The notes under the pieces: model-generated | The model's database searches: none | What the model saw: the letters and a program-made list of their open reading frames with translations, nothing else | What the model was told of the DNA's origin: nothing | Shown here: positions 1 through 57,713 of the stretch, piece by piece | Layout: each line of letters opens with the position of its first letter | Position numbering within the stretch: the first letter of the stretch is position 1 | Virus record (IMG/VR): IMGVR_UViG_3300023184_003134 | Span: 1-57,713 of that record | Direction: 5' to 3' (one strand) | Length of the DNA stretch: 57,713 bases | DNA from: a virus | Taxonomy: Duplodnaviria > Caudoviricetes | Made by a program: the position numbers and the translations under genes

Positions 1-619
1 TATATAAATCTTGATACAACTCCGGCCACCATTTCCAAAATGCTTCTACATATGGATTATATTCACTTTGAGGAATTGGTATTCTACCACTACTTACAAA
101 ATGTTCTAATCCATTAAAATTATCGGAAGTTGGATATCCCCCATGTTGTTCAATTTCTTCCATCCATTTTGTTGAGAATGGTGGTGCACAATACGAACAT
201 TTAAAATTACACGCATTACTGAATGAAACCTCTACATACGAAGGATTAATGTTATCTCTCCAATTACTTTCTTTAATTTTTTCTAAATGTGGAAATGCCC
301 ATGGTTCAGATGATTTAAATGTTCTATCACTAAATTGATTTGAACTATCCTCTACACCCCAACAATAATCACATTCTGCTGGCTTCCCACCTTCTAGCAT
401 TTCTCTTCTTTTTTGTTTTTTGAAACGTGTATTATGAAGTGCGGAAGGGTCTCTATTTAATTCAGTTGTTGATATTTGATGTGTCATTGGATGGTGACAA
501 CTATGATTATGTCCAATATGTAAATGCATCGTTACTTGCATCCATTTTGCTAAACAAAATCCTACTCCCACTGCATTTAATTGTTCTCTTACATTTTCAA
601 ATTTTTCGTAACTAGCCAT
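1..619 (-). CDS. Radical SAM protein with N-terminal twitch/SPASM-like region (truncated by window edge)
   Basis: Not in the ORF track; translated by hand from ATG at 619 (TAATG overlap with the upstream stop): MASYEKFENVREQLNAVGVGFCLAKW...HSCHH...ECDYCW...NACNFKCSYC (CxxxCxxC). Confidence 0.9.
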   Translation of the reverse strand, partial: MASYEKFENVREQLNAVGVGFCLAKWMQVTMHLHIGHNHSCHHPMTHQISTTELNRDPSALHNTRFKKQKRREMLEGGKPAECDYCWGVEDSSNQFSDRTFKSSEPWAFPHLEKIKESNWRDNINPSYVEVSFSNACNFKCSYCAPPFSTKWMEEIEQHGGYPTSDNFNGLEHFVSSGRIPIPQSEYNPYVEAFWKWWPELYQDLY

Positions 620-2061
620 TATGCTTTACAATTTATTATTACAGAATTATTACCTATTTCATCTATTGATATGAGTTCGTATTCTAAACTATTCATACCA
701 TCGTTTTTCCAATTATATTTACCTTGCTGCATTTCTAATATATATCTTCTTTCGTTTCTTGCAGTAGTTTCACCCTTTGCCCATTTATCTACTCCGGCAA
801 TTGTTATTAGGCCTTCGGTTTGGTGTGGTAAACATTCAAACTTACCGTCTCTACGAAATGGTAAGATAGTATTATGAACTTTTAAAATATCTTCTTCTTT
901 TATTTCAACATCATTTATTTCACCATGGTTTCCATTATCACTTAAATCATTTAATACGTTTCCATTTATTGAATTAAAATCATAATGTGCAACCATATCA
1001 TCCGGAAATTCCATTATTTCATTTTCCGATAAACATCTGTCCCACATCATAACTTTTGCAATATCACCTTTAAACCATCTATTAACTTCATCTACTCCTA
1101 CCGATGGTGTTGTTCCAATATAATATGGTTCTGTTCCATATCTTTTTAAATAACCACTATATTCTAATGGTGATGTTGCACCTGTTCCAAATCTTGCATC
1201 ACTTTTTCTGCCATTGATGTGAAGTGAAATTAATTTATTATCATCATCAACTGTCAACGTTACCCAACTCCATTGTTGTTCGTATCTCTTTGCCCATAAG
1301 TATAAAAACTCTCTTTCATTATTCCATAACATAGAAGTAAATGCTCTACTATTGTTGTACGATATACCCCAATCATGTCCTGGTCTACGAAGAATTGGAT
1401 ATTCACAAAATCTTCTATCCTCATCACCAATTAAATAAATAGGAACTTTCTCCTCTTGTTGATGTGCTCTTACTAATATTGAAACCGTATGTGAACGCGA
1501 ACATAAATTTCTAATTGAACGAGATGGTTCTATTTTAACATATGATTTTAATCCATCAAAATATCCATACTTTTGGTTTACTATATCTGGTAAATAATGT
1601 TGTTCTGCATTACCTGTTAATACACATCTCCAAAATAGGTCATCATCTTCCATACCCCAATCCCAATAATCATTTGAGTAACCATTTGTAGCTTCTACTT
1701 GTTCTTTTGTGAATAGTACTGCACCACCAAAATACTCCTCATATTTGAGGTTATAATCTGTTTGAGATATTCTTACAGCTAAGTGCTTAGGGTTCTCAGG
1801 ATTGAAGCTATAATCACAAGAACTATCTTCTGGTACCATATCTATATCGTGCCATACAATATAATCACACCCGTCATCAAATGCGTGCTTAGCGGCGATG
1901 TTTTTCATCTTACCTCTATTAAATAACTTATCATCACATTGGTGAGCAAAATATATTTTATGTTCAATACCTTGTTCAGTTAAAAACTTATGAACTCTTG
2001 GTGCAAATTCTGCTAAATGTGCTTCTCTATTTCTATATGGTACACAAACTCCTAACTTCAT
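619..2061 (-). CDS. GT7 (beta-1,4-galactosyltransferase-like) glycosyltransferase with inserted LamG-like domain
   Basis: VPYRNR, FNRG, HDID, YFGG, NGYSNDYWDWGMEDDD and C-terminal PH...DGMNSLEY; the insert has LamG hallmarks (WVTLT..D, LHING, YIG, FKGDI, WDRCLS..EI). Confidence 0.85.
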   Translation of the reverse strand: MKLGVCVPYRNREAHLAEFAPRVHKFLTEQGIEHKIYFAHQCDDKLFNRGKMKNIAAKHAFDDGCDYIVWHDIDMVPEDSSCDYSFNPENPKHLAVRISQTDYNLKYEEYFGGAVLFTKEQVEATNGYSNDYWDWGMEDDDLFWRCVLTGNAEQHYLPDIVNQKYGYFDGLKSYVKIEPSRSIRNLCSRSHTVSILVRAHQQEEKVPIYLIGDEDRRFCEYPILRRPGHDWGISYNNSRAFTSMLWNNEREFLYLWAKRYEQQWSWVTLTVDDDNKLISLHINGRKSDARFGTGATSPLEYSGYLKRYGTEPYYIGTTPSVGVDEVNRWFKGDIAKVMMWDRCLSENEIMEFPDDMVAHYDFNSINGNVLNDLSDNGNHGEINDVEIKEEDILKVHNTILPFRRDGKFECLPHQTEGLITIAGVDKWAKGETTARNERRYILEMQQGKYNWKNDGMNSLEYELISIDEIGNNSVIINCKA

Positions 2062-3470
2062 AGTTTAACTGAAATTTTAATTGCCTTATCTGAAAGTTTA
2101 TTACTTTCTATTTCTTTGTAAATACAGGTGTTTAATCCATCTATTGATAAATCTACTATATTACCTTTCATTTCGTTATAAAATCTTTCTTGATTTTTTC
2201 TTGTTTCTGAATGTATCCAATTATTACCAATTGTTGAATTAGAACTATGCTTTAATGTTTTAAATTTTCCTTCTCGTCTGATTGGAACTATAATTTCTGT
2301 TTCAAATTTATCTACTAATATGTTATCTTCACAATTGTAAATAAATCCATTATTTTTATTACCACTTAAATCTTGTATAATATCACCTTTAAAATTTTTA
2401 AAATCATAATAACATTTTAAGTATTTTGATTTATCATATTTTCTATAATCATTAATTATAGATTTGTATAATGAATTTTCATATACTTCTTTTATGTTAT
2501 CGAATTCTAATGCAATATTCCAAATAGCAAACTCAGCAATTAATCCTTTAAAATAAAATTGTTTAATATCTAATGTTGGATTACCTACTCCAATATAAAA
2601 ATAATCATTATCATATTCATATATTTGGTCTTTTAGTTCTTTGGTATCAATTAATTCACCATTCATATAAAAAGAAAATGTATCATCTTCTTTTGTAATT
2701 ACTAAATGTGACCACACTTCACCAATGATATCACTTTGAATAGATGTTGAAATATCATCTTTAGTCCAAATCTCACCTTTGTATCGTTTGAATGATGTGT
2801 ATGATATACCTGTGTTTCTACCTGGTATTGATGTAATCTGATATTCATCGAACTCTTCTTTTAATGAGGTCTTACTATCTTCCGGTTTTACTTTGATTGA
2901 TATTGTAAAATCACCATTAAAAATAGATGATAAATTTTTGTAAGGAATTTTAATATAAGATTGTTTACCATCAAATTTAAAATAATTTATTAAATAGTTT
3001 TTATCAGGTATACCAACTGATATTTTATCTAATGGTATATTTCTCTGAATACATCTATATAATAAATCGTCATCTTCAAATCCCCAACCCCAATACTCAT
3101 TCGAATAGCCATTTACTAATTTATAATCATGTACATTAAATAAAGTAACTCCACCAAAATAATCGATGAATGGTATATCTTTATTAATTTTAGATACTAA
3201 ATGAATTGGTGTATCAGGATAAGAATAATCTACTCCCTTTAAAGGTAACATATCTACATCATGTAATGCAAAATAATCAAAACCTTCTTTAATTGCAATC
3301 CTAGCTCCTACATTTAAAAGTTTACCTCTATTAAAAGGCTTATCATCACTCTGTTCTATGACAAAGATTTTGTAATCGTAATCCTTTAAATACTCTTGCA
3401 TATAAGGAACGAATACTTCTAAATGAGATGTTCTATCTCTATATGGAACTATTATTGCTAATTTTTTCAT
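2058..3470 (-). CDS. GT7 glycosyltransferase with inserted LamG-like domain (paralog 2)
   Basis: VPYRDR, FNRGKLLN, HDVD, WGWGFEDDD, DGLN; insert with WSHLVIT, FYMNG, YIG, FKGLI. Confidence 0.85.
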   Translation of the reverse strand: MKKLAIIVPYRDRTSHLEVFVPYMQEYLKDYDYKIFVIEQSDDKPFNRGKLLNVGARIAIKEGFDYFALHDVDMLPLKGVDYSYPDTPIHLVSKINKDIPFIDYFGGVTLFNVHDYKLVNGYSNEYWGWGFEDDDLLYRCIQRNIPLDKISVGIPDKNYLINYFKFDGKQSYIKIPYKNLSSIFNGDFTISIKVKPEDSKTSLKEEFDEYQITSIPGRNTGISYTSFKRYKGEIWTKDDISTSIQSDIIGEVWSHLVITKEDDTFSFYMNGELIDTKELKDQIYEYDNDYFYIGVGNPTLDIKQFYFKGLIAEFAIWNIALEFDNIKEVYENSLYKSIINDYRKYDKSKYLKCYYDFKNFKGDIIQDLSGNKNNGFIYNCEDNILVDKFETEIIVPIRREGKFKTLKHSSNSTIGNNWIHSETRKNQERFYNEMKGNIVDLSIDGLNTCIYKEIESNKLSDKAIKISVKL

Positions 3471-3691
3471 TAAGCTTCTCTTTCGGACTCTTTATCTGGT
3501 CTTGTTGATGTTCCAACTGCTTTGGTTTTAGCAATATTGTAAAACTCATTTAAATACCATTCTAATCTTGTAGACCATCCTTTGGTATCTAAATCGTATA
3601 ACCAATCACTAATGTCTTGTGCTGAGTGTGCGATACTTTCTAATGCTTTTACACCTCTTTCTTCGGTTGTTAGTTCTTTTTTTTCTGCCAT
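3470..3691 (-). CDS. Hypothetical protein
   Basis: 73-aa ATG ORF translationally coupled to its neighbour. Confidence 0.7.
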   Translation of the reverse strand: MAEKKELTTEERGVKALESIAHSAQDISDWLYDLDTKGWSTRLEWYLNEFYNIAKTKAVGTSTRPDKESEREA

Positions 3692-3703
3692 TTTATTTTG
3701 TTT

Positions 3704-4099
3704 TTATTTTAAGAATTTTTTTACTGTTTCAAATGCAATTGCTTCGTGTCCTTCTTTCCACACTTTCCATTCTGGAGTTGTTATATGTGTTTCTATTTCT
3801 AATAATCTTGCATCAACTTCACCTAGTCTTGTATATAATTGTTCTAATCCTTTACCAACATTTTCTCTTTCTTGTTGTAAAGAAACTTTTTCATCTTTTG
3901 TATCTAAAAAATTTATTGCGTAATCAAATGTATTAGAACCATTAAAATGATACATTTTTAATAATGCTTCTATATTAATAATAAGTTTAGGTAAGAAAAA
4001 AGAAAAATCTCCTTTACTTTCTTTCATTACTTCTAATTCTTCAGCAATTGCTTCTAATTGTTTTACAACTAATTCGTTGTTTAATAATTGTTTTATCAT
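3704..4099 (-). CDS. Hypothetical helical protein
   Basis: 131-aa ORF with 4-bp overlap to the upstream gene. Confidence 0.7.
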   Translation of the reverse strand: MIKQLLNNELVVKQLEAIAEELEVMKESKGDFSFFLPKLIINIEALLKMYHFNGSNTFDYAINFLDTKDEKVSLQQERENVGKGLEQLYTRLGEVDARLLEIETHITTPEWKVWKEGHEAIAFETVKKFLK

Positions 4100-5577
4100 A
4101 AAATTATTTTATACCATTCTGTATTTTTATCAAAGGTTTCTTGTTTAATTAATTTAAATTTTAAATTATTTAATCCTATTTTAGTAGTAGAAAATTTTTC
4201 AGTTAATATATCATTAAAAAATATTAACCCATTCTCAATAATATCAGGATCAAATGATTTAAATCTATTAACAATATCCGTATCATTATCGTGCGGTAGT
4301 GATTGAAAATTTGCTTCAATTCTCTTTGGTAGTTTTATTTTAGATGTTTTTATTATTTCATCCTTTAAAAGATATTCTGAATAATTACTACCATGTGTAT
4401 TATACAATGTGGCGTGGTTGTGATGTTTACTACCATCCATTACAAAGTTTTTATAAAAATTATTAAATTGATATTTTAATGTTGGTTCAAATTGTGTTTG
4501 TAATTTCCTATTATTAATCAATCCATTTAAATACAAATTTTTGATTTCCGAATCACTTAATGTATAATCAAATATATAAAGATTAGCTAGTTTACCTCTA
4601 AACATATTTTTACCATGTGAACCACATCCAATATAAATTTTATCTTTGGTATAATCCCACAATGGTAATTCAAATTGTGTTAGTGTATCTATTTTTTTAT
4701 TTTCTTCAAATGTATCTACAAATAATCTTAATTTATTTGAATCAAAATCAACATTACATATAATATGATGCCATTGATTTGGTTTTAATTTTCTATAATT
4801 AAAATAATATTTATTATCCTTTCCCCAAAAATTAAATCTTAATGTGTTATCCGGTTGAATTGAAATACCACTATTGAATCCAGGAAATGAAATTACATAT
4901 TGCTCCTCTTTAACAAAATCATCAAAGTTAATCCAAGCCGATATTGTAAATGAATCTGTTGTAATTCCTTTTAAGAATTTATTTGGTAATATTTCCATTT
5001 GAGTTTCACCATCAAATTTTAAATACGATACTTTTTCTTTTTTGATTGAATCGGTAATTCTTAATCTATCTATTTCGTATTCGGTATCTACTCTTGGGTA
5101 AATATATTCTGAATCTAATTTAACACCGGCTTTCTCCATTCTAAATAATAAATCTAAATCTGCATATCCCCATCCATAATATTCATTAGAATAACCATTA
5201 ACTTTTTCAAAATCTTCTTTTGAAATTATTAATACTCCACCTAAATATTGTAAATAAGGTAAAGTATTTTCATGCACTTGTACTCGAGTTGCTAAATGGG
5301 TAGGATGTTCTTTGTAAGAATAATCTGCTTTATCTGATGCTGGTAACATATCTACATCGTGGAAACAAAAATAATCATATTCATCTTTTAGTAAGTGAAA
5401 TGCAGAATTACATAACTTACCATAATTAAACGGTTTATTATCGGATTGTTCAATTACAAATATTTTATAATCAATATCTTTACCTTTTAAAAACGATTGT
5501 ATGTGTGGCAAGAAAATATCGAGATGTTCTCTCCTATCTCTATATGGAACTACAATAGCTAATTTATGATTACTCAT
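4096..5577 (-). CDS. GT7 glycosyltransferase with inserted LamG-like domain (paralog 3, variant active-site loop)
   Basis: VPYRDR, FNYG, HDVD, YGWGYADLD, IGLNN; insert with FTISAWI, QWHHI, FRGKL. Start moved to ATG 5577 (MSNHKL) by comparison with paralogs. Confidence 0.85.
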   Translation of the reverse strand: MSNHKLAIVVPYRDRREHLDIFLPHIQSFLKGKDIDYKIFVIEQSDNKPFNYGKLCNSAFHLLKDEYDYFCFHDVDMLPASDKADYSYKEHPTHLATRVQVHENTLPYLQYLGGVLIISKEDFEKVNGYSNEYYGWGYADLDLLFRMEKAGVKLDSEYIYPRVDTEYEIDRLRITDSIKKEKVSYLKFDGETQMEILPNKFLKGITTDSFTISAWINFDDFVKEEQYVISFPGFNSGISIQPDNTLRFNFWGKDNKYYFNYRKLKPNQWHHIICNVDFDSNKLRLFVDTFEENKKIDTLTQFELPLWDYTKDKIYIGCGSHGKNMFRGKLANLYIFDYTLSDSEIKNLYLNGLINNRKLQTQFEPTLKYQFNNFYKNFVMDGSKHHNHATLYNTHGSNYSEYLLKDEIIKTSKIKLPKRIEANFQSLPHDNDTDIVNRFKSFDPDIIENGLIFFNDILTEKFSTTKIGLNNLKFKLIKQETFDKNTEWYKIIL

Positions 5578-5580
5578 ATC

Positions 5581-5612
5581 TAAATGTAACAAATTTTATT
5601 TATATAACCAAA
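5581..5612 (-). promoter_or_regulatory. Possible Bacteroidota-type promoter (variant -7 box)
   Basis: Minus strand reads TTTG-N20-TACATTTA just before ATG 5577. Confidence 0.4.
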
Positions 5613-6452
5613 TTAAACGGACTGAATTATTTTGAAGAGTACTCGCCATAAACTATAACCTAATACACCGGCATCTTCAATCATAAATCTCTCATCATAA
5701 ATATCAATTTTAAAATTATTTAGTTTTAATGCATCATACATTATTTGATATTCTTTTGAATACGCATAATCTTGTTTGATATCTGCTACTGCTTTAATTC
5801 TATCTATACAAGTTGAATCCCATTTAAAATGATGAACCTGAACATTATATTGATTAGTTGGTGCAATCAATGGATGATTCCAGCCTTGCCATTTCCAAGT
5901 AGTTTGTCCATCTATTTTTGCATAATGTTGTCCTGGTGTAAGTTCTACCCAACCTTTCATTATACACATTTTATTTGGACATGCATTACTTAATGGATAA
6001 CGAAAACAACCTGCTAATGGAAATTGTTCAAATATGTTTACATCTTCTTTTAGTTCTACAAATTCACCATCTCTACCGATTCTGTCTACAAATCCACCTC
6101 TAACCATTGCCCACCCATTAGATTCACAATCTTCTATAATTGTATTTAAATCTTTTGAATATACATGAAACTCATCATCATCCGATACTATCCACCAATC
6201 ATCAGGATACATCATTTTTATTTCATTGTATAATTTAGTTACATATTCCCAATTAAATTTTTCTTTATAAACTCTTTTTACTATTTTTGCTGTTGGAAAT
6301 TGTGAAACAATATGATTTACTGATTCGTATAAACTTTTTCCTTCCCATTCATATACTACCACATACATTTCATCTACTAAATCTTTGTAGTGATTTAGCA
6401 TATGTTTTAATGTTGATGTTCTACTACCTGTAACTGTAACTAATCTTTTCAT
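5613..6452 (-). CDS. GT-A fold glycosyltransferase (GT2-like/GT92-like)
   Basis: HMLNHY near the N-terminus, WWIVSDDDEF (DxDE), GQH, VHHFKW. Confidence 0.7.
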   Translation of the reverse strand: MKRLVTVTGSRTSTLKHMLNHYKDLVDEMYVVVYEWEGKSLYESVNHIVSQFPTAKIVKRVYKEKFNWEYVTKLYNEIKMMYPDDWWIVSDDDEFHVYSKDLNTIIEDCESNGWAMVRGGFVDRIGRDGEFVELKEDVNIFEQFPLAGCFRYPLSNACPNKMCIMKGWVELTPGQHYAKIDGQTTWKWQGWNHPLIAPTNQYNVQVHHFKWDSTCIDRIKAVADIKQDYAYSKEYQIMYDALKLNNFKIDIYDERFMIEDAGVLGYSLWRVLFKIIQSV

Positions 6453-7207
6453 TATTTTTTTCTTACTAATGTTAATCCGGTTGATGCCGGCTTATTTTTT
6501 TGAATACCAAAATTAAACAAATCAAACACTTGCCACTTAGTAGTATCTATTTCTTTTGCTAATTGTATAGGGCCTTTCCAATCATCAAAATCACCTCTAT
6601 CTTTCACCTCATTTGTCACTATGTATTTATCTGCATAATTAGGGTCAGTATCGTGAATTGATATAATACCATTCTCACTCATTAACTGAGAATACAATTC
6701 AAAATCTTCTTTTACATTTTCATACGAATGACCCGCATCAATATGTAAGTAATCAATTTTAATATCGTTTAATACAAAATAATTATGAAATGCATTTGCA
6801 GTTGTATCGTTTATAATTCTTGGTGAAAATAATCTTCTAAAAAATGATTCTTCTTTTAACCAATTCACATTACCACCAATTCCATTTGCCGCATCTACAA
6901 TGTAAGTAGTTCCAATATCACCCCAACTTTTATCCTCATTTCCTTCAAATATATTTTGTGAATGCAAATCCATCTTAGCCTGTGTCATTATTCTTGGTAT
7001 AAATCCTCCACCACTACCTAAACAAACACATACCTTTGCTCTCATATATTGAATCAAAGAGTATATAATTAATCCATCCCCCAAATGGTCATCGGTTGCA
7101 CCATGAGACCAACGATATGGTACATTAATTAAAACCTGGTCCCCATACTCATCTATTTCTTGATTATTAGAAATAAATTCTTTTATGTAATCTTTATTTG
7201 TTATCAT
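6452..7207 (-). CDS. Class I SAM-dependent methyltransferase (Methyltransf_24-like)
   Basis: CLGSGGG motif I; IDYLHIDAGHSYENVKEDF; GIISIHD. Confidence 0.85.
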   Translation of the reverse strand: MITNKDYIKEFISNNQEIDEYGDQVLINVPYRWSHGATDDHLGDGLIIYSLIQYMRAKVCVCLGSGGGFIPRIMTQAKMDLHSQNIFEGNEDKSWGDIGTTYIVDAANGIGGNVNWLKEESFFRRLFSPRIINDTTANAFHNYFVLNDIKIDYLHIDAGHSYENVKEDFELYSQLMSENGIISIHDTDPNYADKYIVTNEVKDRGDFDDWKGPIQLAKEIDTTKWQVFDLFNFGIQKNKPASTGLTLVRKK

Positions 7208-7982
7208 TTAATAACTTATTTTTATGATATAAATGTGCATTATGTAATGTATCTTCGTTTATTTTATAAAATGTATTTGGTATTAATATTGGTTTTATTT
7301 TATCAATATACCAGTGATAATATACAATTGGATTAAAATGTAAATCGGTTTTTGAAATATAAGCAGAATATAAGTTATCTGATTCTTTGTTTAAATAATT
7401 TTCCAATACTCCATCTAATTTAAAATTATTATTAGTTAAAAAATATTCTTTTATTTTAGTTATTTCTAATTCGAAATTTATTTCCTTTAACCCATAGTGT
7501 TTGAATATATCCTGTTGAAAGAAAAAATTAAATAAAATATTTTTTTCTTTTATAAAATCTGCTAAATCATTTATATCATTCAATGTTTTTTTAATATATT
7601 CAAATTTGTTTAAAATTGGTTTATTTAAATCAAAATAATCATCTTGTAATTCTTTTGTTATCATTTTAGTTTTATCCATTGATAACACATTTCTAAAAAA
7701 ATAAGTAAATTGAATACCACAATATATTGAATTTGCATCAATTCCTTTTTGTAATAATTCTTCAATTTTATTTTTTGTTCTGTTTATTATATAATGATTT
7801 CCAGCAGATGGTCTTCCTAAATAATAAAATTTGTATTCTATATTATTTTCTTTATAGTCATCTTCTAAAAAATGAAACCAATTGCCATTATCAATATTAA
7901 TAATTTGTTCTGGTGTTTTGGTATTTTTTAATTCATTTGTATAATAACTAAATGAATCCCCTGCTACTATTATGTGTTTCAT
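7194..7982 (-). CDS. SGNH/GDSL-like protein
   Basis: VAGDSFS block I, SAGN, C-terminal DLHFN. Confidence 0.6.
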   Translation of the reverse strand: MKHIIVAGDSFSYYTNELKNTKTPEQIINIDNGNWFHFLEDDYKENNIEYKFYYLGRPSAGNHYIINRTKNKIEELLQKGIDANSIYCGIQFTYFFRNVLSMDKTKMITKELQDDYFDLNKPILNKFEYIKKTLNDINDLADFIKEKNILFNFFFQQDIFKHYGLKEINFELEITKIKEYFLTNNNFKLDGVLENYLNKESDNLYSAYISKTDLHFNPIVYYHWYIDKIKPILIPNTFYKINEDTLHNAHLYHKNKLLNDNK

Positions 7983-8992
7983 TTATTTAAAATATTTGTG
8001 ATTTCATATACCCATTCCTCTTTACTACTATATTGTTGTAATGCTTCTTTTAATTTAAAAAAGTTATATTGTCTTTCTAATTCAAAATCATTACACATTA
8101 TTTCATACATCTTATTAAATTCTTCTTTTGTATTTGCTCTATATTTGTAATCTATTTTAGGTAACCAAAACTTATTTAGAATTGGAAGTTTACCATAATC
8201 AATTGCGTTAAATATAGAATACCCAAATGGTTCATTTACATAACATCCGTGAAATATTGTAAAGTCTAAGTTAAAGAAATTTCTGTGGTTTTCCAAATTA
8301 TATGGGTAGAATCTTACTTTTTTTAAATCTAAGTTTAATCCTTCTTTTAAATTTTCATATCCCATCCAATCGGTAATAGCATATCCTTTGTGTTTATCTA
8401 AAAAATGAAAACACTTTCTTGTCTCACTTCTTGCTGCATATCCTATCTTATCCGTATTCCATCTATATTCTATATTTTGATTAAACTCATAATAATTTGG
8501 TATCTGAATTGTTTTCTTTTTAAAATCTTTTTGTACTAATCCATCGTTACAGCCAATCCAAACTATTTGTTTACATTTTTCTAATACATTCTGTTCCCAT
8601 TGTAAATCCATTGTAGTAGGTAAATAAACTCTGTCTAATCCTAAATCTATATTGGTGTTTATAATTTCTTTGATATAAGCGTGACAAAATATTGTATGGA
8701 ATTTATATTTGTATTCCCACAATTCATCTCTACGATAATAGTTGTTGTGTAAAAAATGTATTCTTCTACAATTTCTTAAAAGTGGTGGTATTAATAGTGG
8801 TGTTTCCTTTGAAAATACAAATTGACAAGGAATAGATGTTGGTTCAAATCCATTAGGTTTTCTACCATCAATTAATAATACAATTGGATATTTTAAATAT
8901 GGAACTACATTTTCTATGAAATTGTTTACCCATATATCACTACCACCCATTGGAACATTACCTGCGCCAGTTGTAACTAATAAATCAAACAT
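7979..8992 (-). CDS. GT-B fold (GT4-like) glycosyltransferase
   Basis: N-terminal GG motif, ARSETRK, EPFGYSIFNAIDYG. Confidence 0.7.
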   Translation of the reverse strand: MFDLLVTTGAGNVPMGGSDIWVNNFIENVVPYLKYPIVLLIDGRKPNGFEPTSIPCQFVFSKETPLLIPPLLRNCRRIHFLHNNYYRRDELWEYKYKFHTIFCHAYIKEIINTNIDLGLDRVYLPTTMDLQWEQNVLEKCKQIVWIGCNDGLVQKDFKKKTIQIPNYYEFNQNIEYRWNTDKIGYAARSETRKCFHFLDKHKGYAITDWMGYENLKEGLNLDLKKVRFYPYNLENHRNFFNLDFTIFHGCYVNEPFGYSIFNAIDYGKLPILNKFWLPKIDYKYRANTKEEFNKMYEIMCNDFELERQYNFFKLKEALQQYSSKEEWVYEITNILNK

Positions 8993-9003
8993 TTATTTTA
9001 TTT

Positions 9004-9267
9004 TTATATATTGGGGTCAAACGAACATACCAATTTATCATCGTATTTTAAGCATCCATATGTAGTAACTCCATTAGATAAAATAGATGGTTCTATATTA
9101 AATTTTGTTCCAATTGGTATTTGTCCATATCTAAATGATAATCCAAATGAATCAGATTTTATTATAATTTGTTCTAATCCATCCATATCTGGTGTAAAGG
9201 TATTTACATAATGAATTTCTATATCCCAATTAATACCATCTTCACCTGTGTATTGTAAACTTTTCAT
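9004..9267 (-). CDS. Hypothetical protein
   Basis: 87-aa ATG ORF filling the gap after the tail fibre. Confidence 0.6.
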   Translation of the reverse strand: MKSLQYTGEDGINWDIEIHYVNTFTPDMDGLEQIIIKSDSFGLSFRYGQIPIGTKFNIEPSILSNGVTTYGCLKYDDKLVCSFDPNI

Positions 9268-9272
9268 AACTT

Positions 9273-12200
9273 TTATTTATTTTTTAATTGTGTTTCTAAA
9301 TCTTCTACTTTTTGTAATAATTCTTGCATACCTTTCCATAAAATTGATGTTACTTTTTCATAATCAATACCAGCAACTGTTTTTTCTGTATAAATTGCTT
9401 TATTATTTTTATCTGCATCATATATGACTGATTGCCAAAAGTCATTATTATGTAAATCTTCAGCAATTAAACCAAATGTTTCAACCTCATCATCTGCCCA
9501 ATTTTTATACTTAAATCTTTTAACTGGAACTTTTTTTATATTTTCTAATACACCACCTATTTTCCAATTTCCATAAATATTTTTGGTTTTACGACTTGAT
9601 GAACTTTGAAATAGTTTACCATTAGTAAGGGTATCAGCTTTTATAGTATAGTTTGTACCAGCTCCACTTGGATTTAATGCCAATCCTCTTAAATATACAT
9701 CCGATAATGCAAAAAATGGATTTGCAATTTGAGTAGTTTTACCCGCACCACCTAAATAATTGTGGCCATCGGTAATAATTGCAAATCCTTGATTTATAGC
9801 GTCACTCGCACCTGGTGTTGTAGTATTCCTAGCAATTATACCACCTACAAACTCTCCAGCTGCCACACCACTACTTACACCACTTGCATTTTCGAAAATT
9901 CTAGCATATACTGGTGTATATTGGTTTATGGTATAATCTATTGTACTATATGTCGATACGGCTACCCCTGTGTTTGAATTTGCGGTATCATTATACCCAG
10001 CTATTGATGCTCTCAAACCAAATCCACCGGTAGATATAATACCACCCATTTCAAAACCTGATTGATTTATTTCAGTAAATGGATGGAATGGTTGGCTTTG
10101 AAAAGTAGTACCAGCTCCAATTCTTACTTTATAATAATTTAAGTTATTCGGGTCCATTACTGCAAATTCTTTGTTAGTACTATCTAATCTAGTTACCGAA
10201 TCGGTTGATTTTAATCTAGTAGCTGCAAGTTCCCAACCACCAATCGCACCTGCATTAGCAGTAATTGTTCCTCCCACTGCTAATGTACCTGCACCATCGA
10301 ATGTTACATAATTACTTGCTGAATTTCCAATTGAAAATTTATATGCAGAATCATGATAACCTAAAAAGAAGCCGGTACCGGTATTATAATCTGTCTGTCC
10401 ACCTTTAATATATCCACCACCATTCATTCTAATACCACCTGACCCAATATCAATTGTGGATTCAATACCATATTTTGCCTGATTTGCCGGCGAATAGTTA
10501 CTAACATTACCTAAACCTACGGCCGAACTCGCTAATGTAAATCCACTTAATGTTAATGAGGTTGCTGTTATTGCACCGGTAATAGTTGCCGATGTTGCTG
10601 TTAATGCACCCGCCGATGTTACTTTAAATGTAGAACTTCCACCTAATGCAATTCCATCAGTACCCACATATACTCCGGCATTTGCATCGGTTAAAGTTGC
10701 TTTTCCATTTCCAATATATGAACTATTAATTGCAAAACCAGCAGCTGCTGTGCCTATATATCCCGTTGTTGCAGTTATTGCACCATTTATAGCTAATACT
10801 CCACTTGACCAACTTAATGAATCACTACCAGCTCCACTTAAAAAGAAATTACCGGTATTACTCATATAAGTTTTCCAATCACTTCCATTATAATATCCTA
10901 AGAAAGTTGAACCCAAATATAAACCTGATGTACTTACCGATGGTGTTTTATTTATTAAACCAGTTGTTGATGTGAATACCTTATTATCTACACCGGTTAT
11001 ATTACCTTGTAATGCTGATGCTGATGTATTTAAATTACCTTGTAAAACCGATGAAGATGTATTTAAATTACCTTGTAAAACCGATGAAGATGTATTTAAT
11101 CTTGTAGTTGCGGTTGTTAACGAACCACTAGCTGTACTTCCTGCATAATCTTGGGTTGCACCATTACCACCCGTAATATCAATTGCACCTGCTATTGTTA
11201 ATCCGCCTGCACCATCCCATACTAAATAATTTGAAAATGGAGTTGTAGAAGAACCAGTAAGATAAAATTTACCTTGGTTATCCATATAGGTTTTCCAAGT
11301 ACCACTACCATCATAAAATCCTAAATGCGTATTACCTAAAAACAAACCGGCTACTGATGCGGTTGGTGCTTTTACTACTCTACCATTTGCATCCGTAAAA
11401 ATTCTACCATCTAATAATGCTGTTGTTGCTGCTGTTGATGCTGATATAGATGCTGAGTATGCTAATGATGCGGCATTTGATGCTGATATAGAGGTTGCCG
11501 TAGAACCACTATTTGTAGTTATGGTAGTTGCTAAACTTCCACTATATGAACTTGCCGATAAATATGCTCTATATGCTGATGCTGATATTGATGATGAAAT
11601 TGTATTTATTTCAGTTTGTGTATATATGTTTGAGTTTGAACCTACTATATTAATAGTACCTGCTACTGTTAATCCTCCTGCACCGTCCCATACTAAATAA
11701 TTAGGAAAATGATCATTTGCTGAACCAGTAAGGTAGAATTTACCTTGATTATCCATATACGTTTTCCAATCACTACCACTATAAAATCCTAAATAGTTTG
11801 AACCCAAATATAATCCATTAGATACATTTACTCTTACATTTGGTGGTTTATTAATATTACCACTAACATCCGTAAAAATTCTACCATCTAATAAATTAGT
11901 TGTAAATGCGGTTGATGATGATATTGCTTCTGCTCTTGCCGATAAAGCACCGGAATAAAATAAAGATGATGATGCCAATGAAGCGGACCATAATGTTGCG
12001 TTATACGATGAACCGGATATTCCACTATTTAATGATGCACTTATATACAAAGATGAACTCATTAAACTAGCACTATAAGCGGCTGCTGCTGCATTTGATG
12101 CACTAATTGAAGTATATGCCGAACTACTATATGCACTTGCCGATGAATATACATCTGCTACAGATTTAGTAGTTGCTGCATTTGTTATACCACCTTCTTG

Positions 12201-14048
12201 AATATTAATTTGTCCTTGAATTTGTAATGTACCTAATGAACTTGCCCAAGCTAAAAATTGTCCATTTGAACCAGTTAGATAAAAATCACCCTGGTTATCC
12301 ATATACGTTTTCCATCCACTTGTTGATGCAGTTGCACTTGAACTATAAAATCCTAAATAGTTTGAACCTAAAAACAAACCTGTGCCACTTGCTGTTGGTG
12401 GTTGGTTTAGTTTCCCATTTTCATCTGTAAAAATAAATTTATCTAAAAATGCTGATGCAGAATAAACTTGATATAAAGATTGCGATGCTTGAGAAATTGC
12501 TGAATTACTAATTGATGCTAATGATGAACTTACTGATTGACTAAGTGTATATTGACTTCCACTAACTACATTAATAGAACTACTCAATGAACCACTTACT
12601 AATATAATAAAATTTGCAGATGATGCACTTGTTTCACTTGCTGATTTAGAAATACTACTACTTAAAGATGCACTTGTTGTTGATATTGTTCCACTTACCG
12701 ATTGTGATAATGCGGTTAATGATGCCGATGTATATAATGAACCTGATTGTAATGTATTAAAATTTGTACCACCAACAAAAACTGCACTTTGTGTTACTGC
12801 AACCGGTACATAGTTATTGTTTACATCATAAAATTCAAACTTAAAATTAAATGTTTCATTTGTCAATACAGTTGGCATTGATGTAACAAAACTAATTTCA
12901 TTTGGAGAAAATGCCGTATCTTGTGAAACATTTAAACCTATATTACCAACATGCCATTTACCAATTGATTGTGATAAATATAAACTTGCGGTTGGATAAT
13001 CAAATGGTATAGTGAATGGGAATGTTTGTATTCCAAATTTTTTAGTAGGTGTTAAACCATTTAATATTGCAATTGTTGTAGTTGATGTATATGCTTGACC
13101 TAATGTAGATTGAGTTGGGTAACTTAAATATATACCCAAATTATCTGCAGTAGAACCGGTAAAAAAACTATCTAATTGTAATTCATATGTATTTGAACTA
13201 AGTAAATTTAATGATGCAGAATAAGTAAGGGTCCCACTACCTGTTAATTGTAATCCATTTTCAATATAAGTAGCATCTAATGTCGCATTTAATGAACCGG
13301 TAAGCCATAATTTAGAAAGAGAATCATTTGTAAATAATCCACCATCACCAACTACACTTCCACTTAATTCATATGTGGTTAAAAGATTTTTTGATTCTAC
13401 TAATATATCTTGTATTAAATCATAATCAGATATATCACCTTGTGCGGTTCTATATACTTTTATTCTTTTTACATCACCCGCAAATGTTTCTAATTGATTT
13501 ACTTTAATTGATGCAAATGAACCTTGTATTAATGAAGCTGTTTTACTACCACTTACTATTGTATATAATGGTTCTACTATTTCTGTAATTGAAACTAGTG
13601 GTCTTTTATAAAATCTTACTCTTGTTGTATTGGCTAATGCAGGATTTATGTTAACTTGCTTAGTCCACTTTACACTATATAAACCATTCCATTCTTGTGG
13701 TACATCTTTTAATTGACCTAATATTGTAATTGTTGCCGGGCCAAATGAGGTTATAGTAGGATATACATAAACTGCTGCTACTTTAGAATTACCTTCATAA
13801 TATTCGGGTGAACCATTTGAGTATTCTACATAACATACATTACCTGCTGCATCTCTAATTTGAATTTTGATTTCAGTATTAGCTAATAGTTTATCCGAAC
13901 CCGCTATTAGGAATGCGTTTTTACCTCCCGTAAAAGTATCAGGTAGTTCACTTATATTAAAATAATCTGAATTTAAATTAGTATCTGTAATGTAGGTTTG
14001 TACTAATTCTAACTTTTCATCGGGTGCAACTTTTATATCAACGGCCAT
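9273..14048 (-). CDS. Long tail fibre/receptor-binding protein with C-terminal intramolecular chaperone (peptidase S74)
   Basis: 1591 aa, Ser/Gly/Ala/Thr-rich with internal repeats; SSSRKTKNI, FGLIAEDL, IDYEK and a terminal coiled coil. Confidence 0.85.
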   Translation of the reverse strand: MAVDIKVAPDEKLELVQTYITDTNLNSDYFNISELPDTFTGGKNAFLIAGSDKLLANTEIKIQIRDAAGNVCYVEYSNGSPEYYEGNSKVAAVYVYPTITSFGPATITILGQLKDVPQEWNGLYSVKWTKQVNINPALANTTRVRFYKRPLVSITEIVEPLYTIVSGSKTASLIQGSFASIKVNQLETFAGDVKRIKVYRTAQGDISDYDLIQDILVESKNLLTTYELSGSVVGDGGLFTNDSLSKLWLTGSLNATLDATYIENGLQLTGSGTLTYSASLNLLSSNTYELQLDSFFTGSTADNLGIYLSYPTQSTLGQAYTSTTTIAILNGLTPTKKFGIQTFPFTIPFDYPTASLYLSQSIGKWHVGNIGLNVSQDTAFSPNEISFVTSMPTVLTNETFNFKFEFYDVNNNYVPVAVTQSAVFVGGTNFNTLQSGSLYTSASLTALSQSVSGTISTTSASLSSSISKSASETSASSANFIILVSGSLSSSINVVSGSQYTLSQSVSSSLASISNSAISQASQSLYQVYSASAFLDKFIFTDENGKLNQPPTASGTGLFLGSNYLGFYSSSATASTSGWKTYMDNQGDFYLTGSNGQFLAWASSLGTLQIQGQINIQEGGITNAATTKSVADVYSSASAYSSSAYTSISASNAAAAAYSASLMSSSLYISASLNSGISGSSYNATLWSASLASSSLFYSGALSARAEAISSSTAFTTNLLDGRIFTDVSGNINKPPNVRVNVSNGLYLGSNYLGFYSGSDWKTYMDNQGKFYLTGSANDHFPNYLVWDGAGGLTVAGTINIVGSNSNIYTQTEINTISSSISASAYRAYLSASSYSGSLATTITTNSGSTATSISASNAASLAYSASISASTAATTALLDGRIFTDANGRVVKAPTASVAGLFLGNTHLGFYDGSGTWKTYMDNQGKFYLTGSSTTPFSNYLVWDGAGGLTIAGAIDITGGNGATQDYAGSTASGSLTTATTRLNTSSSVLQGNLNTSSSVLQGNLNTSASALQGNITGVDNKVFTSTTGLINKTPSVSTSGLYLGSTFLGYYNGSDWKTYMSNTGNFFLSGAGSDSLSWSSGVLAINGAITATTGYIGTAAAGFAINSSYIGNGKATLTDANAGVYVGTDGIALGGSSTFKVTSAGALTATSATITGAITATSLTLSGFTLASSAVGLGNVSNYSPANQAKYGIESTIDIGSGGIRMNGGGYIKGGQTDYNTGTGFFLGYHDSAYKFSIGNSASNYVTFDGAGTLAVGGTITANAGAIGGWELAATRLKSTDSVTRLDSTNKEFAVMDPNNLNYYKVRIGAGTTFQSQPFHPFTEINQSGFEMGGIISTGGFGLRASIAGYNDTANSNTGVAVSTYSTIDYTINQYTPVYARIFENASGVSSGVAAGEFVGGIIARNTTTPGASDAINQGFAIITDGHNYLGGAGKTTQIANPFFALSDVYLRGLALNPSGAGTNYTIKADTLTNGKLFQSSSSRKTKNIYGNWKIGGVLENIKKVPVKRFKYKNWADDEVETFGLIAEDLHNNDFWQSVIYDADKNNKAIYTEKTVAGIDYEKVTSILWKGMQELLQKVEDLETQLKNK
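10790..12430 (-). repeat. Four dispersed protein repeats (GL[FY]LG..[YHF]LG[FY]Y...WKTYM[DS]N[QT]G.F[YF]L.G) in the tail fibre
   Basis: WKTYM units near 12300, 11760, 11285 and 10865, separated by Ser/Ala-rich spacers. Confidence 0.9.
11001..11099. repeat. 3 x 33-bp tandem repeat, in frame (11 aa, LNTSSSVLQGN)
   Basis: 11034-11066 and 11067-11099 are identical (attaccttgtaaaaccgatgaagatgtatttaa); 11001-11033 is a diverged copy. Confidence 0.95.
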
Positions 14049-14065
14049 TATAGAATATTCTTTTT

Positions 14066-14074
14066 TATAAATAT
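14066..14074 (-). promoter_or_regulatory. Putative phage late promoter motif ATATTTATA
   Basis: Recurrent motif shortly upstream of start codons; here before the tail fibre. Confidence 0.6.
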
Positions 14075-14079
14075 TCTAT

Positions 14080-14721
14080 TTATTTATTATTATATATAAA
14101 TGAAGTTAAAATAGCGAATCGTTTAAAGTTATCATCTAAAACTTCGGTTACTTCATGCATTGGATTTGCTGTTGTAAAATCTAATACTGCTAATGTACCA
14201 AACTCTGGTTTAATTACTATATTACCATTTATAACTAATTCGCCACCATATCCATCTTTATAATCTTCGTTTAAATAAAGTAAAATATTACATATCTTAT
14301 AAGGACTTAATCCGTCTTGATGTTTATTAATATAACATTGTTTATTATACATTGTATATGTTAAATGACAAGAATCTAAATTATATAATTCAGACGGATA
14401 ACATTGTTTAAGTAAATCTCTAAAAATTTCATCGTTTAAATATTCTATATCATAAACGGATAAATATTTATTTAAATTTTGTTCTGCGTACCAAAATTGC
14501 CATTTCTTTAATGGTGCATATTCTTTTTTTAATTCTTCTAATATTTCAAAATCAGTGTCATGTGTATATCCCGTTTCTCCACATGTAGTATGTGTTGCAT
14601 CTCTAAATTCTATATCTTTTATTTTACTAAAAATTTGTTTTAGTTTTTCAGTTATAGTAGGATTTATTGTTGTTGTATAATATCCTTTACTTGTTAATTG
14701 ATTGTGTATTTTTTCATTCAT
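14080..14721 (-). CDS. 2OG-Fe(II) oxygenase (prolyl hydroxylase-like)
   Basis: KHQD, YLN...GGEL, HEV, R. Confidence 0.85.
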   Translation of the reverse strand: MNEKIHNQLTSKGYYTTTINPTITEKLKQIFSKIKDIEFRDATHTTCGETGYTHDTDFEILEELKKEYAPLKKWQFWYAEQNLNKYLSVYDIEYLNDEIFRDLLKQCYPSELYNLDSCHLTYTMYNKQCYINKHQDGLSPYKICNILLYLNEDYKDGYGGELVINGNIVIKPEFGTLAVLDFTTANPMHEVTEVLDDNFKRFAILTSFIYNNK

Positions 14722-14733
14722 ATAAATAAATAT

Positions 14734-17700
14734 TTATTTATATTGAATTTGAGAAAATCCATCTACTTTTTTAATCTCAACCAATGTATCTACAATATCT
14801 CGCATTGCATCCAAGTGAGAAATAATATTAATAAAATCAAATTGTGTTTTAAGGTAATCAAACATCATAAAGATAGATTGTAAATTATCACTATCTAATG
14901 TACCAAATCCTTCATCAATAACTAAAAAGTTTGGACGAGGTAAGTTACATACATTGATAAGTGCAACTCTAATAGCAAGTCCACTAACGAACTTCTCCAT
15001 ACCACTACACATCTCTAGCGGCCAATGTTGGTCCTCATAAACAATCCTAGCGTTCACATTCTTACCACTCATATCAAATACGATACCAAACTCTACAATT
15101 TGCTGTAAGATGTTATTAACCTCGCCTTCTATCACCGGTAGAGCCTTTGCAATTAATTCATATGAAACACCATCTCTCTTTACTGCATCTAAGTAGTATT
15201 CATAAATTTGGAATTTTTCTTCTAAATCTTTTGCTTCTGTCATCTTATCGGTAACTGATGTAATATAAGATTGTGTTTGAACTATTTGTCCATTCATATC
15301 TAACAATCTTGCTGCTATCTCTCTTAGGTCTTTACTAACTCCCGCTAACTCTTGTTTCTTAATATCAATTTGTTCCTCTAAAGAATCATTGTTTTGAATA
15401 GTAGTTTCGTTTGCGTGATATTTTTCTATATCCAATTCTACCGCTGTTAATTGTGCCTCATACAATTCTTTTTGAGTAAGTAATCCACTCAATTCTAATG
15501 TTCTAGTTTTATAAAGTGTTTTGCCTTTTTCTAATTTAGATTTTAAATCATTCCATTGCACATATTGTTCTTCAATACCTTCCCATGAATCTAACGTTTG
15601 TTGAATACCTGTACATTGGATAGTTGCCTGTTTAACTTCTTCTTTCAATTGAGGTAACAATTCTTTTACTCTCATTGCATCTTTTACAAAAGTATTATCA
15701 CAACAAAACTTACAATTTGGGTCATATTTATGATTATCCAATCGTTCAATCGTTTCTTCTGCAGAACTCAAATGTAATTTTGCAATATCATAAATTTTTG
15801 TAGCTTCGATTAAACTTGTTTGTTCTCGTTGATAATTAGAATATACAACTTCTATATCAATATCATTAAATTGTTGTTTACTTAATATTGCGTTTGTTAA
15901 ATCATCTATTGCATCTGTTATCTTAACACAATGTGTTGCTTTAGAATCTGCATCTACAATTGAACCTGTGATTTGAGATTGTAACGTTGATTGTTTACTT
16001 TCTAAATCATCAATATCTAAGTTACCATCAATAGGAACTAATTGAGTGGATAGATTAGTTATTTCTTCATTCAAATCATCTTGTCTATCTTCGTAACCTT
16101 CTTTCTCAATTTCAAATTCTTCATACTCATCCTTTAATATTTCCAATTTATTTTCAGCGGTTGCTAATTCAGATGTAAAATCCGTTCTCTTAAAGTTTCT
16201 TAATAAGACTTGAACTTCTTTAATATCTTCACTCGCTAAATCATATAACTTATCGAATACATTAATACCCATAAATTGAGCTAATAAATCTTTTCTTTCT
16301 GATTGTGATTTATCAATGAATAACGAATTGTTTCCTTGTAAAGATAACGCAGTTAATACAAAATCTTCATACTTTCCTAAATAAGATTCAATTACTTTAT
16401 CCGTTCCTCTACGCTCATCACCATTTAAGTTTACTATTTCACCACCCTCTATTTTCCAAAAGTTTACATCACACTTAACCGCATCACCCTTCTTTGTAGT
16501 TTTAGCAGTTCTCTCAATGAAAAATCTCTCATCATTAATATCAAACTCTAACTTACAACTAAATGATGTTTTACGATTGTTTAGAATGTTAGCTGCCTTA
16601 AATGCTCTACTACTCTTATCAAATATACAAAATGAAAGAGCATCGAATAGAGAGGATTTACCACTAGCGTTTGGAGCGAACACACCCATTAACCCTTTCA
16701 TATTCTCAAAGTTAACGATATTATCCTCACCATAAGAGAACATATTATCAAACTCAAAACGAATTGGTTTCCAAGCTATGTTCTTAACTAAATCATCATC
16801 GTTTAATCGTTTGTTTAGTTTATTGTTCAAATCCTCAATCTTACCTAATGTTTCATTATCCAACATATAGTTTCTACCTAAGTAATCTTTAATAAGACCG
16901 GCTTGGTATTGAGGGTCATTCACATTACCTACATTCACCTTACCATCTTTGTTACCCGTCCTTAAACGAGCTAAAGTGTCGGTACGAGTAATAGTGAACT
17001 CATCTACTTTATATTTCTTTTTAATCTCCGTAGTAACTCTCTTAATATCTGCTGCATCGGTTTTAGATACAAACACTCTAAGACGAGGTTTCACAGGCAT
17101 ATCGGTTACATCAGGTACAATACCATTCTCAACGTGCAAAGTATAATAACCATAATCATTTTGAACATCTACATATTCAACTGATAAATCATCCATATTC
17201 CAAATAGCATAACCATGTTTATCTAATGCCTCACCATGATTCTGTTGTATTAAAGAACCTGGATAAACTACCTTACAACCTTTTGGAGAAATCATAGTTT
17301 GTCTTCTATGTATATCACCTAATAGGGCTAAATCATATCCATCAAACATTTCTGATGTAAAATGACGAGAGGAAATTGTATAACCAACATCCGTAGTTGC
17401 ATCTAATACAGGTCCATGAAATAATGCAATATTTTTAGTATCTGATGTTAATGGTTCAAACACCCAATTCTCTTTATCATCAAATATAGAGAACGTATCA
17501 AATCTTACACCCCCATAGGTATAACTTTGAGTATTTCTTAAATAAGTTAAATTAGGTAAATCTAATGCTTCTACAATTGGAGTTAATACATCCAATCTAC
17601 CCGCATTATTTAAGTTACAATCGTGGTTTCCAGCTATTAATATGGTAGGACATAATTCACAACACTTCTTAAGAAAATAATTTATTTCATTAAGAAGCTC

Positions 17701-17880
17701 CGGTGACATTTCTAATTTTGCGTGAGCTAAGTCTCCCGCTAAATAAATAAGAGAGTCATCAACTCCCTTACTTTTTATATCATCAAACAATCTATCAAAT
17801 ACCTCTCTATATTCCTGGTGTCTTTTTAGATTTCTAATGTGAATGTCCGCAATGTGATAAATTTTCTTTAATTTACTCAT
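14734..17880 (-). CDS. Fused SbcD/Mre11 nuclease and SbcC/Rad50 ATPase (T4 gp47+gp46-like)
   Basis: ADIH, AGD, GNHD, FHG, GDIH phosphoesterase motifs; Walker A NASGKSS; coiled coil with CKFC hook; CSGME signature; Walker B/D-loop VIDEGFGTLD; ISH. Confidence 0.93.
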   Translation of the reverse strand: MSKLKKIYHIADIHIRNLKRHQEYREVFDRLFDDIKSKGVDDSLIYLAGDLAHAKLEMSPELLNEINYFLKKCCELCPTILIAGNHDCNLNNAGRLDVLTPIVEALDLPNLTYLRNTQSYTYGGVRFDTFSIFDDKENWVFEPLTSDTKNIALFHGPVLDATTDVGYTISSRHFTSEMFDGYDLALLGDIHRRQTMISPKGCKVVYPGSLIQQNHGEALDKHGYAIWNMDDLSVEYVDVQNDYGYYTLHVENGIVPDVTDMPVKPRLRVFVSKTDAADIKRVTTEIKKKYKVDEFTITRTDTLARLRTGNKDGKVNVGNVNDPQYQAGLIKDYLGRNYMLDNETLGKIEDLNNKLNKRLNDDDLVKNIAWKPIRFEFDNMFSYGEDNIVNFENMKGLMGVFAPNASGKSSLFDALSFCIFDKSSRAFKAANILNNRKTSFSCKLEFDINDERFFIERTAKTTKKGDAVKCDVNFWKIEGGEIVNLNGDERRGTDKVIESYLGKYEDFVLTALSLQGNNSLFIDKSQSERKDLLAQFMGINVFDKLYDLASEDIKEVQVLLRNFKRTDFTSELATAENKLEILKDEYEEFEIEKEGYEDRQDDLNEEITNLSTQLVPIDGNLDIDDLESKQSTLQSQITGSIVDADSKATHCVKITDAIDDLTNAILSKQQFNDIDIEVVYSNYQREQTSLIEATKIYDIAKLHLSSAEETIERLDNHKYDPNCKFCCDNTFVKDAMRVKELLPQLKEEVKQATIQCTGIQQTLDSWEGIEEQYVQWNDLKSKLEKGKTLYKTRTLELSGLLTQKELYEAQLTAVELDIEKYHANETTIQNNDSLEEQIDIKKQELAGVSKDLREIAARLLDMNGQIVQTQSYITSVTDKMTEAKDLEEKFQIYEYYLDAVKRDGVSYELIAKALPVIEGEVNNILQQIVEFGIVFDMSGKNVNARIVYEDQHWPLEMCSGMEKFVSGLAIRVALINVCNLPRPNFLVIDEGFGTLDSDNLQSIFMMFDYLKTQFDFINIISHLDAMRDIVDTLVEIKKVDGFSQIQYK

Positions 17881-17883
17881 ATT

Positions 17884-18885
17884 TTATTTTAATATACTAC
17901 TACTGAAATTAGATAGCTTTTCTTTTAATACGCTTTCCCAACTTAAAGTTACGGAATTTTTCTGATATTTCAAAATATTTTGGAAGTTATTTTCGCCCGC
18001 ATCCTTACCATCTAACTTAATGTTCCTCACCACCTTTACATATGATTTAATTTTGTTATATAATACCAATGCATCCTCTTGAGCATCGGAATCTAAACAA
18101 ATATAGACCTCAGGATTGGTATTCTTTATAGCCCCCATTAGTGTATTTTGAACGAATTTACCTAATAATGGAATAGCATTTCTTTTTAGAGCAATTGCAT
18201 CAAATACACCCTCACATAAAGTAATAGGTTGTTTCCAATTGATTTGATTAGAAAATACTATAACATCTTTAGATACAGGAGGATTTTTATATTTTTGCTT
18301 CTCGTCAGGAAAGATGCTTCTTGCTATGAAATAATTCAATTGATTTCTACTATCATACGATGGAACGATAATTCTACCACCATATAATCCTTTTGGACAA
18401 AATCCTATGTTATACCTAATAATATGTTTTTTAGTAATACCCCTTTGTTTAAGGTATGCAATTGCGTTTCTTTCTAATGGATTTGATATACTACTCGATA
18501 ATTCTAATGCTGATTTAAACTCGGGTGGTAAAAATAATTGTGATGTATTTTCGGTTTCTTGTTCTCCCGCTTCTGCTGTAATGTTATCTAATAATTCTTT
18601 AATAGAACCACCCCAATCATCTTTTAGTTTCTTTCTTATTTCTGCACTAATACCACAACTTCCTATTAAATCATTTATATCTAAATCATTCATCCCAATT
18701 CTCTTACCTAAATAAATAAGATTACCACCAGCATTACAAGTCCAACAATGAAATTTAAAAGTCTTATCGTTTATTTGTAGTTTTGGTTTGGCGTGATGGC
18801 AGAAAGGACAATGATATGCATACTCATTTTTCTTTAGAGGTTTACTTGGTCCTATGTATTTATCAAAAAGTTGTATTATCTCCAT
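17884..18885 (-). CDS. DNA primase (Zn finger + Toprim)
   Basis: CPFC...CWTC, YLKQRG, KYKNP, CEGVFDA, LDSDA. Confidence 0.9.
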   Translation of the reverse strand: MEIIQLFDKYIGPSKPLKKNEYAYHCPFCHHAKPKLQINDKTFKFHCWTCNAGGNLIYLGKRIGMNDLDINDLIGSCGISAEIRKKLKDDWGGSIKELLDNITAEAGEQETENTSQLFLPPEFKSALELSSSISNPLERNAIAYLKQRGITKKHIIRYNIGFCPKGLYGGRIIVPSYDSRNQLNYFIARSIFPDEKQKYKNPPVSKDVIVFSNQINWKQPITLCEGVFDAIALKRNAIPLLGKFVQNTLMGAIKNTNPEVYICLDSDAQEDALVLYNKIKSYVKVVRNIKLDGKDAGENNFQNILKYQKNSVTLSWESVLKEKLSNFSSSILK

Positions 18886-18889
18886 ATAT

Positions 18890-18921
18890 CAAAGATATGG
18901 AAAATAGTTTAAATTACCAAA
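18890..18921 (-). promoter_or_regulatory. Bacteroidota primary-sigma promoter
   Basis: Minus strand TTTG-N20-TATCTTTG matches the -33/-7 consensus and ends 4 nt before the primase ATG. Confidence 0.75.
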
Positions 18922-19329
18922 TTATTCTGAGAACCATTCTTCGGGTATCAGTTTATCGGCATACTTAAATCCATACTTATCACACCAATCTGCGTAAGTT
19001 GTTTTGGATTTTTTATTGATTTTGTTCTTTGAACTGGTAAATACGAAACGAATATCTATTGTAGGATTTTGTTCTTTAACTAATAGATGTTTTTTTCTAT
19101 CGGCTAATACAAACCTACCTTTTGTTTCTACCCTAATGTTATTAGGTAATTTAAAATCTGGACTATATGTGTGAGGTGATGAAGGTATAATATAATTAAC
19201 CTTTTCGGTTTCATATTCTACTTTAATACCCATTGATTCGATTTGTTGGGAAACCATATCTTCTAATCCACTTTTATAACCATTCTTCTTTGCTACCCAA
19301 CCTTTTTTTGTAACATTTTTTTTACTCAT
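18922..19329 (-). CDS. T7 endonuclease I-like Holliday junction resolvase
   Basis: YKSGLE, YSPDF, VETKGRF, DRKKH, IRFVF, TTYADWC. Confidence 0.92.
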   Translation of the reverse strand: MSKKNVTKKGWVAKKNGYKSGLEDMVSQQIESMGIKVEYETEKVNYIIPSSPHTYSPDFKLPNNIRVETKGRFVLADRKKHLLVKEQNPTIDIRFVFTSSKNKINKKSKTTYADWCDKYGFKYADKLIPEEWFSE

Positions 19330-19664
19330 TATCCGTTTGGATTTGTCAATGCCCCACCATTAAATAGTTTAGTAGGATTATATCCGGTTACTTTTGTTGT
19401 ACCAACATAATAATCATTATTTATATCTAATGGATTAAAATCTTTTACAACTATTTCGTTTTTACTATCTAACATATTAAAATCAGACTTGTTTTTATCT
19501 GCGGCTGTTCTATTTGCAACAAATCCAGTTGCCGCATCGGCTTTTGTGGTTAATGTAAATTGTTGTGGAGTTATACCTTTGATAACATCCGTAGTCGCTG
19601 GTGTTTTTCCACCGGCTTTTGTATAATTTTGTGTACTATTGTTGTATAAATCTAATATTCCCAT
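19329..19664 (-). CDS. Hypothetical (possibly virion) protein
   Basis: 111-aa ORF preceded by the ATATTTATA motif. Confidence 0.65.
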   Translation of the reverse strand: MGILDLYNNSTQNYTKAGGKTPATTDVIKGITPQQFTLTTKADAATGFVANRTAADKNKSDFNMLDSKNEIVVKDFNPLDINNDYYVGTTKVTGYNPTKLFNGGALTNPNG

Positions 19665-19686
19665 TTTAAAATTCCTTTTTGTTTAA

Positions 19687-19695
19687 TATAAATAT
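19687..19695 (-). promoter_or_regulatory. Putative late promoter ATATTTATA
   Basis: Recurrent motif. Confidence 0.55.
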
Positions 19696-19698
19696 ATG

Positions 19699-20793
19699 TT
19701 AACTGTCAAATCGAACTAAAAAGTTTACAGGAAGGTCAGGCATTGATTTTACAGGCTTTGCTAATTTAGCTACTGCTACCATATCCATATTATCATCATA
19801 TAAACCAATTGTTGTAATGTAAGGTGCTATATAAGAACCGGTTGTATCAATTGATGAACTATATTCATAATCTGCAAAAATTGCTTTTTGGTATTTATCA
19901 CTATGTTGATATTTAATATTACCTTCATATGTTGTAGTAATAGAACCGGTTATAACATTTAATTCACTATATGCTGTTGTATTAGTTGATACATTAAATT
20001 CATCTTCACCCACTACTAATAAGAATTCATTTTCATAAATAGTGTTTGTAGATTTGTATTCTAAATCATAATTATCAAAATAATCATGTCTACTTCCAGT
20101 TATACTTCCAGAAATAACATCGTTTGTAATTGCTATAATACCATGTTCATATATAACATTTCCCACAATTTCTTGAAGTATGGTTGGTATTGTTACAATA
20201 ATACCTTCAAATTGAATTACATCATTTTCTATATTTGCGCTAAAATTAGTAAAATCACTTGTTTCACCCACTATTGTAATTGTACCATTACCATTAAAAT
20301 TAGCAGTTGTAAATTCAAGTTGGCCTTCGTTGTTATAACCATCCTTAAATTTAATTATGCCATTTTCAACATCTAACAAAACTAAATAAATTTCATTAGT
20401 AGTTGTGCGTAAATTACCATAAAAATCATCATATATATTATCATCTATTGATGTATTTATTTTAACTGATCCTGGTTTAATTCCCTCACCAAACATTTTT
20501 TGTGGTATAGATAATACTAATGCACCATCTCCTAATGTTCGTTGTGGATTCTTAGGCACTTTTGGCATTATTGTACCATATGATGTAAATGGATTATAAC
20601 CATCTCTATAATACATTGTATATAATTGATGCCATAAACCATTTTCTTGTAATTCAGAATCGGTTAATACATCGGTACTACCAGTATGATTATATGCAAA
20701 TGATGCACTAAGTAAATCTTCAGCTACTGAAAACGTTTTGTAAACCTTAAATGGTCTTAAATTAATATCTGATTTTGGGATGTGTTTTAACAT
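19699..20793 (-). CDS. Baseplate/tail-fibre attachment structural protein
   Basis: C-terminal YITTIGLY...AVAKLAKP...VRFD shared with 20902-22122; structural gene context. Confidence 0.65.
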   Translation of the reverse strand: MLKHIPKSDINLRPFKVYKTFSVAEDLLSASFAYNHTGSTDVLTDSELQENGLWHQLYTMYYRDGYNPFTSYGTIMPKVPKNPQRTLGDGALVLSIPQKMFGEGIKPGSVKINTSIDDNIYDDFYGNLRTTTNEIYLVLLDVENGIIKFKDGYNNEGQLEFTTANFNGNGTITIVGETSDFTNFSANIENDVIQFEGIIVTIPTILQEIVGNVIYEHGIIAITNDVISGSITGSRHDYFDNYDLEYKSTNTIYENEFLLVVGEDEFNVSTNTTAYSELNVITGSITTTYEGNIKYQHSDKYQKAIFADYEYSSSIDTTGSYIAPYITTIGLYDDNMDMVAVAKLAKPVKSMPDLPVNFLVRFDS

Positions 20794-20800
20794 AATCTAT

Positions 20801-20809
20801 TATAAATAT
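20801..20809 (-). promoter_or_regulatory. Putative late promoter ATATTTATA
   Basis: Recurrent motif, immediately downstream of a terminator. Confidence 0.6.
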
Positions 20810-20815
20810 CTTATT

Positions 20816-20850
20816 AAACAAAAACCCAACTTTTTTAGGGTTGGGTTCTT
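20816..20850 (-). terminator. Rho-independent terminator
   Basis: Minus strand AACCCAAC-loop-GTTGGGTT followed by TTTGTTT. Confidence 0.75.
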
Positions 20851-20901
20851 AAGTTATGTGTTTGGTTTTTGTCCTACGATACTCCCAAACAAATCTTTTT
20901 A

Positions 20902-22122
20902 TTAGAAATCTAACTTAACTTTCAATAATAATTCTTTACTGAAAGATTTAGCAATTGGTTGAGATGTTTTAGCTACTGCAATCATTTCGTTTGCATCGTT
21001 AAATAAACCAACTGTTGTAATATAAGTTAAAGGGTCTGTTTGGAATGTAGGTTGTGTCATTGAACCAGTTGTATCTACATAAGTAGGATTATTAGAAAAA
21101 TTAAATTCTCTATTATTAACTCTTACAAAATAATGTGCTGTTGATATGTTTTCAATTCTGCGTGCTTGAAAATCACCACCAGCCTTAATTACATTAAACA
21201 TTTTTTTGTGATTGAATTCATCCGAAATATAAGAACCAGATGGTAAAATAGATTGTGCACCAATAGTAGCCGATAAAGCCGTTGGATTAAATATAAAAAT
21301 ACCATAATCAGGATAGAATTTACCAAAACCATATCCATTAGATGCGGTTGTAGTTTGAACTGTAGCCGCATTGTTAGTACCTAAATTTAATGTACCACTT
21401 ACAATATTATATTCATTAGTACCACTATTTGTAGTATTGAATTTTTCAGCACTATTATCTATGAAAGTAAATGAACCACTTGAACCACTCAATGTTAATT
21501 CCCAATTACCTGGGTCTACTCTTTCTCTATAATTTGCTCTACTAATATTAACAGCGTAAAAATCAGCAGATGAATAGCCATCTTCTGTTGTTCCATTATA
21601 AAAACGGAAATGAGTCTCAGCTGTATCGGTTAATAATGCTCTATATTGAAAATATGTAGCTTTTGTTGGTAAAGTTGCATCATCATAATTTGCTAATGTT
21701 CTTGCACCCGCACCACTAATATGTCCATATGCTACCGCAAATTCAGAAGTTGTAGAACTAGTTGTTGCATATACATTATAATAATATTCATCCGTTGCAC
21801 TACCACTATGTCCTGCCATAGTTATAGTTGAACCCGTAGCTATTGTATTACTCAAGCTACCACTACCATTACTCCATAATCCAGTTGTTACTATTTCATT
21901 TTTAGCAGGAACTACATCTGTTGTATTAAATTGCTTATATACTGAATTAGTAGTTACCCCCGATTCTAAAACTAACTTCTCACCGGTAGTAAGATAGTTG
22001 TTGATAATAGCTGCTAATTGCGTTGTATCTAATGTTCCATTAGCGTTTTGCTTTTGTTGATTAAGATATGTTGCTAAATCATTTGTTAATTGTGTTCCGG
22101 TATTTGTACCCAATGTTGCCAT
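20902..22122 (-). CDS. Baseplate/tail-fibre attachment structural protein (paralog)
   Basis: C-terminal YITTVGLF...AVAKTSQP...VKLDF; Ser/Thr/Gly-rich. Confidence 0.65.
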   Translation of the reverse strand: MATLGTNTGTQLTNDLATYLNQQKQNANGTLDTTQLAAIINNYLTTGEKLVLESGVTTNSVYKQFNTTDVVPAKNEIVTTGLWSNGSGSLSNTIATGSTITMAGHSGSATDEYYYNVYATTSSTTSEFAVAYGHISGAGARTLANYDDATLPTKATYFQYRALLTDTAETHFRFYNGTTEDGYSSADFYAVNISRANYRERVDPGNWELTLSGSSGSFTFIDNSAEKFNTTNSGTNEYNIVSGTLNLGTNNAATVQTTTASNGYGFGKFYPDYGIFIFNPTALSATIGAQSILPSGSYISDEFNHKKMFNVIKAGGDFQARRIENISTAHYFVRVNNREFNFSNNPTYVDTTGSMTQPTFQTDPLTYITTVGLFNDANEMIAVAKTSQPIAKSFSKELLLKVKLDF

Positions 22123-22139
22123 ATTCGTTGTTTATTATT

Positions 22140-22763
22140 TTATCCAGCTACATAAGTAACAGTTACAGGAATAGTAATACTACCACCTGTTTCGTTACCA
22201 AATATAGTTAAAGTTGTTGTTATGTTTGAAGTTAATGAACCATTAGGAATGAAAGTAAATGTCATACCTTTAACTACTTCTGCAGTTGCAGTTACACTAT
22301 TTGTGAACGTAGTTGAAGTTGTTGTTACATTTGCCAATCCTTCACCAACAATAGTACCGGCGTTTTTATTACCCAATACTGCTGTATATCCACCATTTTT
22401 ATTTCCTGATGGAGATGTTGATGGATTAATTGGATATTGACCACCGGTTGTTTTTGCTGCAATAGTTGATACATTAATAGAAACTACCGGTAATTTTGTT
22501 GTACCTTTTGGTAATGTTACTAATTTATATTTCAATGCTTGTGTTTCATCAGGAGATGCTTCTAAAATAGGAGTTTTTAAAATTGAATTATCGTAAAAAG
22601 CCGAACCCTTTGGGTGTCCTGCATCATATAATGTGTAATCAATTTCATCATCACCCAATGCAAATTGAGAAATGTTTAATGGTTGTCCAGCTGCTAATTT
22701 CTCTCTACCTTTTTTGGTAAGGATAGCATCGACTGTAATTGTTGTGTTATCTAAGTATGCCAT
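22140..22763 (-). CDS. Tail/baseplate structural protein
   Basis: ILTKKGREKLA...QFALGD resembles tail-collar fibre N-termini; Thr-rich beta C-terminus. Confidence 0.6.
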   Translation of the reverse strand: MAYLDNTTITVDAILTKKGREKLAAGQPLNISQFALGDDEIDYTLYDAGHPKGSAFYDNSILKTPILEASPDETQALKYKLVTLPKGTTKLPVVSINVSTIAAKTTGGQYPINPSTSPSGNKNGGYTAVLGNKNAGTIVGEGLANVTTTSTTFTNSVTATAEVVKGMTFTFIPNGSLTSNITTTLTIFGNETGGSITIPVTVTYVAG

Positions 22764-22782
22764 AGTTTGTTTATTATTCTTT

Positions 22783-22791
22783 TATAAATAT
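22783..22791 (-). promoter_or_regulatory. Putative late promoter ATATTTATA
   Basis: Recurrent motif. Confidence 0.6.
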
Positions 22792-22818
22792 ATAAAATAT
22801 TTTTTTGTTACATTATTT

Positions 22819-25800
22819 TTAATCTACTTCTAATATTGGTTCATTATTACTTCTACCTTGTGCCGTTACTCTTAATGTAGTTGGGTTAGTTGTAAATGTT
22901 TCTACCGCTGCTTTACCATCTATTGTTGTATCTATTGTTTGTTTACATCCTTTATAAAATAAATTTTCAATACCGGTGTGTTTGTCACCTTTATAAATAT
23001 AATGTGATGGTAAATATCCATTTACTGCAACTGCACTAAGTATTGTTTTATTATCAACCAAACTAGCCGTTGCAAATAATCCAGTTTTAGGACTATATTC
23101 TTGCACAATTAATTCTGTGCTTAGTGAAGAACTATCTACATAAGTATATTCACTACCTAGCACACCAACTGAACCACTTCTTACTAAATTGGTACTTAAG
23201 TTATTATTTACTTTTGTAACTAAAAATGCTTTAACTGCCTTTGATTTGAATGCACCATTTTCCTCATAAAAATATTTACCATATCCACTATTAAAATATG
23301 TTCCATATCCATAATCACTATATCTATCAAATCCAATAATAGATTTTCCATAATTTAAATCTAACTCTGTTAATATAGTAGGGTCTTTTAATCTAAAATC
23401 AATCTCACCTTCGTATGTTATGTAAGAACCATCTGCTACATTTGCTAAATCAGTATCAATTATAGTAGTAAATGAATCTGCTTCTGCACTAAAATTATAT
23501 ACATCTGATGCAATTAATGTTCCATCTAATCTTTCGTTTATAGCACTAATGTTTTCGATGGAAGCTGTTAAATTTAAATTTGCTTCTTTGTAATCAAAGG
23601 TAGAACTTAAATCTATAATTTGTGTTTCGGTTACTACACCCTCTAAACTTTCGGCCGTTGCTTCAGGTCTATTTATTTTAATTCTATTTCTTTCTAATAA
23701 GTGTGGTGCGATTAAAAGGCCCGTTGTTGCTACTGCTCTTGCTGGTAGCATTTCTTTTAAATTAACAAATAATGATTTATCGTAAAATTTAATTAAACGA
23801 ATAAACTCATATAAGTTTCTTTCACCGACTCTTTGGAAATAATAATTTCTTAATTCATCTAATTTAGGATAATTTATAGTATTGTATTCATATTGAGGGT
23901 CACCGATAAATGTATCAAACGAGTCACCACCCAATGATTTTGCAATATCTAAATCTAAATCTTTATTAGGTGAAAAAAATAATCCCACTCTATTAGAATC
24001 TTGTGGTGCTGTTTCAAATGCTTTCTTAGTTGAACGATGTACGGGTGATAAGTTAGATGTTAATTCTTGTGATTCTAATCTTACTTTGTTTGTATAATAT
24101 CTACTTGCTCCACTATTTGGGATTGTTAATGCTACTTCTCTTTCTAATGCTTCGTAGTTATATGGATATGAACTTGCACTTATAAATCCACTTGCACTAA
24201 CCGCTGCCACATATTCTAAATTAGGTGCTATATTATTAATAGTTCGATTAGATGCTAAGTTTTGAGGTCTTTCAAAATCTAATCTTAATAATAAATCGGT
24301 TGTGGATGCTGATATATGATTACCATTAATGGCTTCCGGCATTATAACGTGATTATTAAATACACTTTCACTTAAATTAGTTTCCCATAATCTAATTTCT
24401 TCTAAATGCCCTTTAAATCCTTTAACCATTAAACTAGTTGCCGTTTCATAGTTAGCATCTACAATTGAACCACTCCATTCACCACTTTGTATAATTCTAT
24501 CTTTATCATTTGTTTTAACATATAAATCAACAATACTACCTGTTTTGTTAACCAATATACTATGATAGTTTCCATCATAAAATGGATATGAACTGCCACT
24601 AACCTGAGAACCATTTATTGTAAAATTACCAAATTTATTAGAACCATGCCCATTAACACTAATACCCAATCTAAACCCACTGCCACTTAATAAGGTGTAG
24701 TTAGCAAATTCAGCTGGTTTTAATTTTAGTTCAATTGCCTGCGGTCTTATTGCTCCGGTAAATGGTATATCTAAACTTGCAGTTATATTATCAAATACTA
24801 AATTATGTGTTAAACTATTATATATAAATTTAGGATAATCTTCTACTGAATCTAAATTAGGTCCACCAAATTCCATTATAGAAAGATTTGATGCTGCTAT
24901 ACCATAACAAGTCAATAAAGCATTAATACCTCGTTGAGAACCTTTATGTTTTAGTAAATAAGGTAAGTTATTTGCAATTCTACGCCATATTTGATGAGTA
25001 GCTTTTTCAGGAGTTATAAGCTCAGTATCTGTTGGTAAATATTGAATGTTGTTAGATGTAAAAGAACCAGTTTGTGCATTATTATTTAAACCAAATGTAT
25101 AATCCCAAAGTTGTTTATTTGAATTAAGATTTTTAGCATTCCAACCAAATGATTGTAAATATTGATATAAAAATTTATCTTCAATACCATCCATATTAGT
25201 TTCCGATATTTTCTTTTGGTCACTCATACCTTTGATATATGCCCAAATAATATCAAAATAGTTACCAATCATATCTAAAAATAAAAGATAATCTATATTT
25301 CCATTATCTTCTATAATATGAAGTGGTATGTTATTTTTTAATGCATTATTATTATTTCTATCAAATGTAGTTGCACTATCTAAATAATCTGTGTATATAG
25401 TTAAACTTGCTGGTTCACTAAATGATCCTGTAAATACACTTTGTGTTAAATAGGTTTCCCAACCATCAAACCCAGTTATTAAATTTGATTTTTTTGTTTG
25501 ATAGTTTACAATATCTAAATTTAAAGTAATTGTAGTAGCGGAAGCACTTACTGATTGTGATACTATTTTATCATCATACCATTCTGCTAATTCTTTTTTA
25601 TATCTAAAGTTTGCTAATCTTTCAACTGCACTACTATATTTTACAAAGTTAGAAAGATTCGTATAATCAATGTTAATACCTTTAACATCTATAAAGTTTT
25701 CCGTTAAATATTTATCAACTATTTGCTGTGAAGTTGTAGAACCACTTAATATTAAATTATCATATGATTCAAATCCAGTTGATTGCTCTTTAACAAAATC

Positions 25801-27684
25801 TATTTCTACACCAAAATTAGGTGCTCGCAATGGAACACACATATCCTCCGATATACCTGTTAAAATGACAGATTGTAATATAGGTAATGCACTTAATTGA
25901 GAAACCCAAAGTGTATCATTTTTGTTAATATTACTAGGTAATGGTTCATATAATTTTAATACTATACTTTTATTTATTTCACCATCTGGTATCTGATTAC
26001 CTAACTCATCTGTTTTAAATTTAGTAAATGTGGTAGTATCAATATCCCAATTTGAAATAATAATTTGTTTATCATCAACATCAAAAGATGCAATATGGTT
26101 TAAATAATTTGGTTTAGTTAAATCAAATTTTAATTCAGATGAAATTGCATTAAATAATTCATCCTTTAAGTTTTGAGTGGAAATATAAAATCCAGGATCA
26201 TCAAATGAAATACTTATTCTTTCTATTTCACCTTTAATATTTTTATTATATGGAACTAATAATAAATCCAGTGTTCCCTTATTTAAAAATGATTTTATTG
26301 TATTGTATATTCCATTATAGCTAGTGTTTGGTACACCACTTGCTAATATGTAATTATCATCTTCTTTGGTATGATATATTAATACTTTTGTTGCTAATTT
26401 AGATTCATATTCAATTTTAAATGAAACATTTCCAAAACTATAAATTGGTATATTAATTTTTGTTGGATATTCTATTTTATCTATAATAGGAATATCTGGT
26501 ATTTTATTAATATTAACAATTATTGTTTGGGCTGTTCCATCTCCGTAAAAATTAGAATATGGCACTAATATAATTTTAAAAGTACCTGTATTGTTTTGAA
26601 AATCCTTTTTTAAATCTAATTTTTGTTCTAATGAAGTAAACGAATTAGCAGTTAAATTTGAATTAAATTGTTTATATGGTGTAATAACTTTTAAAACATC
26701 GGTATTGCTTAATTGAAATCCAATTGAAATTTCTTGAGTATCCGTTGTAGAGGCAAAAATAGATTCTAGAATATTAGCATTAATTATTGTATTATCTAAT
26801 ACTAATTTAGGAAAATTTGCAGTATTTGGTTCAACTTCTATTACTACAATTATATTATTATTAAAAACATTAGCAGGAATAGTTGCTTCACCTGCTGTTC
26901 CAATAATATTAAAATCATTTACATCAAATGTACTATTATCATTAAATTTATTAGCATATTGCCATCTAATATTTTTTGGAGAAAATTTATTTAATCCGGA
27001 AATATCTATTTTTAAATCATCGAATGAAACAGCTGTTATATCTATATCATTTTTTACCCCTAAATTGTTTAAACTATATATTAGGCCATTGGTAGTTAAT
27101 GTAATTTTTAATTCATTTAATAAATCTAAATTTATATAATTACATACAAACGATACATTTTGTGTTTTTGATGGTTTGGGTTTTATAATAACATTTGATT
27201 TTAAATCAAACTCTAATGGAATTGATTGTGGTAGTGAGTAATCACGACTCCCTTGTTTAACACCATCCTCATTGTAAGTAATTATATTAATACCAGTACT
27301 ATGTATTATTTCATATACACCATTTATTAATATTGCATCTGATACAACTGCTTTTTCTATTTCAAACCAATTTTTTAATGTAAATTCATCATTAACAATT
27401 GGTTTTATTATTAAAGTATCATTTATTGTATTTGCATCAATTACAATTGTAGATGTTTCATCATAATTTTGACCTTGTACATTAAAGGTCATTTTATTTT
27501 TAAAAGTACTTATATTTTTTAAAAATATTTTAATAATTGGATTTTCTATTTTGCCGCCGCCACCAGTACTTCCACCGCCACCACCATTACTACCACCACT
27601 AAAATCATCTAATGGATTGTATAAATCATCTAAAGGATCAACCGGTGCTGCTATTTTATATTGTTTTGTATATCGTATTGCCAT
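22819..27684 (-). CDS. Large baseplate wedge-like structural protein with LamG-like domain
   Basis: 1621 aa; LLKHKGSQRGINALLTCYG resembles the P2 gpI/T4 gp7-type motif; FKGHLEEIRLW is a LamG-like end. Confidence 0.65.
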   Translation of the reverse strand: MAIRYTKQYKIAAPVDPLDDLYNPLDDFSGGSNGGGGGSTGGGGKIENPIIKIFLKNISTFKNKMTFNVQGQNYDETSTIVIDANTINDTLIIKPIVNDEFTLKNWFEIEKAVVSDAILINGVYEIIHSTGINIITYNEDGVKQGSRDYSLPQSIPLEFDLKSNVIIKPKPSKTQNVSFVCNYINLDLLNELKITLTTNGLIYSLNNLGVKNDIDITAVSFDDLKIDISGLNKFSPKNIRWQYANKFNDNSTFDVNDFNIIGTAGEATIPANVFNNNIIVVIEVEPNTANFPKLVLDNTIINANILESIFASTTDTQEISIGFQLSNTDVLKVITPYKQFNSNLTANSFTSLEQKLDLKKDFQNNTGTFKIILVPYSNFYGDGTAQTIIVNINKIPDIPIIDKIEYPTKINIPIYSFGNVSFKIEYESKLATKVLIYHTKEDDNYILASGVPNTSYNGIYNTIKSFLNKGTLDLLLVPYNKNIKGEIERISISFDDPGFYISTQNLKDELFNAISSELKFDLTKPNYLNHIASFDVDDKQIIISNWDIDTTTFTKFKTDELGNQIPDGEINKSIVLKLYEPLPSNINKNDTLWVSQLSALPILQSVILTGISEDMCVPLRAPNFGVEIDFVKEQSTGFESYDNLILSGSTTSQQIVDKYLTENFIDVKGINIDYTNLSNFVKYSSAVERLANFRYKKELAEWYDDKIVSQSVSASATTITLNLDIVNYQTKKSNLITGFDGWETYLTQSVFTGSFSEPASLTIYTDYLDSATTFDRNNNNALKNNIPLHIIEDNGNIDYLLFLDMIGNYFDIIWAYIKGMSDQKKISETNMDGIEDKFLYQYLQSFGWNAKNLNSNKQLWDYTFGLNNNAQTGSFTSNNIQYLPTDTELITPEKATHQIWRRIANNLPYLLKHKGSQRGINALLTCYGIAASNLSIMEFGGPNLDSVEDYPKFIYNSLTHNLVFDNITASLDIPFTGAIRPQAIELKLKPAEFANYTLLSGSGFRLGISVNGHGSNKFGNFTINGSQVSGSSYPFYDGNYHSILVNKTGSIVDLYVKTNDKDRIIQSGEWSGSIVDANYETATSLMVKGFKGHLEEIRLWETNLSESVFNNHVIMPEAINGNHISASTTDLLLRLDFERPQNLASNRTINNIAPNLEYVAAVSASGFISASSYPYNYEALEREVALTIPNSGASRYYTNKVRLESQELTSNLSPVHRSTKKAFETAPQDSNRVGLFFSPNKDLDLDIAKSLGGDSFDTFIGDPQYEYNTINYPKLDELRNYYFQRVGERNLYEFIRLIKFYDKSLFVNLKEMLPARAVATTGLLIAPHLLERNRIKINRPEATAESLEGVVTETQIIDLSSTFDYKEANLNLTASIENISAINERLDGTLIASDVYNFSAEADSFTTIIDTDLANVADGSYITYEGEIDFRLKDPTILTELDLNYGKSIIGFDRYSDYGYGTYFNSGYGKYFYEENGAFKSKAVKAFLVTKVNNNLSTNLVRSGSVGVLGSEYTYVDSSSLSTELIVQEYSPKTGLFATASLVDNKTILSAVAVNGYLPSHYIYKGDKHTGIENLFYKGCKQTIDTTIDGKAAVETFTTNPTTLRVTAQGRSNNEPILEVD

Positions 27685-27688
27685 TGAT

Positions 27689-27697
27689 TATAAATAT
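27689..27697 (-). promoter_or_regulatory. Putative late promoter ATATTTATA
   Basis: Recurrent motif. Confidence 0.55.
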
Positions 27698-27700
27698 CTT

Positions 27701-28858
27701 TTATTTAAAGTTATTAAATTCATATTGAACTGCACTATTCATATTTTGTGAATATATTGCCGTTCTATATGAATTTTCACCACCACTAACACCAATTATA
27801 GGAGTAGGTTGGGGTTCGGTTACATATTCAACAGGCGGCACCAATTCCGCTGTTACAATTGGTGTTGTATTAATAATCGCATTTGGTTTAACTTTACCTA
27901 ATTTATCATTTTGCGTTAACTTAGATTTTGTTATATAATTTGTATTTAATAATGATTGCAATATTTGAGAATCATTTTTTGTTTTAGTACTATCTTTTAG
28001 TATTTGTGGTATATCATATTGTGCAATTGTCTTTGCATTCAACTCAATTGCCTCCGCTAATTTATTATTTAACAATGTATCTATTTGTGTTTTTTCATAA
28101 AATTCATATTTGTTAAATAAATTACTATCAATTGTGGTATAAACTAATTTTTTAAAATCAGAATATATTTTTTGTTTAAATGTAGTGTATTTTAAATTAT
28201 TAAATTTATAATCTGAAACTATTTTATCTAACCAAAGTTGTCCATTTTTTGATACAAAATAGTTATCAATCAAATCACTAATATTTGTTTCAATTAAATC
28301 TATTGTATTTTTAATAATATTAATTATTTCAACAAACTCACCCGTATTATCTGCAAATGCATTATATCTATTTATTATTGTTTGATTTGAAATTGCATCG
28401 TTGCTTAACAATGGCATTATTCTTATTTCAGTTCTACTAGGTGAAACTTCATGTATCCAAAGTTGTGGAGTATTTTTATTATTAGTTCCCACATAATTTT
28501 TTAAAAAATTAAAAGAAACTTTAAATTCACCATTACCATATCCAGATTCTCTAATTAATTTTTCAACATCAATATCAAATATTTTTTCTTGTGTTATTCT
28601 ATCAATATCACTTTTAAGATATTTTGGTAAATCGTTTTTTTGAATATATCTTACTTTAATACCATCGGTTTGTTCTAATAAATTATTTGAAATATCATAT
28701 ACCCTAAATTCAATAACATCATTATCTGACATTCCAAAATCAGTAATATTTTTAACACCCGTTTTGAATATTGTTAAATCTTTTGAATCAACTAATTGTG
28801 CAGTTGAATCTAAGTTAAGATTAATGTTTTCAATATTTTTAAAATCATTTATTGCCAT
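27701..28858 (-). CDS. Putative structural protein
   Basis: 385 aa in the baseplate block; IHEVSPSRTEIR motif. Confidence 0.6.
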   Translation of the reverse strand: MAINDFKNIENINLNLDSTAQLVDSKDLTIFKTGVKNITDFGMSDNDVIEFRVYDISNNLLEQTDGIKVRYIQKNDLPKYLKSDIDRITQEKIFDIDVEKLIRESGYGNGEFKVSFNFLKNYVGTNNKNTPQLWIHEVSPSRTEIRIMPLLSNDAISNQTIINRYNAFADNTGEFVEIINIIKNTIDLIETNISDLIDNYFVSKNGQLWLDKIVSDYKFNNLKYTTFKQKIYSDFKKLVYTTIDSNLFNKYEFYEKTQIDTLLNNKLAEAIELNAKTIAQYDIPQILKDSTKTKNDSQILQSLLNTNYITKSKLTQNDKLGKVKPNAIINTTPIVTAELVPPVEYVTEPQPTPIIGVSGGENSYRTAIYSQNMNSAVQYEFNNFK

Positions 28859-28868
28859 AATCTATTAA

Positions 28869-30074
28869 TTAGTTATATGAATGAACTTTTGTTTTGAAAG
28901 TTTTATTTTCTATTTTACCACCGCCATCTATATCACTTACAATAATATTCAAATCCTCAGTATAATCTGTATATTTTTTTTGAGTCGAACCAAATATAAC
29001 AGAACCAATTGCTATAACTCCAATAGCCGCCCATCCGATTGGCCCTATTGCTGCTAACCCAATACCAACTGCACCTAATACCGAAGCTGCCGCACCGGTT
29101 GCTACTATTGCAAAATTTGCCGCCGCTGATACTGCTGCAATTGCTGCAACCGCATTTGCTGTGTTTTTTAATCCCTTATTTTTTGGCGATGGCACCGCGT
29201 ATATGTTTGGTTTATCAAATGTAATTCTTTTTGTTTCATTTGCTTTTAGCGTAAGTGTAGATGGAATTAAAAAGAATAATTGATTTACATCTACTTTTAT
29301 ATCTTTAGGTCCTGCTACTATATCAACATAATTAGAACTCCACCCAGTTGCATAAGATGCCGGTCCTTTTACTTTTTTTCCACCATCACTTAAATCCATA
29401 TCATATGCATATCCTTGACTTGCATTTTTAGAAGGGTCACCTTTTTCCCAAACTAATGTTGATAATTGACCTGTTGAAACCCCACCCGCTGCTACTGCTT
29501 GTACTTTAGCACTTAATTGTTGTTGGGCTACTTGTAAACTTGCATTTGCCTGTGCTAATAAATTGTTTAATGTATCTATTTGTTTAATCAATGCATTCTT
29601 TTGTGCGGTCAAACCACTATTCTCTGCTTCTAATGTAGTTCTTTCTGTTGCTTCATTAATTGCTTTAGTTAATGATGTTGTTAAGTTAGTTCTTAATTCT
29701 AATGTTGTTTGTTGTACTGAACTTATTGTATTTTCTAATTTAGCATTTGTAACTCTTAAATTATCATTTGATATATACAACGAACTACTATCCGATGTTA
29801 ATGTTTGTACTTTTGCTGTTAAATCGGTTACCTCTTGTTGTAATGTATTTATTTCATTTTGTAATATTACACTTTGTGATACTTCTGCATCATATACTGG
29901 TTTAGGAACTAAATCTAAATTAACATCCGGCATTCCATTTATTAATTCAGTAACTTTAATATCTACTGCTTTTTCTAATTGAGAAGCATTATATTGGTCA
30001 ATGTATAATTTAGTAGAAACAGTTTTATCTGGTTGCAAATCACTTAATGTAATGTATGTTTTATCTATTGCCAT
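28869..30074 (-). CDS. Coiled-coil protein with long hydrophobic Ala/Gly segment
   Basis: Heptad region about aa 70-190; about 55-aa uncharged stretch containing GPIGW. Confidence 0.65.
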   Translation of the reverse strand: MAIDKTYITLSDLQPDKTVSTKLYIDQYNASQLEKAVDIKVTELINGMPDVNLDLVPKPVYDAEVSQSVILQNEINTLQQEVTDLTAKVQTLTSDSSSLYISNDNLRVTNAKLENTISSVQQTTLELRTNLTTSLTKAINEATERTTLEAENSGLTAQKNALIKQIDTLNNLLAQANASLQVAQQQLSAKVQAVAAGGVSTGQLSTLVWEKGDPSKNASQGYAYDMDLSDGGKKVKGPASYATGWSSNYVDIVAGPKDIKVDVNQLFFLIPSTLTLKANETKRITFDKPNIYAVPSPKNKGLKNTANAVAAIAAVSAAANFAIVATGAAASVLGAVGIGLAAIGPIGWAAIGVIAIGSVIFGSTQKKYTDYTEDLNIIVSDIDGGGKIENKTFKTKVHSYN

Positions 30075-31186
30075 TATTTGTAAATATCAAATGTACCTAT
30101 TTCAAAAATTTCGTCATTATCACTAGTAATTGATTTTACTAATAATGTATAATTTCTACCAACTGGCCAATTTTGAAAATTTAATTTTATTAAACTATTA
30201 AATTGACCTTTTATAACTTTACTATTATCTGAATATCCTATAATTGTTTCTTTTGTTAATGTATCAATCACACTATAATATGCGGTGGTTGGTAAATAAT
30301 ATTTTACTTGGTATGCAAATGTAGAATTAAATTGTTTTATTGGATATAATTCTCTTGCCTCAATTTTAAGTGTTACTTTTTGTGCTTCTTGATACGCTGT
30401 TTTCAAATTTGGTGAATAACATCTATAAGAAACATCATAACTACTACTATTAATAAAATCAGTAATTGTTGTTAAACTACCGGTAACACCTACACTATCT
30501 ACATATGATATTACTAATTTAGGTTGATATATTGTATTAGTTTCTGTTGAGAACATTTTAATACTACCATAATCAACCGAATCATTTTCTTTATCAGTTG
30601 GAAATTTAAGTATAATACCATTATTTGTTATACTACCACTATTCCATTTTCTAACAAATGCAGTTACATCTAAATTAATATCTTCTATTGTGTATTGGAA
30701 CGATTGTGAGGATACCGAAGATGTAAACCATGTTCCACCAAGGCCAGTTTGAGAACCGGTTGTAAAGGCGTTAAAACTAGCTCCTTGACCTGCTACATAT
30801 GTATTGTTCCAAATACTAGAAGTATTATCTCCATTTTTATAATACCAAGTAGCACCATTGGTTGTAATGTTATCAAAACGAGTACCAGTACCATTCTCCC
30901 AACTTTGAGAAATTGGATATGCTTCTATATTAAATCTAGCAGCAATTTCGTCTGCCTTAGTTATTTTTAATTGTAATGATGCAGTAAATGAACCACTTGG
31001 TATTGTACCATTTGCTAAACTTTTAGATATTTCGGTAGTATTAAACTGAATTAAAACTCTACTCATATCTTGTGTATCGCCATAATATACTTTTGATAAT
31101 TCCAACATTTCGTCTATACCGGTGTTTTGGTAAGGTTGTTGTAAGTATATAGTTGCATCTTGTGATGCTGTATAAAATAATATCAT
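30074..31186 (-). CDS. DNRLRE-like beta-sandwich virion protein
   Basis: DATIY, SRVLIQF, SWENG, DVT..V..W..G..NNGIILK, FSTE...PKLVISY. Confidence 0.6.
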   Translation of the reverse strand: MILFYTASQDATIYLQQPYQNTGIDEMLELSKVYYGDTQDMSRVLIQFNTTEISKSLANGTIPSGSFTASLQLKITKADEIAARFNIEAYPISQSWENGTGTRFDNITTNGATWYYKNGDNTSSIWNNTYVAGQGASFNAFTTGSQTGLGGTWFTSSVSSQSFQYTIEDINLDVTAFVRKWNSGSITNNGIILKFPTDKENDSVDYGSIKMFSTETNTIYQPKLVISYVDSVGVTGSLTTITDFINSSSYDVSYRCYSPNLKTAYQEAQKVTLKIEARELYPIKQFNSTFAYQVKYYLPTTAYYSVIDTLTKETIIGYSDNSKVIKGQFNSLIKLNFQNWPVGRNYTLLVKSITSDNDEIFEIGTFDIYK

Positions 31187-33042
31187 TATAATGCTCTCCC
31201 TTTAATATCAGTATTAGGAAACTTCAATTCAAAAATAGAAGGGTCTAATGATGGATATACAATTTTATTCTTTGTTGCTGTTTTAATATCATACTCATTT
31301 AAAGAATGTGTTTCATCACATATATTATAAATTTCTAATTTAGGAATTGTTGAAACCCCATCTACATTTGCTAATTCTAATTCTAACTCACCTAAATTAA
31401 TTGGTTGGTTAATTTTTCTATTGTAGATATTAAAATAATTTGTTATTGATTGAATACAATTTAATACAACTTCTCTTTTGTTATAATTTGAAAATGTTGT
31501 TATTTCAAAGTTTACTCCAATGTTAATAATATAACCATCTAATATATTAACTGCATCGGTAATCAATCTATAATCGTTTAAATACGTTTTAAGGTTGTTT
31601 TTAGTTGCTGTATTTAATTGGGTAAGGTTTCCATTAGCATCATATCCTAATGTGAACATATTGATTGCAAATGGGTTATTATTGGTATCTTGTTCTACAT
31701 ATACTTTAGCAATACTACCAAACGATGCATCCATTGATAACGCTCTAACCTCATAATCCTGTTTTGTTACTGCTCTATTTTGTGATGCGAAATTTGCAAT
31801 TGCATTTTCTCTAATCTCATCTAATGTTTCTAATCCTCTACCACCCGTTGCAGCAACTAAATTATCTACTGCTATTGATGCTTTTGCATTTTCATATAAA
31901 GTTGCATTAACCGATGAAAATGATAATAAATCTTCATCAAATTCTATTGAAGTAATTGTTCTTAATTCATTTGATGCTACATTGGATGAAATACCACCAC
32001 CACTTAAATATTTTATAGTAACATCTCCAACCGGTGCAATACCATAGGTAGATGTTTTTAAGAAATTAGATGGGTCAAATGATTCTTCTAATCTACTTAT
32101 TGAATTGTTTAATCCTAATCCTACATTTTTAGTATTAGGTACAATCATTTCGTTAGCTGTATCTTCACTTGCACCACCAAATCTTAATTGAATATTATCT
32201 AAATCAGTTACTCTAGTTGTAAATCTATGTGGAGTTTTTATTAACTTTAAATTATATGGTGTATCACTACTATCAGATGCCAATGTTTGGTCAAATATAG
32301 ATGCGTTTGCTTCTTTTATATAAACCATTTCTTGTGCTAAATAAGGAACTTCATAATAAGTAGTTTCATTTACTTTTACTGATTGTATTTTTATAAATTG
32401 TGAATCAGTAATGTTTATGGTTGGGTTTGCTTTAAATGAATTTATACTCGTATCTAATGTAATTGTAGTTGCACTTATTACCTTAACTTGTTTTGTTAAT
32501 AAATAGAATTCAGGGTTACCCGCGTTTTGTGTTAGTACTGATATTGTTCTATTTGTTGCATCGGTAAAATCAACCATATCCATTGTTATAAATGTAATAT
32601 CATTTGTTTTTGATTTAACTTGCATTCCTTCTTTTATCTTAACACAATAATCATAATCGGGCTCAAACCCAGCACCACCTGCTATTGTTTTGGAAGGTAC
32701 TTGTTGATATATCGTTAAAGTAGTTATGGATGGTCTACTAATTTTAGGAACATATCCAAAGTTTTGAGCGTGAGTAAGAATGTTTTTATAATTACTAGCT
32801 ACATTGATAAACGATTCTTTTAATTGAGCATCCGTATAATAAGAAAGAACATCACCTACATATGCGGCCTGTTCCATAAACATCATACCAGGAGAGGCAT
32901 CCGTAAAATCAGAATTAGTGTTTGGGAAATAAGTTTTAGTAAATTCAATTAATGCTTGTCTTAAAGAAGCAAAATCTCTATTTACATATTTAATGTCTTT
33001 TTTATTTGTAGACCAACTCTTATCTATTGGATTAAGTGCCAT
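31186..33042 (-). CDS. Baseplate wedge protein (T4 gp6/Baseplate J-like)
   Basis: RDFASLR, DVLSYYTD, GG...ET.DEIR, QNRAVTKQDY. Confidence 0.9.
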   Translation of the reverse strand: MALNPIDKSWSTNKKDIKYVNRDFASLRQALIEFTKTYFPNTNSDFTDASPGMMFMEQAAYVGDVLSYYTDAQLKESFINVASNYKNILTHAQNFGYVPKISRPSITTLTIYQQVPSKTIAGGAGFEPDYDYCVKIKEGMQVKSKTNDITFITMDMVDFTDATNRTISVLTQNAGNPEFYLLTKQVKVISATTITLDTSINSFKANPTINITDSQFIKIQSVKVNETTYYEVPYLAQEMVYIKEANASIFDQTLASDSSDTPYNLKLIKTPHRFTTRVTDLDNIQLRFGGASEDTANEMIVPNTKNVGLGLNNSISRLEESFDPSNFLKTSTYGIAPVGDVTIKYLSGGGISSNVASNELRTITSIEFDEDLLSFSSVNATLYENAKASIAVDNLVAATGGRGLETLDEIRENAIANFASQNRAVTKQDYEVRALSMDASFGSIAKVYVEQDTNNNPFAINMFTLGYDANGNLTQLNTATKNNLKTYLNDYRLITDAVNILDGYIINIGVNFEITTFSNYNKREVVLNCIQSITNYFNIYNRKINQPINLGELELELANVDGVSTIPKLEIYNICDETHSLNEYDIKTATKNKIVYPSLDPSIFELKFPNTDIKGRAL

Positions 33043-33043
33043 A

Positions 33044-33469
33044 TTATATTGTTACTGTTAATACATCAACAGTTGGTACTGCTGAAAAATTGATTGAATA
33101 TTTTAATTCTAAGTTTACTAAATGTTTATCTTTATTATCATTATTATTATCAAAAATTATTGATTCTATTGTAACATATGGTAAATAGGCTGATACCGCG
33201 TTTGTGATTGCAGTTTCTATTCCAATTTCAAAATCACCTTCCATATATGGTTCAAATATGAATTTTCTTAATGGTGTTCCAAATTTAGGATTAGCTAATC
33301 TTTCACCGGGCTCAGTTAGTATCAAATTTTTTAAGTTTGATTTAATTTGATTTTTTGTAGTATAGTTTACTGCAAAATAACCATTGTTAGCACCACCAAT
33401 AGGTAATGATACTCCAACACTTTTATCTTGTGTATCTATTACAAATGTTTTCTCTAACTGATATGCCAC
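33044..33469 (-). CDS. Baseplate gp25/GPW-like sheath initiator
   Basis: NLILTEPGER..NPKFGT.L...IFE. Confidence 0.9.
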   Translation of the reverse strand: MAYQLEKTFVIDTQDKSVGVSLPIGGANNGYFAVNYTTKNQIKSNLKNLILTEPGERLANPKFGTPLRKFIFEPYMEGDFEIGIETAITNAVSAYLPYVTIESIIFDNNNDNKDKHLVNLELKYSINFSAVPTVDVLTVTI

Positions 33470-33474
33470 CTGTG

Positions 33475-33936
33475 TTACCCCTTATTGAATTTTTTTACCA
33501 ATTGTGAATAATCTCTTGTCATCGCTTTCATAACTGATTGTGCTGCTTCTGGATTTCTTCTTGCTGCCATTGCCATCTTATGTTCTAATGGAATACCACT
33601 TTCTTCTTGTCCTTGTAAATAAGAACCATATTCAGATTGAGTTCCACCTATTGCTGCTTCGGGTTGTGAGTATTCTCTAAAATTATCTCCATATCCTAAA
33701 TCGGCAGGTGAAATCATAGGTCTTGCTGCTTGTGGTTTTTGTCCATATTGGATTGTGCCATAGCTACCATCATCTTTTGATTTAAATTCGTAACTTTCGT
33801 TCACTTGTTTCTTAGGTGTTTCAATTTGTTCATTTAACACTTCGTGAACAGCATTTCGTATTTCTTCTTTAAGAGTTTTTTTAATATCCTCTCTTAATAC
33901 TTTTACTAATGCTTTGATTAATTGTGTTTGGTCCAT
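33475..33936 (-). CDS. Hypothetical protein
   Basis: 153-aa ORF with helical N-terminus. Confidence 0.7.
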   Translation of the reverse strand: MDQTQLIKALVKVLREDIKKTLKEEIRNAVHEVLNEQIETPKKQVNESYEFKSKDDGSYGTIQYGQKPQAARPMISPADLGYGDNFREYSQPEAAIGGTQSEYGSYLQGQEESGIPLEHKMAMAARRNPEAAQSVMKAMTRDYSQLVKKFNKG

Positions 33937-33975
33937 AAAATTGTTTTTTCTATATATAATTATTGTTTTTTCTAA

Positions 33976-34728
33976 TTATGGTTTCTTATCTGTAATAAAT
34001 TCTTTTTTGATAAACCCACCATTATTATTATTATCTTTAGCAAACACCCAATCTGTATCTATTTTAGTAATTGATACTTCTATACCCGCCTCAAATGTAG
34101 TTTTTAAAGTCAATTTGGTTTCATTTGGTACTGAATATACCTTTGTACTTTTGGCTATATATTTGGCTTTTGGTTCAACTACTTTAAATCCTTGCCATTG
34201 AATCATTCCTGGTCCTGGTGTTCCTAATGGTGGATATAATGATATAGTACTACATAATCCTTGAATTGTAGCTAAATGAATTTTTGCAAATGATGTAAAT
34301 GTTTTAGCAAATATTCTAACATTTTTCATTGGTGGAATTTTTGTCTTTACCCAAATTCCAGGATTAACTACACTATTATCTGTTACACCGATATTTGTAG
34401 TAGTTCCTGGTGCGGGTATCATTGGTATAAAAAATGTTGTAAGTTTTGCACCACTCCAATATGCAACAACAGCATCTCCTAACATATTAAAATATAAATC
34501 GTAAAGTGCCGGTGTTAAAGCTGCTGCCGAAGTTAAGTTTGCAATTTGTACCATTGAATACATAAAATCTTTATTACCATTTAATATTGTGTTAAATGTA
34601 ACTACATCCACTCCACGTTTAATACATTCATCATATTTGTTTGTAAAAAATTTAGCAAAGGTATCGGGACTTTTAAATCCAATTTCCATTTGCTCTACAA
34701 TTTCATTTTCAAATTGTTTCCAAGACAT
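33976..34728 (-). CDS. Putative baseplate-tip-associated protein with C-terminal SH3-like region
   Basis: Coupled to the gp5-like gene; WVFAKD...GFIKKEFI end. Confidence 0.5.
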   Translation of the reverse strand: MSWKQFENEIVEQMEIGFKSPDTFAKFFTNKYDECIKRGVDVVTFNTILNGNKDFMYSMVQIANLTSAAALTPALYDLYFNMLGDAVVAYWSGAKLTTFFIPMIPAPGTTTNIGVTDNSVVNPGIWVKTKIPPMKNVRIFAKTFTSFAKIHLATIQGLCSTISLYPPLGTPGPGMIQWQGFKVVEPKAKYIAKSTKVYSVPNETKLTLKTTFEAGIEVSITKIDTDWVFAKDNNNNGGFIKKEFITDKKP

Positions 34729-36035
34729 TAGATTAAGTAATTATTTTTAGAAAGAGTTGATTTTAATTGTGCTTTAATAGTAGTTAATTGTGTTCTATAT
34801 TGTGGTAAAATTCCACCAGCAATACTTGGTCCCATATACGTTTGATATTGTACATTATTAATAACATCTATTAATTGTCCTAATAAATCTATTAATTTGT
34901 TACCCAATATAGCCTGTTGGTCTGCATTATCTTTACCATGAAATACTTTACCACCACTACTAACCGATAATATAACATTTTTATTATTTTTAGCATTTAT
35001 TTCAATATTTCCATTTTGAGAAATAAGTTTATACCCCTTTTCAGTATCTATCGTAACAATATCATCGGTAAAGATACTAAATGTTTTTTTACTAAATAAA
35101 AATGTTTCAGCCGTTTTTGAGGAAAGAATTACTCTACCACTATTAACAACTAATTGGTCACCTATTAATTGGTCAGATGATGGATATGTATTATTTGCTT
35201 CTTTACTAACTTTTATTGTTGCTGTAAATAATGTTTTATATTTCCCTGATGTTATTTGAATTGAAGTTCCATCTTTATTTATATCTTCACTTACTACATC
35301 ATAAACTTTTTTATTTTGATTATCCGAGTTCTCACCATTACGAATTAGAATAGCAGGATATTGTGTTCCATTTTCTTTATCATCATGTAGGTAACCACTA
35401 AAACGAATTGAATGACCAAATCTACCCTGTAAAAGAGTATCTCCTTCATTTAATTGTAATTGGTGTGTTTTTAAATTACGTTTAAAATATTTACCTGCAA
35501 ACCCATTTTTAATAGTGGTGTTTGTACCTTTATTTTGATTACTATCTGAAATACCTACTGAACTAATTTCATTTAAATTATCTACACCATTATCGCCATT
35601 ACTATCTTCATTTGATTGTTTTGTATTTATTGCAGTTAATGCAACATTTGTATTAAAATTTGGTGAATTTTCTGTTGTAATTTTTTCGTAATAAGTGTTA
35701 TCTGCTAATTTATGTAATTTAACAATTTCACCAATAACGGGTAATGATAAAAATTGTCTACTAATTGGAAAAGCATGGGGTAAATTGTCTTCATTTGTTT
35801 CTGCTCCTATTCCAATATTTCTATAATAAATGGCACCATAATACAAACCATCTTTATCTATGTAGTTGTTTTTATCTATTTCTGCATACAATTTATTTTG
35901 TTCAGGTAATTTTGGTTTAATATCTGTCATATTCAATATAACAGAATGTACAATTGCTATATCAAATAAATCTGCTCTTGAATTTGGTAGTAACGCTGGT
36001 CCTTGCTGTACCGATGTAAAATAATTTTCTGGCAT
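34728..36035 (-). CDS. Baseplate hub/central spike (gp5/gpV-like)
   Basis: LPVIGEIV OB-fold motif, EGDTLLQGRFGHSIRF, beta-strand-rich C-terminus; adjacent to gp25/gp6. Confidence 0.7.
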   Translation of the reverse strand: MPENYFTSVQQGPALLPNSRADLFDIAIVHSVILNMTDIKPKLPEQNKLYAEIDKNNYIDKDGLYYGAIYYRNIGIGAETNEDNLPHAFPISRQFLSLPVIGEIVKLHKLADNTYYEKITTENSPNFNTNVALTAINTKQSNEDSNGDNGVDNLNEISSVGISDSNQNKGTNTTIKNGFAGKYFKRNLKTHQLQLNEGDTLLQGRFGHSIRFSGYLHDDKENGTQYPAILIRNGENSDNQNKKVYDVVSEDINKDGTSIQITSGKYKTLFTATIKVSKEANNTYPSSDQLIGDQLVVNSGRVILSSKTAETFLFSKKTFSIFTDDIVTIDTEKGYKLISQNGNIEINAKNNKNVILSVSSGGKVFHGKDNADQQAILGNKLIDLLGQLIDVINNVQYQTYMGPSIAGGILPQYRTQLTTIKAQLKSTLSKNNYLI

Positions 36036-36457
36036 TACTTATTTCCTAATGTTTCTTTCAATGATTCAATTTCAAATTCTAAATCTTCAATCTTATCATC
36101 CGTATTACTTTCTATGCTCCTAGCCGTAATCTCTATTTCATTTAACAATTGTTTCTTATCATCTTCACTTAACCAACCTTCATCACCCACTTTCTTAGTG
36201 TTTGCCAATACTAACTTTTGTGCTATATTTGCAATTTTAATTAGATGGTCATCGTTGGTTATACTTGCTTCAATTAATTGTGTAATGATAGGACCGATAG
36301 TAATTACATCGGTTGGTTTTGTAACTAACTTTCTCATTTCTTCTATTAATGATGAAATGTTTTTCTTTTTGCTTTGTTGATTTTCGTAAATATCACCTAA
36401 GATATCACTAAATGTTTTTCCCTTAAATAAAGGAAAATTCATGTCTATATTTGCCAT
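36035..36457 (-). CDS. Hypothetical helical protein
   Basis: 140-aa ORF, first gene after the late motif. Confidence 0.7.
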   Translation of the reverse strand: MANIDMNFPLFKGKTFSDILGDIYENQQSKKKNISSLIEEMRKLVTKPTDVITIGPIITQLIEASITNDDHLIKIANIAQKLVLANTKKVGDEGWLSEDDKKQLLNEIEITARSIESNTDDKIEDLEFEIESLKETLGNK

Positions 36458-36468
36458 AAAGTCTTTTT

Positions 36469-36477
36469 TATAAATAT
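36469..36477 (-). promoter_or_regulatory. Putative late promoter ATATTTATA heading the baseplate operon
   Basis: Recurrent motif. Confidence 0.6.
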
Positions 36478-36492
36478 TGTATATTTAAAAAC

Positions 36493-38190
36493 TTACTTAC
36501 TAATCAAATAGTTACCCAATACTAAGTAATCCATTTCACAATCGTAAAAGGTTTTAATAGCTGTTGTAGGGTCTAATACCATTGTTTGACCTCTAAGATT
36601 GAATGAGGTATTGAGTAGGATAGGATAACCACTTAGTTTTTCAAATTTCTTAAGTAGTGTAAAAATATGTGGATTGAAAGTAGAACGAACTGTCTGAACT
36701 CTTGCGGTTTCATCGGCGTGGGTAATAGATGGTAATCCTGCAATAAATTTATCTTTAACTTTAAATACTTGATTCATATACGGAACTTCTTGTCCTAACA
36801 TCTCAAAGTATTTACTTGCATCTTCTGCCGTAACCATTGGTGCGAAAGGTCTAAATCCTTCTCTCTTTTTAATTACTCTATTTACCTTTGGTTTAATATC
36901 TTTAATTGTTGGGTTGGCTAATATAGAACGATGTCCTAATGCTCGTTGTCCAAACTCACTACCATCTTGAAACCATCCTATAATTGCACCATCATTGATT
37001 AAACCAGCTACCTTTTCTATTAATGGATTATAATTTTCAAATCTTTTTACTTTTTCTTTTGGAACTAATTTAGCAATCGCAGATATAAAATCTGCTGCCC
37101 CATATGAAGGTCCTAAAAATGGTGTTGAATTTTCTACTCTTTTTTGTGTAGGATTAGATTGATAATACACAAATAATGCACACCCAATAGCAGAACCTGC
37201 GTCAGAGGGTGCTGGTGGAACATATACGTTCTTATAAGGAGTTTCTATTGTTATCTTACCATTTGCTAATCCATTATATGCACACCCACCACTCAAACAT
37301 AAATTGTCTTGTGGGTAATGTTTATAAAAGTTATTTAACATTTGGAAAAATAATCTTTCGTAATGTGCTTGTAATGAAAATGCAATATCCATATAAGCCG
37401 GCTCTAATTCACTTTCGGGAACTCGCGGTGCTATATTAAATAGTTCTGCCAACTTAGAAGTAAACATCCCTTTTTCTGAATAATGGAATGAAAAATACTT
37501 CATATCCAATTCTAACTTATTACCATTTAGTTTAGCAATCTTTTCAAATTGTTCTCTATATAAATCGTTTTGATTACCATACGCCACTAATCCCATTACT
37601 TTGTATTCACCACTATTTGGTTTGAATCCTAAAAATGAAGTAACACTTGCATATAATAATCCTAATGAATGTGGAAAGTAATTTCTCTCCAATGGTTGTA
37701 TGTATCTACCTTTTAAACCTAATCCTAATATTGCTGTTTCGTTTTCACCCACACCATCTACGGAAAATAAATGTGCTTCGTTAAATGGTGATGTGTAGAA
37801 CGAATATGCTAAATGTGATATGTGATGTTCTACATATTCTATTGAACCTTTATATCCTAATTGTGTACGAATAATATCTTCAATGTTATTATTCTTTCTC
37901 CAAAATATAAGTTTCTTAGTTAAAAGGATTGTTTTAGGAAAATATCTAAACCACTGTTCTTTAAATCTTTCGTATTTTTTCTTAGGGTCTTCGTACCAAA
38001 CAATTTTATCTATTTGCTTAATCTTTAATTTGTTTTGTTTTAGAATCCACTTAATGGAATTGATAGGAAATCTTTGGTCGTGCTTTTCACCTGTAAATCG
38101 TTCTTCTTCTTGTGCCGATACAACTTTGCCATCTACAATCAATGCAGCTGCTGAGTCGTGGTAAAATGCTGATATCCCTAATATTCTCAT
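36493..38190 (-). CDS. Carbamoyltransferase (NodU/CmcH/TobZ family)
   Basis: MRILGISAFYHDSAA, EERF, HHISH, DGVGE, EYKVMGL, SGGCAYN, EFGQRALGHRS, KKREGFRPFAP, LNTSFN. Start placed at the ATGA overlap at 38190. Confidence 0.95.
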   Translation of the reverse strand: MRILGISAFYHDSAAALIVDGKVVSAQEEERFTGEKHDQRFPINSIKWILKQNKLKIKQIDKIVWYEDPKKKYERFKEQWFRYFPKTILLTKKLIFWRKNNNIEDIIRTQLGYKGSIEYVEHHISHLAYSFYTSPFNEAHLFSVDGVGENETAILGLGLKGRYIQPLERNYFPHSLGLLYASVTSFLGFKPNSGEYKVMGLVAYGNQNDLYREQFEKIAKLNGNKLELDMKYFSFHYSEKGMFTSKLAELFNIAPRVPESELEPAYMDIAFSLQAHYERLFFQMLNNFYKHYPQDNLCLSGGCAYNGLANGKITIETPYKNVYVPPAPSDAGSAIGCALFVYYQSNPTQKRVENSTPFLGPSYGAADFISAIAKLVPKEKVKRFENYNPLIEKVAGLINDGAIIGWFQDGSEFGQRALGHRSILANPTIKDIKPKVNRVIKKREGFRPFAPMVTAEDASKYFEMLGQEVPYMNQVFKVKDKFIAGLPSITHADETARVQTVRSTFNPHIFTLLKKFEKLSGYPILLNTSFNLRGQTMVLDPTTAIKTFYDCEMDYLVLGNYLISK

Positions 38191-38915
38191 CTTGTAATTG
38201 TTCGTTTCCAAAACGGGTCTTTTGATTCTTGTGTTATATCACCTTCATCTAAGAATTGATAGTATAACTTCATTTGGGTTTCTTTCATCTTTGAAACAAC
38301 TTTAGTTATATAATGTGTTTTATAACCTGTCATTTCTCTAACCAATAAGTATAACGATTTTTTATTAAATGATTCTATAAATTCAGCCCGTCTAAATAAT
38401 TCTAAAACAGCATCTGCAATTTGAATATCTCGTTTCTTTGTAAATTCTTTATTCAAATTTAAATCCCAAAATTGTAACATTCTATCATTAAATGTTTTAA
38501 ATTCTTCGTTATGTGATGTTTGTTTAAAATCATTTTCCAAATCCCAAGTAACCGGCATTGTACTTAATTGTGATGTTGCTTTAAATCTTTTGTAGTTAGA
38601 ATTATTATTTAGGATAAGATAATTACGAGCTGCAATTGTAAAGTAACTAAATGCTTTACCTTTACCTTCTTCAAACTTATGTATTTTTTCTAATAAAAAA
38701 GAAACTACTTCATGTTTGATATCTTCTTTATCATCATCAAAGTAAGTAAATCCCCAAGTGTTTAATACGTTTTCGGATAATTTATAAAATGAATAATGGA
38801 TGTGTTCGGTGTATAATTTATTTCTCTCTCTATTATCATCCGATTTGTTGTATGCGATAATAGCTGCTTCAGTTTGTTCGGTGAAGTATCTGGTATCTTT
38901 TTTCTTTCTACCCAT
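38187..38915 (-). CDS. Phage sigma-factor-like protein
   Basis: KIHKFEEGKGKAFSYFTIAARN resembles sigma70 region 2 and T4 gp55. Confidence 0.7.
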   Translation of the reverse strand: MGRKKKDTRYFTEQTEAAIIAYNKSDDNRERNKLYTEHIHYSFYKLSENVLNTWGFTYFDDDKEDIKHEVVSFLLEKIHKFEEGKGKAFSYFTIAARNYLILNNNSNYKRFKATSQLSTMPVTWDLENDFKQTSHNEEFKTFNDRMLQFWDLNLNKEFTKKRDIQIADAVLELFRRAEFIESFNKKSLYLLVREMTGYKTHYITKVVSKMKETQMKLYYQFLDEGDITQESKDPFWKRTITR

Positions 38916-39168
38916 TATCGCTTCCGTTTAATATTTTTTGGTTATTGGCTATAAGATTCTTTAAGTCTTGAAATGTTGAACCAACCTCATCATCACTTTC
39001 AAATGCTCCGGTTGAATCAATTTCTTTCATAGCATTTAAAATTTGAATATAAGATTCTGTGTTAGCTGCGATTGTATCTTCGTATCTTTCTAATTTATTT
39101 AAAAGATTGTATATTCCATAGCCGGCTGCGGCTAAGAATATAGTTAAAATTATTATTATAAATTCCAT
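38908..39168 (-). CDS. Small membrane-anchored protein
   Basis: N-terminal hydrophobic helix then coiled coil. Confidence 0.7.
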   Translation of the reverse strand: MEFIIIILTIFLAAAGYGIYNLLNKLERYEDTIAANTESYIQILNAMKEIDSTGAFESDDEVGSTFQDLKNLIANNQKILNGSDNG

Positions 39169-39169
39169 A

Positions 39170-39787
39170 TTATGCTACCTCCCATCCTTGTTCTAAATAA
39201 GTTGATAAATTCTTTTTCTTAACTGATAATGTTTCGTTATCTTTTTTTAGGATAAATCTTTCGTTTCTACCCATTTTAGCAAAGGTAGTTAATCTAACTG
39301 TTTCAGTATATTGTCTATCTCTAATTGTTAATCCATTCAAATGGTCAATTTCATGTTGAACACAAACCGATTCTAATAAATCTACATCACCAAATAATGC
39401 ATTAATATCTTCGTGCTTTCTTTCTTTTGTAGAAAAATCTAATACATCAGGAAAGTTATCTGCTTTTACTTTAACACCATAAGAACGTACTGTCTTAATT
39501 GGTTTTTTCATTGTTTTAGGTAAAGATAAACATCCTTCAAAATACATTATCTTTTCTTCACTTTCTTCTACGATTGTAGGATTAACTAATACTAAAGGTT
39601 GTTCTTTAACATTGATTACGCAAATTCTTTTATTTAATCCAATTTGATTTGCACTCATACCTAACCCTTGATGTTCGGTTACTGCGGTTAATAAAGCAGC
39701 TGTTGCTAAATCTTGTTCTTCTTTTGTAAATGTTGTAGTAGGAATTGGCTTTCTTAGCGCCAAGGTGTCTGTTACTATTTTTATCAT
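39170..39787 (-). CDS. def: Peptide deformylase
   Basis: GLGMSANQIG, EGCLS, QHEIDHLNG. Start moved to ATG 39787 because a promoter covers the TTG start. Confidence 0.95.
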   Translation of the reverse strand: MIKIVTDTLALRKPIPTTTFTKEEQDLATAALLTAVTEHQGLGMSANQIGLNKRICVINVKEQPLVLVNPTIVEESEEKIMYFEGCLSLPKTMKKPIKTVRSYGVKVKADNFPDVLDFSTKERKHEDINALFGDVDLLESVCVQHEIDHLNGLTIRDRQYTETVRLTTFAKMGRNERFILKKDNETLSVKKKNLSTYLEQGWEVA

Positions 39788-39805
39788 ATGTAATTGTTTA
39801 TTATT

Positions 39806-39837
39806 CAAATATACATTAAATAAGTATACTTTCCAAA
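39806..39837 (-). promoter_or_regulatory. Bacteroidota primary-sigma promoter
   Basis: TTTG-N20-TATATTTG. Confidence 0.75.
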
Positions 39838-39850
39838 TAATAATCGGAAT

Positions 39851-40174
39851 TTATAATGCAAATGATTCACCACACCCACACGTACGGGATGCGTTAGGAT
39901 TGATAAACTGAAAACCTTTACCATTCAATCCATCGGAAAAATCTAATTCAGTTCCATAAAGATATAGTAATGATTTCATATCTATTAGTATTTGTACTCC
40001 TTTATCTTCTGCTAAGGTATCACCTGTTTGTTGTTCGGTATCAAATGAAAGGTCATAGGATAATCCACTACATCCACCACCTTTAACCGCTACTCTAACA
40101 AAGGGAGTTTTGAACCCACTTTCTTCAATAAGTGAATTTAGTTTTTTTGCTGCACCTTCTGATATTGTTACCAT
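39851..40174 (-). CDS. iscA: A-type Fe-S carrier (IscA/HesB family)
   Basis: GGGCSGLSY, NPNASRTCGCGESF. Confidence 0.93.
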   Translation of the reverse strand: MVTISEGAAKKLNSLIEESGFKTPFVRVAVKGGGCSGLSYDLSFDTEQQTGDTLAEDKGVQILIDMKSLLYLYGTELDFSDGLNGKGFQFINPNASRTCGCGESFAL

Positions 40175-40185
40175 ACTAATAAATA

Positions 40186-40842
40186 TTATAATTTTTCAAA
40201 GTACCCACCAACCTCAAATTTAGCTTTCATGTTAATTGAACCTGCTTCGTTTGGTATAAATTTTGATGGTTCTACTAATCGGAAATCAACCGATACTCTG
40301 GTTTCATTACTATTGTTGTTTTTATTACCATGTAATAAATTGGCACCACTAAATACTAAGATTTCACCATAATTTACTTTATATGGTCTATAATCTCCTT
40401 TATCCTCAATAGATTCCATCCATATAGTATTTTGTTCGTTGGTATTTACAAATGGCATCCAAAAATTTACTTCCGATGTTCCATGATTGTAAGTGCTATC
40501 TTTATGCCATTCACCAACTCCTAAATTACCTTCCGCTAATTGAACTCTAAATGTTGGTATAATTTGATAAATAATTTCATTATATCCAAATCTTTCTTTA
40601 AGTTCTTTTACTAATTTTAAGTAAGTAGGTAGGAATTGTTCTTTATATTTTTCATAGTATCTTTTATGCCAAATAGTAGATTGGTCTTTTTCTCTAACCA
40701 ATAAATCATAATGTTCCAATTTATGTAAATCTTCCAATGGAATAGTATCACCATCCCATACTTCTAACATTTCTAAAACTATTTTTCTAAAATCGTATTC
40801 TTTAGTATCGTAACTAATTTTGTAAGGTGTTTGTAAATACAT
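40186..40842 (-). CDS. 2OG-Fe(II)-type dioxygenase (StrG-like)
   Basis: PTFRV, WHKD, NFWMP, LLHG, RVSVDFR. Confidence 0.7.
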   Translation of the reverse strand: MYLQTPYKISYDTKEYDFRKIVLEMLEVWDGDTIPLEDLHKLEHYDLLVREKDQSTIWHKRYYEKYKEQFLPTYLKLVKELKERFGYNEIIYQIIPTFRVQLAEGNLGVGEWHKDSTYNHGTSEVNFWMPFVNTNEQNTIWMESIEDKGDYRPYKVNYGEILVFSGANLLHGNKNNNSNETRVSVDFRLVEPSKFIPNEAGSINMKAKFEVGGYFEKL

Positions 40843-40844
40843 AA

Positions 40845-41477
40845 CTAAAATAAATTGTATTGTTGTTTTAATCGTAAATCGTTTTCTCTTATTGCATGGA
40901 TTTCACTATCTGCATCTAAAATATTATTTGTTACTGATAATTCACCATCTATTCTATATCCTACTAATTTGTAATTTTGTTTTCTTCTATTTCTTGCTTT
41001 TACAAATAACCAATCATCTTGTCCCCATACTTTCATTTCTTCTGGTATTGGAGTATAGTTTTGTTTATGTACAAATATTGCACAACCCCATCCACCATGT
41101 CTATGTTCAATTGGCTCTAATCCAACTTCTTTATTTGGCTGAATATTATATGCAATCTCATCTAAACCTATTAAACCAATTTGTTCCGTAAGGTGTGGTT
41201 CTAATATATTTAGAATATTCCAATCCATCCAAATGTCATCATTTAAAATTAAAAGTTTATCATACTTAGCCATTTTAGCTCCTTTATTCCAAGGGGCCGT
41301 AACATATGTATTTTTCCCTTCTAATATATGAATTAATTTTGGTAATTCTATCTTTAAATCATTTGAGGTGTTATCTATTAGGATAATTTCTCCAACTAAT
41401 TCATGTGAACTTAATTCCCTAAGTGTCTGTTGAAATCTATCACATTTCCACATTGTAGGTATAATAATTGAATACAT
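40845..41477 (-). CDS. GT2 glycosyltransferase
   Basis: SIIIPT, IILIDN, WNKG, LNDD, GQDDW. Confidence 0.85.
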   Translation of the reverse strand: MYSIIIPTMWKCDRFQQTLRELSSHELVGEIILIDNTSNDLKIELPKLIHILEGKNTYVTAPWNKGAKMAKYDKLLILNDDIWMDWNILNILEPHLTEQIGLIGLDEIAYNIQPNKEVGLEPIEHRHGGWGCAIFVHKQNYTPIPEEMKVWGQDDWLFVKARNRRKQNYKLVGYRIDGELSVTNNILDADSEIHAIRENDLRLKQQYNLF

Positions 41478-42013
41478 TATTTTCTTTTTAAGATAGTTAA
41501 ACCATTGTTATTGGTAAATCTTTCATGCAATTCCCAATTAGAATTTGCTTCTAAAAATTCTTCAATTGCCGGCCATAATCCTATTTCATCTACTTTGCCA
41601 TTATACGATTCACCAATCCATTCAAACGAGGTAGTATCATGAAATGCTATATATTTTCTAGCTTTATTACCATGTAATTTTAATTCACCCTTTAATTGGT
41701 TGTAATTATGTAAAGTATCAATAAAAAGTAAATCGGTTTCTTCTATTTCCAAATCTAATGTATTAGCTACTTTAAATTCAAAGTTAGTATCGTTTTTAAC
41801 CATTTCTGCAATTGATTCCCATTGAATACCATTAATATCATATGAAATCATTGTTTTTGGTTTACCCATAAGTAATGCATAGGTTGATACTATCCATCTA
41901 ACACCCATTTCAGTAATATGCTCACATTCTTCTGCATATTTTTTTAATGTAGGTAAGTGCTCGTTAATATCCGAAGGTCTTGCACATAGTTCATCGTAAG
42001 TTTGTTGTAACAT
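41477..42013 (-). CDS. Class I SAM methyltransferase (Methyltransf_24-like)
   Basis: EMGVR, DLLFIDTLH, FHDT. Confidence 0.8.
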   Translation of the reverse strand: MLQQTYDELCARPSDINEHLPTLKKYAEECEHITEMGVRWIVSTYALLMGKPKTMISYDINGIQWESIAEMVKNDTNFEFKVANTLDLEIEETDLLFIDTLHNYNQLKGELKLHGNKARKYIAFHDTTSFEWIGESYNGKVDEIGLWPAIEEFLEANSNWELHERFTNNNGLTILKRK

Positions 42014-42024
42014 ATTTTTTTATT

Positions 42025-42333
42025 TTAATTGTATTTTAATCCGAAAAATTCGTAGTTTTTATGAACCGATACTTCATCATCGGCACTAATTGCAATATCT
42101 TCATCTTCATATATTGCAGAAACGGGACACTCAGGTACACATGCTCCACAATTAATACATAAATCTGGATTGATATACATTTGACCACCAGGAAATGCTT
42201 CTCTACCATCTCTTTCAATTTCACCACCCGAACCTTCCATATCAATAGGTCCGTGAATACAATCTACCGGACATGCACTTGCACATGCGGTATCCATACA
42301 ATCAACACAACTTTTTCCAATAATAAAGCTCAT
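42025..42333 (-). CDS. 7Fe-type (FdxA-like) ferredoxin
   Basis: CVDCMDTACASACPVDC and CINCGACVPECP; start at MSFIIG. Confidence 0.9.
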   Translation of the reverse strand: MSFIIGKSCVDCMDTACASACPVDCIHGPIDMEGSGGEIERDGREAFPGGQMYINPDLCINCGACVPECPVSAIYEDEDIAISADDEVSVHKNYEFFGLKYN

Positions 42334-42349
42334 AATTTGTTTTTTGTTT

Positions 42350-42760
42350 TTATATATGTGATTCATCAAAGATTAATTGTTCTAATCCTTGCTTTTGTCT
42401 ATAATCGTTTATTGCAGATTTAATAGCATCTTCTGCTAATACTGAACAATGTATTTTAACAGGAGGTAGGTTTAATTCCTCTACCAACTCCATATTATCT
42501 AATTTAACCGCTTCTTCCAATGTCATACCCTTTAACCACTCTGTTGCTAAGGATGATGCTGCTATTGCACTTCCACAACCAAATGTTTTGAATTTTGCAT
42601 CAATAATTCTATTATCTTCAACTTCTATTTGTAATCTCATTACATCACCACATTCCGGGGCGCCTACTAGACCTGTACCTACATTGGATTTACTTTTATC
42701 TAATGTACCTACGTTTTTTGGGTTTTGGTAATGGTCAATTACCTTTTCTGAATATGCCAT
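42350..42760 (-). CDS. iscU: Fe-S scaffold protein IscU
   Basis: GAPECGD, FKTFGCGSAIA, LPPVKIHCS. Confidence 0.96.
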   Translation of the reverse strand: MAYSEKVIDHYQNPKNVGTLDKSKSNVGTGLVGAPECGDVMRLQIEVEDNRIIDAKFKTFGCGSAIAASSLATEWLKGMTLEEAVKLDNMELVEELNLPPVKIHCSVLAEDAIKSAINDYRQKQGLEQLIFDESHI

Positions 42761-42770
42761 TGTTTATTTT

Positions 42771-43853
42771 TTAATATGTTTTTGTTAAATTAGTATTATC
42801 TAATTCATCTAAATGTTGTTTGTACAATTTTTTGAAATTATTGATAGAATTACCACTATTCATCCAATATTTCACTGCAGCTGGATTATTTATCCACAAA
42901 TGTTTATTATCCCAATCAAATGTAGGTTCTTCGTAGTACGCAAGTGGTGTGGGTTCTATGGGTTCATTTTGAGGAATATTTTCCACTATAACTTCATTTT
43001 TATCCTTTTTTGTAGAATATTTTCCACTATCTCCGTATATTTGGTAATTTTTGTAGTTTTCGTGCATCAAATCATCTAAATCGTTATAATCCGGTGTATT
43101 TTCCTTTTTATCACCAATCATACCATTGAACGCGATAATAAGTGCGATTGCTAACGGGTCAAATACCACTACAATCAAAAATATGAAGAATTTTACAACT
43201 TTTTTCAACTCAACACCAAACATCTCTGCAACAAACCTAAAACCACCCACCTCTCTTTCGGTTTCTATGTTGTTATTTTTGATTTTATTGATTTGTTCGT
43301 AGTTTTTGTTGTTTTTTTCTGTTAGAGTGTTGATTTTGACTGATATAGCACTAATTTCCTTATCAGCGTTTCTAACCATAGTACTTAAACGAGATGTTGA
43401 CCCATTCCTTTCAATTATTTTCGATATATTTGCTTCTTGTGAGTTACGAATTTGTTGTAAATTGGTTATTTGAGCAGTAAAACGATTAATTTCACTTTTG
43501 TTTGTTGTAATTTGAGTTTGAAATACAGAAATCTCTCTTTCAATTTGACCTAACTTTAAATTTTGTTGTTGGAATGCATTAGAAAGGTAACCAAAGATGC
43601 CTGCAGATGTAATAAGCATAATAACTCCGACTGCGGTCACTAAATACCACTTATTGAAACCCCTAATGTCATCCCATTTTTGTTTTAGGTAGGTTGCTGC
43701 TACTAATTTAGCAAACTCTAATGAACCTGCCATTATCATTACTGCCGTTGATGCTCCACTAAATAGGACACCCAATCCGGTAACGGAAAAGAATGCAGCA
43801 CAACCAGCTATGATTAATGCAGATAACCCTACTAACCATTTTAACCAATTCAT
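42771..43853 (-). CDS. Membrane protein (3 TM, coiled coil, 1 TM)
   Basis: Hydrophobic helices flanking a long heptad region; FDPLAIALI. Confidence 0.75.
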   Translation of the reverse strand: MNWLKWLVGLSALIIAGCAAFFSVTGLGVLFSGASTAVMIMAGSLEFAKLVAATYLKQKWDDIRGFNKWYLVTAVGVIMLITSAGIFGYLSNAFQQQNLKLGQIEREISVFQTQITTNKSEINRFTAQITNLQQIRNSQEANISKIIERNGSTSRLSTMVRNADKEISAISVKINTLTEKNNKNYEQINKIKNNNIETEREVGGFRFVAEMFGVELKKVVKFFIFLIVVVFDPLAIALIIAFNGMIGDKKENTPDYNDLDDLMHENYKNYQIYGDSGKYSTKKDKNEVIVENIPQNEPIEPTPLAYYEEPTFDWDNKHLWINNPAAVKYWMNSGNSINNFKKLYKQHLDELDNTNLTKTY

Positions 43854-44035
43854 TATCCCTCTCTTTCTAAATCAATTAAATCATTAACCTTGCCTAATGC
43901 AAACAATACTTCATCAAACATTTTTACTGCATCTACGTTTGTGATTTGTTTACTACCTTCTGCTGCTTGTTTTAAGAAGTTTGTTCTAATTTCAATTGCT
44001 TCTAAACTTTTTCTGATTTGTTCTTTGTATCTCAT
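43853..44035 (-). CDS. Hypothetical protein
   Basis: 60-aa coupled ORF with ATATTTATA at 44049-44057. Confidence 0.65.
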   Translation of the reverse strand: MRYKEQIRKSLEAIEIRTNFLKQAAEGSKQITNVDAVKMFDEVLFALGKVNDLIDLEREG

Positions 44036-44047
44036 ATACTTTATTTT

Positions 44048-44884
44048 TTATAAATATTTGTTATTTAAAAATTCTACCATTCCATTCGCCCATAGTTGGT
44101 GAGCTTGAAATCCAGGGTGTCCATCATTTATTACATCAACCCCAATTTCATCTAAAATTCTTGTTTTAGTTTTTTCACTTAATGTAACAATATTATTTTC
44201 AATGTCACCATTAATCTGTAATTTTAAAATTCTATCATTCCTAAAATTTGGAATAAATTTATTAAAATCAATTTGGTTAATAAAGTAAGTATAATTGCCG
44301 GATATATAATATTCTATATTATGTAATTCAAAAAATGAACATAATCCTAAATATTTTTTAGCAGTTTCTAACTCCCATTGAATTGGATTTATAAAACTAT
44401 TAGAATATTGTTTAATTATAGTAATAATAGTATCTTTATATAATTCATCTTTTATATAACCCTCATTAATCCAATTGAATGTTGTGTGTACACTTTCTAC
44501 TTTTCCATTACTATCATAATTAGTATTTGCTACCAAATATTTGTTATACTTGTTTGAAAATACATCTAATCTATTTATAGCATCCGGTAATTCTAGTATG
44601 AATAGTGTTTTCTTAATTTCATCTAATTTATTTTTTAGAATGTAATCATACACTTTTCTAATAATTCTATCTGTACCACCACCACTCTTTGCATCATTTA
44701 TTATTTTAATTCCCATTTGTTTTCCAACTAATGTAGGATAGCAAACATCTACTTGTGATTTATATTCAAATCCATATTGTTTTTTATATGCTTCTCTAAC
44801 GTGTTCTTTCTTTGTTTCAAATCCACCACCTTCGGTAAACGAGCAACCATTAAAATATATTTGATTAAATTTATCTTGTATCAT
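44048..44884 (-). CDS. SGNH/GDSL-like protein
   Basis: FNGCSFTEG, SGGG, DGHPG...H..WA. Confidence 0.7.
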   Translation of the reverse strand: MIQDKFNQIYFNGCSFTEGGGFETKKEHVREAYKKQYGFEYKSQVDVCYPTLVGKQMGIKIINDAKSGGGTDRIIRKVYDYILKNKLDEIKKTLFILELPDAINRLDVFSNKYNKYLVANTNYDSNGKVESVHTTFNWINEGYIKDELYKDTIITIIKQYSNSFINPIQWELETAKKYLGLCSFFELHNIEYYISGNYTYFINQIDFNKFIPNFRNDRILKLQINGDIENNIVTLSEKTKTRILDEIGVDVINDGHPGFQAHQLWANGMVEFLNNKYL

Positions 44885-45774
44885 TACTTAAAAAATTCTG
44901 CTAATTTTGTTTCTTGTTCTAATTCATCCGGTGTAACATAATCTGGAATTTCATATGTTCCTGGTTTTCTAAACACCAATAAGTATTCATGTACCTTTGA
45001 TGTGTATCTATTTGCTGCCGTTTTACCAATTTGTAATGCTGCGAATGGTGAAATGTTTTCTAGTATAACTATATCGTGCTGATTAAATCCGTTCTTTTTG
45101 AAAGAATTGATAACATCACCGTGAAAGTTTAAGAATTTACCTTTACTTCTAATATCACCTACAACCCAACAAGCAAACCCACCAGTCTTCAATACTCTAA
45201 AACAATTACCAATACATAAATCAATTTTGTTCATAAACATTTCATAGTTAGGCTCATCTGCTAATTGATTAGGTACTGATTCGTATCTTTCTAAATCAAA
45301 GTAAGGTGGACAGGTCATAATCAAATCTGCATACTTATCTTCAATTTCTTCCATTAGTGTTCCATCACCATTTATAACAGGTGTTTTCATACCCATACCA
45401 GTAAAGTGGTCATGTATTCGTTCATGTGTTTTAGGAGAAATTTCAAACCCTGTATACTCTCTACCTAACTTTGTTGCAACATAAGCGCGGGTCACTCTAC
45501 CTGCAAATGGGTCTACTACCTTACTACCTTTTAAACTCCAAAATTTATATATTTGTTCTGCTAATCCGGCGTGAAATTCAGAGAAAGTGTAACCGGGTAA
45601 ATATTCCGATGTGTCACTTCGTCTTTGTTCATCTAAACCATCATTTAAATAGGCATCGTGCCACTTTAGCTTAGATTCTTTGGTAGGTCTATTAATTGAT
45701 AGAGGTAGGAATCCAAATTGGTCTACAACCTTTATATCGGTTCTAAGAGGTAATATTTGTGAGTATTCTGCCAT
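44884..45774 (-). CDS. DNA amino-methyltransferase (m4C/m6A)
   Basis: DPFAG precedes TCPPY; HEYLLVFRK. Confidence 0.88.
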   Translation of the reverse strand: MAEYSQILPLRTDIKVVDQFGFLPLSINRPTKESKLKWHDAYLNDGLDEQRRSDTSEYLPGYTFSEFHAGLAEQIYKFWSLKGSKVVDPFAGRVTRAYVATKLGREYTGFEISPKTHERIHDHFTGMGMKTPVINGDGTLMEEIEDKYADLIMTCPPYFDLERYESVPNQLADEPNYEMFMNKIDLCIGNCFRVLKTGGFACWVVGDIRSKGKFLNFHGDVINSFKKNGFNQHDIVILENISPFAALQIGKTAANRYTSKVHEYLLVFRKPGTYEIPDYVTPDELEQETKLAEFFK

Positions 45775-45777
45775 AAT

Positions 45778-45807
45778 AAAAAAGGGTAGTCTTTTGTGAC
45801 TACCCTT
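45778..45807 (-). terminator. Rho-independent terminator downstream of the Hsp20 gene
   Basis: Minus strand GGGTAGTC-ACAAAA-GACTACCC followed by a T run. Confidence 0.8.
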
Positions 45808-45829
45808 AAAGATACGAAATATAACTTAA

Positions 45830-46219
45830 TTATCCAACTTTAATGGATAGTTTCTTTGGCTTTCTTTCCTCAAACTTTGGAATAGATATATAAAGAACGC
45901 CGTTTGTAATTGTGGCTTCCGCCTTTGCACCATCCCAATCTTTACCAATGCTTAGTGTTTCATCAATGTTCTGCACTAATTCACTTTCAATTTTAGAAGG
46001 AGTATTATCGTTTACTTTAGATTTAACTCTAATCTTATCAGAGTCATAATCCAATGTTAATGTTTCTACTGAATGACCTGGAACTAATAATCCAATTTGT
46101 AATGTGTCATCCGTAATGTCAATTGCTAATCTTTGTGCTGTTTCTTTGTAACGTCTTGTTGCTGGTTTAGAAACTTCAAAGAAATCTTCAAATAATTTGT
46201 TGTAATCTACTAAATACAT
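45830..46219 (-). CDS. Small heat-shock protein (Hsp20/alpha-crystallin)
   Basis: VPG, ATITNGVLYISIPK, C-terminal L-x-I. Confidence 0.85.
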   Translation of the reverse strand: MYLVDYNKLFEDFFEVSKPATRRYKETAQRLAIDITDDTLQIGLLVPGHSVETLTLDYDSDKIRVKSKVNDNTPSKIESELVQNIDETLSIGKDWDGAKAEATITNGVLYISIPKFEERKPKKLSIKVG

Positions 46220-46296
46220 AATTTAATGTTTTTGTTTTGTTAATAATATTCTATATAGTTCAAATACCATACCATTAAGGTTAAACTGACACTTTG

Positions 46297-47004
46297 TTAG
46301 AATTGTCCAACGTTTAATGAAAATTTGTCATTTTTTTGTGACTTATCTTGTAATTTTAATTCTTCTTGTCTTTCTATGATTGTACTCATAAAATCTCCCC
46401 AATGTAAAATATATTGAATAGAAGAACGTAATGTATTTTTAACATTAAATGTTTTTAAATACTTTTCATTATCTTCATCATATAATCCATCGGTAAGTTT
46501 AATGCCAAAATATTCATTTTCAGTATATTGAATACCATAGTAGTTCAATGTAAAGAATGTTCTATCGGTAATTGTCATAAATGGTATTTCATCATTTCTT
46601 TTATAGTAATCCATTCTATTATCTATTTCCCATTTATTTGTATTATGCACATAATGTACTTGTCCTTTAATACCTAATTTACCTAAATCATGATGTAATG
46701 CTGCAAACATTAATTCTTCATCTTCAAAATCAATAGTACCACCCTGTGCAACAAATAAATCTTTCATTTTTAATGCATTCTTACACACATTAAAAATATG
46801 GTCAATATATCCCCCATCGTAACAATTGTGATATAATAATCTACCACTTGCCGGAGACATTGCTAAATTCATACCTAATTCGTTTTCAGAATACATATGA
46901 AGTAATTTTTCAAGTCTATCACCGGTGAAATACTTTTTAATAATAGCAATAAACTTATCGTAATTTGCTTTAATTTCCTCTGCTGTCTTTTTTCTTTGTG
47001 TCAT
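46297..47004 (-). CDS. HD-domain phosphohydrolase (YhaM-like)
   Basis: PAS...YH...GG...H, HHDLGK, HWGD. Confidence 0.85.
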   Translation of the reverse strand: MTQRKKTAEEIKANYDKFIAIIKKYFTGDRLEKLLHMYSENELGMNLAMSPASGRLLYHNCYDGGYIDHIFNVCKNALKMKDLFVAQGGTIDFEDEELMFAALHHDLGKLGIKGQVHYVHNTNKWEIDNRMDYYKRNDEIPFMTITDRTFFTLNYYGIQYTENEYFGIKLTDGLYDEDNEKYLKTFNVKNTLRSSIQYILHWGDFMSTIIERQEELKLQDKSQKNDKFSLNVGQF

Positions 47005-47007
47005 AAT

Positions 47008-47646
47008 TTATAGTTTAAAAAATTTATCTGCGTTATTTATTTTATTTATTCTATTTTCTGCAATCTTACACGTAACTTCATGTATTTCACTACCTATGTA
47101 CTTTCTATTATTTTCAATACATACCACTGCCGTAGTACCACTACCTATAAATGGGTCAAATACTATTTCATTTTTCTTTGTATATCCATTGATAAATTCT
47201 TTTACAATATTAGCCGAAAAATTGTAGGTATATTCCGGTGTTGCTGGTACAAATACTTCATACCAAACATCCGGTAAATTTACTACTTTTGAAACATCTT
47301 TTTTAAATGTTAAAATAAAAGTATAACCTGGTCTATATAAATCAATTTTATATGTTTTAACCCATATTTTCTGTGATATTAATCTCCATCCTAATTCATT
47401 CATTAGGGTACACATAATAGTATGTTTCGGAATAATAGTACCTTCTGCTTTTCTATCGGAAACAAATATAGTGACGGTATCATTCTTTGGATTAAATTTT
47501 TCAAACCTTTCTTTTAAGAAATGAATATAAGGTTGTATATTTTTAGTATCTACTCCAATTTCATCAAAATCTGGTGGAGATGTAATAATGTAATCATAAT
47601 CTAAGTTACGATTAAGTGTATCTAAACAATCTTCGTTGTAAATCAT
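47008..47646 (-). CDS. DNA amino-methyltransferase, beta-type motif order
   Basis: TSPPD followed by DPFIGSGTT and YIGSEI. Confidence 0.85.
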   Translation of the reverse strand: MIYNEDCLDTLNRNLDYDYIITSPPDFDEIGVDTKNIQPYIHFLKERFEKFNPKNDTVTIFVSDRKAEGTIIPKHTIMCTLMNELGWRLISQKIWVKTYKIDLYRPGYTFILTFKKDVSKVVNLPDVWYEVFVPATPEYTYNFSANIVKEFINGYTKKNEIVFDPFIGSGTTAVVCIENNRKYIGSEIHEVTCKIAENRINKINNADKFFKL

Positions 47647-47945
47647 TTTGTTAAGTTTTCTTTTGTTAATATTTTATATAATAGTTCAATTTCTTCTTCG
47701 GTTTCTAACATTGGTAAATTATCAAATAAGGTTACCAAATATTCACCCTCATTTAAATCCATATTTTTCCACTCATCACTTGCTATCGATATCAATGTAG
47801 GTCTATCATGTATATCATAATCATCTAATGGTAAAGGTAATATCCAATAATAATATTCTGAATCCTCATCGTTTTCTTCTATCTTTATTGCTCCCCATTT
47901 TTTAAAAGAATGGTCGGTAATTGGTGTTTGTGGCATTGTTATCAT
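47643..47945 (-). CDS. Hypothetical acidic protein
   Basis: 100-aa coupled ORF. Confidence 0.7.
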   Translation of the reverse strand: MITMPQTPITDHSFKKWGAIKIEENDEDSEYYYWILPLPLDDYDIHDRPTLISIASDEWKNMDLNEGEYLVTLFDNLPMLETEEEIELLYKILTKENLTK

Positions 47946-47949
47946 AACT

Positions 47950-47980
47950 CAAATATACAACTTTTTTTCCTAATCACAAA
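47950..47980 (-). promoter_or_regulatory. Bacteroidota primary-sigma promoter
   Basis: TTTG-N19-TATATTTG. Confidence 0.7.
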
Positions 47981-48578
47981 TTATTCTAATAGATTTTAGT
48001 ATTGAATCTACTCTAATCTTTGAAAATAAATTATCTACGGGTATCTCAATTGTATAGATTGCTTTACCTATAATCGTAAGTGTATCACCACGCATCGGGT
48101 ATACAGGTGCGGCAATAGTATTAATATTACCATCATCAAATCCTAATTGTGATGTTCCATTTACAATAGGAATAATTTGGTCTTTTTGTGAAATTAAATT
48201 CGGTAATTGTGATATTTGTAATTGACCGGTGTATGGATTGAAATATGTTTTGACAATTGTACCAACCGATTCACCTGCTTTTAAAATCCAATAATGTGAA
48301 CCTGTCCATTCTATTCTACCTTGTACGGGTGAGGGAATTTGATTTGGTTTACCATCAACTAAAAGTGTACCTGTTATTCTGCTAAATGTTTGTGTTCTTG
48401 TTGTAGATAGTGTTAAATGATAAAATCCATTGATATCTTTTGGTAAACTTTGCTTACCATCCGAACTTAATGCCGAATCAATTGTAAATGAAATTGTGTG
48501 TTGGGGTAGTATTGGTTTTGTGATTTCTTTTTCACATGCACATAATAGTACAATACCAATAAGAGGTAAAATCTTCAT
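47970..48578 (-). CDS. Putative lipoprotein
   Basis: MKILPLIGIVLLCA-C signal II followed by EKE. Confidence 0.75.
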   Translation of the reverse strand: MKILPLIGIVLLCACEKEITKPILPQHTISFTIDSALSSDGKQSLPKDINGFYHLTLSTTRTQTFSRITGTLLVDGKPNQIPSPVQGRIEWTGSHYWILKAGESVGTIVKTYFNPYTGQLQISQLPNLISQKDQIIPIVNGTSQLGFDDGNINTIAAPVYPMRGDTLTIIGKAIYTIEIPVDNLFSKIRVDSILKSIRIICD

Positions 48579-48602
48579 ATCTTAGAGTTTAATGTTTATA
48601 CT

Positions 48603-48633
48603 TAAAGATACGAAATTATTAGGACTTTTCCAA
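48603..48633 (-). promoter_or_regulatory. Possible Bacteroidota-type promoter (variant)
   Basis: TTG-N20-TATCTTTA; the same TTTCGTATCTTTAAG core occurs at 45805-45819. Confidence 0.5.
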
Positions 48634-49413
48634 TTATTTTAGAATATTTGTTGTAATTAATTGATTATTAACAAGATATGTATATAATTTTTTTGAATAT
48701 TTTTTATTATGTATGTATCCTGGATGTGCTCCATCAACTCCATTATCAACAAATGGTGCTGAATAATCTCCATCAAATCTATTATTATCATTATAATCAT
48801 TAGTTGCATACCATCCATTCCAAACCCAATTACATTTTTTTGATTCTAAAAATAATTTTATTAACGTATGGTTTTTATACCAATTTATAAAATTGTTTGA
48901 TTTATTTAATAAAGTAAGATGTGCATTATGTTCATTTACACCATTTTCGGTTTCTTTAAAATACCCCCAACTTTTATGGTGGAATGGTTCTATACCACCT
49001 TCATTGGTATAAAATTCTCGTCTATGTGATTCGGTATACATAATTAAAACTAAATCAGGTTTTACTAAATCGTAATATGTCATCAAACAACGGGTGATAT
49101 AATCATTACTTCTACCACCACATCCGAAATTTAAATCAACTCCATTTGGTATTAATTTACACAATTGATGTGACCATGTTTCGTTATCATTTACACCAAC
49201 TCCCTCAGTAATAGAACAACCTAATGACATTACCTTAAACCCTTCTTTTTTTATACTAGCTCCTCTAAACCCCAATTCATTATAAGTGTAAGTGCAATTT
49301 CCTGTAATATCTGAACCCGAACCTTTATATGTTTGATTAACTCTTTCACTTAAATTGTTTCTAAACGATGAAATTTCAAATCCCGCAGGATTCCAATATT
49401 CTAATGCCTTCAT
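48634..49413 (-). CDS. SGNH/GDSL-like esterase or acyltransferase
   Basis: NELGFR, SLGCSITEG, NFGCGG, DGAHPG. Confidence 0.75.
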   Translation of the reverse strand: MKALEYWNPAGFEISSFRNNLSERVNQTYKGSGSDITGNCTYTYNELGFRGASIKKEGFKVMSLGCSITEGVGVNDNETWSHQLCKLIPNGVDLNFGCGGRSNDYITRCLMTYYDLVKPDLVLIMYTESHRREFYTNEGGIEPFHHKSWGYFKETENGVNEHNAHLTLLNKSNNFINWYKNHTLIKLFLESKKCNWVWNGWYATNDYNDNNRFDGDYSAPFVDNGVDGAHPGYIHNKKYSKKLYTYLVNNQLITTNILK

Positions 49414-49913
49414 ATTAATTTATTTCTTTCTATTTTTATATGTTCGTTTTCTAAAAACCATAATAAAGAATACCTTTCACCTTCTAAAATTGGTGTTATT
49501 TCGTGGTCTATTCTTACATCAAATAAATATGTATTCCCAATAACTTTATCTAATATAATTTCATTTGGGTTGTATAATTTAAAATCACCTCCTATAAAAT
49601 TATCGTTTAATAATACACCAATTGCGTATAATCTTTCATCTCTAACATCATTATGCTTACCAAACCAATTACCTTTTGCAAATTTATGAAAATGTATTTC
49701 TTCTTTATTTTTTATAATTTGTAAACCAGTTTCGGATTCAAAAAAATATTTTAATTTATCAAATAACCATTTATTTTGTAATGAATAATCAATTGGTTGG
49801 GAATGGTATTTTCTATTTTCCATATTAAAGTTTGCAATATTTTCATTTGCATTCCATACAATAGATTCACATTCTACTTTATTAAATAATACTCTTTGGC
49901 TTAATAATTTCAT
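49410..49913 (-). CDS. 2OG-Fe(II) oxygenase (P4H-like)
   Basis: KHND, GGDF, HEITP..EGERYSL. Confidence 0.88.
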   Translation of the reverse strand: MKLLSQRVLFNKVECESIVWNANENIANFNMENRKYHSQPIDYSLQNKWLFDKLKYFFESETGLQIIKNKEEIHFHKFAKGNWFGKHNDVRDERLYAIGVLLNDNFIGGDFKLYNPNEIILDKVIGNTYLFDVRIDHEITPILEGERYSLLWFLENEHIKIERNKLI

Positions 49914-50439
49914 TACTTAAGTTTTGTTTTTCAACAAATAACATTAATGTTATTCTATTTCCTTTGGTTATCATATCAACTGAATGTGGTGATGACGATT
50001 CAAAAATATAAACTTTTCCAGTTTCAAAATTTATTATAGTTTCATTATTACTACTATATATTTTAAAATCACCACCTATAAAATCTTCTTTTGAATTTAA
50101 TTGAACTCCAATTGTATATATTCTTTCTGCACCATTTTTTATGTGGTCATCATGTTTTATAAAATAATCACCTTCTTTGTAATTTCTATATGCTGTAAAT
50201 ATATTATTGTTAATTATTTTTTTAATATTTGGTATGCCATTTACCCAATTGACTATTCTTTCCGCAAACCATATATTTTCATTGTTCCAAATTAAAGTAT
50301 TTGATAACATTTTACCTCCTATTTTAGTTTCTTTAGTATTATAATCAACAGATATTTCTCTATTGTGCCATTGATTTGCGTATGATATAATTTTATCACA
50401 TTCTTCTTTTGTGAATAAAATTTCTTCTTTTAATAACAT
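49882..50439 (-). CDS. 2OG-Fe(II) oxygenase (P4H-like)
   Basis: KHDD, GGDF, HSV...GNRITL. Confidence 0.88.
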   Translation of the reverse strand: MLLKEEILFTKEECDKIISYANQWHNREISVDYNTKETKIGGKMLSNTLIWNNENIWFAERIVNWVNGIPNIKKIINNNIFTAYRNYKEGDYFIKHDDHIKNGAERIYTIGVQLNSKEDFIGGDFKIYSSNNETIINFETGKVYIFESSSPHSVDMITKGNRITLMLFVEKQNLSNEIIKPKSII

Positions 50440-50444
50440 TTTTT

Positions 50445-50561
50445 CTAAATTAATTTATTAACTTTCGTATTAACCCTATATTTTTGCCCAACGGGAAAGT
50501 TTTTATTTTCTAAATCAGTTATGTCCAAATAATCTAATATTTTTTGAAATTCATTAATCAT
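50445..50561 (-). pseudogene. 38-aa ORF, probable 3' remnant of a sulfotransferase-like gene
   Basis: Hand-translated MINEFQKILDYLDITDLENKNFPVGQKYRVNTKVNKLI; fills the gap and carries the cluster C-terminal tag. Confidence 0.45.
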
Positions 50562-50562
50562 A

Positions 50563-51147
50563 TTATATTAATTTTTTTTCGTTTGTTATTGGGTTATTTT
50601 GTCTTTGTTTATGTTTTGGGTGTAAAATTTCATAATCCAAAGAAATTGATTTATCAATTAAACCCGTACCATAGTATATGTTTTCGTAGGTGTCAATTGG
50701 GACATTTAATAAATTTGATAATTTAATCATATATTCGTTTACCATTTTAATTTTAATCTCCAACTTGTCGGCAAGATTATCATATAAGTGATTGTGGTAA
50801 AGATATTTAGCTCTTTCATCCATTCCCGAATTTTGTACCGATAATGATTCTGCATTTTCTTTTGTGTTTTCTCTTATGATTAATATAACTTTATCAAATT
50901 GTTTACTAAAATCTACATAAAAATCAACACAATTTTGCAAATGCTCTTCTGTAACCGTTTCAGTTTTGAATTTATCGTCAATTTGACTTAATTGAGTTTT
51001 AAACACTATATTTTCAATTTCAAACTCAGTTATTCCCCTTCTAAATGGTTCATATATATAAGAAAGATTATTAGCAGCTGCTATCGATTTCATCAATGAA
51101 CTTGTTCCAGACCTTGGTATTCCAATTATTAAAAAATTATTTTTCAT
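50563..51147 (-). CDS. Sulfotransferase-like protein (P-loop, PAPS-binding)
   Basis: GIPRSGTSSL (5'-PSB), YEPF, R.N......S (3'-PB), TYENIY. ATG start at MKNNF. Confidence 0.8.
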   Translation of the reverse strand: MKNNFLIIGIPRSGTSSLMKSIAAANNLSYIYEPFRRGITEFEIENIVFKTQLSQIDDKFKTETVTEEHLQNCVDFYVDFSKQFDKVILIIRENTKENAESLSVQNSGMDERAKYLYHNHLYDNLADKLEIKIKMVNEYMIKLSNLLNVPIDTYENIYYGTGLIDKSISLDYEILHPKHKQRQNNPITNEKKLI

Positions 51148-51183
51148 AGTTTTTAAAATTAAGTGTGGTATATCCACATTTGT

Positions 51184-51750
51184 TTATATTAATGTTTTTT
51201 TAAAGTTTTCTATTGGTGTCAACCTAAACCAATTAACCAATGAATATCGTGTTCCTGTTGTTATGGGTTTTACTCTATGTGTTAAATGTGAATAAAATAT
51301 AAATAAATTACCCAATCCTTTTTCTAAAGTTATTTCATTATTATCTTTGTCTTTTATTTGTAATTCTCCACCGGTATACTCATCATTTAATTGTATTACC
51401 ATTGAGCAATACCTTTTAGAAAAAACTTCGTCCTCATTCCCACTATCCTCATGCCAATTATAATAACCGTCTTTTGTATATTCTGTAAATTGAAACATAT
51501 TATTTGTAAAATCAATAACGTATCCTTTCACATTCACCTCTTTTTTAAAAATATTAATTAATTTTTCATTTAAATTTGGAAAATTTAAACTATAATCATA
51601 GAAAAAAACATTTGATTTTCTACTTTTTAAATCCAACATGTTAGGTCCACCCACCCCTGCTGGCTTTAATTCTTTAGTTAATGAAAATTGTAATAAATCT
51701 TCACATTCTTTTTTTGATAGAAGATTTGGTATAGTAGTATAGTTTATCAT
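51184..51750 (-). CDS. 2OG-Fe(II) oxygenase (P4H/PKHD-like)
   Basis: RKS, YNWHED, YTGGEL, HRVKP...GTRYSLVNW. Confidence 0.92.
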   Translation of the reverse strand: MINYTTIPNLLSKKECEDLLQFSLTKELKPAGVGGPNMLDLKSRKSNVFFYDYSLNFPNLNEKLINIFKKEVNVKGYVIDFTNNMFQFTEYTKDGYYNWHEDSGNEDEVFSKRYCSMVIQLNDEYTGGELQIKDKDNNEITLEKGLGNLFIFYSHLTHRVKPITTGTRYSLVNWFRLTPIENFKKTLI

Positions 51751-51759
51751 TTATTAAAA

Positions 51760-52287
51760 TTATATTAAAGATTTTTTATTTATTGAAATTTCTTTCCAAT
51801 GTAAAAATAATTGAATAACAGATTCGTTGTCGGCACATATTAATTCATCTCTCCAATGTGTAATTTTATCCGAATTTATTATAAGTACACCATCTCCAAT
51901 ATTTGGTGTGTGTGAAATTTCAATATTGTTATATTCGGCATTAAGTGACCATCCTTGTTTAATGTTTGAAAATAAACAAATGCTTAATGTAATACCAATA
52001 TCGTCCCTATCTACGTGTTTTTTTAAAACTGAACCATTTTTATATTCTCTAACAAATGAATTAACATTTTTAATTTCTTTATTATGATTTAACTCAGTAA
52101 TAATTGGTTTTATAGTATTTAATAATTTATCAAATTCACCATAACCTCTGAAACCATACGTTGTTTTATAATTAAGTAATGTATCATATTTATCCGAATT
52201 TATTTTTATTTTTTGTAGTCTACGAAAATCAGAAACTAACAGTTCACAATCTTCAGCTGAAACTAAATTATTTAATAAATGTATCAT
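51760..52287 (-). CDS. 2OG-Fe(II) oxygenase (phage type)
   Basis: REY..GSVLKKHVDR, GDGV, HWRDEL, QLFLHW. Confidence 0.82.
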   Translation of the reverse strand: MIHLLNNLVSAEDCELLVSDFRRLQKIKINSDKYDTLLNYKTTYGFRGYGEFDKLLNTIKPIITELNHNKEIKNVNSFVREYKNGSVLKKHVDRDDIGITLSICLFSNIKQGWSLNAEYNNIEISHTPNIGDGVLIINSDKITHWRDELICADNESVIQLFLHWKEISINKKSLI

Positions 52288-52985
52288 ATGATATTATTTG
52301 ATTTGATAAATCTTTTTTCGAATAATTCCCAATACCAGTTCCTTAATTCATCATCTATTATAATTTTATTTTCTTGTTTTACGAAATTATTATGTAACAT
52401 ATTATTTGGATTTATATTTGATATGAGTATGTTTTCTTTATATTTTTTATAAAAAAATTCTTCAACTTTATATAATTCATTAATACTAAATTCATATGTA
52501 CATTTTTCATTGTTTTTCCAAAATTGTTGTGAAATCATTAAATTGGATATTAAACCAAAATTTGGCGCTGTTTTAGGTGCACCTTTATAATCTTTTACGA
52601 TTATAAAATTATTTTTTTCTGTTGTTTCATAATAATGCATATTATTTACAAATGTTTTATCAAATGTTTTATACAAAAAATTATTATCAATATCTTTCCA
52701 ATTTATAATTGGTGTATATCCATCTTTATCGATTGATAACCAAATTGTTTGTAATGAACTAATCCATCGTTCCAATGGGTCTCTGGTTATACAAATTGTT
52801 TCTTTTTTTCCAAAATATTCATACAATTCATCAAGTTTAATATGTAAATGATTATATGGGTCTTTGTAATACTGCCTATGTTTTTCAATTTTTAAATTAG
52901 AATTTAATAATGCGTTTTCTATTGAACTACTTGCACATTTTGGAACCGATACCCATATCAAATCATTATTAATCAATAATCCCAT
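52284..52985 (-). CDS. Sulfotransferase family 2-like protein
   Basis: SVPKCASSSI and RDPLERWIS. Confidence 0.85.
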   Translation of the reverse strand: MGLLINNDLIWVSVPKCASSSIENALLNSNLKIEKHRQYYKDPYNHLHIKLDELYEYFGKKETICITRDPLERWISSLQTIWLSIDKDGYTPIINWKDIDNNFLYKTFDKTFVNNMHYYETTEKNNFIIVKDYKGAPKTAPNFGLISNLMISQQFWKNNEKCTYEFSINELYKVEEFFYKKYKENILISNINPNNMLHNNFVKQENKIIIDDELRNWYWELFEKRFIKSNNII

Positions 52986-53482
52986 TATAATAAACTTTTA
53001 TTTGTTTTTTGTTTTTTTTGTAAAAATGTATATAAACTAAATCTAACTCCGGATATCATAGGTTCAACTTTATGTAATGTTTTACTATGAATTTTAACAC
53101 TTAATCCTGTTTTTGGTGTTATTGAAAATTCTAAATCATTATCGTAATGAATTAATTTTCCACCTTCAAAATTTTCATTTAAATATGTAACAAAACTTAA
53201 ATCACCACTATCTTTATGTTTACTATTGTGTATCTGTCTATCTGGTTTTATTATGTTTATAGCAGTTTCAATTAATTCATATTCACCATTAGATGTTATT
53301 ATTTTATAGTATTCTTTTAATTTGTTGTCATCTACAAATATAGAATCAAACCACAAATTTTCTCCTAAATTATTTTTTTGATTATAGGTTGTACGCCACT
53401 TCCATTTTGTTTCGTCGTATATTAAATTGTTAATATACTTCAATTCTTCCTGTGTCAATAGATTTTGTAATATTTCTACCAT
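52985..53482 (-). CDS. 2OG-Fe(II) oxygenase (P4H-like)
   Basis: KHKD, YLNENFEGG, HKVEP...GVRFSL. Confidence 0.88.
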   Translation of the reverse strand: MVEILQNLLTQEELKYINNLIYDETKWKWRTTYNQKNNLGENLWFDSIFVDDNKLKEYYKIITSNGEYELIETAINIIKPDRQIHNSKHKDSGDLSFVTYLNENFEGGKLIHYDNDLEFSITPKTGLSVKIHSKTLHKVEPMISGVRFSLYTFLQKKQKTNKSLL

Positions 53483-54525
53483 TATATTAAAGTTTTATTA
53501 GTATTATCAATAAATTCATATAAGTTATGAAAAACATTTTGGTTTTTCCATATTTTATTAAAATTTATTTTAAACAATTCATGTTCCGGATGTTCCGTAT
53601 CCCATACTTGTTTTAATTTAAACTCCCCTTCTGAAAACGTCCCCCAATTAGTTATTTTACCAAAAAATACATTTACTCGTTTACCAAAAATGGAATACAT
53701 TAAATTATAAAACATTTCCATTTCGGTATAATTCGTATCTTGTACCACAAACGATGTTTTTATTGATGTTAATGTTTGTATTGTATTAATAAATTTTAAA
53801 TTACTTAGTAAATTTTCCCAATTACCACCTAATCTTGTTTTATTTTCATACGTATACTTTGTCCCCGCGTCAATACTTATTTCACAAGTGTGAACATATT
53901 TATGTACGTTTGGCATACTATTCCACATTTCTTTATTCCACATACTTGCGTTTGTGTGTAGGTGTATATTTTGTAATTTGGGATATTTTTCAGGGTTAAA
54001 GTTTCTTAAATAATTTCTAAAGCTAACCGAAACAAATGGGTCACCTGTACCCGTAATATATAAAGTTTTTACATTTTGTGAATAATATGTGTCAATTTCG
54101 TCTATTGTTTTTTCAATACGTTTTAATCCTTCACTACTTTCAACAATTAAATCTACTCTACAAGATGGACATTTGTAATTGCAAGTTCTATCAAAATTCA
54201 TTACCAAATAGTCAGGTGTATTATTATCTATAATTGGAGTTGTGTAGTGTGAATTTATTTTTAAATGTATTGGGCCTGATGGAATCCCATAGTTTACCAA
54301 TTTACTTAAATAGGGACAAAGTTCTTTATCACAATATTTAAATGAACCATCTATTATAGAATTTCTAATATCAATAATTGGTGCACTATTGTATATGTCC
54401 TTTAAAGGAATTTCACCAATCTCTATTTTATTGGGTAACCAAGATGGACAACAAACAAAACAAACATTATTATGTATTTCCAATGAATTAAATGGAACAC
54501 CACATATGTAATTTTTTAAATTCAT
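53482..54525 (-). CDS. Radical SAM protein with N-terminal SPASM/twitch-like Cys cluster
   Basis: ICGVPF...CFVCC...YCDKELCP; CNYKCPSC; GTGDP; HTNA; ISIDA. Confidence 0.9.
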   Translation of the reverse strand: MNLKNYICGVPFNSLEIHNNVCFVCCPSWLPNKIEIGEIPLKDIYNSAPIIDIRNSIIDGSFKYCDKELCPYLSKLVNYGIPSGPIHLKINSHYTTPIIDNNTPDYLVMNFDRTCNYKCPSCRVDLIVESSEGLKRIEKTIDEIDTYYSQNVKTLYITGTGDPFVSVSFRNYLRNFNPEKYPKLQNIHLHTNASMWNKEMWNSMPNVHKYVHTCEISIDAGTKYTYENKTRLGGNWENLLSNLKFINTIQTLTSIKTSFVVQDTNYTEMEMFYNLMYSIFGKRVNVFFGKITNWGTFSEGEFKLKQVWDTEHPEHELFKINFNKIWKNQNVFHNLYEFIDNTNKTLI

Positions 54526-54540
54526 AGTGTGTTATGTTAA

Positions 54541-54828
54541 TTATAACAATGATTTAATAGATTTAGATTTAAAAGTTTGATATGTGGTATCAACCTCTTC
54601 CCATTTTTTCAATGGACAATCGTTAAAATCATTTGAAAATATCTTTTTAGATATAGGACAACCACATTCACCACATACTACCCCTAATTTTAATTTATTT
54701 GTTAATACTTTTCTAGACGGACAAGATTCACAAATTTCATTTCGTTTTTCTGCGAGTAATTTTTGTGATGGATTGGGGTTATGCGCAATAATCCAGGCAC
54801 TATAAATCTTTTTAAAATTTAAATCCAT
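54541..54828 (-). CDS. Small Cys-rich metal-binding protein
   Basis: R..ICESCP...CGECGCP...K......CPLKKW. Confidence 0.75.
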   Translation of the reverse strand: MDLNFKKIYSAWIIAHNPNPSQKLLAEKRNEICESCPSRKVLTNKLKLGVVCGECGCPISKKIFSNDFNDCPLKKWEEVDTTYQTFKSKSIKSLL

Positions 54829-54846
54829 ATAACTTATTTTTTATAA

Positions 54847-54924
54847 TTAAGAATTTGCGGCGATAATCAATGCTCCTATTTGTGTCATTGTAGTATCAAT
54901 TGTTTGTTTTTCTATTAATGTCAT
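54847..54924 (-). CDS. 25-aa small ORF
   Basis: Hand-translated MTLIEKQTIDTTMTQIGALIIAANS; fills the gap between two cluster genes with about 20-nt AT-rich spacers. Confidence 0.55.
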   Translation of the reverse strand: MTLIEKQTIDTTMTQIGALIIAANS

Positions 54925-54944
54925 TATATATTATTTTTTAACTT

Positions 54945-56477
54945 TTATTTAGGGGTATATGGAGTACAACCTGGTCTACAAATACAAAGGGGTCTACCTG
55001 CACAAGCTAAGGTAGTATTACCCGGCCCGTCACAATATAATCCTTTTGGACAGGTGGACTGTTCACATGGACCGGTGTTAGAACTACAACCCACGTTGTG
55101 TTCAATTGTTACAAATGATGTATTGTTGGATGTTTGTGTTAAGAACATATGTGCCCTTTCAACACTAATAACCCATCCATCAAATATTTGTTTTGTTGTT
55201 GTTATAGATGCAACTTCTTTAATTATTGGATTGAAATTACCATCCGTTGTGTCTAATAATATTATACTGTCACCAATTTGAATTGTATCTTCGTTGCCGG
55301 TTTCATGTGATAATGACACAAATTTAATGTTATCATTTCTCACAATTAAATAATTTGAAGTATTAGTATCTTCCCAAAAAGTATTATCGGTAAAATCAAT
55401 TCTAACATAATTAACAATTTGACTAACTTTTTGTTTATTAGTGACTGCGTTTGTTGAATATGTTGTACCAGTTAAAAATGTATTATATGATATACCAAAA
55501 TCAGCGATTTCCGATTCCATATCTACTTCATTTGGATTTGGAATGTCTATTGTTTTTATTATATCTCCAACTTGTAATTCTAATGCAGTTTTAAATGAAC
55601 CGTCCGCCATTTCTACTTTATCAGTATCTAACAATTTTGGCGCGACTAATGAGTATTCGTTGCTAATATATCTATTTTTAAATTCGGTATTCAATTCAAA
55701 TGTTATGGTATCATATGTTACATCACTATCTAATCTTCCAGTTGGTAAATATGTATAACCACCCAGAGAAATACTTTCTAAATTTGGAGGGAATAATAGA
55801 TTCATTCCTCTAAATATTTGAATATGGTCTTGATATAATTTATCTATATTCAAATGAAATTCCATTAGAAAATGACCATTGTCTATATTTGATAATATTG
55901 TATTTAATTCCGATTCATTTGATACTTTATAAAATTTAGGATAATTTGTTTTATCATATCCAGGATTAACCGCTTTTAAAATAAAGTTAGGATGAACACC
56001 ATTATCGTTTATAGATGTGATATGATTAACTAAATCACCATTACTATCTTTATATGCAAATTGTGAGGCAAATGTAGAATCTTTTATTAAATTTAAAAAA
56101 TTAACTTTATCTTTACAATATGTGTCATCCACCAATGCGGTAGTATCGTATGCACTTCTAATAATCAAAGTTTCATCGTTGTCCTCAACAAATGGAATTG
56201 TGATTGAAGATGCTCCGGTTTCGTGGTGTTCAAATGAAATGCCTAAAGTAGTGGTTAACGTTTTTAATTTTTTATTAAACTTTAAAACTGAGCCAATGTA
56301 CACTACTTTAGTAAAAGCTTTTTCAGTTATAAAATTAGAAAGTTCCGTAAAATCTAATGCTGTTTCATTATCTTCAACTGTTAGATTTACCCAACCTATA
56401 TTTGTGTTAAGTTCTATTGGTACTAAATTACCATCTTTATTGTATACGAAGTCCGACCCGATTAATACTGTTCTCAT
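54945..56477 (-). CDS. Circularly permuted ATP-grasp domain + Hint domain + C-terminal Cys-rich peptide
   Basis: GSDF....DG...IELNTN, FILKA, FLMEF (ATP-grasp); KVEMADGSFK...LQVGD, IQIGD, WVISVERAHMF, EHN (Hint); then 49 aa with 8 Cys. Confidence 0.8.
   Translation of the reverse strand: MRTVLIGSDFVYNKDGNLVPIELNTNIGWVNLTVEDNETALDFTELSNFITEKAFTKVVYIGSVLKFNKKLKTLTTTLGISFEHHETGASSITIPFVEDNDETLIIRSAYDTTALVDDTYCKDKVNFLNLIKDSTFASQFAYKDSNGDLVNHITSINDNGVHPNFILKAVNPGYDKTNYPKFYKVSNESELNTILSNIDNGHFLMEFHLNIDKLYQDHIQIFRGMNLLFPPNLESISLGGYTYLPTGRLDSDVTYDTITFELNTEFKNRYISNEYSLVAPKLLDTDKVEMADGSFKTALELQVGDIIKTIDIPNPNEVDMESEIADFGISYNTFLTGTTYSTNAVTNKQKVSQIVNYVRIDFTDNTFWEDTNTSNYLIVRNDNIKFVSLSHETGNEDTIQIGDSIILLDTTDGNFNPIIKEVASITTTKQIFDGWVISVERAHMFLTQTSNNTSFVTIEHNVGCSSNTGPCEQSTCPKGLYCDGPGNTTLACAGRPLCICRPGCTPYTPK
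55095..55637 (-). other. Hint (intein-like) domain, aa 281-461, predicted C-terminal cleavage only
   Basis: Block A position 1 is Lys, block B His is absent, block F His and terminal His-Asn are retained, and +1 is Val. Confidence 0.75.
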
Positions 56478-56494
56478 ATTATTTTGTTATTTCT

Positions 56495-56503
56495 TATAAA
56501 TAT
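56495..56503 (-). promoter_or_regulatory. Putative late promoter ATATTTATA heading the Hint/tailoring cluster
   Basis: Same motif and same 17-nt spacing as before the tail fibre gene. Confidence 0.6.
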
Positions 56504-56504
56504 A

Positions 56505-56897
56505 CTAACTTTGTAATTTAGTTGTTCTTTTAGTATATTTTCTTTTTGGTTTTGGTAATGGTGGATTATCAATAGATACGATTAAATCTCGTATTGCTCC
56601 ACATTGTTCGTATTGTTCTTTAGATACAAAGTAATCCATCATTTTATTTAGAAGGTCCTTATATTCACTCTTATCTATTGTAGCAAACATTTTACTATCG
56701 GTGAACTTAATGATAGCAACCTCTTCTAAATTTTCTTCAATCGCACCTTTTAATATTTGTAAAATCCAAGGGTATAACTTATCACCATTCATAGAGATAT
56801 AGTTTGAAACTGCCGGAGATGCATCTTCATCAAAATATTTTCTCCAATTGGTTTTTGCGTACATATTGGTAATTTTTAATAATTTGTTAATATCCAT
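56505..56897 (-). CDS. Hypothetical protein with UVR-like motif and basic tail
   Basis: EQYEQCGAIRD; KPKRKYTKR. Confidence 0.65.
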   Translation of the reverse strand: MDINKLLKITNMYAKTNWRKYFDEDASPAVSNYISMNGDKLYPWILQILKGAIEENLEEVAIIKFTDSKMFATIDKSEYKDLLNKMMDYFVSKEQYEQCGAIRDLIVSIDNPPLPKPKRKYTKRTTKLQS

Positions 56898-56909
56898 ATA
56901 ATATAAATA

Positions 56910-57590
56910 TTAAGAACGTTGAACATCTCTTAAATAATCATCTAAATTGGTTACTCTTTGTGATAAAGGTAAAACTACGTCGGTAGAAACAGGTACAAAA
57001 TCAGATGGTAATGTTTGATATGTTCCGCTAATTCTTACATTAGTTTCATCAAATAAAAATAATATTTGTTTGATAATATTTTCTTCATTTAATTGAGTAT
57101 CATCCATATTATTATAAAATTGTAAATCTAATGCAGTGACTCCGGCTAAACCTAATTTACTATTTAATGTTTGTGATGGTGTTGCTGTAACTTGAATTGA
57201 ACCACTTGTTGAACTCCCTATTAGTGTACCGGTATAGGTAATTGAATTGGCTGTAATCTCTGCCCCATATTTACTACCAATGTAATTAATAGTTTTAGAT
57301 AAATCCATTTCTATTGTAATTAAATCTTTTATAGTATAGTATGGATTGTTTTCTTTATATGCTGTAACTAATGTATCAAATAAATGTTGGGGAATATATG
57401 TATTACTCCCCAACTTTACTGCGAAATTAATAGATTGAGATGGACAATTGAATACTTTGTATGTTGCCGTATTAGGGTCAATCGTTTTTAGTTCTCTAAA
57501 GTTTTTATCAAATACTCCTTTAAATAAAATTGTATTAGGATTTACTCTACTATAAGAACCATAATCATTTGTTACTTCTCTACTAAACAT
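56910..57590 (-). CDS. Hypothetical protein
   Basis: 226-aa ATG ORF. Confidence 0.7.
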   Translation of the reverse strand: MFSREVTNDYGSYSRVNPNTILFKGVFDKNFRELKTIDPNTATYKVFNCPSQSINFAVKLGSNTYIPQHLFDTLVTAYKENNPYYTIKDLITIEMDLSKTINYIGSKYGAEITANSITYTGTLIGSSTSGSIQVTATPSQTLNSKLGLAGVTALDLQFYNNMDDTQLNEENIIKQILFLFDETNVRISGTYQTLPSDFVPVSTDVVLPLSQRVTNLDDYLRDVQRS

Positions 57591-57592
57591 TG

Positions 57593-57712
57593 TTATCTTC
57601 CTTGTCCTTTATAATCTTTTGGACGTGGACTGTGTTTGTTATATGATTTCTTTGCTGAACCTCTTTTACGAGAACCGAATGAAACCTTTGATGATGTTAA
57701 TGAACCTTTCTT
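57593..57712 (-). CDS. Small basic protein (5' end outside window)
   Basis: Hand-translated ...KKGSLTSSKVSFGSRKRGSAKKSYNKHSPRPKDYKGQGR. Confidence 0.7.
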   Translation of the reverse strand, partial: KKGSLTSSKVSFGSRKRGSAKKSYNKHSPRPKDYKGQGR

Positions 57713-57713
57713 T

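Follow-up and report, generated by a model that had tools for sequence, protein, structure and literature searches.

A shared C-terminal ending on proteins of unrelated families encoded beside an ATP-grasp-like/Hint gene in related phage contigs

Consecutive genes of a viral contig (IMGVR_UViG_3300023184_003134; the window is the whole stretch of 57,713 nucleotides that was analysed) encode proteins of unrelated families that end in the same short peptide. Beyond the window phage, more than a hundred related viral (IMG/VR) contigs have this tag, which accompanies one gene, here called H, for an ATP-grasp-like/Hint protein and, very probably, is under selection at the protein level in connection with the H cassette. 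The shared ending is real and broader than the preliminary description had it. In its strict form, two Leu or Ile residues before the stop ([LI][LI]-stop), it closes 10/10 minus-strand ORFs between 49410 and 54828, compared with 2/53 of the remaining same-strand ORFs in the window (30 aa or longer), those at 4096 (KIIL) and 34728 (NYLI) (Fisher p = 5e-10); from a composition of 8.5% L and 8.6% I, 2.9% per gene is expected by chance. Relaxed forms end in F, M, V or Y. The eleven C-termini quoted earlier are all exact (Table 1). The statement that ten ORFs of unrelated families carry the tag stands as to the ending, but 50445-50561 is not an independent gene: because tblastn aligns it only to the C-terminal ~36 residues of P-loop sulfotransferase-like genes of 184-187 aa at other loci (E to 1e-10), it is a 3' remnant that still bears the tag.

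Table 1. H and the genes of the tagged cluster in the window, with the last residues of each product.
Coordinates	Strand	Product	Ending	Match or remark
54945..56477	-	H, 510 aa	untagged	neighbour with which the tagged genes co-localise
54847..54924	-	25-aa micro-ORF directly 3' of H	ANS, untagged	
54541..54828	-	95-aa Cys-rich (Zn-ribbon-like) protein	SIKSLL	tag codons 54544-54555
53482..54525	-	radical SAM enzyme	TNKTLI	PF04055, E 2e-5
52985..53482	-	2OG-Fe(II) oxygenase	TNKSLL	2OG-FeII_Oxy_3 PF13640, E 5.5e-7
52284..52985	-	Sulfotransferase_2-like protein	KSNNII	PF03567 (Sulfotransfer_2), E 5.5e-5
51760..52287	-	175-aa protein	NKKSLI	no Pfam family
51184..51750	-	2OG-Fe(II) oxygenase	FKKTLI	PF13640, E 5.9e-17
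50563..51177	-	P-loop sulfotransferase-like protein	NEKKLI	no Pfam match for window copy
50445..50561	-	38-aa ORF	KVNKLI	remnant of second P-loop sulfotransferase-like gene; no Pfam family
49882..50439	-	2OG-Fe(II) oxygenase	KPKSII	PF13640, E 6.7e-10
49410..49913	-	2OG-Fe(II) oxygenase-like protein	ERNKLI	PF13640, E 3.4e-5, sub-threshold
48634..49413	-	259-aa protein	TTNILK	no Pfam family; tag plus one extra Lys

The tag is kept to different degrees in the families to which these genes belong. All 43 unique members of the radical SAM family carry it (43/43), as do 39/43 of the P-loop sulfotransferase family and 18/21 of the 51760 family, while the Sulfotransferase_2-like family has the strict form in 50/58 unique members and the relaxed form in all. 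The Cys-rich protein, for which the Pfam scan gave no family, has 51 unique members, their median position relative to H being +1; the strict form closes 35/51, and most of the rest have LF, LY, LM or a similar ending. The family of the 259-aa protein has the strict tag in 29/45 unique members, and its variants NILK and YLIK are one-residue extensions. The radical SAM match is sub-threshold (25.2 bits, cut-off 29.5 bits) and the fold is that of a radical SAM enzyme, with matches to viperin, SuiB, SkfB and CteB at E 1e-9 to 1e-6; the oxygenase-like protein at 49410 is likewise under its cut-off (25.1 against 27 bits) and clusters by BLAST with other 2OG oxygenases; and a member of the P-loop family in a related locus (L009:9038-9598) matches the Stf0 sulphotransferase family PF09037 at E 1.9e-5.

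The motif consists of a Lys-rich stretch, then [K/N], [K/S/T/N], L/I and finally I/L with the free carboxylate. In a family-weighted logo the last residue (P0, or -1) is I in 74% and L in 26% by the strict-tag definition, position -3 (P-2) is K in 30%, S in 17%, N in 13% and T in 12%, and K reaches 30-38% at -7, -6 and -4. The hydrophobic last residue and free carboxylate are reminiscent of class I PDZ ligands, the analogy drawn in the preliminary description, and KTLI and KSLL fit S/T-x-hydrophobic. This candidate was nevertheless rejected: Ser or Thr occupies P-2 in only ~29% of families, and the conserved positions are P0 and P-1, the latter as conserved as the former. No PDZ family is among the Pfam matches listed for the window ORFs (25 of 34 families in one set).

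Synonymous codons at the tag vary freely, and the constraint therefore lies on the protein. Leu at -2 is encoded by TTA 57, TTG 16, CTA 11 and CTT 6, near the background of 65/14/8/9% in the same genes, and its codons drift within families, four to five being in use in single ones (TTA 28, TTG 8, CTT 4, CTG 1 and CTA 1 in the radical SAM family; CTT 15, TTA 12, CTA 3 and TTG 2 in the P-loop sulfotransferase family). Five different codons encode Thr/Ser at -3 among the radical SAM genes, and Ser at this position occurs with both TCN and AGY codons. The synonymous-site comparison proposed earlier, protein against RNA constraint, thus came out for the protein. A signal at the nucleotide level (translational coupling, a promoter or terminator, a recombination site) or mere A/T bias is for the most part already ruled out, and we consider it most improbable, although A/T-rich codons do yield I, K, L and N, stop codons frequently overlap the start of the following gene, and the last Ile over-uses ATA (147/235 tags before TAA and 80/96 before TGA; background 44.5%). 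The excess before TGA arises because ATGA start codons overlap the stop, which explains the TGA case only and leaves a residual bias at the nucleotide level. A translation-initiation effect in A/T-rich DNA, earlier named as a possible refutation, is not borne out, since gene ends within 10 nt of the next start have the ending in 9/9 cases in the cluster and only 2/27 elsewhere; the tag also occurs irrespective of the intergenic spacing, which ranges from -4 nt to hundreds of nt, the DNA word TTAATAT[AG]A underlies only 5/10 window tags, and families without the tag show no such ending, although these A/T-rich contigs encode them too. The junctions 52982-53008 and 53479-53505 have 27 nt in common at 85% identity, as a nucleotide-level signal might produce, but no repeat family spanning the window junctions was found.

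The survey of related loci supports the view that the tag and the ATP-grasp/Hint gene go together even in phage contigs that have diverged. Runs of tagged genes were found in 20/20 loci reached through the radical SAM gene, and 80 further loci were recruited through H at 40-60% identity. When same-strand genes were profiled by position in the 56 loci with distinct H proteins, 258/387 genes at +1 to +8 after H were tagged, about one third thus being without the strict form, compared with 67/514 upstream of H and 13/164 at +12 or beyond; the loci share ancestry, so that these large counts are not independent events. The earlier proposal of interchangeable tailoring enzymes from unrelated families is borne out by 64 BLAST families in which 50% or more of the members have the tag (26 of these families number three or more unique members), among which are 2OG oxygenases, the radical SAM enzyme, two sulfotransferase types, the Zn-ribbon protein and others. 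A further 314 BLAST families have zero tagged members and no C-terminal signal. All loci are A/T-rich (26-35% GC), and it is from this base composition alone that the motif is known.

Within the same operons the tag is selective. It is missing from the cofactor-supply genes (in related loci, the PAPS-supply genes upstream of H), with 0/24 unique members tagged for APS kinase (PF01583), 0/30 for the cytidylyltransferase-like family (PF01467) and 0/21 for DUF2061, as well as from H itself (0/63 unique proteins) and the micro-ORF. IscU, IscA and ferredoxin of the window are untagged, and one 2OG oxygenase subfamily within the clusters (ends FWFH, 15 copies) is tagless as well. Two 2OG enzymes outside the cluster had been described as untagged: the one at 14080-14721 is indeed a 2OG oxygenase (PF13640, E 6.6e-10) and lacks the tag, but 40186-40842 has no Pfam match at E <= 0.01. 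This distribution bears on another reading, in which ClpXP or a similar AAA+ protease of the host or phage recognises the tag as a C-terminal degron and so limits the tailoring enzymes to a brief, timed existence. A free C-terminus in which non-polar residues come after basic ones, here K enriched at -4, -6 and -7 and L/I at -2 and -1, resembles the C-terminal ClpX signal of MuA, given as RRKKAI in Table 1 of PMC8138137, and the tail is exposed in the AF2 model of the radical SAM enzyme, whose mean pLDDT is 90 and whose last four residues (344-347) are coil with pLDDT < 50. However, the tag is present on 5-12 enzymes per operon and missing from their operon mates, and a timing degron would not obviously predict that cofactor-supply genes and H are never tagged; moreover, no Clp-type gene is among the Pfam families listed for the window (25 of 34 in one set). 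A degron is rather unlikely, but a serious rival to docking.

The constant neighbour H comprises an ATP-grasp-like domain (~1-276), a Hint/BIL domain (~277-461) and a hypervariable Cys-rich tail (462-510), modelled with AF2 at pLDDT 87. Foldseek matched the model to BIL2 (6y75, E 7e-8) and to yeast glutathione synthase (1m0t, E 1.4e-5). The Hint domain aligns by VIA-align best with BIL2 (6tmm, Z 14.8, rmsd 3.2, 152 residues aligned) and with inteins at Z 12-14. Like bacterial intein-like and pretoxin-Hint domains, it has the Hint fold and a C-terminal His-Asn just before a variable module. It differs from them in its fusion to an ATP-grasp-like domain and in the missing N-terminal Cys/Ser/Thr nucleophile, intein position 1 aligning to K281/L282, which are nearly invariant and never Cys; the module that follows is a Cys-rich peptide of 25-50 residues, unlike the toxin domain of pretoxin-Hint proteins. 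Since His-Asn is kept and the N-terminal nucleophile is absent, the Hint domain should cut off the Cys-rich tail. Residues 1-276 are a candidate ATP-grasp-like domain, to judge from the Foldseek E of ~1e-5 and a VIA-align Z of ~8 (YgiC 8.4 over 203 residues, GspS 8.2, glutathione-synthetase-like structures 8.0-8.1), lower scores being reached by TTLL, RimK and LysX (Z 5.6-6.5, where values under 8 can mean only a common arrangement); the H sequence has no match in Pfam or PDB that supports ATP-grasp. In an alignment of 110 sequences, H460, N461 and C464 are invariant, as are E22, N24, K168 and R223, these last four being candidates for the Mg/ATP-binding residues of the ATP-grasp E-x-N and Lys motifs. 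Relatives of H number 711, and among the 120 listed none has a precomputed Pfam domain; a 912-aa variant gives PT-HINT matches. The tails after His-Asn differ in 24/24 fetched relatives and are Cys-rich, with C464, C471, C476 and C482 invariant. H is thus a plausible precursor and scaffold. In L009-type loci, H has three tandem mini-inteins and an HN-K end in place of the Cys-rich tail and the adjoining enzymes are tagged, so the Cys-rich tail is not the universal substrate.

We tentatively read the tag as a pathway-specific C-terminal docking motif. On its exposed tail it would serve as a handle that draws any enzyme bearing it to one common receptor, for which the constant ATP-grasp/Hint body of H would be the likeliest candidate, although H as the reader is put forward with more reserve. 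The tagged proteins, hydroxylases, sulfotransferases, a radical SAM enzyme and a small Cys-rich protein, would act on a macromolecular substrate; the cassette is centred on H, whose variable tail would be modified before or during release. Counting against this reading are the tagless 2OG oxygenase subfamily, the genes at +1 to +8 without the strict form and the L009-type loci. New enzymes could be recruited by gaining a tail of four to eight residues, a small coding cost where the genome is A/T-rich.

Such an arrangement would turn the logic of RiPP pathways round. In these pathways the enzymes have recognition elements with which they read a leader peptide. The likeness lies in a hypervariable Cys-rich core encoded beside a radical SAM enzyme, hydroxylases and other tailoring enzymes, and in the RiPP maturases SuiB, SkfB and CteB among the matches of the radical SAM fold. 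The polarity, however, would be inverted, with the precursor bearing the recognition module and each enzyme the short 'leader'; in the place of the leader stands the 460-aa ATP-grasp/Hint body, and the core is predicted to be released by Asn cyclisation instead of a separate protease. A 'leader' on the enzymes and a reader on the precursor would, if true, be a new arrangement. No leader-recognition (RRE) domain was matched by Pfam at E <= 0.01 on the tagged proteins scanned, a search that may miss divergent ones.

The candidate ATP-grasp domain allows another reading, in which the alpha-carboxylate of the tag is the acyl substrate of H and undergoes ATP-dependent ligation to an amine, such as the N-terminus that cleavage by Hint exposes on the Cys-rich peptide, so that the tag is both recognition site and acyl donor. 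The strictly C-terminal position of the tag is consistent with this, and the nearest folds, glutathione synthetase and GspS/YgiC, activate a terminal carboxylate, with TTLL, RimK and LysX/ArgX at lower Z; an Atlas link to YheCD/TTL clusters, at a score of only 0.85, is a lead only. The Z values are borderline, though, the extensions NILK and YLIK persist in two lineages, and there is no evident reason to join enzymes covalently to a peptide. We consider this reading highly improbable; if true, it would amount to a ubiquitin-like system, encoded by a phage, for the covalent labelling of an entire set of enzymes. Somewhat less remote, but still improbable, is a signal loading the enzymes into a compartment or procapsid in the fashion of encapsulin cargo peptides. 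In encapsulins, according to PMC8346489 and PMC11866011, diverse cargo is selected by a short common peptide and the shell has the phage HK97 fold, and here too one short terminal peptide on unrelated enzymes defines a functional set. The motif is distinct from cargo-loading peptides, however, and the gene that co-occurs with it encodes the ATP-grasp/Hint protein, not a shell; the enzymes require the soluble co-substrates 2OG, PAPS and SAM. Pfam revealed no shell-like gene within the tagged cluster, and the window contains genes for baseplate and tail and none for the head.

In the literature searched, no published description of a shared tag on H-cassette enzymes was found, and a tblastn search of 50,697 GenBank phage records gave no match for H or the window radical SAM gene. 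Among the closest described systems are the tandem dioxygenase arrays of cyanophages (Syn9 gp49 region), operons which hold many unrelated 2OG dioxygenases and which the passages of PMC2938197 treat, alongside sulfotransferases and ATP-grasp ligases, as systems that modify peptides; these passages make no mention of a shared terminus. Unlike in the window, the tag is found on 0/20 CDS in the dioxygenase region of the cultured cyanophage S-CAM9, four annotated 2OG oxygenases included. As to the conserved micro-ORF beside H, 53/55 unique-H loci examined have an ORF of 24-30 aa and like pattern between H and the gene that follows.

The window spans 57.7 kb at 25-36% GC, and nearly every gene is on the minus strand. 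It comes from a tailed phage, since it encodes a baseplate wedge protein, gp25, a carbamoyltransferase and DNA methylases. The preliminary description reported that ten consecutive minus-strand ORFs, from 54828 down to 49410, share a C-terminal tag, and the C-termini quoted for these ORFs were exact on checking. The strict tag is defined here as a final [LI][LI] directly before the stop codon. Among minus-strand ORFs it is present in 10/10 of the cluster and in two of the 53 others (Fisher p = 5e-10), and 2.9% per gene is expected from composition. Were it a nucleotide-level effect of A/T-rich translation initiation, coupled gene ends outside the cluster should show it just as often; it was found at 9/9 coupled ends in the cluster versus 2/27 elsewhere. 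All ten endings stand, but not all ten genes: the 38-aa ORF 50445-50561 is what is left, at the 3' end, of a second P-loop sulfotransferase-like gene, and as this 3' piece keeps an ATG and the tag, the remainder of the paralogue has been lost. Of two 2OG enzymes outside the cluster said to lack the tag, one is supported by Pfam, which gives no confirmation for the other (see table).

Coordinates of features in the window and in related loci
Feature	Locus	Position	Strand	Remark
Three paralogues, ~480 aa	window	619-5592	-	galactosyltransferase family 7 and concanavalin-like lectin domains
One of these paralogues	window	4096-5592	-	C-terminal KIIL; apart from the cluster, only one further ending resembles the tag
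2OG oxygenase outside the cluster	window	14080-14721		untagged; supported by Pfam
IscA-like	window	39851-40174	-	PF01521; untagged
Reported 2OG enzyme	window	40186-40842		no confirmation by Pfam
Ferredoxin	window	42025-42369	-	Fer4; untagged
IscU/NifU_N	window	42350-42760	-	PF01592, E 1e-50; untagged
Small heat-shock protein	window	45830-46219	-	PF00011; ends in its own I-K-V motif
Sulfotransferase-like remnant	window	50445-50561	-	38 aa
Like junctions	window	52982-53008; 53479-53505		tag, stop, overlapping ATG
Micro-ORF	window	54847-54924	-	Thr/Asn/Ile-rich; ends ANS, VNS or HTS across loci
H	window	54945-56477	-	510 aa
H variant	L009; also L010, L016	L009:1218-3956		912 aa
Likely PAPS-supply genes before H (examples)	L041; L074; L040	L041:140-526; L074:8942-9379; L040:9758-9973

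Related loci confirm and greatly extend the observation. Twenty IMG/VR loci retrieved with the radical SAM gene of the cluster (73-83% identity) all contain a series of genes that end in this way (20/20), in differing gene sets and orders. The gene adjoining the cluster encodes H, a protein with ATP-grasp-like and Hint regions, which has 711 relatives in a metagenome protein collection (no precomputed Pfam domain on the 120 listed) and 248 in IMG/VR, and the pattern recurs in the best 80 of these 248 loci (40-60% identity to H). Across 56 loci with distinct H proteins, the strict tag closes 258 of the 387 same-strand genes that occupy +1 to +8 downstream of H, 67 of the 514 upstream of H and 13 of the 164 at +12 or beyond, counts that represent non-independent events as the loci are related. 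Grouping by BLAST gave 64 families in which at least 50% of members are tagged, and in 26 of these there are at least three distinct members; the C-terminal signal is absent from the 314 families without any tagged member. Weighted by family, the motif is rich in Lys at -7 and -6 (30-38%), with K/N at -4, K/S/N/T at -3, Leu over Ile at -2 and Ile over Leu at -1, and near-miss tags are one-step variants (final Ile to Thr) or extensions by one residue (NILK, YLIK). The GC content of all loci is 26-35%, and these phages are represented by contigs as long as 200-335 kb.

In 50,697 GenBank phage records neither H nor the radical SAM enzyme had a tblastn match, which leaves H without relatives in cultured phages as far as these records represent them, and blastn of window 48600-56500 against GenBank phages gave no match. 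GenBank phage relatives were obtained only for a generic 2OG oxygenase (cyanophage and pelagiphage, ~30% identity). Among 185,579 prokaryote genomes the single H match lies in a MAG labelled Candidatus Diapherotrites, on a contig of 2,044 bp; this contig contains little besides the H gene and probably represents misbinned phage DNA. A second profile search for the radical SAM enzyme beyond the H cassettes (H plus its tagged neighbours) returned only genes of 59-86% identity, without an untagged outgroup: 7/7 inspected loci were tagged and lay inside cassettes.

The evidence on what is conserved in the tag points to the protein level, and a nucleotide-level effect, the last in order of the rival explanations, is largely refuted. 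The word TTAATAT[AG]A underlies only 5/10 window tags. Over the window and the 20 related loci (120 unique tagged genes), Leu at -2 is encoded by TTA (57), TTG (16), CTA (11) and CTT (6), in agreement with internal Leu usage in the same genes (65/14/8/9% for TTA/TTG/CTA/CTT), and both codon boxes are in use for Ser at -3. In any one orthologous family the tag keeps its amino acids as the codons drift, the Leu codons at -2 being TTA 28, TTG 8, CTT 4, CTG 1 and CTA 1 in the radical SAM family and CTT 15, TTA 12, CTA 3 and TTG 2 in the P-loop sulfotransferase family; synonymous-site variation, proposed earlier as the means to separate the two levels, points to the protein. No family of repeats was found across the gene junctions of the cluster, and only two junctions are alike (27 nt, 85% identity). 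On the side of a nucleotide effect, the final Ile is ATA in 80 of the 96 tags before TGA in the window and loci, an excess due to the overlapping ATGA start, and in 147 of the 235 tags before TAA versus 44.5% of internal Ile codons, a nucleotide-level bias beyond the reach of start-codon overlap.

Tag carriers comprise 2OG oxygenases of several Pfam types, the radical SAM enzyme (43/43 unique), Sulfotransfer_2-like and P-loop (Stf0-like) sulfotransferases, GDSL-like and SET-like proteins, a Zn-ribbon-like protein usually at position +1, and several nameless families. The fold of the radical SAM enzyme matches RiPP maturases and also viperin; in its AF2 model, of mean pLDDT 90, the final four positions form coil and fall below pLDDT 50, so that the C-terminal tail is predicted to be exposed. 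The tag is absent from H (0/63 unique), the micro-ORF that follows it, the IscU, IscA and ferredoxin of the window, and an APS kinase, a cytidylyltransferase-like protein and a DUF2061 protein encoded directly upstream of H in related loci. The last three likely supply PAPS for the sulfotransferases, and the Fe-S proteins plausibly serve the radical SAM enzyme. The tag thus parts proteins whose plausible substrate is a macromolecule from suppliers of diffusible cofactors (PAPS, Fe-S). In many loci the cytidylyltransferase-like, APS kinase and DUF2061 membrane protein genes occupy -3 to -1 before H; any copies belonging to the window are out of view, because it ends ~1.2 kb beyond H.

Sequence-level searches with H gave no Pfam or PHROG match, and the best hit of a PDB profile search was an ataxin AXH domain over the Hint start at only E ~1. 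In the AF2 model of H (pLDDT 87), residues 277-461 form a Hint domain (VIA-align Z 14.8 to BIL2 and 12-14 to inteins; Foldseek E 7e-8). Inteins carry out C-terminal cleavage via Asn cyclisation. H460 and N461 are invariant, while the position of the first intein nucleophile is K281/L282 and is never Cys, and C-terminal cleavage by Asn cyclisation without splicing is therefore predicted. The tail released would comprise the 25-50 residues after HN, hypervariable except for invariant Cys positions. Structural neighbours of residues 1-276 are ATP-grasp ligases of the glutathione-synthetase and GspS/YgiC types (Z 8.0-8.4; Foldseek E 1.4e-5); this ATP-grasp-like assignment is borderline and finds no match at the sequence level. 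In L009-type loci, H has its own HN followed by three tandem canonical mini-inteins that each start at Cys and finish at HN, with two-residue spacers (RF, KF), a terminal HN-K and no nucleophile at any +1, and Pfam matches Hint, Intein_splicing and PT-HINT. This H is without the Cys-rich tail, yet the neighbouring enzymes are tagged.

The tag is an exposed motif at the C-terminus, constrained at the protein level and restricted to the H cassette, and may be a docking handle for one common reader. We rank the constant body of H first as candidate reader, because it is the sole untagged constant companion of the tag apart from the micro-ORF, because H carries the likely substrate, and because the tag persists in loci where only the H body persists. 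A docking tag recruiting enzymes to one scaffold, perhaps the ATP-grasp/Hint protein, as proposed earlier, is partly supported: its protein nature and its tie to the cassette hold, and H is a candidate reader. Prediction of a complex between H 1-461 with ATP and Mg and the last 32 residues of the Zn-ribbon protein, both as alignments and without controls, scored 0.01 (mark 0.32) and is uninformative on binding. The phage small heat-shock protein, whose family is conserved in related loci ~nine genes past H, was rejected as reader: the groove of such proteins binds Ile-x-Ile tails, the tag hydrophobics are adjacent, and the protein ends in a motif of its own. The window has no clamp gene, and a sliding clamp was set aside as a possible reader.

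Sets of proteins marked out by a short peptide at one terminus are known for compartments, organelles and proteases, and we place the tag with peptides of this kind, outside the PDZ-ligand, encapsulin-cargo and ClpX-degron classes. Among the rivals to docking on H, a MuA-like protease signal comes first, followed by a loading signal in the manner of encapsulins and, third, by the tag carboxylate as substrate of the ATP-grasp domain. Passages of Iyer et al. (2010; PMC2938197) describe tandem dioxygenase arrays in cyanophages, tied to sulfotransferases, ATP-grasp ligases and peptide modification; these passages do not mention a shared terminus. Unlike the window cluster, the dioxygenase region of cyanophage S-CAM9 lacks the tag (20/20 surrounding CDS untagged). 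The literature searched yielded no paper on the tag or on the H family, and the combination of an ATP-grasp-like region, Hint domain and hypervariable Cys-rich peptide with hydroxylases, sulfotransferases, radical SAM enzyme and PAPS supply is likewise undescribed there. A peptide product bearing many modifications would be consistent with the Cys-rich tail, hydroxylases and sulfotransferases, and the system may yield such peptides during infection. A terminal peptide marking the tailoring enzymes of one viral operon would represent a new organisation of a biosynthetic pathway, with, if true, a plug-in rule by which an enzyme gaining ~five residues joins the pathway. The tag also offers a sequence-only handle to find all members of a widespread, unannotated phage system, and to sort enzymes with macromolecular substrates from those that only supply cofactors.

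In the window and in loci among L022-L099, the H gene is directly followed by a conserved micro-ORF of 24-30 aa, which 53 of the 55 unique-H loci inspected possess; its place is taken by an ORF of 46-48 aa in L001-type loci and of 50 aa in L009-type loci. Candidate roles for the micro-ORF are those of a second substrate and of an H subunit.

Follow-up and report, generated by a model that had tools for sequence, protein, structure and literature searches.

The cluster at positions 48,634 to 56,503 of the 57,713-nucleotide stretch of phage DNA analysed here, hereafter the window, encodes a real, undescribed precursor system, predicted to be self-processing, in which an ATP-grasp domain and a Hint domain precede a hypervariable cysteine-rich tail on a single chain. 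A comparable system appears not to have been described before. RiPP-like tailoring of the peptide by the enzymes of the cluster is plausible, and to the whole reading, a self-cleaving precursor and a disulfide-paired peptide tailored by enzymes that a shared C-terminal tag recruits, we assign a probability of about 0.5.

All 13 genes of the cluster lie on the minus strand, and the order given in the initial annotation, from the lead gene through to the SGNH hydrolase gene, was confirmed with its coordinates in 13/13 cases. The source is a freshwater giant phage. The late-type motif reported ahead of the cluster is real and positioned before starts, but on the coding strand it does not read as the T4 late promoter: the promoter-like intergenic motif ATATTTATA (coding strand; 56495..56503, -) precedes the start codon of the lead gene by 18 nt, and none of its 10 copies in the window falls inside the cluster. 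All copies share one orientation and 9/10 sit 5-23 nt upstream of start codons; as their total is not above chance (10 found versus 10.0 expected), the evidence lies in position and orientation. Two large genes without a family match, 9273-14048 and 22819-27684, have the motif ahead of them as well. The claim that there is no internal terminator has to allow for one weak hairpin in the cluster region (51164-51178), but terminator-like sites there are about as frequent as expected by chance (3 versus 2.6).

The lead gene (54945-56477, -) encodes a product of 510 amino acids for which searches of Pfam, PHROG and NCBIfam gave no match. Its AlphaFold (AF2) model is confident (pLDDT 88, pTM 0.85) except for a disordered tail (pLDDT <50), and model, structure and profile matches together confirm the folds of the proposed architecture of ATP-grasp, Hint and variable Cys-rich peptide. 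As evidenced by structure comparison of the model and by invariant residues, residues 1-277 (55647..56477, -) adopt an ATP-grasp fold, apparently circularly permuted, that matches the glutathione-synthetase-like 5oeu and GspS 2io7 (both Z 8.7), YgiC (Z 8.4), the ligase Cp1B (Z 7.3) and RimK and LysX/ArgX (Z 5.5-5.7), with glutathione synthetase also returned by Foldseek (E 7e-6). Among 69 diverse homologues E22, N24, R107, D117 and R223 are kept in 69/69, K168 in 68/69 and D9 in 67/67, and by these conserved residues the domain still looks like an active ligase, its likeliest predicted chemistry being a ligation at a carboxylate of a peptide or protein.

Residues 278-461 (55095..55646, -) form a Hint domain according to structural matches to BIL2 (6tmm, Z 15.1) and inteins (Z 12-14.7) and a profile match to the KlbA intein (E 2e-8). 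In the alignment to inteins, intein residue 1 falls on lead residue 281 and the last Asn on N461. Position 281 is Cys in 0/69 homologues and Ser or Thr in 6/69, no TxxH motif was seen by eye in the block B region, and the homologue columns after N461 hold no +1 nucleophile. The terminal His460-Asn461 is retained, H460 in 67/69 and N461 in 68/69 homologues. With the N-terminal nucleophile absent and the terminal His-Asn kept, the domain fits a predicted C-terminus-only cleaver, a composition that upholds its earlier designation as the release domain and narrows it to C-terminal cleavage.

The 49 residues that follow (462-510; 54948..55094, -) contain 8 Cys and constitute the presumed released peptide of ~5 kDa. 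Tails are hypervariable, with a median identity of 28% versus 52% for the lead body, and consist of 18% Cys, 10% Pro, 7.5% Tyr and 0.2% His. Their Cys count is even in 57/57 and 62/62 tails (binomial p 4e-19), a regularity that points to disulfides over radical-SAM thioethers. The lead family comprises 281 representatives and looks virus-only; a search of the cultured-phage collection returned no homologue of the lead gene or of the six-Cys protein described below. After the His-Asn its members carry either a Cys-rich tail of ~20-70 residues or larger cargo, for instance BACON domains, with protein lengths reaching 1667 aa; such large cargoes do not resemble RiPPs. One member (P0060) gives a weak PT-HINT match. 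Some members have another self-cleaving module behind the tail, which in P0055 and P0073 is a canonical Hint and in P0085 and P0086 Peptidase_S74; in these the peptide lies between two predicted autoprocessing sites.

What the initial annotation overlooked is that the lead gene has its constant partners in two small proteins, and not in the enzymes. A conserved micro-ORF of 25 aa (MTLIEKQTIDTTMTQIGALIIAANS; 54847..54924, -) adjoins the lead gene in 82/82 IMG/VR loci (79 recovered by pattern and 2 by eye, with 1 lying upstream), counts that do not represent independent events, as the compared loci belong to related phages and occupy a syntenic position. A distant lineage has a counterpart of 38 aa behind the lead gene in 22/23 loci. 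The second partner is a 95-aa protein with a tagged C-terminus (54541..54828, -) and six invariant cysteines (C33, C36, C52, C55, C57, C71), present in 80/82 IMG/VR and 27/27 distant-lineage loci. It gave no fold match, and its homologues form 877 clusters, every one named 'hypothetical protein'. On the sequence comparisons made here, it is a new finding that the micro-ORF (25-40 aa) and the six-Cys protein travel with the lead gene in two lineages sharing ~30% identity.

Locus comparison further reveals a variable enzyme set alongside the precursor, made up of P4H-like 2OG oxygenases, sulfotransferase-like P-loop proteins, radical SAM and SGNH proteins. In the window, profile and homology matches back the radical SAM, 2OG, first sulfotransferase and remnant assignments. 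The radical SAM protein (53482..54525, -; tag …NKTLI), with a Cys-rich N-terminal region and a CxxxCxxC motif, matches Pfam Radical_SAM (2.1e-5) and NCBIfam N_Twi_rSAM (4e-13), both under the curated cut-offs, and is 81-82% identical across loci where the lead protein is only ~50% identical. Three of the five 2OG genes exceed the 27-bit cut-off of PF13640 (2OG-FeII_Oxy_3), namely the P4H-like 52985..53482 (-; …NKSLL; 30.9 bits, HxD...H...R) and 51184..51750 (-; …KKTLI; 5.9e-17, phrog_61 2e-30) and the oxygenase at 49882..50439 (-; …PKSII; 6.7e-10). The fourth (49410..49913, -; …RNKLI; HxD...H...R) stays just under it at 25.1 bits, and the divergent fifth, 2OG-oxygenase-like (51760..52287, -; …KKSLI), matches PHROG families only (phrog_2954 5e-15, phrog_3531) and has no Pfam match. 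The sulfotransferase-like protein at 52284..52985 (-; …SNNII; phrog_3347) reaches 23.8 bits with Sulfotransfer_2 (cut-off 22). For the second presumed sulfotransferase (50563..51177, -; …EKKLI; true start probably the ATG at 51147) the PRSGT P-loop and an R...S motif hold up, but it has no family match and no convincing PDB relative, the best PDB profile match being deoxyguanosine kinase (E 0.023). It is homologous to the family of the remnant (hhalign 99%) and has the P-loop alone in common with the Sulfotransfer_2-like family (41%). The 38-aa remnant itself (50445..50561, -) matches the C-terminal 36 aa of this 185-aa P-loop family (56% identity over 36 aa; L008 12639-13196, E 7e-12). The SGNH/GDSL-like hydrolase (48634..49413, -) has the conserved Ser67, Gly97/100, Asp227 and His230, and G65, S67, T69, G71, N95, G97, G100 and H230 are invariant among its homologues, but the assignment is one from motifs and a weak GDSL match (4rsh, E 0.0033).

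As had been anticipated, lead-gene homologues head such arrays with variable C-terminal peptides, at least one cluster enzyme family being found in 76/82 IMG/VR loci. Radical SAM genes occur in 0/27 distant-lineage loci. In L095-L097 the lead gene, micro-ORF and six-Cys protein stand without any recognised enzyme although the flanks extend for 6 kb or more, and L001, with the same three genes and flanks of that size, adds a weak sulfotransferase-like match (E 1.7e-5) and no other recognised enzyme. L105 has SGNH as its sole recognised enzyme.

Every cluster enzyme family and the six-Cys protein carry a common C-terminal tag, roughly K-(K/N)-(T/S)-(L/I)-(I/L)-COOH. The SGNH copy of the window is untagged, though the tag is present in 29/38 homologues. 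Two terminal hydrophobic residues are found in 9/9 cluster genes of the window versus 3/52 other genes, in 296/324 versus 202/883 across the IMG/VR loci and in 72/77 versus 39/217 in the distant lineage. In a complete relative of 335,630 bp with 397 ORFs, 8 of the 15 best tag scores are contiguous and lie just after the lead gene. The tag was absent from 3/3 cyanophage 2OG homologues examined and present in 0/19 neighbouring carbamoyltransferases, and in UDP-glucose dehydrogenase it is not conserved among orthologues. Judged from these termini, the tag is a new observation that ties the enzyme families and their six-Cys partner together as one putative cluster.

Of the earlier interpretation, the architecture of the predicted precursor and the arrays headed by lead homologues stand, but some relatives have no recognised enzymes and a link between tail proline and 2OG genes failed its phylogenetic control. 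Tail proline does rise with the number of 2OG genes (Spearman 0.53-0.57, raw p 2e-4 to 5e-5, n=45), a level that no other tail residue tested attains, but 8 phylogenetically independent pairs give ~2.4 in agreement, 0.1 opposed and 5.5 without a difference (median p 0.5). In the distant lineage, loci that carry 4-6 2OG genes encode tails containing no more than 1-2 Pro. This failed control is in line with a reading that we consider unlikely but give real weight, namely that beside a real precursor a hyperplastic accessory region has collected enzymes unrelated to it, which modify glycans, the host envelope or virion proteins, while the tag serves another end such as localisation, packaging or turnover. 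Many aquatic phages encode P4H-like 2OG enzymes, the family occurring in 358 cultured-phage records without the lead gene, and such enzymes would accordingly have other substrates elsewhere. Enzyme content differs greatly among close relatives, down to the loci with no recognised enzyme, and glycans are common substrates of the Sulfotransfer_2 and SGNH families. A Nol-like carbamoyltransferase is encoded nearby in the same genomes, and cyanophage clusters of carbamoyltransferase and 2OG dioxygenase genes are, in parts of PMC7824862 at least, taken as polysaccharide decoration or metabolite synthesis. However, the six-Cys protein, constant neighbour of the lead gene, is tagged as well, and tagged genes crowd directly beside the lead gene in the complete genome, whereas the carbamoyltransferases are untagged and the tag of UDP-glucose dehydrogenase is not conserved.

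It is rather improbable that the family works like a polymorphic Hint-released effector or virion adhesin, in which the conserved N-terminal module delivers swappable cargo, be it Cys-rich knots, BACON domains or fibre-type modules with S74 chaperones, for decoration of the particle or attachment to the host surface, and the enzymes modify virion components. An apparently active ATP-grasp enzyme is not known as a trafficking or structural module, the tails, at 23-62 aa, are too small for fibre domains, and there is no co-varying immunity gene, the tail being hypervariable beside a conserved micro-ORF and six-Cys protein. These points have to be set against the variable cargo behind a conserved Hint, the weak PT-HINT match of P0060, and the Peptidase_S74 (Pfam 'Chaperone of endosialidase') and BACON domains of family members, S74 chaperones being typical of tail fibres. 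Likewise, the lead gene shares its upstream motif with the large genes 9273-14048 and 22819-27684, and hypervariable tails are usual for receptor-binding or conflict proteins. We hold it very doubtful that the Hint domain has degenerated into a scaffold unable to cleave and that the protein functions in one piece, an ATP-grasp enzyme whose C-terminal Cys-rich appendage binds metal or serves redox chemistry. The missing N-terminal and +1 nucleophiles and the lack of a visible TxxH in block B would suit such a scaffold, but His-Asn is kept in 67-68 of 69 homologues though the rest of the Hint diverges, tails with 6 and 10 Cys and almost no His (0.2%) misfit four-Cys zinc sites, and in variants the added self-cleaving module begins precisely where the tail stops.

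In the preferred reading of a self-cleaving precursor with tag-recruited enzymes, the tag would gather the enzymes at one shared hub, in the simplest case the precursor, where hydroxylation, sulfation or other tailoring of the peptide may take place while it is still attached. Cyclisation of Asn461 would then cut the chain after the Hint domain and free the peptide, so that no separate leader peptidase would be needed. All cysteines of the peptide would end paired as disulfides, as their even number suggests, giving a knottin- or conotoxin-like mini-protein that would work outside the reducing cytoplasm, probably after lysis.

Several known systems share single features with this one. The 2OG arrays of cyanophages and pelagiphages contain the same P4H-like family at ~30% identity (358 phage records), but the copies examined are untagged (3/3) and the collection holds no homologue of the lead gene or the six-Cys protein. 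Graspetides of the microviridin type likewise combine an ATP-grasp ligase, in Cp1B (9cjn) with a fold match of Z 7.3, with a ribosomal peptide; in the phage, ligase and peptide form one chain without a leader peptide. Graspetide cross-links require Asp or Glu side chains, and some phage tails, such as that of L002, have neither. In borosins such as OphMA a RiPP precursor is fused to its own modifying methyltransferase, giving a single chain in which, as in the phage protein, a catalytic domain precedes a short core peptide destined for release. The phage-encoded protein differs in having an ATP-grasp enzyme in place of the methyltransferase, predicted release by a built-in Hint instead of a separate peptidase, and additional tagged enzymes. 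BIL domains and the PT-HINT of polymorphic toxins have in common with it the Hint fold (BIL2 6tmm, Z 15.1) and the expected autoproteolytic release of variable C-terminal cargo, but in the phage an ATP-grasp enzyme takes the N-terminal place of a secretion or trafficking domain, most of the cargo consists of Cys-rich peptides of 23-62 aa, the Hint lacks the position-1 nucleophile, the loci have no co-varying immunity gene and the family looks virus-only. Tetrahymena BUBL, the entry behind the top fold match, carries its payload between BIL domains, and BUBL proteins conjugate this payload to a target. Its two-sided release logic recurs in P0073, P0093, P0096, P0102 and P0112, where a Cys-rich peptide, and not a ubiquitin-like domain, lies between a Hint of the C-terminal-cleaving type and a second Hint starting with Cys; the protein of the window has the first Hint only. 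Conotoxins, knottins and cyclotides resemble the phage peptides in that an even-numbered, fixed Cys framework supports hypervariable loops, and in their high content of Pro, Tyr, Ser and Gly, but those are eukaryotic, secretory and cut by proteases, whereas the phage product is viral and predicted to be self-cleaving. Hydroxyproline and sulfotyrosine are classic conotoxin modifications, and they match the enzyme types encoded in the phage cluster.

The lead gene of the cluster (54945-56477, minus strand) encodes a 510-residue protein that matches no Pfam, PHROG or NCBIfam model and has neither a DNA nor a protein counterpart in the cultured phage collection; its nearest ESM-Atlas clusters are 96-100% viral and are named 'hypothetical protein'. 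An exhaustive HMMER scan gathered 281 representative clusters of this family, 86 of them below 1e-30, and an AlphaFold2 model calculated with 69 homologues (pLDDT 88, pTM 0.85) was confident except for residues 464-510. Structure comparison of this model bore out, for residues 1-277, the ATP-grasp fold that the initial annotation had proposed, with the glutathione-synthetase-like protein 5oeu (Z 8.7, 214 aligned residues, rmsd 5.1) and glutathionylspermidine synthetase 2io7 (Z 8.7) ahead of 3k1t and 7uka (Z 8.4, with YgiC among the matches at this level), the ligase Cp1B (9cjn, Z 7.3) and RimK, LysX/ArgX and TTLL enzymes (Z 5.5-6.6, of which 5.5-5.7 for RimK and LysX/ArgX). Down to rank 48, every structure match that is not a Hint domain is an ATP-grasp enzyme, and the protein also matches glutathione synthetase with an E value of 7e-6. 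Residues D9, E22, N24, R107, D117, K168 and R223 vary little or not at all in the 69-sequence alignment, and the spacing of D9 to E22-x-N24 is that of the magnesium ligands in ATP-grasp enzymes, where an acidic residue is followed some 13 residues on by E-x-N. Note that the assignment of conserved to catalytic residues derives from this spacing and from a weak alignment (E 0.78) of residues 9-33 with the magnesium-ligand stretch of biotin carboxylase, residues 274-297. As the motif is found at the N-terminus, it suggests that the domain is circularly permuted, as is eukaryotic glutathione synthetase, and with its conserved residues and motif spacing it looks catalytically competent.

The Hint domain assigned earlier was recovered over residues 278-461 in structure (Z 12-15) as well as in sequence profiles (KlbA intein, E 2e-8), the individual structural scores being 15.1 for Tetrahymena BIL2, 12-14.7 for many inteins and 13.8 for hedgehog. 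The structure alignment places intein residue 1 at residue 281 of the lead protein, a column in which none of 69 sequences carries a cysteine (H 23, K 18, I 6, L 5, T 3, S 3, and others) and six carry Ser or Thr, while the terminal pair is conserved, with His in 67 and Asn in 68 of the 69. On the other side of this pair, 42 of 67 sequences have the first cysteine of their tail at +2 or +3 and one has it at +1, residue +1 is a valine in the window, and a Cys, Ser or Thr nucleophile at C-extein position +1 is not a trait of the family. With the position-1 and +1 nucleophiles both missing, splicing and N-terminal thioester formation are excluded, and the domain would be at most a C-terminal-cleaving one rather than a splicing intein. 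In established intein chemistry, cyclisation of the asparagine requires neither nucleophile; it may occur here and would cut the chain between N461 and V462.

Beyond the His-Asn pair the homologues share only cysteines. In 58 IMG/VR relatives these tails are 23-62 residues long (median 40) and consist of 18% Cys, 11% Gly, 10% Pro, 10% Ser and 7.5% Tyr, and tail identity is 28% where that of the body is 52%, so that hypervariable, cysteine-rich tails are carried by a conserved body in the manner of a ribosomal precursor with a variable core. A tail contains 4, 6, 8, 10 or 12 cysteines and never an odd number, as seen in all of the 57 distinct tails and all of the 62 short-tailed representatives (p 4e-19). 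As these counts are not all multiples of four and histidine is almost absent, they point to full disulfide pairing of the cysteines, rather than to zinc sites or cross-links from cysteine to other residues, and the tail in the window would hold four disulfides. Sactipeptide or lanthipeptide chemistry is unlikely for the same reason, the cysteine count always being even. Some members contain a second self-cleaving module directly after the cysteine-rich stretch, a canonical Hint domain beginning with Cys in the representatives P0055 and P0073 and a Peptidase_S74 chaperone in P0085 and P0086, and this bracketing of the peptide by two predicted autoprocessing sites is the best comparative evidence that its excision is intended. 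Other members carry long cargoes with BACON domains. In P0055 (locus L084, 3178-5094) seven residues separate the His-Asn of the first Hint from a complete second one (Cys1 to His-Asn), and the cysteine-rich peptide is absent altogether. Searches for further loci yielded none for P0064 in viral contigs and none for P0070 in genome contigs.

Two small genes accompany the lead gene; both had been listed before, but their constancy beside it had been missed. A micro-ORF of 24-30 residues (54847-54924 in the window, 25 residues) adjoins the lead gene in all 82 IMG/VR loci with a lead homologue, 79 recognized by pattern, two by eye and one lying upstream, with the consensus ..TEKQTINxIMTQIGxLIVxxNS, and a homologue of the 95-residue six-Cys protein (54541-54828) is present in 80 of them. 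Because these loci represent one syntenic position in related phages, we also compared a distant lineage of approximately 30% identity, where the six-Cys protein is adjacent to the lead gene in 27/27 loci and a 38-residue micro-ORF with the same hydrophobic pattern follows it in 22/23. With this constancy in both lineages, precursor, micro-protein and six-Cys protein form the core of the system. That either small protein confers immunity is unlikely, since both are conserved while the tail is hypervariable. The six-Cys protein, with six invariant cysteines and 877 unannotated relatives, yielded a confident predicted model, for which the best VIA Z score was 3.8 and Foldseek returned no match at E <= 0.001; sequence profiles gave weak zinc-ribbon matches only (E 0.2-0.6), and the cultured phage collection held no match. 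Prediction of its complex with the lead protein scored 0.01, a value that neither supports binding nor argues against it.

The 57.7-kb record in which this core is embedded has a G+C content of about 28% and an estimated completeness of 27%, and carries nearly all of its genes on the minus strand, among them T4-type baseplate wedge proteins, a fused SbcC/SbcD-like nuclease and a Nol-like carbamoyltransferase. Related contigs reach 335 kb, one of them rated complete, and lake and river metagenomes from eight studies contain DNA nearly identical to that of the window; together with the baseplate genes this identifies the window as a piece of a freshwater jumbo myovirus. The nuclease, of gp47/gp46 type, is a single ORF of 1048 residues (14734-17880), SbcD-like in residues 5-300 and SbcC-like in residues 348-1047. 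For two very large ORFs, 9273-14048 (1591 residues) and 22819-27684 (1621 residues), PHROG returned no match at 1e-5. The cluster is followed closely downstream by two N6/N4 DNA methylase genes (44884-45774, 47008-47646) and an Hsp20 gene (45830-46219); in related phages the latter and a 235-residue gene at 46297-47004 form a conserved boundary on the downstream side of the variable region.

The 'late-type motif' of the initial annotation is a real recurring element, ATATTTATA, but it differs from the T4 late promoter. The window has ten copies in one orientation, nine of them 5-23 nt 5' of a start codon on the coding strand (14066-14074, 19687-19695, 20801-20809, 22783-22791, 27689-27697, 36469-36477, 44049-44057, 56495-56503 and 56902-56910), with the two largest genes of the window among those it precedes and no copy inside the cluster. 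It is probably the phage's own promoter or initiation signal, judging from this placement. The T4-type late promoter TATAAATA was discarded as a candidate, with 17 copies in the window against 28 expected and five on the coding strand. Terminator-like hairpins did not exceed chance.

All thirteen ORFs lie exactly where they had first been placed, and lead homologues do head enzyme arrays with variable peptides: at least one cluster enzyme family is found in 76 of the 82 IMG/VR loci, so that tailoring-type enzymes are encoded beside the precursor as in RiPP clusters, except at L095-L097, three distant-lineage loci with flanks of at least 6 kb and no recognized enzyme. Enzyme content varies among loci, many of which are cut by contig ends, with 2OG genes in 69 of the 82, Sulfotransfer_2-like genes in 56, SGNH in 44, radical SAM in 41, the P-loop family of the remnant type in 23 and that of the 50563-51177 type in 14; radical SAM is absent from the distant lineage. 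On one 211-kb IMG/VR contig two lead paralogues with different tails (loci L001 and L053) are located about 38 kb apart, one adjoining only a six-Cys gene and a weak sulfotransferase-like match, the other with a full enzyme set; enzymes acting in trans would explain the sparse-enzyme paralogue.

Of the individual enzyme assignments, that of the 2OG oxygenases was confirmed, family searches recognizing four of P4H type, three above the PF13640 cut-off of 27 bits (30.9, 62.9 and 40.2) and a fourth at 25.1, while a fifth, divergent gene matched PHROG families only. The HxD motif and distal His are readable in all five sequences, and the 2OG-binding Arg is clear in four, the exception being 51760-52287. 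As called, the last two 2OG genes overlap by 32 nt (49882-49913); a later ATG may be the true start of the downstream gene. The radical SAM protein (53482-54525) has the CxxxCxxC motif as CNYKCPSC, and its family matches are below the curated cut-offs, with 25.2 bits against 29.5 in Pfam and, for the best NCBIfam match N_Twi_rSAM (N-terminal-twitch, 4e-13), 49 bits against 170. Of the two supposed sulfotransferases, 52284-52985 matches Sulfotransfer_2 (23.8 bits against 22), but 50563-51177 is recognizable at motif level only, by a PRSGT P-loop and an R...S motif. It forms one P-loop family with the 38-residue remnant (hhalign 99%), the hhalign value against the Sulfotransfer_2-like family being 41% over 28 columns; PDB sequences returned nothing convincing for the P-loop families, the best match being a nucleoside kinase at E 0.023. 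The SGNH assignment of 48634-49413 is a putative one, derived from conserved Ser, Gly and Asp-x-x-His blocks, with S67, G97, G100 and H230 invariant and D227 nearly so, and from a weak similarity to the GDSL protein 4rsh (E 0.0033) that covers blocks I-II only; no Pfam, PHROG or NCBIfam model matches it.

A feature common to all these proteins is found at their very end. Every enzyme family, and the six-Cys protein with them, carries a basic stretch at its C-terminus, with a hydrophobic pair as the last two residues, as in KKTLI, NKSLL or RNKLI. Such an end is present in 9/9 cluster genes of the window against 3/52 other genes, in 296/324 against 202/883 in the IMG/VR loci and in 72/77 against 39/217 in the distant lineage, counts that take in non-independent homologues from eleven homology groups and about five unrelated folds. 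Among the 397 ORFs of the complete 335-kb relative, 8 of the 15 with the highest tag scores form an uninterrupted run directly behind the lead gene. As the codons of the tag vary, and the distance to the next start codon varies too, the signal lies in the protein. In cyanophage 2OG homologues the chain stops where the catalytic fold ends and has no tag (3/3 examined), and the carbamoyltransferases of lead-bearing phages have it in 0/19, so that the tag is an appended, lineage-specific feature. It marks its bearers as one functional set that the six-Cys protein ties to the lead gene, and it is a candidate recognition device between enzymes and precursor; RRE-type families were not among the Pfam matches. 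A tag on the UDP-glucose dehydrogenase of the complete relative was taken as chance, its orthologues having no conserved tag. Outside the cluster, a single gene reaches a tag score of at least 4. It encodes a 435-residue protein without family match (34728-36035, ending NNYLI), two genes downstream of the carbamoyltransferase 36493-38211. In the distant relative L096, some 12 tandem paralogous genes of 98-144 residues (247-5421) precede the lead gene, all ending in EG(I/V)KYKL(S/T)KV, a C-terminus unlike the enzyme tag.

This raises the question whether the enzymes act on the peptide. Prolyl-hydroxylase-like and sulfotransferase-like types suit tails rich in Pro, Tyr and Ser, and the proline content of the tail is correlated with how many 2OG genes a locus has (rho 0.53-0.57, n=45), a relation seen for no other residue. 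We rejected this correlation as independent evidence, as it is carried by clades, with a sign test on about eight independent pairs that was not significant, and as tails of the distant lineage contain 1-2 prolines at loci that have 4-6 2OG genes. The same enzyme families moreover occur in hundreds of phages on other substrates, and one study interprets related clusters of cyanophages as serving to decorate polysaccharides or to make metabolites (PMC7824862). In view of these points, we put the odds that the lead gene encodes a self-cleaving precursor well above even, while tailoring of the peptide by the enzymes falls below even odds; for the combined explanation, a self-cleaving precursor with tailoring, which we consider the best, we estimate a probability of about 0.5.

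A wider reading would see a new class of virus-encoded ribosomal natural product with catalytic leader, tag docking and a cyclised peptide, and as a whole we regard it as unlikely. The ATP-grasp domain and C-terminal-cleaving Hint would then constitute a protein-sized catalytic 'leader' in place of leader peptide and leader peptidase, and recognition would be reversed with respect to known RiPPs, a universal five-residue C-terminal tag docking each enzyme on the precursor complex. The ATP-grasp domain would activate the C-terminal carboxylate of the peptide, and the N-terminus freed by Hint would close a head-to-tail ring; in variants, ring closure would fall to the second Hint, by way of a thioester. 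What results would be a disulfide-knotted cyclic phage peptide bearing hydroxyl and sulfate groups, set free when the cell lyses to act as a weapon or a signal. To our knowledge, phages are not known to make disulfide-rich hypervariable peptides. Independent of this wider reading, a large family, with 281 precursor clusters and 877 six-Cys partner clusters, has gone unannotated in freshwater viromes. It fuses an ATP-grasp enzyme to its probable substrate and may offer a protease-free, self-contained peptide release, and its hypervariable tails amount to a natural collection of small and stable scaffolds. The C-terminal tag, found on enzymes that represent five or more unrelated folds, may be a signal of a new kind for recruitment or targeting. 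The system is also relevant to the abundance of 2OG oxygenase genes in aquatic phages.

Searches of open-access text on ATP-grasp and Hint in phages, on phage RiPPs and on 2OG, sulfotransferase and radical SAM genes in phages returned no account of an ATP-grasp-Hint-Cys-peptide protein. With inteins the lead protein shares the Hint fold and the His-Asn pair, but it lacks the nucleophiles at both positions. Graspetides need Asp or Glu together with Ser, Thr or Lys in the core for their cross-links, whereas some lead tails, such as that of locus L002, have neither Asp nor Glu, and acidic tail residues showed no link to gene content. Unlike polymorphic-toxin type systems, the lead protein has neither a trafficking domain nor an immunity gene that varies along with it. 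It does resemble the PT-HINT and BIL-released cargo proteins, where a variable cargo likewise follows Hint, and it would work in the manner of enzyme-fused RiPP precursors. The system thus combines known kinds, a Hint-released cargo and a RiPP-like cluster. Three of its features are undescribed: the fusion of ATP-grasp, Hint and peptide in one chain, the pair of small proteins that constantly accompany it, and the tag common to the enzymes.

Follow-up and report, generated by a model that had tools for sequence, protein, structure and literature searches.

What would a phage protein do that combines, in one chain, a candidate ATP-dependent ligase, a self-cutting type of domain and a small cysteine-rich tail? 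The question is raised by a gene near one end of the 57,713-nt stretch of tailed-phage DNA analysed here (the window; IMG/VR record IMGVR_UViG_3300023184_003134), for whose 510-residue product, G510, a preliminary description made from the sequence had proposed an ATP-grasp enzyme, a cleavage-only Hint domain and a releasable peptide, in that order. We regard the chances as about even that G510 is a three-part carrier, in which a circularly permuted ATP-grasp amide ligase, a cargo-releasing Hint domain and an exchangeable cargo are combined, with the ligase linking a cargo amine to a carboxylate. Each fold is known by itself; an ATP-grasp, a self-cutting Hint and a Cys-rich tail combined beside a set of tagged enzymes have not been described, and no ATP-grasp/Hint fusion was found in the searchable full-text literature, with candidates judged mostly by title or abstract.

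A widespread family in uncultured phages

The reading frame is a real gene, as had been supposed, and lies on the minus strand, which the preliminary description had not given (Table 1). The residue numbering used there is correct, both for the N-terminal part (D9, E22-L-N24, K168 in ‘ILK’ and E206 in ‘LMEF’) and for the Hint part (P280-K281-L282, H443 in ‘ERAHMF’, and I458-E459-H460-N461 followed by V462). Since the N-terminus MRTVLIGSDF is conserved among homologs, the start codon of the 510-aa frame is right. Among 8000 candidates scored, 711 homologs were recovered at E ≤ 0.001, and the family amounts to 354 clusters at 50% identity, a pattern far beyond chance. The carriers are a large clade of uncultured T4-like phages, and the family is confined to big uncultured phages. 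Searches of G510 against Pfam (E ≤ 10) and PHROGs (E ≤ 1) gave no family match, and tblastn with G510 and with its small partner s95 against 50,697 GenBank phage records gave zero matches. Profiles of the whole protein and of the N-terminal domain found nothing significant among PDB sequences; matches from these profiles to Ataxin-1 AXH (E 1.4) and HP0162 (E 0.13) are at chance level and were discarded. A single relative with a long cargo (P0176), used alone as the query against viral contigs, found no locus, and an alignment of ten long relatives retrieved one distant locus from these contigs, L084. The protein is thus real, widespread and undescribed, and its mechanism can be inferred only in part.

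Table 1. Features of the G510 locus, with positions in the window
Feature	Residues	Position	Strand	Remarks
Whole ORF (510-aa protein, G510)		54945..56477	minus	510 aa + stop, 57.0 kDa, ATG start
Minimal circularly permuted ATP-grasp domain (GspS / YgiC-YjfC / eukaryotic GS type)	1-276	55650..56477	minus	From fold searches of AlphaFold models
D9...E22-x-N24 on N-terminal beta-hairpin, presumed Mg/ATP-binding triad		56406..56453	minus	Strands 2-12 and 18-24 in both models
Hint domain without N-terminal nucleophile (K281), ending His460-Asn461	281-461	55095..55637	minus	From VIA and Foldseek
Asn461/Val462 codons, predicted scissile bond (Asn cyclisation)		55092..55097	minus	From His-Asn conservation and border of hypervariable region
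Cargo, 49 aa	462-510	54948..55094	minus	4.98 kDa, 8 Cys, pI 8.2
s95, 95-aa Cys-rich partner (CxxC...CxxCxC...C) with flexible tail ending IKSLL		54541..54828	minus	In 78/80 related loci
Nine consecutive genes, products ending [LI][LI]-COOH after K/N/S/T		49410..54828	minus	9/9 against 2/50 other window ORFs
ATATTTATA, promoter-like motif		56495..56503	minus	18 nt upstream of start codon; common to eight or nine other genes

A minimal permuted ATP-grasp domain

The AlphaFold models yielded both folds named in the preliminary description. For the N-terminal domain modelled alone, Foldseek gave YjfC (7uk6, E 2.2e-6) as the best match and yeast glutathione synthetase at 1e-5, and all matches listed at E ≤ 0.001 (ranks 1-24) are glutathionylspermidine synthetase, YgiC/YjfC, glutathione synthetase or close relatives of these. 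The VIA fold search likewise aligned this domain with YgiC at Z 8.5, over 200 aa and with an rmsd of 3.9, and with GspS at Z 8.3, and the whole-protein model with GspS (Z 8.8); the ten best rows for the domain (Z 8.5 to 6.4) are permuted ATP-grasps, with the alignment starting at model residue 1-5. With the classical ATP-grasps TTLL, LysX, ArgX, RimK, Ddl, PurK and synapsin, the alignment starts no earlier than residue 52-56, as is expected from a circular permutation, which bears out the permuted layout proposed for residues 1-280. The Z of 8.5 is moderate, as VIA itself warns that a best Z of 7-8 may come from a common arrangement, and the query-normalised TM-scores of the ATP-grasp matches lie between 0.37 and 0.45.

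The conserved residues are of the catalytic type. R107, K168 and R223 are retained in 163/163 homologs. Three unfiltered alignments (30, 16 and 10 sequences), which include the distant clade with long cargos, show no variation at these positions or at E22 and N24; D9 is conserved at 90% or more in these alignments, and E206 is conserved as well. By motif order, D9, E22, N24, R107, K168, E206 and R223 are presumed to match ligand residues of the solved enzymes, and the D-13-ExN spacing seen here is one that we take to equal that of classical ATP-grasps. In the closest structural relatives the C-terminal carboxylate of a peptide is activated as an acyl phosphate and then coupled to an amine; the same chemistry, from carboxylate and amine to amide via an acyl phosphate, would be expected of this small domain. 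One report terms YgiC and YjfC peptidylpolyamine synthetases and states that the fungal enzyme Cp1B requires R139/D141/E163/N165 for activity (PMC12568646). G510 thus finds its best structural matches among the permuted ligases (GspS, YgiC/YjfC, eukaryotic GS and fungal Cp1B) and shares with them the leading position of the Asp...Glu-x-Asn segment, whereas these enzymes have 370-600 aa against ~280 aa here, with no sequence-level similarity detectable, and, unlike the GspS-type ligases, the phage-encoded domain is fused to a Hint domain.

A Hint domain without its N-terminal nucleophile

In the models, the Hint fold of residues 281-461 is unambiguous, as had been assigned. VIA aligned it with the TvoVMA intein (Z 13.6, 146 aa, rmsd 2.9), BIL2 (13.5) and hedgehog 1at0 (12.4), among 26 intein, BIL or hedgehog rows with Z 13.6 to 9.3, and many of these alignments start at model residue 281, set opposite intein residue 1; the top Foldseek match for this region is BIL2 (E 2e-7). 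The PT-HINT and Hint models of Pfam gave no match to the window protein, and the long-cargo relative P0176 has a weak PT-HINT match (E 3.4e-4), at 21.3 bits against a cut-off of 27.7.

The catalytic positions are retained unevenly. P280, K281 and L282 are invariant in the unfiltered 30-sequence alignment, and in the set of 163 homologs the first Hint position holds K 130 times, H 16 times and L and I five times each, with no C/S/T among the residues listed, so that the reported replacement of Cys1 by Lys holds well beyond this protein. The block B His, described as missing, has its place taken by S374 in a motif alignment, that is, by sequence pattern (S 139, T 13, N 5 and C 3 of 163). The terminal His-Asn is indeed intact: it is invariant in the 30- and 10-sequence alignments and present in 218 of the 222 relatives retrieved with a length of 470 aa or more, and two of the four that lack it retain the Asn (QNN, QSN). 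The block F His is present here as H443, but ‘intact’ was too strong a word for a residue kept in just 115/163 homologs; block F offers no conserved Cys either. Similarly, Val follows the Asn in this protein but is family-wide merely the commonest of 16 residues at the +1 position (among 189 tails, V 50, A 32, P 16, L 15, T 8, S 5 and C 0). One distant clade (L171) has Cys at +1, because the cargo there is itself a Hint domain.

With the N-terminal splicing apparatus lost and the His-Asn kept, the domain is predicted to be unable to splice and yet able to cut between Asn461 and Val462. The pattern of conservation, with no N-nucleophile, usually no C/S/T at +1 and a near-universal His-Asn, agrees with the cleavage-only character proposed earlier. 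The conserved body gives way to the hypervariable tail exactly at His460-Asn461; model confidence is low over the last strand of the Hint domain and over the tail (pLDDT <50 for 453-510). For canonical inteins, one source describes Asn cyclisation as slow unless the earlier steps are done (PMC4031507).

Exchangeable cargos behind the His-Asn junction

The tail of the window protein is hypervariable except for its Cys framework and one Lys (C476-P-K478-G). Where bodies are 0.80-0.90 identical, tails reach only 0.51 (164 pairs). The shortest tail has 23 aa and the longest 1242 aa, and the Cys count is even in 162/163 homolog tails. In some relatives the tail is replaced by a BACON-domain cargo of >1000 aa (P0180, E 3e-17), and in others by tandem canonical Hint domains (L152). 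The modularity is plainest at L084, where four swappable cargo cassettes are found at the His-Asn junction: each starts with the same 31-44 nt, encoding AQAYISIEHN, and the repeats stop at the codon equivalent to Asn461. Spare cassettes of the form ‘IEHN + Cys-rich tail’, sought across 85 loci, occur at L084 only, with none in the window; no public sequencing run with the L084 cassette region was found, and the tail gave no usable match in the protein atlas. The preliminary description had suggested that the ligase might cyclise the freed peptide or attach it to a target. As cargos of 150 to >1200 aa follow the same His-Asn, such self-cyclisation is disfavoured as a general role.

A small partner and an array of enzymes with one C-terminal tag

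The G510 gene is in obligate association with s95 and with genes whose products share a C-terminal tag. In the 80 related loci, s95 is encoded directly downstream in 44 (≤250 nt), within 3 kb in 30 and directly upstream in four, and it is also found at the distant L084, where a single s95 accompanies the four cassettes. No Pfam family covers s95; the protein atlas offers a weak lead to DUF6171, a label of 15% of the members of the rank-8 cluster, on which a literature search found nothing. A predicted complex of G510 with s95 scored 0.11 against a mark of 0.32 and, being run without controls, counts neither for nor against binding.

The nine tagged genes of the window encode s95, a radical SAM enzyme, four 2OG-Fe(II) oxygenase-like proteins, a sulfotransferase-like protein and the proteins o175 and o194; their shared [LI][LI]-COOH ending sets the array apart from the rest of the window (Fisher p 4e-9). 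In the wider family, up to ~15 neighbouring enzymes terminate in ...K-[ST]-L-[IL]-COOH. The motif is found in 201/415 ORFs within 3 kb downstream of the G510 gene vs 57/654 upstream, and it is strictly terminal: among 515 ORFs it occurs 216 times at offset 0, never at offsets 1-2 and at most three times at any other offset tested. Its codon usage is that of the gene bodies, which points to selection on the peptide; on the same ground, and with the tag Ser encoded by both AGT and TCN codons, the tag was rejected as a DNA signal.

It is possible, if somewhat unlikely, that the tag has nothing to do with G510 and is read by some other factor, for instance a host protease, a PDZ-like reader, a clamp or a head-packaging system; the genes would then lie together only through a shared hyperplastic genome region. 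C-terminal hydrophobic pairs serve several known readers, and tagged genes also occur a few kb from the G510 gene on either side. Moreover, the accessory enzymes stay 73-86% identical across loci with wholly different cargo, so they may act on something else and the tag may serve another reader. Against this, all 45 of the 45 loci that were anchored on the tagged radical SAM gene and have at least 7 kb upstream carry a G510-family gene, some of these only 22-29% identical and the whole spanning 22-86% divergence; tag arrays flank the G510 gene in three deeply diverged clades; and two cultured cyanophages have 2OG oxygenase loci without the tag (23 annotated proteins), just as the GenBank phages are without a match to G510 or s95.

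A proposed single-turnover joining reaction

On the carrier reading, G510 would act once per molecule. The Hint domain would cut the Asn461/Val462 bond by cyclisation of Asn461, without splicing, and the tail, a 5-kDa mini-protein of the disulfide type, would be freed with a new alpha-amine; the permuted ATP-grasp domain would then couple a cargo amine to a carboxylate at the expense of ATP, via an acyl phosphate. The candidate amines are the unmasked N-terminus of the cargo and its one conserved Lys. As for the carboxylate, s95 and the tagged array lay outside the view of the preliminary description, and they change the plausible ligation targets: the best candidates are now the ...K-[ST]-L-[IL] tags with which s95 and the co-encoded enzymes end. 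That the bond is cut, that the ligase is active and what it joins are steps that we infer from folds, conserved residues and gene context.

There are partial precedents among the bacterial intein-like (BIL) domains. In type A BILs, Asn cyclisation frees an amine that goes on to attack an activated acyl group (PMC4031507), and BIL2 of Tetrahymena has been presented as a single-turnover conjugation platform that dispenses one cargo per molecule (PMC8616854). G510 shares with them the Hint fold, the C-terminal His-Asn and the dispensability of a +1 nucleophile. However, BILs begin with Cys and form a thioester; with Lys at position 1 and Ser in the place of the block B His, a thioester is impossible in G510, and hence any activated acyl group must come from the ATP-grasp domain.

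The most specific version of this proposal is distinctly improbable as it stands: a phage tag system, in which an ATP-driven, single-turnover ligase recognises ...K-[ST]-L-[IL], activates the terminal carboxylate as an acyl phosphate and joins it to the alpha-amine unmasked by the Hint domain. If it were true, many proteins would be welded post-translationally to one exchangeable cargo, be it a disulfide mini-protein, a BACON adhesin or Hint repeats, in an intein-like ligation that uses an acyl phosphate instead of a thioester and brings the logic of sortase-like sorting into a virus.

Other readings of the fusion

The enzymes of the neighborhood suggest a different role for the tail. Residues 1-461 might be a self-cleaving leader or scaffold that binds the tags of tailoring enzymes, with the Cys-rich core being modified by these, cyclised or cross-linked by the ATP-grasp domain and released by the Hint domain, much as in ribosomally made and post-translationally modified peptides (RiPPs). 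We consider such a precursor unlikely, although 2OG oxygenases, radical SAM and sulfotransferase-like enzymes are typical peptide-modifying classes, and borosins offer a precedent for the fusion of enzyme and substrate. The core fits in its abundance of Pro, Gly and Ser, in a Cys framework that stays fixed amid hypervariable sequence, and in having a Lys in 163/163 tails, in 150 of them as C-x(1,2)-K; the radical SAM gene, too, always comes with a G510-family gene, though the converse is false, as 39/80 G510 loci have it. However, the long BACON and tandem Hint cargos behind the same His-Asn are not peptide cores, and the radical SAM enzyme remains 73% identical between loci with entirely different cargo (L152-L159). 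Since 33/163 tails are without Asp or Glu, a general side-chain cross-link of the graspetide type is excluded, and a graspetide-type core was rejected on this count and on that of cargos exceeding 1000 aa. Nor does tail composition follow the enzymes: the presence of the sulfotransferase-like gene is unrelated to tail Tyr (3.17 vs 3.22), that of the radical SAM gene is unrelated to tail composition, and the weak positive correlation of 2OG gene number with tail Pro (r 0.39), uncorrected for relatedness, is not informative.

Quite unlikely, in our estimate, is a protein that is never cut, in which the Hint domain is a structural spacer and the intact 57-kDa ATP-grasp enzyme bears a C-terminal Cys-rich binding or metal-binding module, replaced by other binding modules in relatives. 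In its favor, the Hint domain has lost the N-terminal half of its catalytic apparatus, its block F His varies among homologs, and variable C-terminal binding domains such as BACON are frequent on enzymes. Yet a non-catalytic Hint would not be expected to keep its His-Asn almost universally (with the Asn alone in two more relatives) at the border of a hypervariable region, and the cassettes of L084 recombine precisely at the Asn codon; as for a metal module, Cys counts of 6 and 10 are even but not multiples of four as for Cys4 sites.

Highly unlikely, finally, is a system like the polymorphic toxins, in which a pretoxin-type Hint would free a variable effector, with s95 acting as immunity protein or helper and with spare cassettes of effectors downstream: the weak PT-HINT match of P0176 and the orphan cassettes of L084 with their constant junction recall such toxins, but nine long relatives showed no recognisable toxin domain, BACON is the only Pfam-named cargo domain, the N-terminus is an ATP-grasp enzyme rather than a secretion or trafficking domain, and s95, at a mean column identity of 44% and with one copy for four L084 cassettes, is not the matching variable immunity gene that would go with a hypervariable cargo, given that immunity proteins co-vary with their toxins. 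The likeness in layout is a Hint domain directly ahead of a variable C-terminal module, which is thought to be released in the PT-HINT toxins as described in PMC3113570.

Relation to carrier proteins and sorting tags

Returning to the carrier reading, two further systems invite comparison. LysW is a small Cys-rich amino-group carrier paired with LysX and ArgX; here too the gene of a small Cys-rich protein, whose conserved C-terminal tail is flexible, neighbors that of an ATP-grasp ligase, and LysX/ArgX-LysW complexes appear among the VIA matches (Z 5.5-5.7). The LysW tail ends acidic, whereas that of s95 closes with K-x-K-T-L-I; LysX belongs to the classical ATP-grasps, which are not permuted; and in the G510 loci some ten further protein families share the s95-like tail. 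In the sortase/LPXTG and exosortase/PEP-CTERM systems, a short C-terminal signal is common to unrelated proteins of one genome and comes along with a dedicated processing enzyme, and the co-occurrence of many proteins bearing one C-terminal signal with one enzyme is shared by the G510 loci. The phage-encoded tag differs from LPXTG and PEP-CTERM in having 4-6 residues, no membrane anchor, a strictly terminal position and a cytoplasmic setting, and the proposed enzyme would be ATP-driven rather than a transpeptidase.

If cleavage is confirmed, G510 would be a natural, enzyme-fused Hint domain specialised in releasing interchangeable cargos from its C-terminal side. Confirmed ligation would amount to a new route for joining proteins, of interest to protein engineering, and a row of phage ‘auxiliary’ enzymes would be explained. 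The tag shared at the C-termini is worth following in itself.

A further observation concerns the DNA upstream of the gene, where the motif ATATTTATA has a promoter-like placement. It was rejected as a T4 late promoter, not being TATAAATA in sense orientation. Its total count equals the chance expectation, and it is the bias in strand and position alone that is notable, with 10/10 of the window copies on the coding strand.

Two folds in one viral protein

The ATP-grasp/Hint protein (G510) combines two folds, and catalytic-type residues are conserved in both. It draws no Pfam match (E ≤ 10) and no meaningful PHROG match, and only its folds place it in the Hint and ATP-grasp superfamilies. An AlphaFold model of the whole protein, built on a 30-sequence alignment (mean pLDDT 77.5; below 50 at residues 453–510), retrieved two sets of PDB matches with Foldseek: Hint domains (BIL2 at 2e-7, several inteins and hedgehog 1at0) and, at 1.4e-6 to 1e-4, yeast and human glutathione synthetase, E. 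coli YjfC, and YgiC. A VIA structural search of the model against 48,161 chains gave, for residues 277–461, 26 intein, BIL or hedgehog rows (Z 13.6 to 9.3), in many of which residue 281 lies opposite intein residue 1 or hedgehog Cys258, and, for residues 1–277 (Z 8.8 to 7.2), glutathionylspermidine synthetase, YgiC, glutathione synthetases, trypanothione synthetase, Cp1B and two “CP ATP-grasp” structures. Folded alone, residues 1–285 reach a pLDDT of 83.5, and their Foldseek matches at E ≤ 0.001 (listed ranks 1–24) all come from the GspS/YgiC/YjfC/glutathione synthetase branch. The ten best VIA rows for this segment are permuted ATP-grasps aligning from residue 1–5, whereas classical ATP-grasps (TTLL, DcsG, LysX, ArgX, RimK, Ddl, PurK and synapsin) align only from residue 52–56; this is the pattern predicted by circular permutation, which sets the D9...E22-x-N24 hairpin (strands 2–12 and 18–24) at the N-terminus. 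These matches bear out the preliminary description, which had proposed a Hint domain and a circularly permuted ATP-grasp domain, and the residues that it had named (D9, E22-x-N24, K168 in “ILK”, E206 in “MEF”, K281, H443 and H460-N461-V462) all lie where it had placed them. The predicted ATP-grasp identity of the N-domain rests on the modeled fold and on motif conservation, with moderate Z-scores and no sequence-level support found.

E22, N24, R107, K168, R223, H460 and N461 are invariant in an unfiltered alignment of 30 close relatives, as are their equivalents in 10 distant long-cargo members; the conserved catalytic-type residues are likewise invariant in an unfiltered alignment of 16 N-domains. 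A set of 163 full-length, short-tailed homologs was chosen for E-x-N-T and x-[EMQ]-H-N, which fixes those four positions beforehand; in it R107, K168 and R223 each occur in all 163 and D9 in 157, the other six having N-terminal gaps. Position 281 is K in 130 of these homologs, H in 16, L in 5 and I in 5, with no nucleophile among the residues listed, and the place of the block B His is held, by motif alignment, by S374 (Ser in 139 of 163). His-Asn stands at the expected place in 218 of 222 relatives of at least 470 aa, taken with no junction filter; two of the other four read QNN and QSN, keeping the Asn, and two have large insertions. The residue after the Asn (n = 189) varies freely, with V (50), A (32), P (16) and L (15) among the commonest, T in 8, S in 5 and C in none; the Val to which attention had been drawn is thus correct for G510 (V462) but no family trait. 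With a nucleophile-less position 281, a free +1 residue and no block B His, this Hint domain is predicted to be unable to splice; these are three defining features in which it departs from inteins and BILs, and judged by its residues it would be neither an intein nor a type A BIL. It retains exactly His G:6 and Asn G:7, which are described as the residues used in C-terminal cleavage by Asn cyclization (PMC4031507). The cleavage-only pattern read earlier from the sequence therefore holds for the missing N-nucleophile and the retained His-Asn, but its block F His (H443) is present in only 115 of the 163 homologs.

Coordinates of the features discussed (window positions unless a locus is given)
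Feature	Position	Strand	Remarks
ATP-grasp/Hint ORF (G510)	54945..56477	minus	single ORF, 510 aa
s95	54541..54828		95 aa; six conserved Cys as CxxC...CxxCxC...C
Nine-gene array, s95 to 49410	49410..54828	minus	all products end in a Leu/Ile pair after K/N/S/T
Radical SAM enzyme	53482..54525	minus	Cys-rich N-terminal extension, CNYKCPSC; also loci L100-L173
Apparent SbcD/SbcC fusion	14734..17880	minus	1048 aa
ATATTTATA copies	56495..56503, 56902..56910, 36469..36477, 27689..27697, 22783..22791, 20801..20809, 19687..19695, 14066..14074		
Distant members with one or three tandem canonical Hints as cargo	L152:3218-5956, L162:220-2961, L171:12210-14060		
Four-copy cassette region	L084:10361-12075		187.8-kb IMG/VR contig

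Extent of the family

A word-indexed search that scored 8000 candidates recovered 711 relatives at E ≤ 0.001; nearly all of the top 120 are 490–530 aa long, and none of these 120 carries a precomputed Pfam domain. An exhaustive profile search gave 354 clusters at 50% identity, 292 of them at E ≤ 1e-10, and a scan of IMG/VR yielded 97 confirmed loci, 80 of them kept, on contigs reaching 335 kb; a search of 50,697 deposited phage genomes found no match. One 211-kb phage contig (IMGVR_UViG_3300042892_005961) bears two paralogous copies, L005 and L053, about 38 kb apart, each with its own s95 gene directly downstream and with tails unlike each other.

A variable cargo beyond the His-Asn junction

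The residues beyond Asn461 form a hypervariable, exchangeable cargo bounded by His-Asn, and they evolve much faster than the body (residues 1–461): bodies 80–90% identical go with tails 51% identical (42% without the Cys columns; 164 pairs), and bodies 70–80% identical with tails 34% identical. The 163 short tails have a high content of Cys (17.7%), Gly and Pro, with few hydrophobic or acidic residues. Their Cys number 6, 8, 10 or 12 in 162 cases and 9 in one; even counts, 6 and 10 included, favor disulfide pairing over Cys4 metal sites. Lys is present in every one, as C-x(1,2)-K in 150, and 33 have neither Asp nor Glu. Across the family the tails range from 23 to 1242 aa. In the long relatives P0180 and P0187 the same IEHN is followed by BACON domains (3e-17 and 8e-12), and the Hint region of a third, P0176, has a below-threshold match to PT-HINT. 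Deeply diverged clades, reached via a neighboring gene, show three arrangements: other Cys-rich tails after MHN or QHN; one canonical Hint domain after AHN; and, after SHN, three canonical Hint domains in tandem, each of which has Cys1, T-x-x-H and an HN at its end. At L152, L162 and L171 the canonical cargo Hints come after the first, nucleophile-less Hint, with two-residue linkers between them.

At the distant locus L084, 31–44 nt encoding AQAYISIEHN occur in four copies, two per orientation, each leading into a cargo frame of its own (69 aa and Cys-rich; about 160 aa and not Cys-rich; 53 aa; 75 aa), with an s95 homolog gene between copies 2 and 3. A scan of five ORFs there showed no invertase. 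In layout the region is like a shufflon or a group of orphan cassettes. The cargo, then, is a module, swapped precisely at the His-Asn codons.

A small partner and neighbors with a common C-terminal tag

The Cys-rich protein s95 is an obligate small partner of G510, to whose gene an array of tag-bearing genes is also tied. Of 80 loci, 78 have the s95 gene as well (directly downstream in 44, within 3 kb in 30 and directly upstream in 4), and two lack it; s95 belongs to no known family and had no match in the deposited phage genomes searched. The window's array encodes s95, a radical SAM enzyme, four 2OG-Fe(II) oxygenase-like proteins, a sulfotransferase-like protein and two unknowns, mostly unrelated products that share the end ...[KN][STKN][LI][LI]-COOH (IKSLL, NKTLI, NKSLL, SNNII, KKSLI, KKTLI, EKKLI, PKSII and RNKLI). 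Leu/Ile-pair ends mark 9 of 9 array ORFs against 2 of the 50 others in the window (Fisher p 4e-9). Over the 80 loci, [KRN][STKN][LI][LI] ends occur in 201 of 415 ORFs up to 3 kb downstream, 84 of 271 at 3–6 kb, 57 of 654 upstream and 1 of 65 on the opposite strand.

About ten protein families carry the tag beside the ATP-grasp/Hint gene across these loci, and it is strictly terminal (216 at offset 0, none at offsets 1–2, at most three at other offsets tested; 515 ORFs). Counting unique sequences only, a terminal hydrophobic pair closes 53/56 s95, 30/30 radical SAM, 36/36 sulfotransferase-like, 38/38 o167, 36/43 2OGb (an oxygenase-like family) and 20/21 o175 proteins, and 0/57 ATP-grasp/Hint proteins; several other neighbors also never have it. 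The codon usage of the tag is that of the gene bodies, and selection is therefore on the peptide rather than on a DNA signal. In two cultured cyanophages, none of the 23 annotated proteins at the 2OG oxygenase loci has a tag-like end. A reverse search anchored on the tagged radical SAM gene, counting only loci with at least 7 kb upstream, found a G510-family gene in 45 of 45, some just 22–29% identical, and all 74 radical SAM copies bear the tag. Arrays of 10–15 tagged genes flank the G510-family gene in three deeply diverged clades.

Proposed mechanism and alternatives

G510 may be likened to a GspS-like ligase fused with a cargo releaser built on a Hint domain, of the PT-HINT or BIL type, and its working is put forward here as a proposal. 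First, the Hint domain would cut the Asn461|Val462 bond, yielding 52.08- and 4.98-kDa products and exposing a new alpha-amine, a cleavage that is probable. Second, the ATP-grasp domain would work as an amide ligase; an active enzyme is fairly likely. Third, the ligase would join a cargo amine to a carboxylate supplied by the strictly terminal tags. The complete scheme is speculative and rather unlikely to hold in full; the reader of the tag may be something other than G510. Cargo–tag coupling is attractive because the nearest structural relatives, GspS and GS, activate peptide C-terminal carboxylates. It is attractive also because, in type A BILs, the amine freed by Asn cyclization is described as attacking an activated acyl group (PMC4031507) and because BIL2 is presented as a single-turnover conjugation platform (PMC8616854); YgiC and YjfC are reported to be peptidylpolyamine synthetases (PMC12568646).

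A RiPP-like arrangement, in which the tagged enzymes dock on a 461-aa “leader” and tailor the core, would suit the enzyme classes of the neighbors, but is unlikely: giant and Hint-repeat cargos weaken it, and the accessory enzymes stay 73–86% identical although the cargo changes, the radical SAM enzyme doing so across loci whose ATP-grasp/Hint gene is only 22–55% identical. That G510 is a non-cleaving enzyme with a binding tail is more doubtful still, as this leaves the conserved His-Asn and the cassettes unexplained. A polymorphic toxin is highly improbable, there being no toxin domain in the nine long relatives searched and no co-varying immunity gene. If the ligation model were true, G510 would be categorically new; otherwise it represents known folds in a new combination. 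A full-text literature search, its matches judged mostly by title or abstract, gave no paper describing an ATP-grasp–Hint fusion, and PMC3113570, in its relevant passages, treats the two domains separately.

Other features of the window

The 57.7-kb IMG/VR viral contig has an estimated completeness of 27% and a G+C of about 28%, and nearly all its genes lie on the minus strand. They include a T4-like baseplate wedge gene, an SbcCD-like nuclease and a carbamoyltransferase. The 1048-aa ORF matches an SbcD-like family over residues 5–300 and an SbcC-like family over residues 348–1047, apparently joining the two nuclease subunits in one chain. The sequence ATATTTATA occurs 10 times in the window, as often as expected by chance; every copy is on the coding strand, and eight lie 12–31 nt upstream of ORF starts, including those of the ATP-grasp/Hint gene and of the two largest ORFs, 1621 and 1591 aa long. 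This sequence may be one of the phage's promoter elements.
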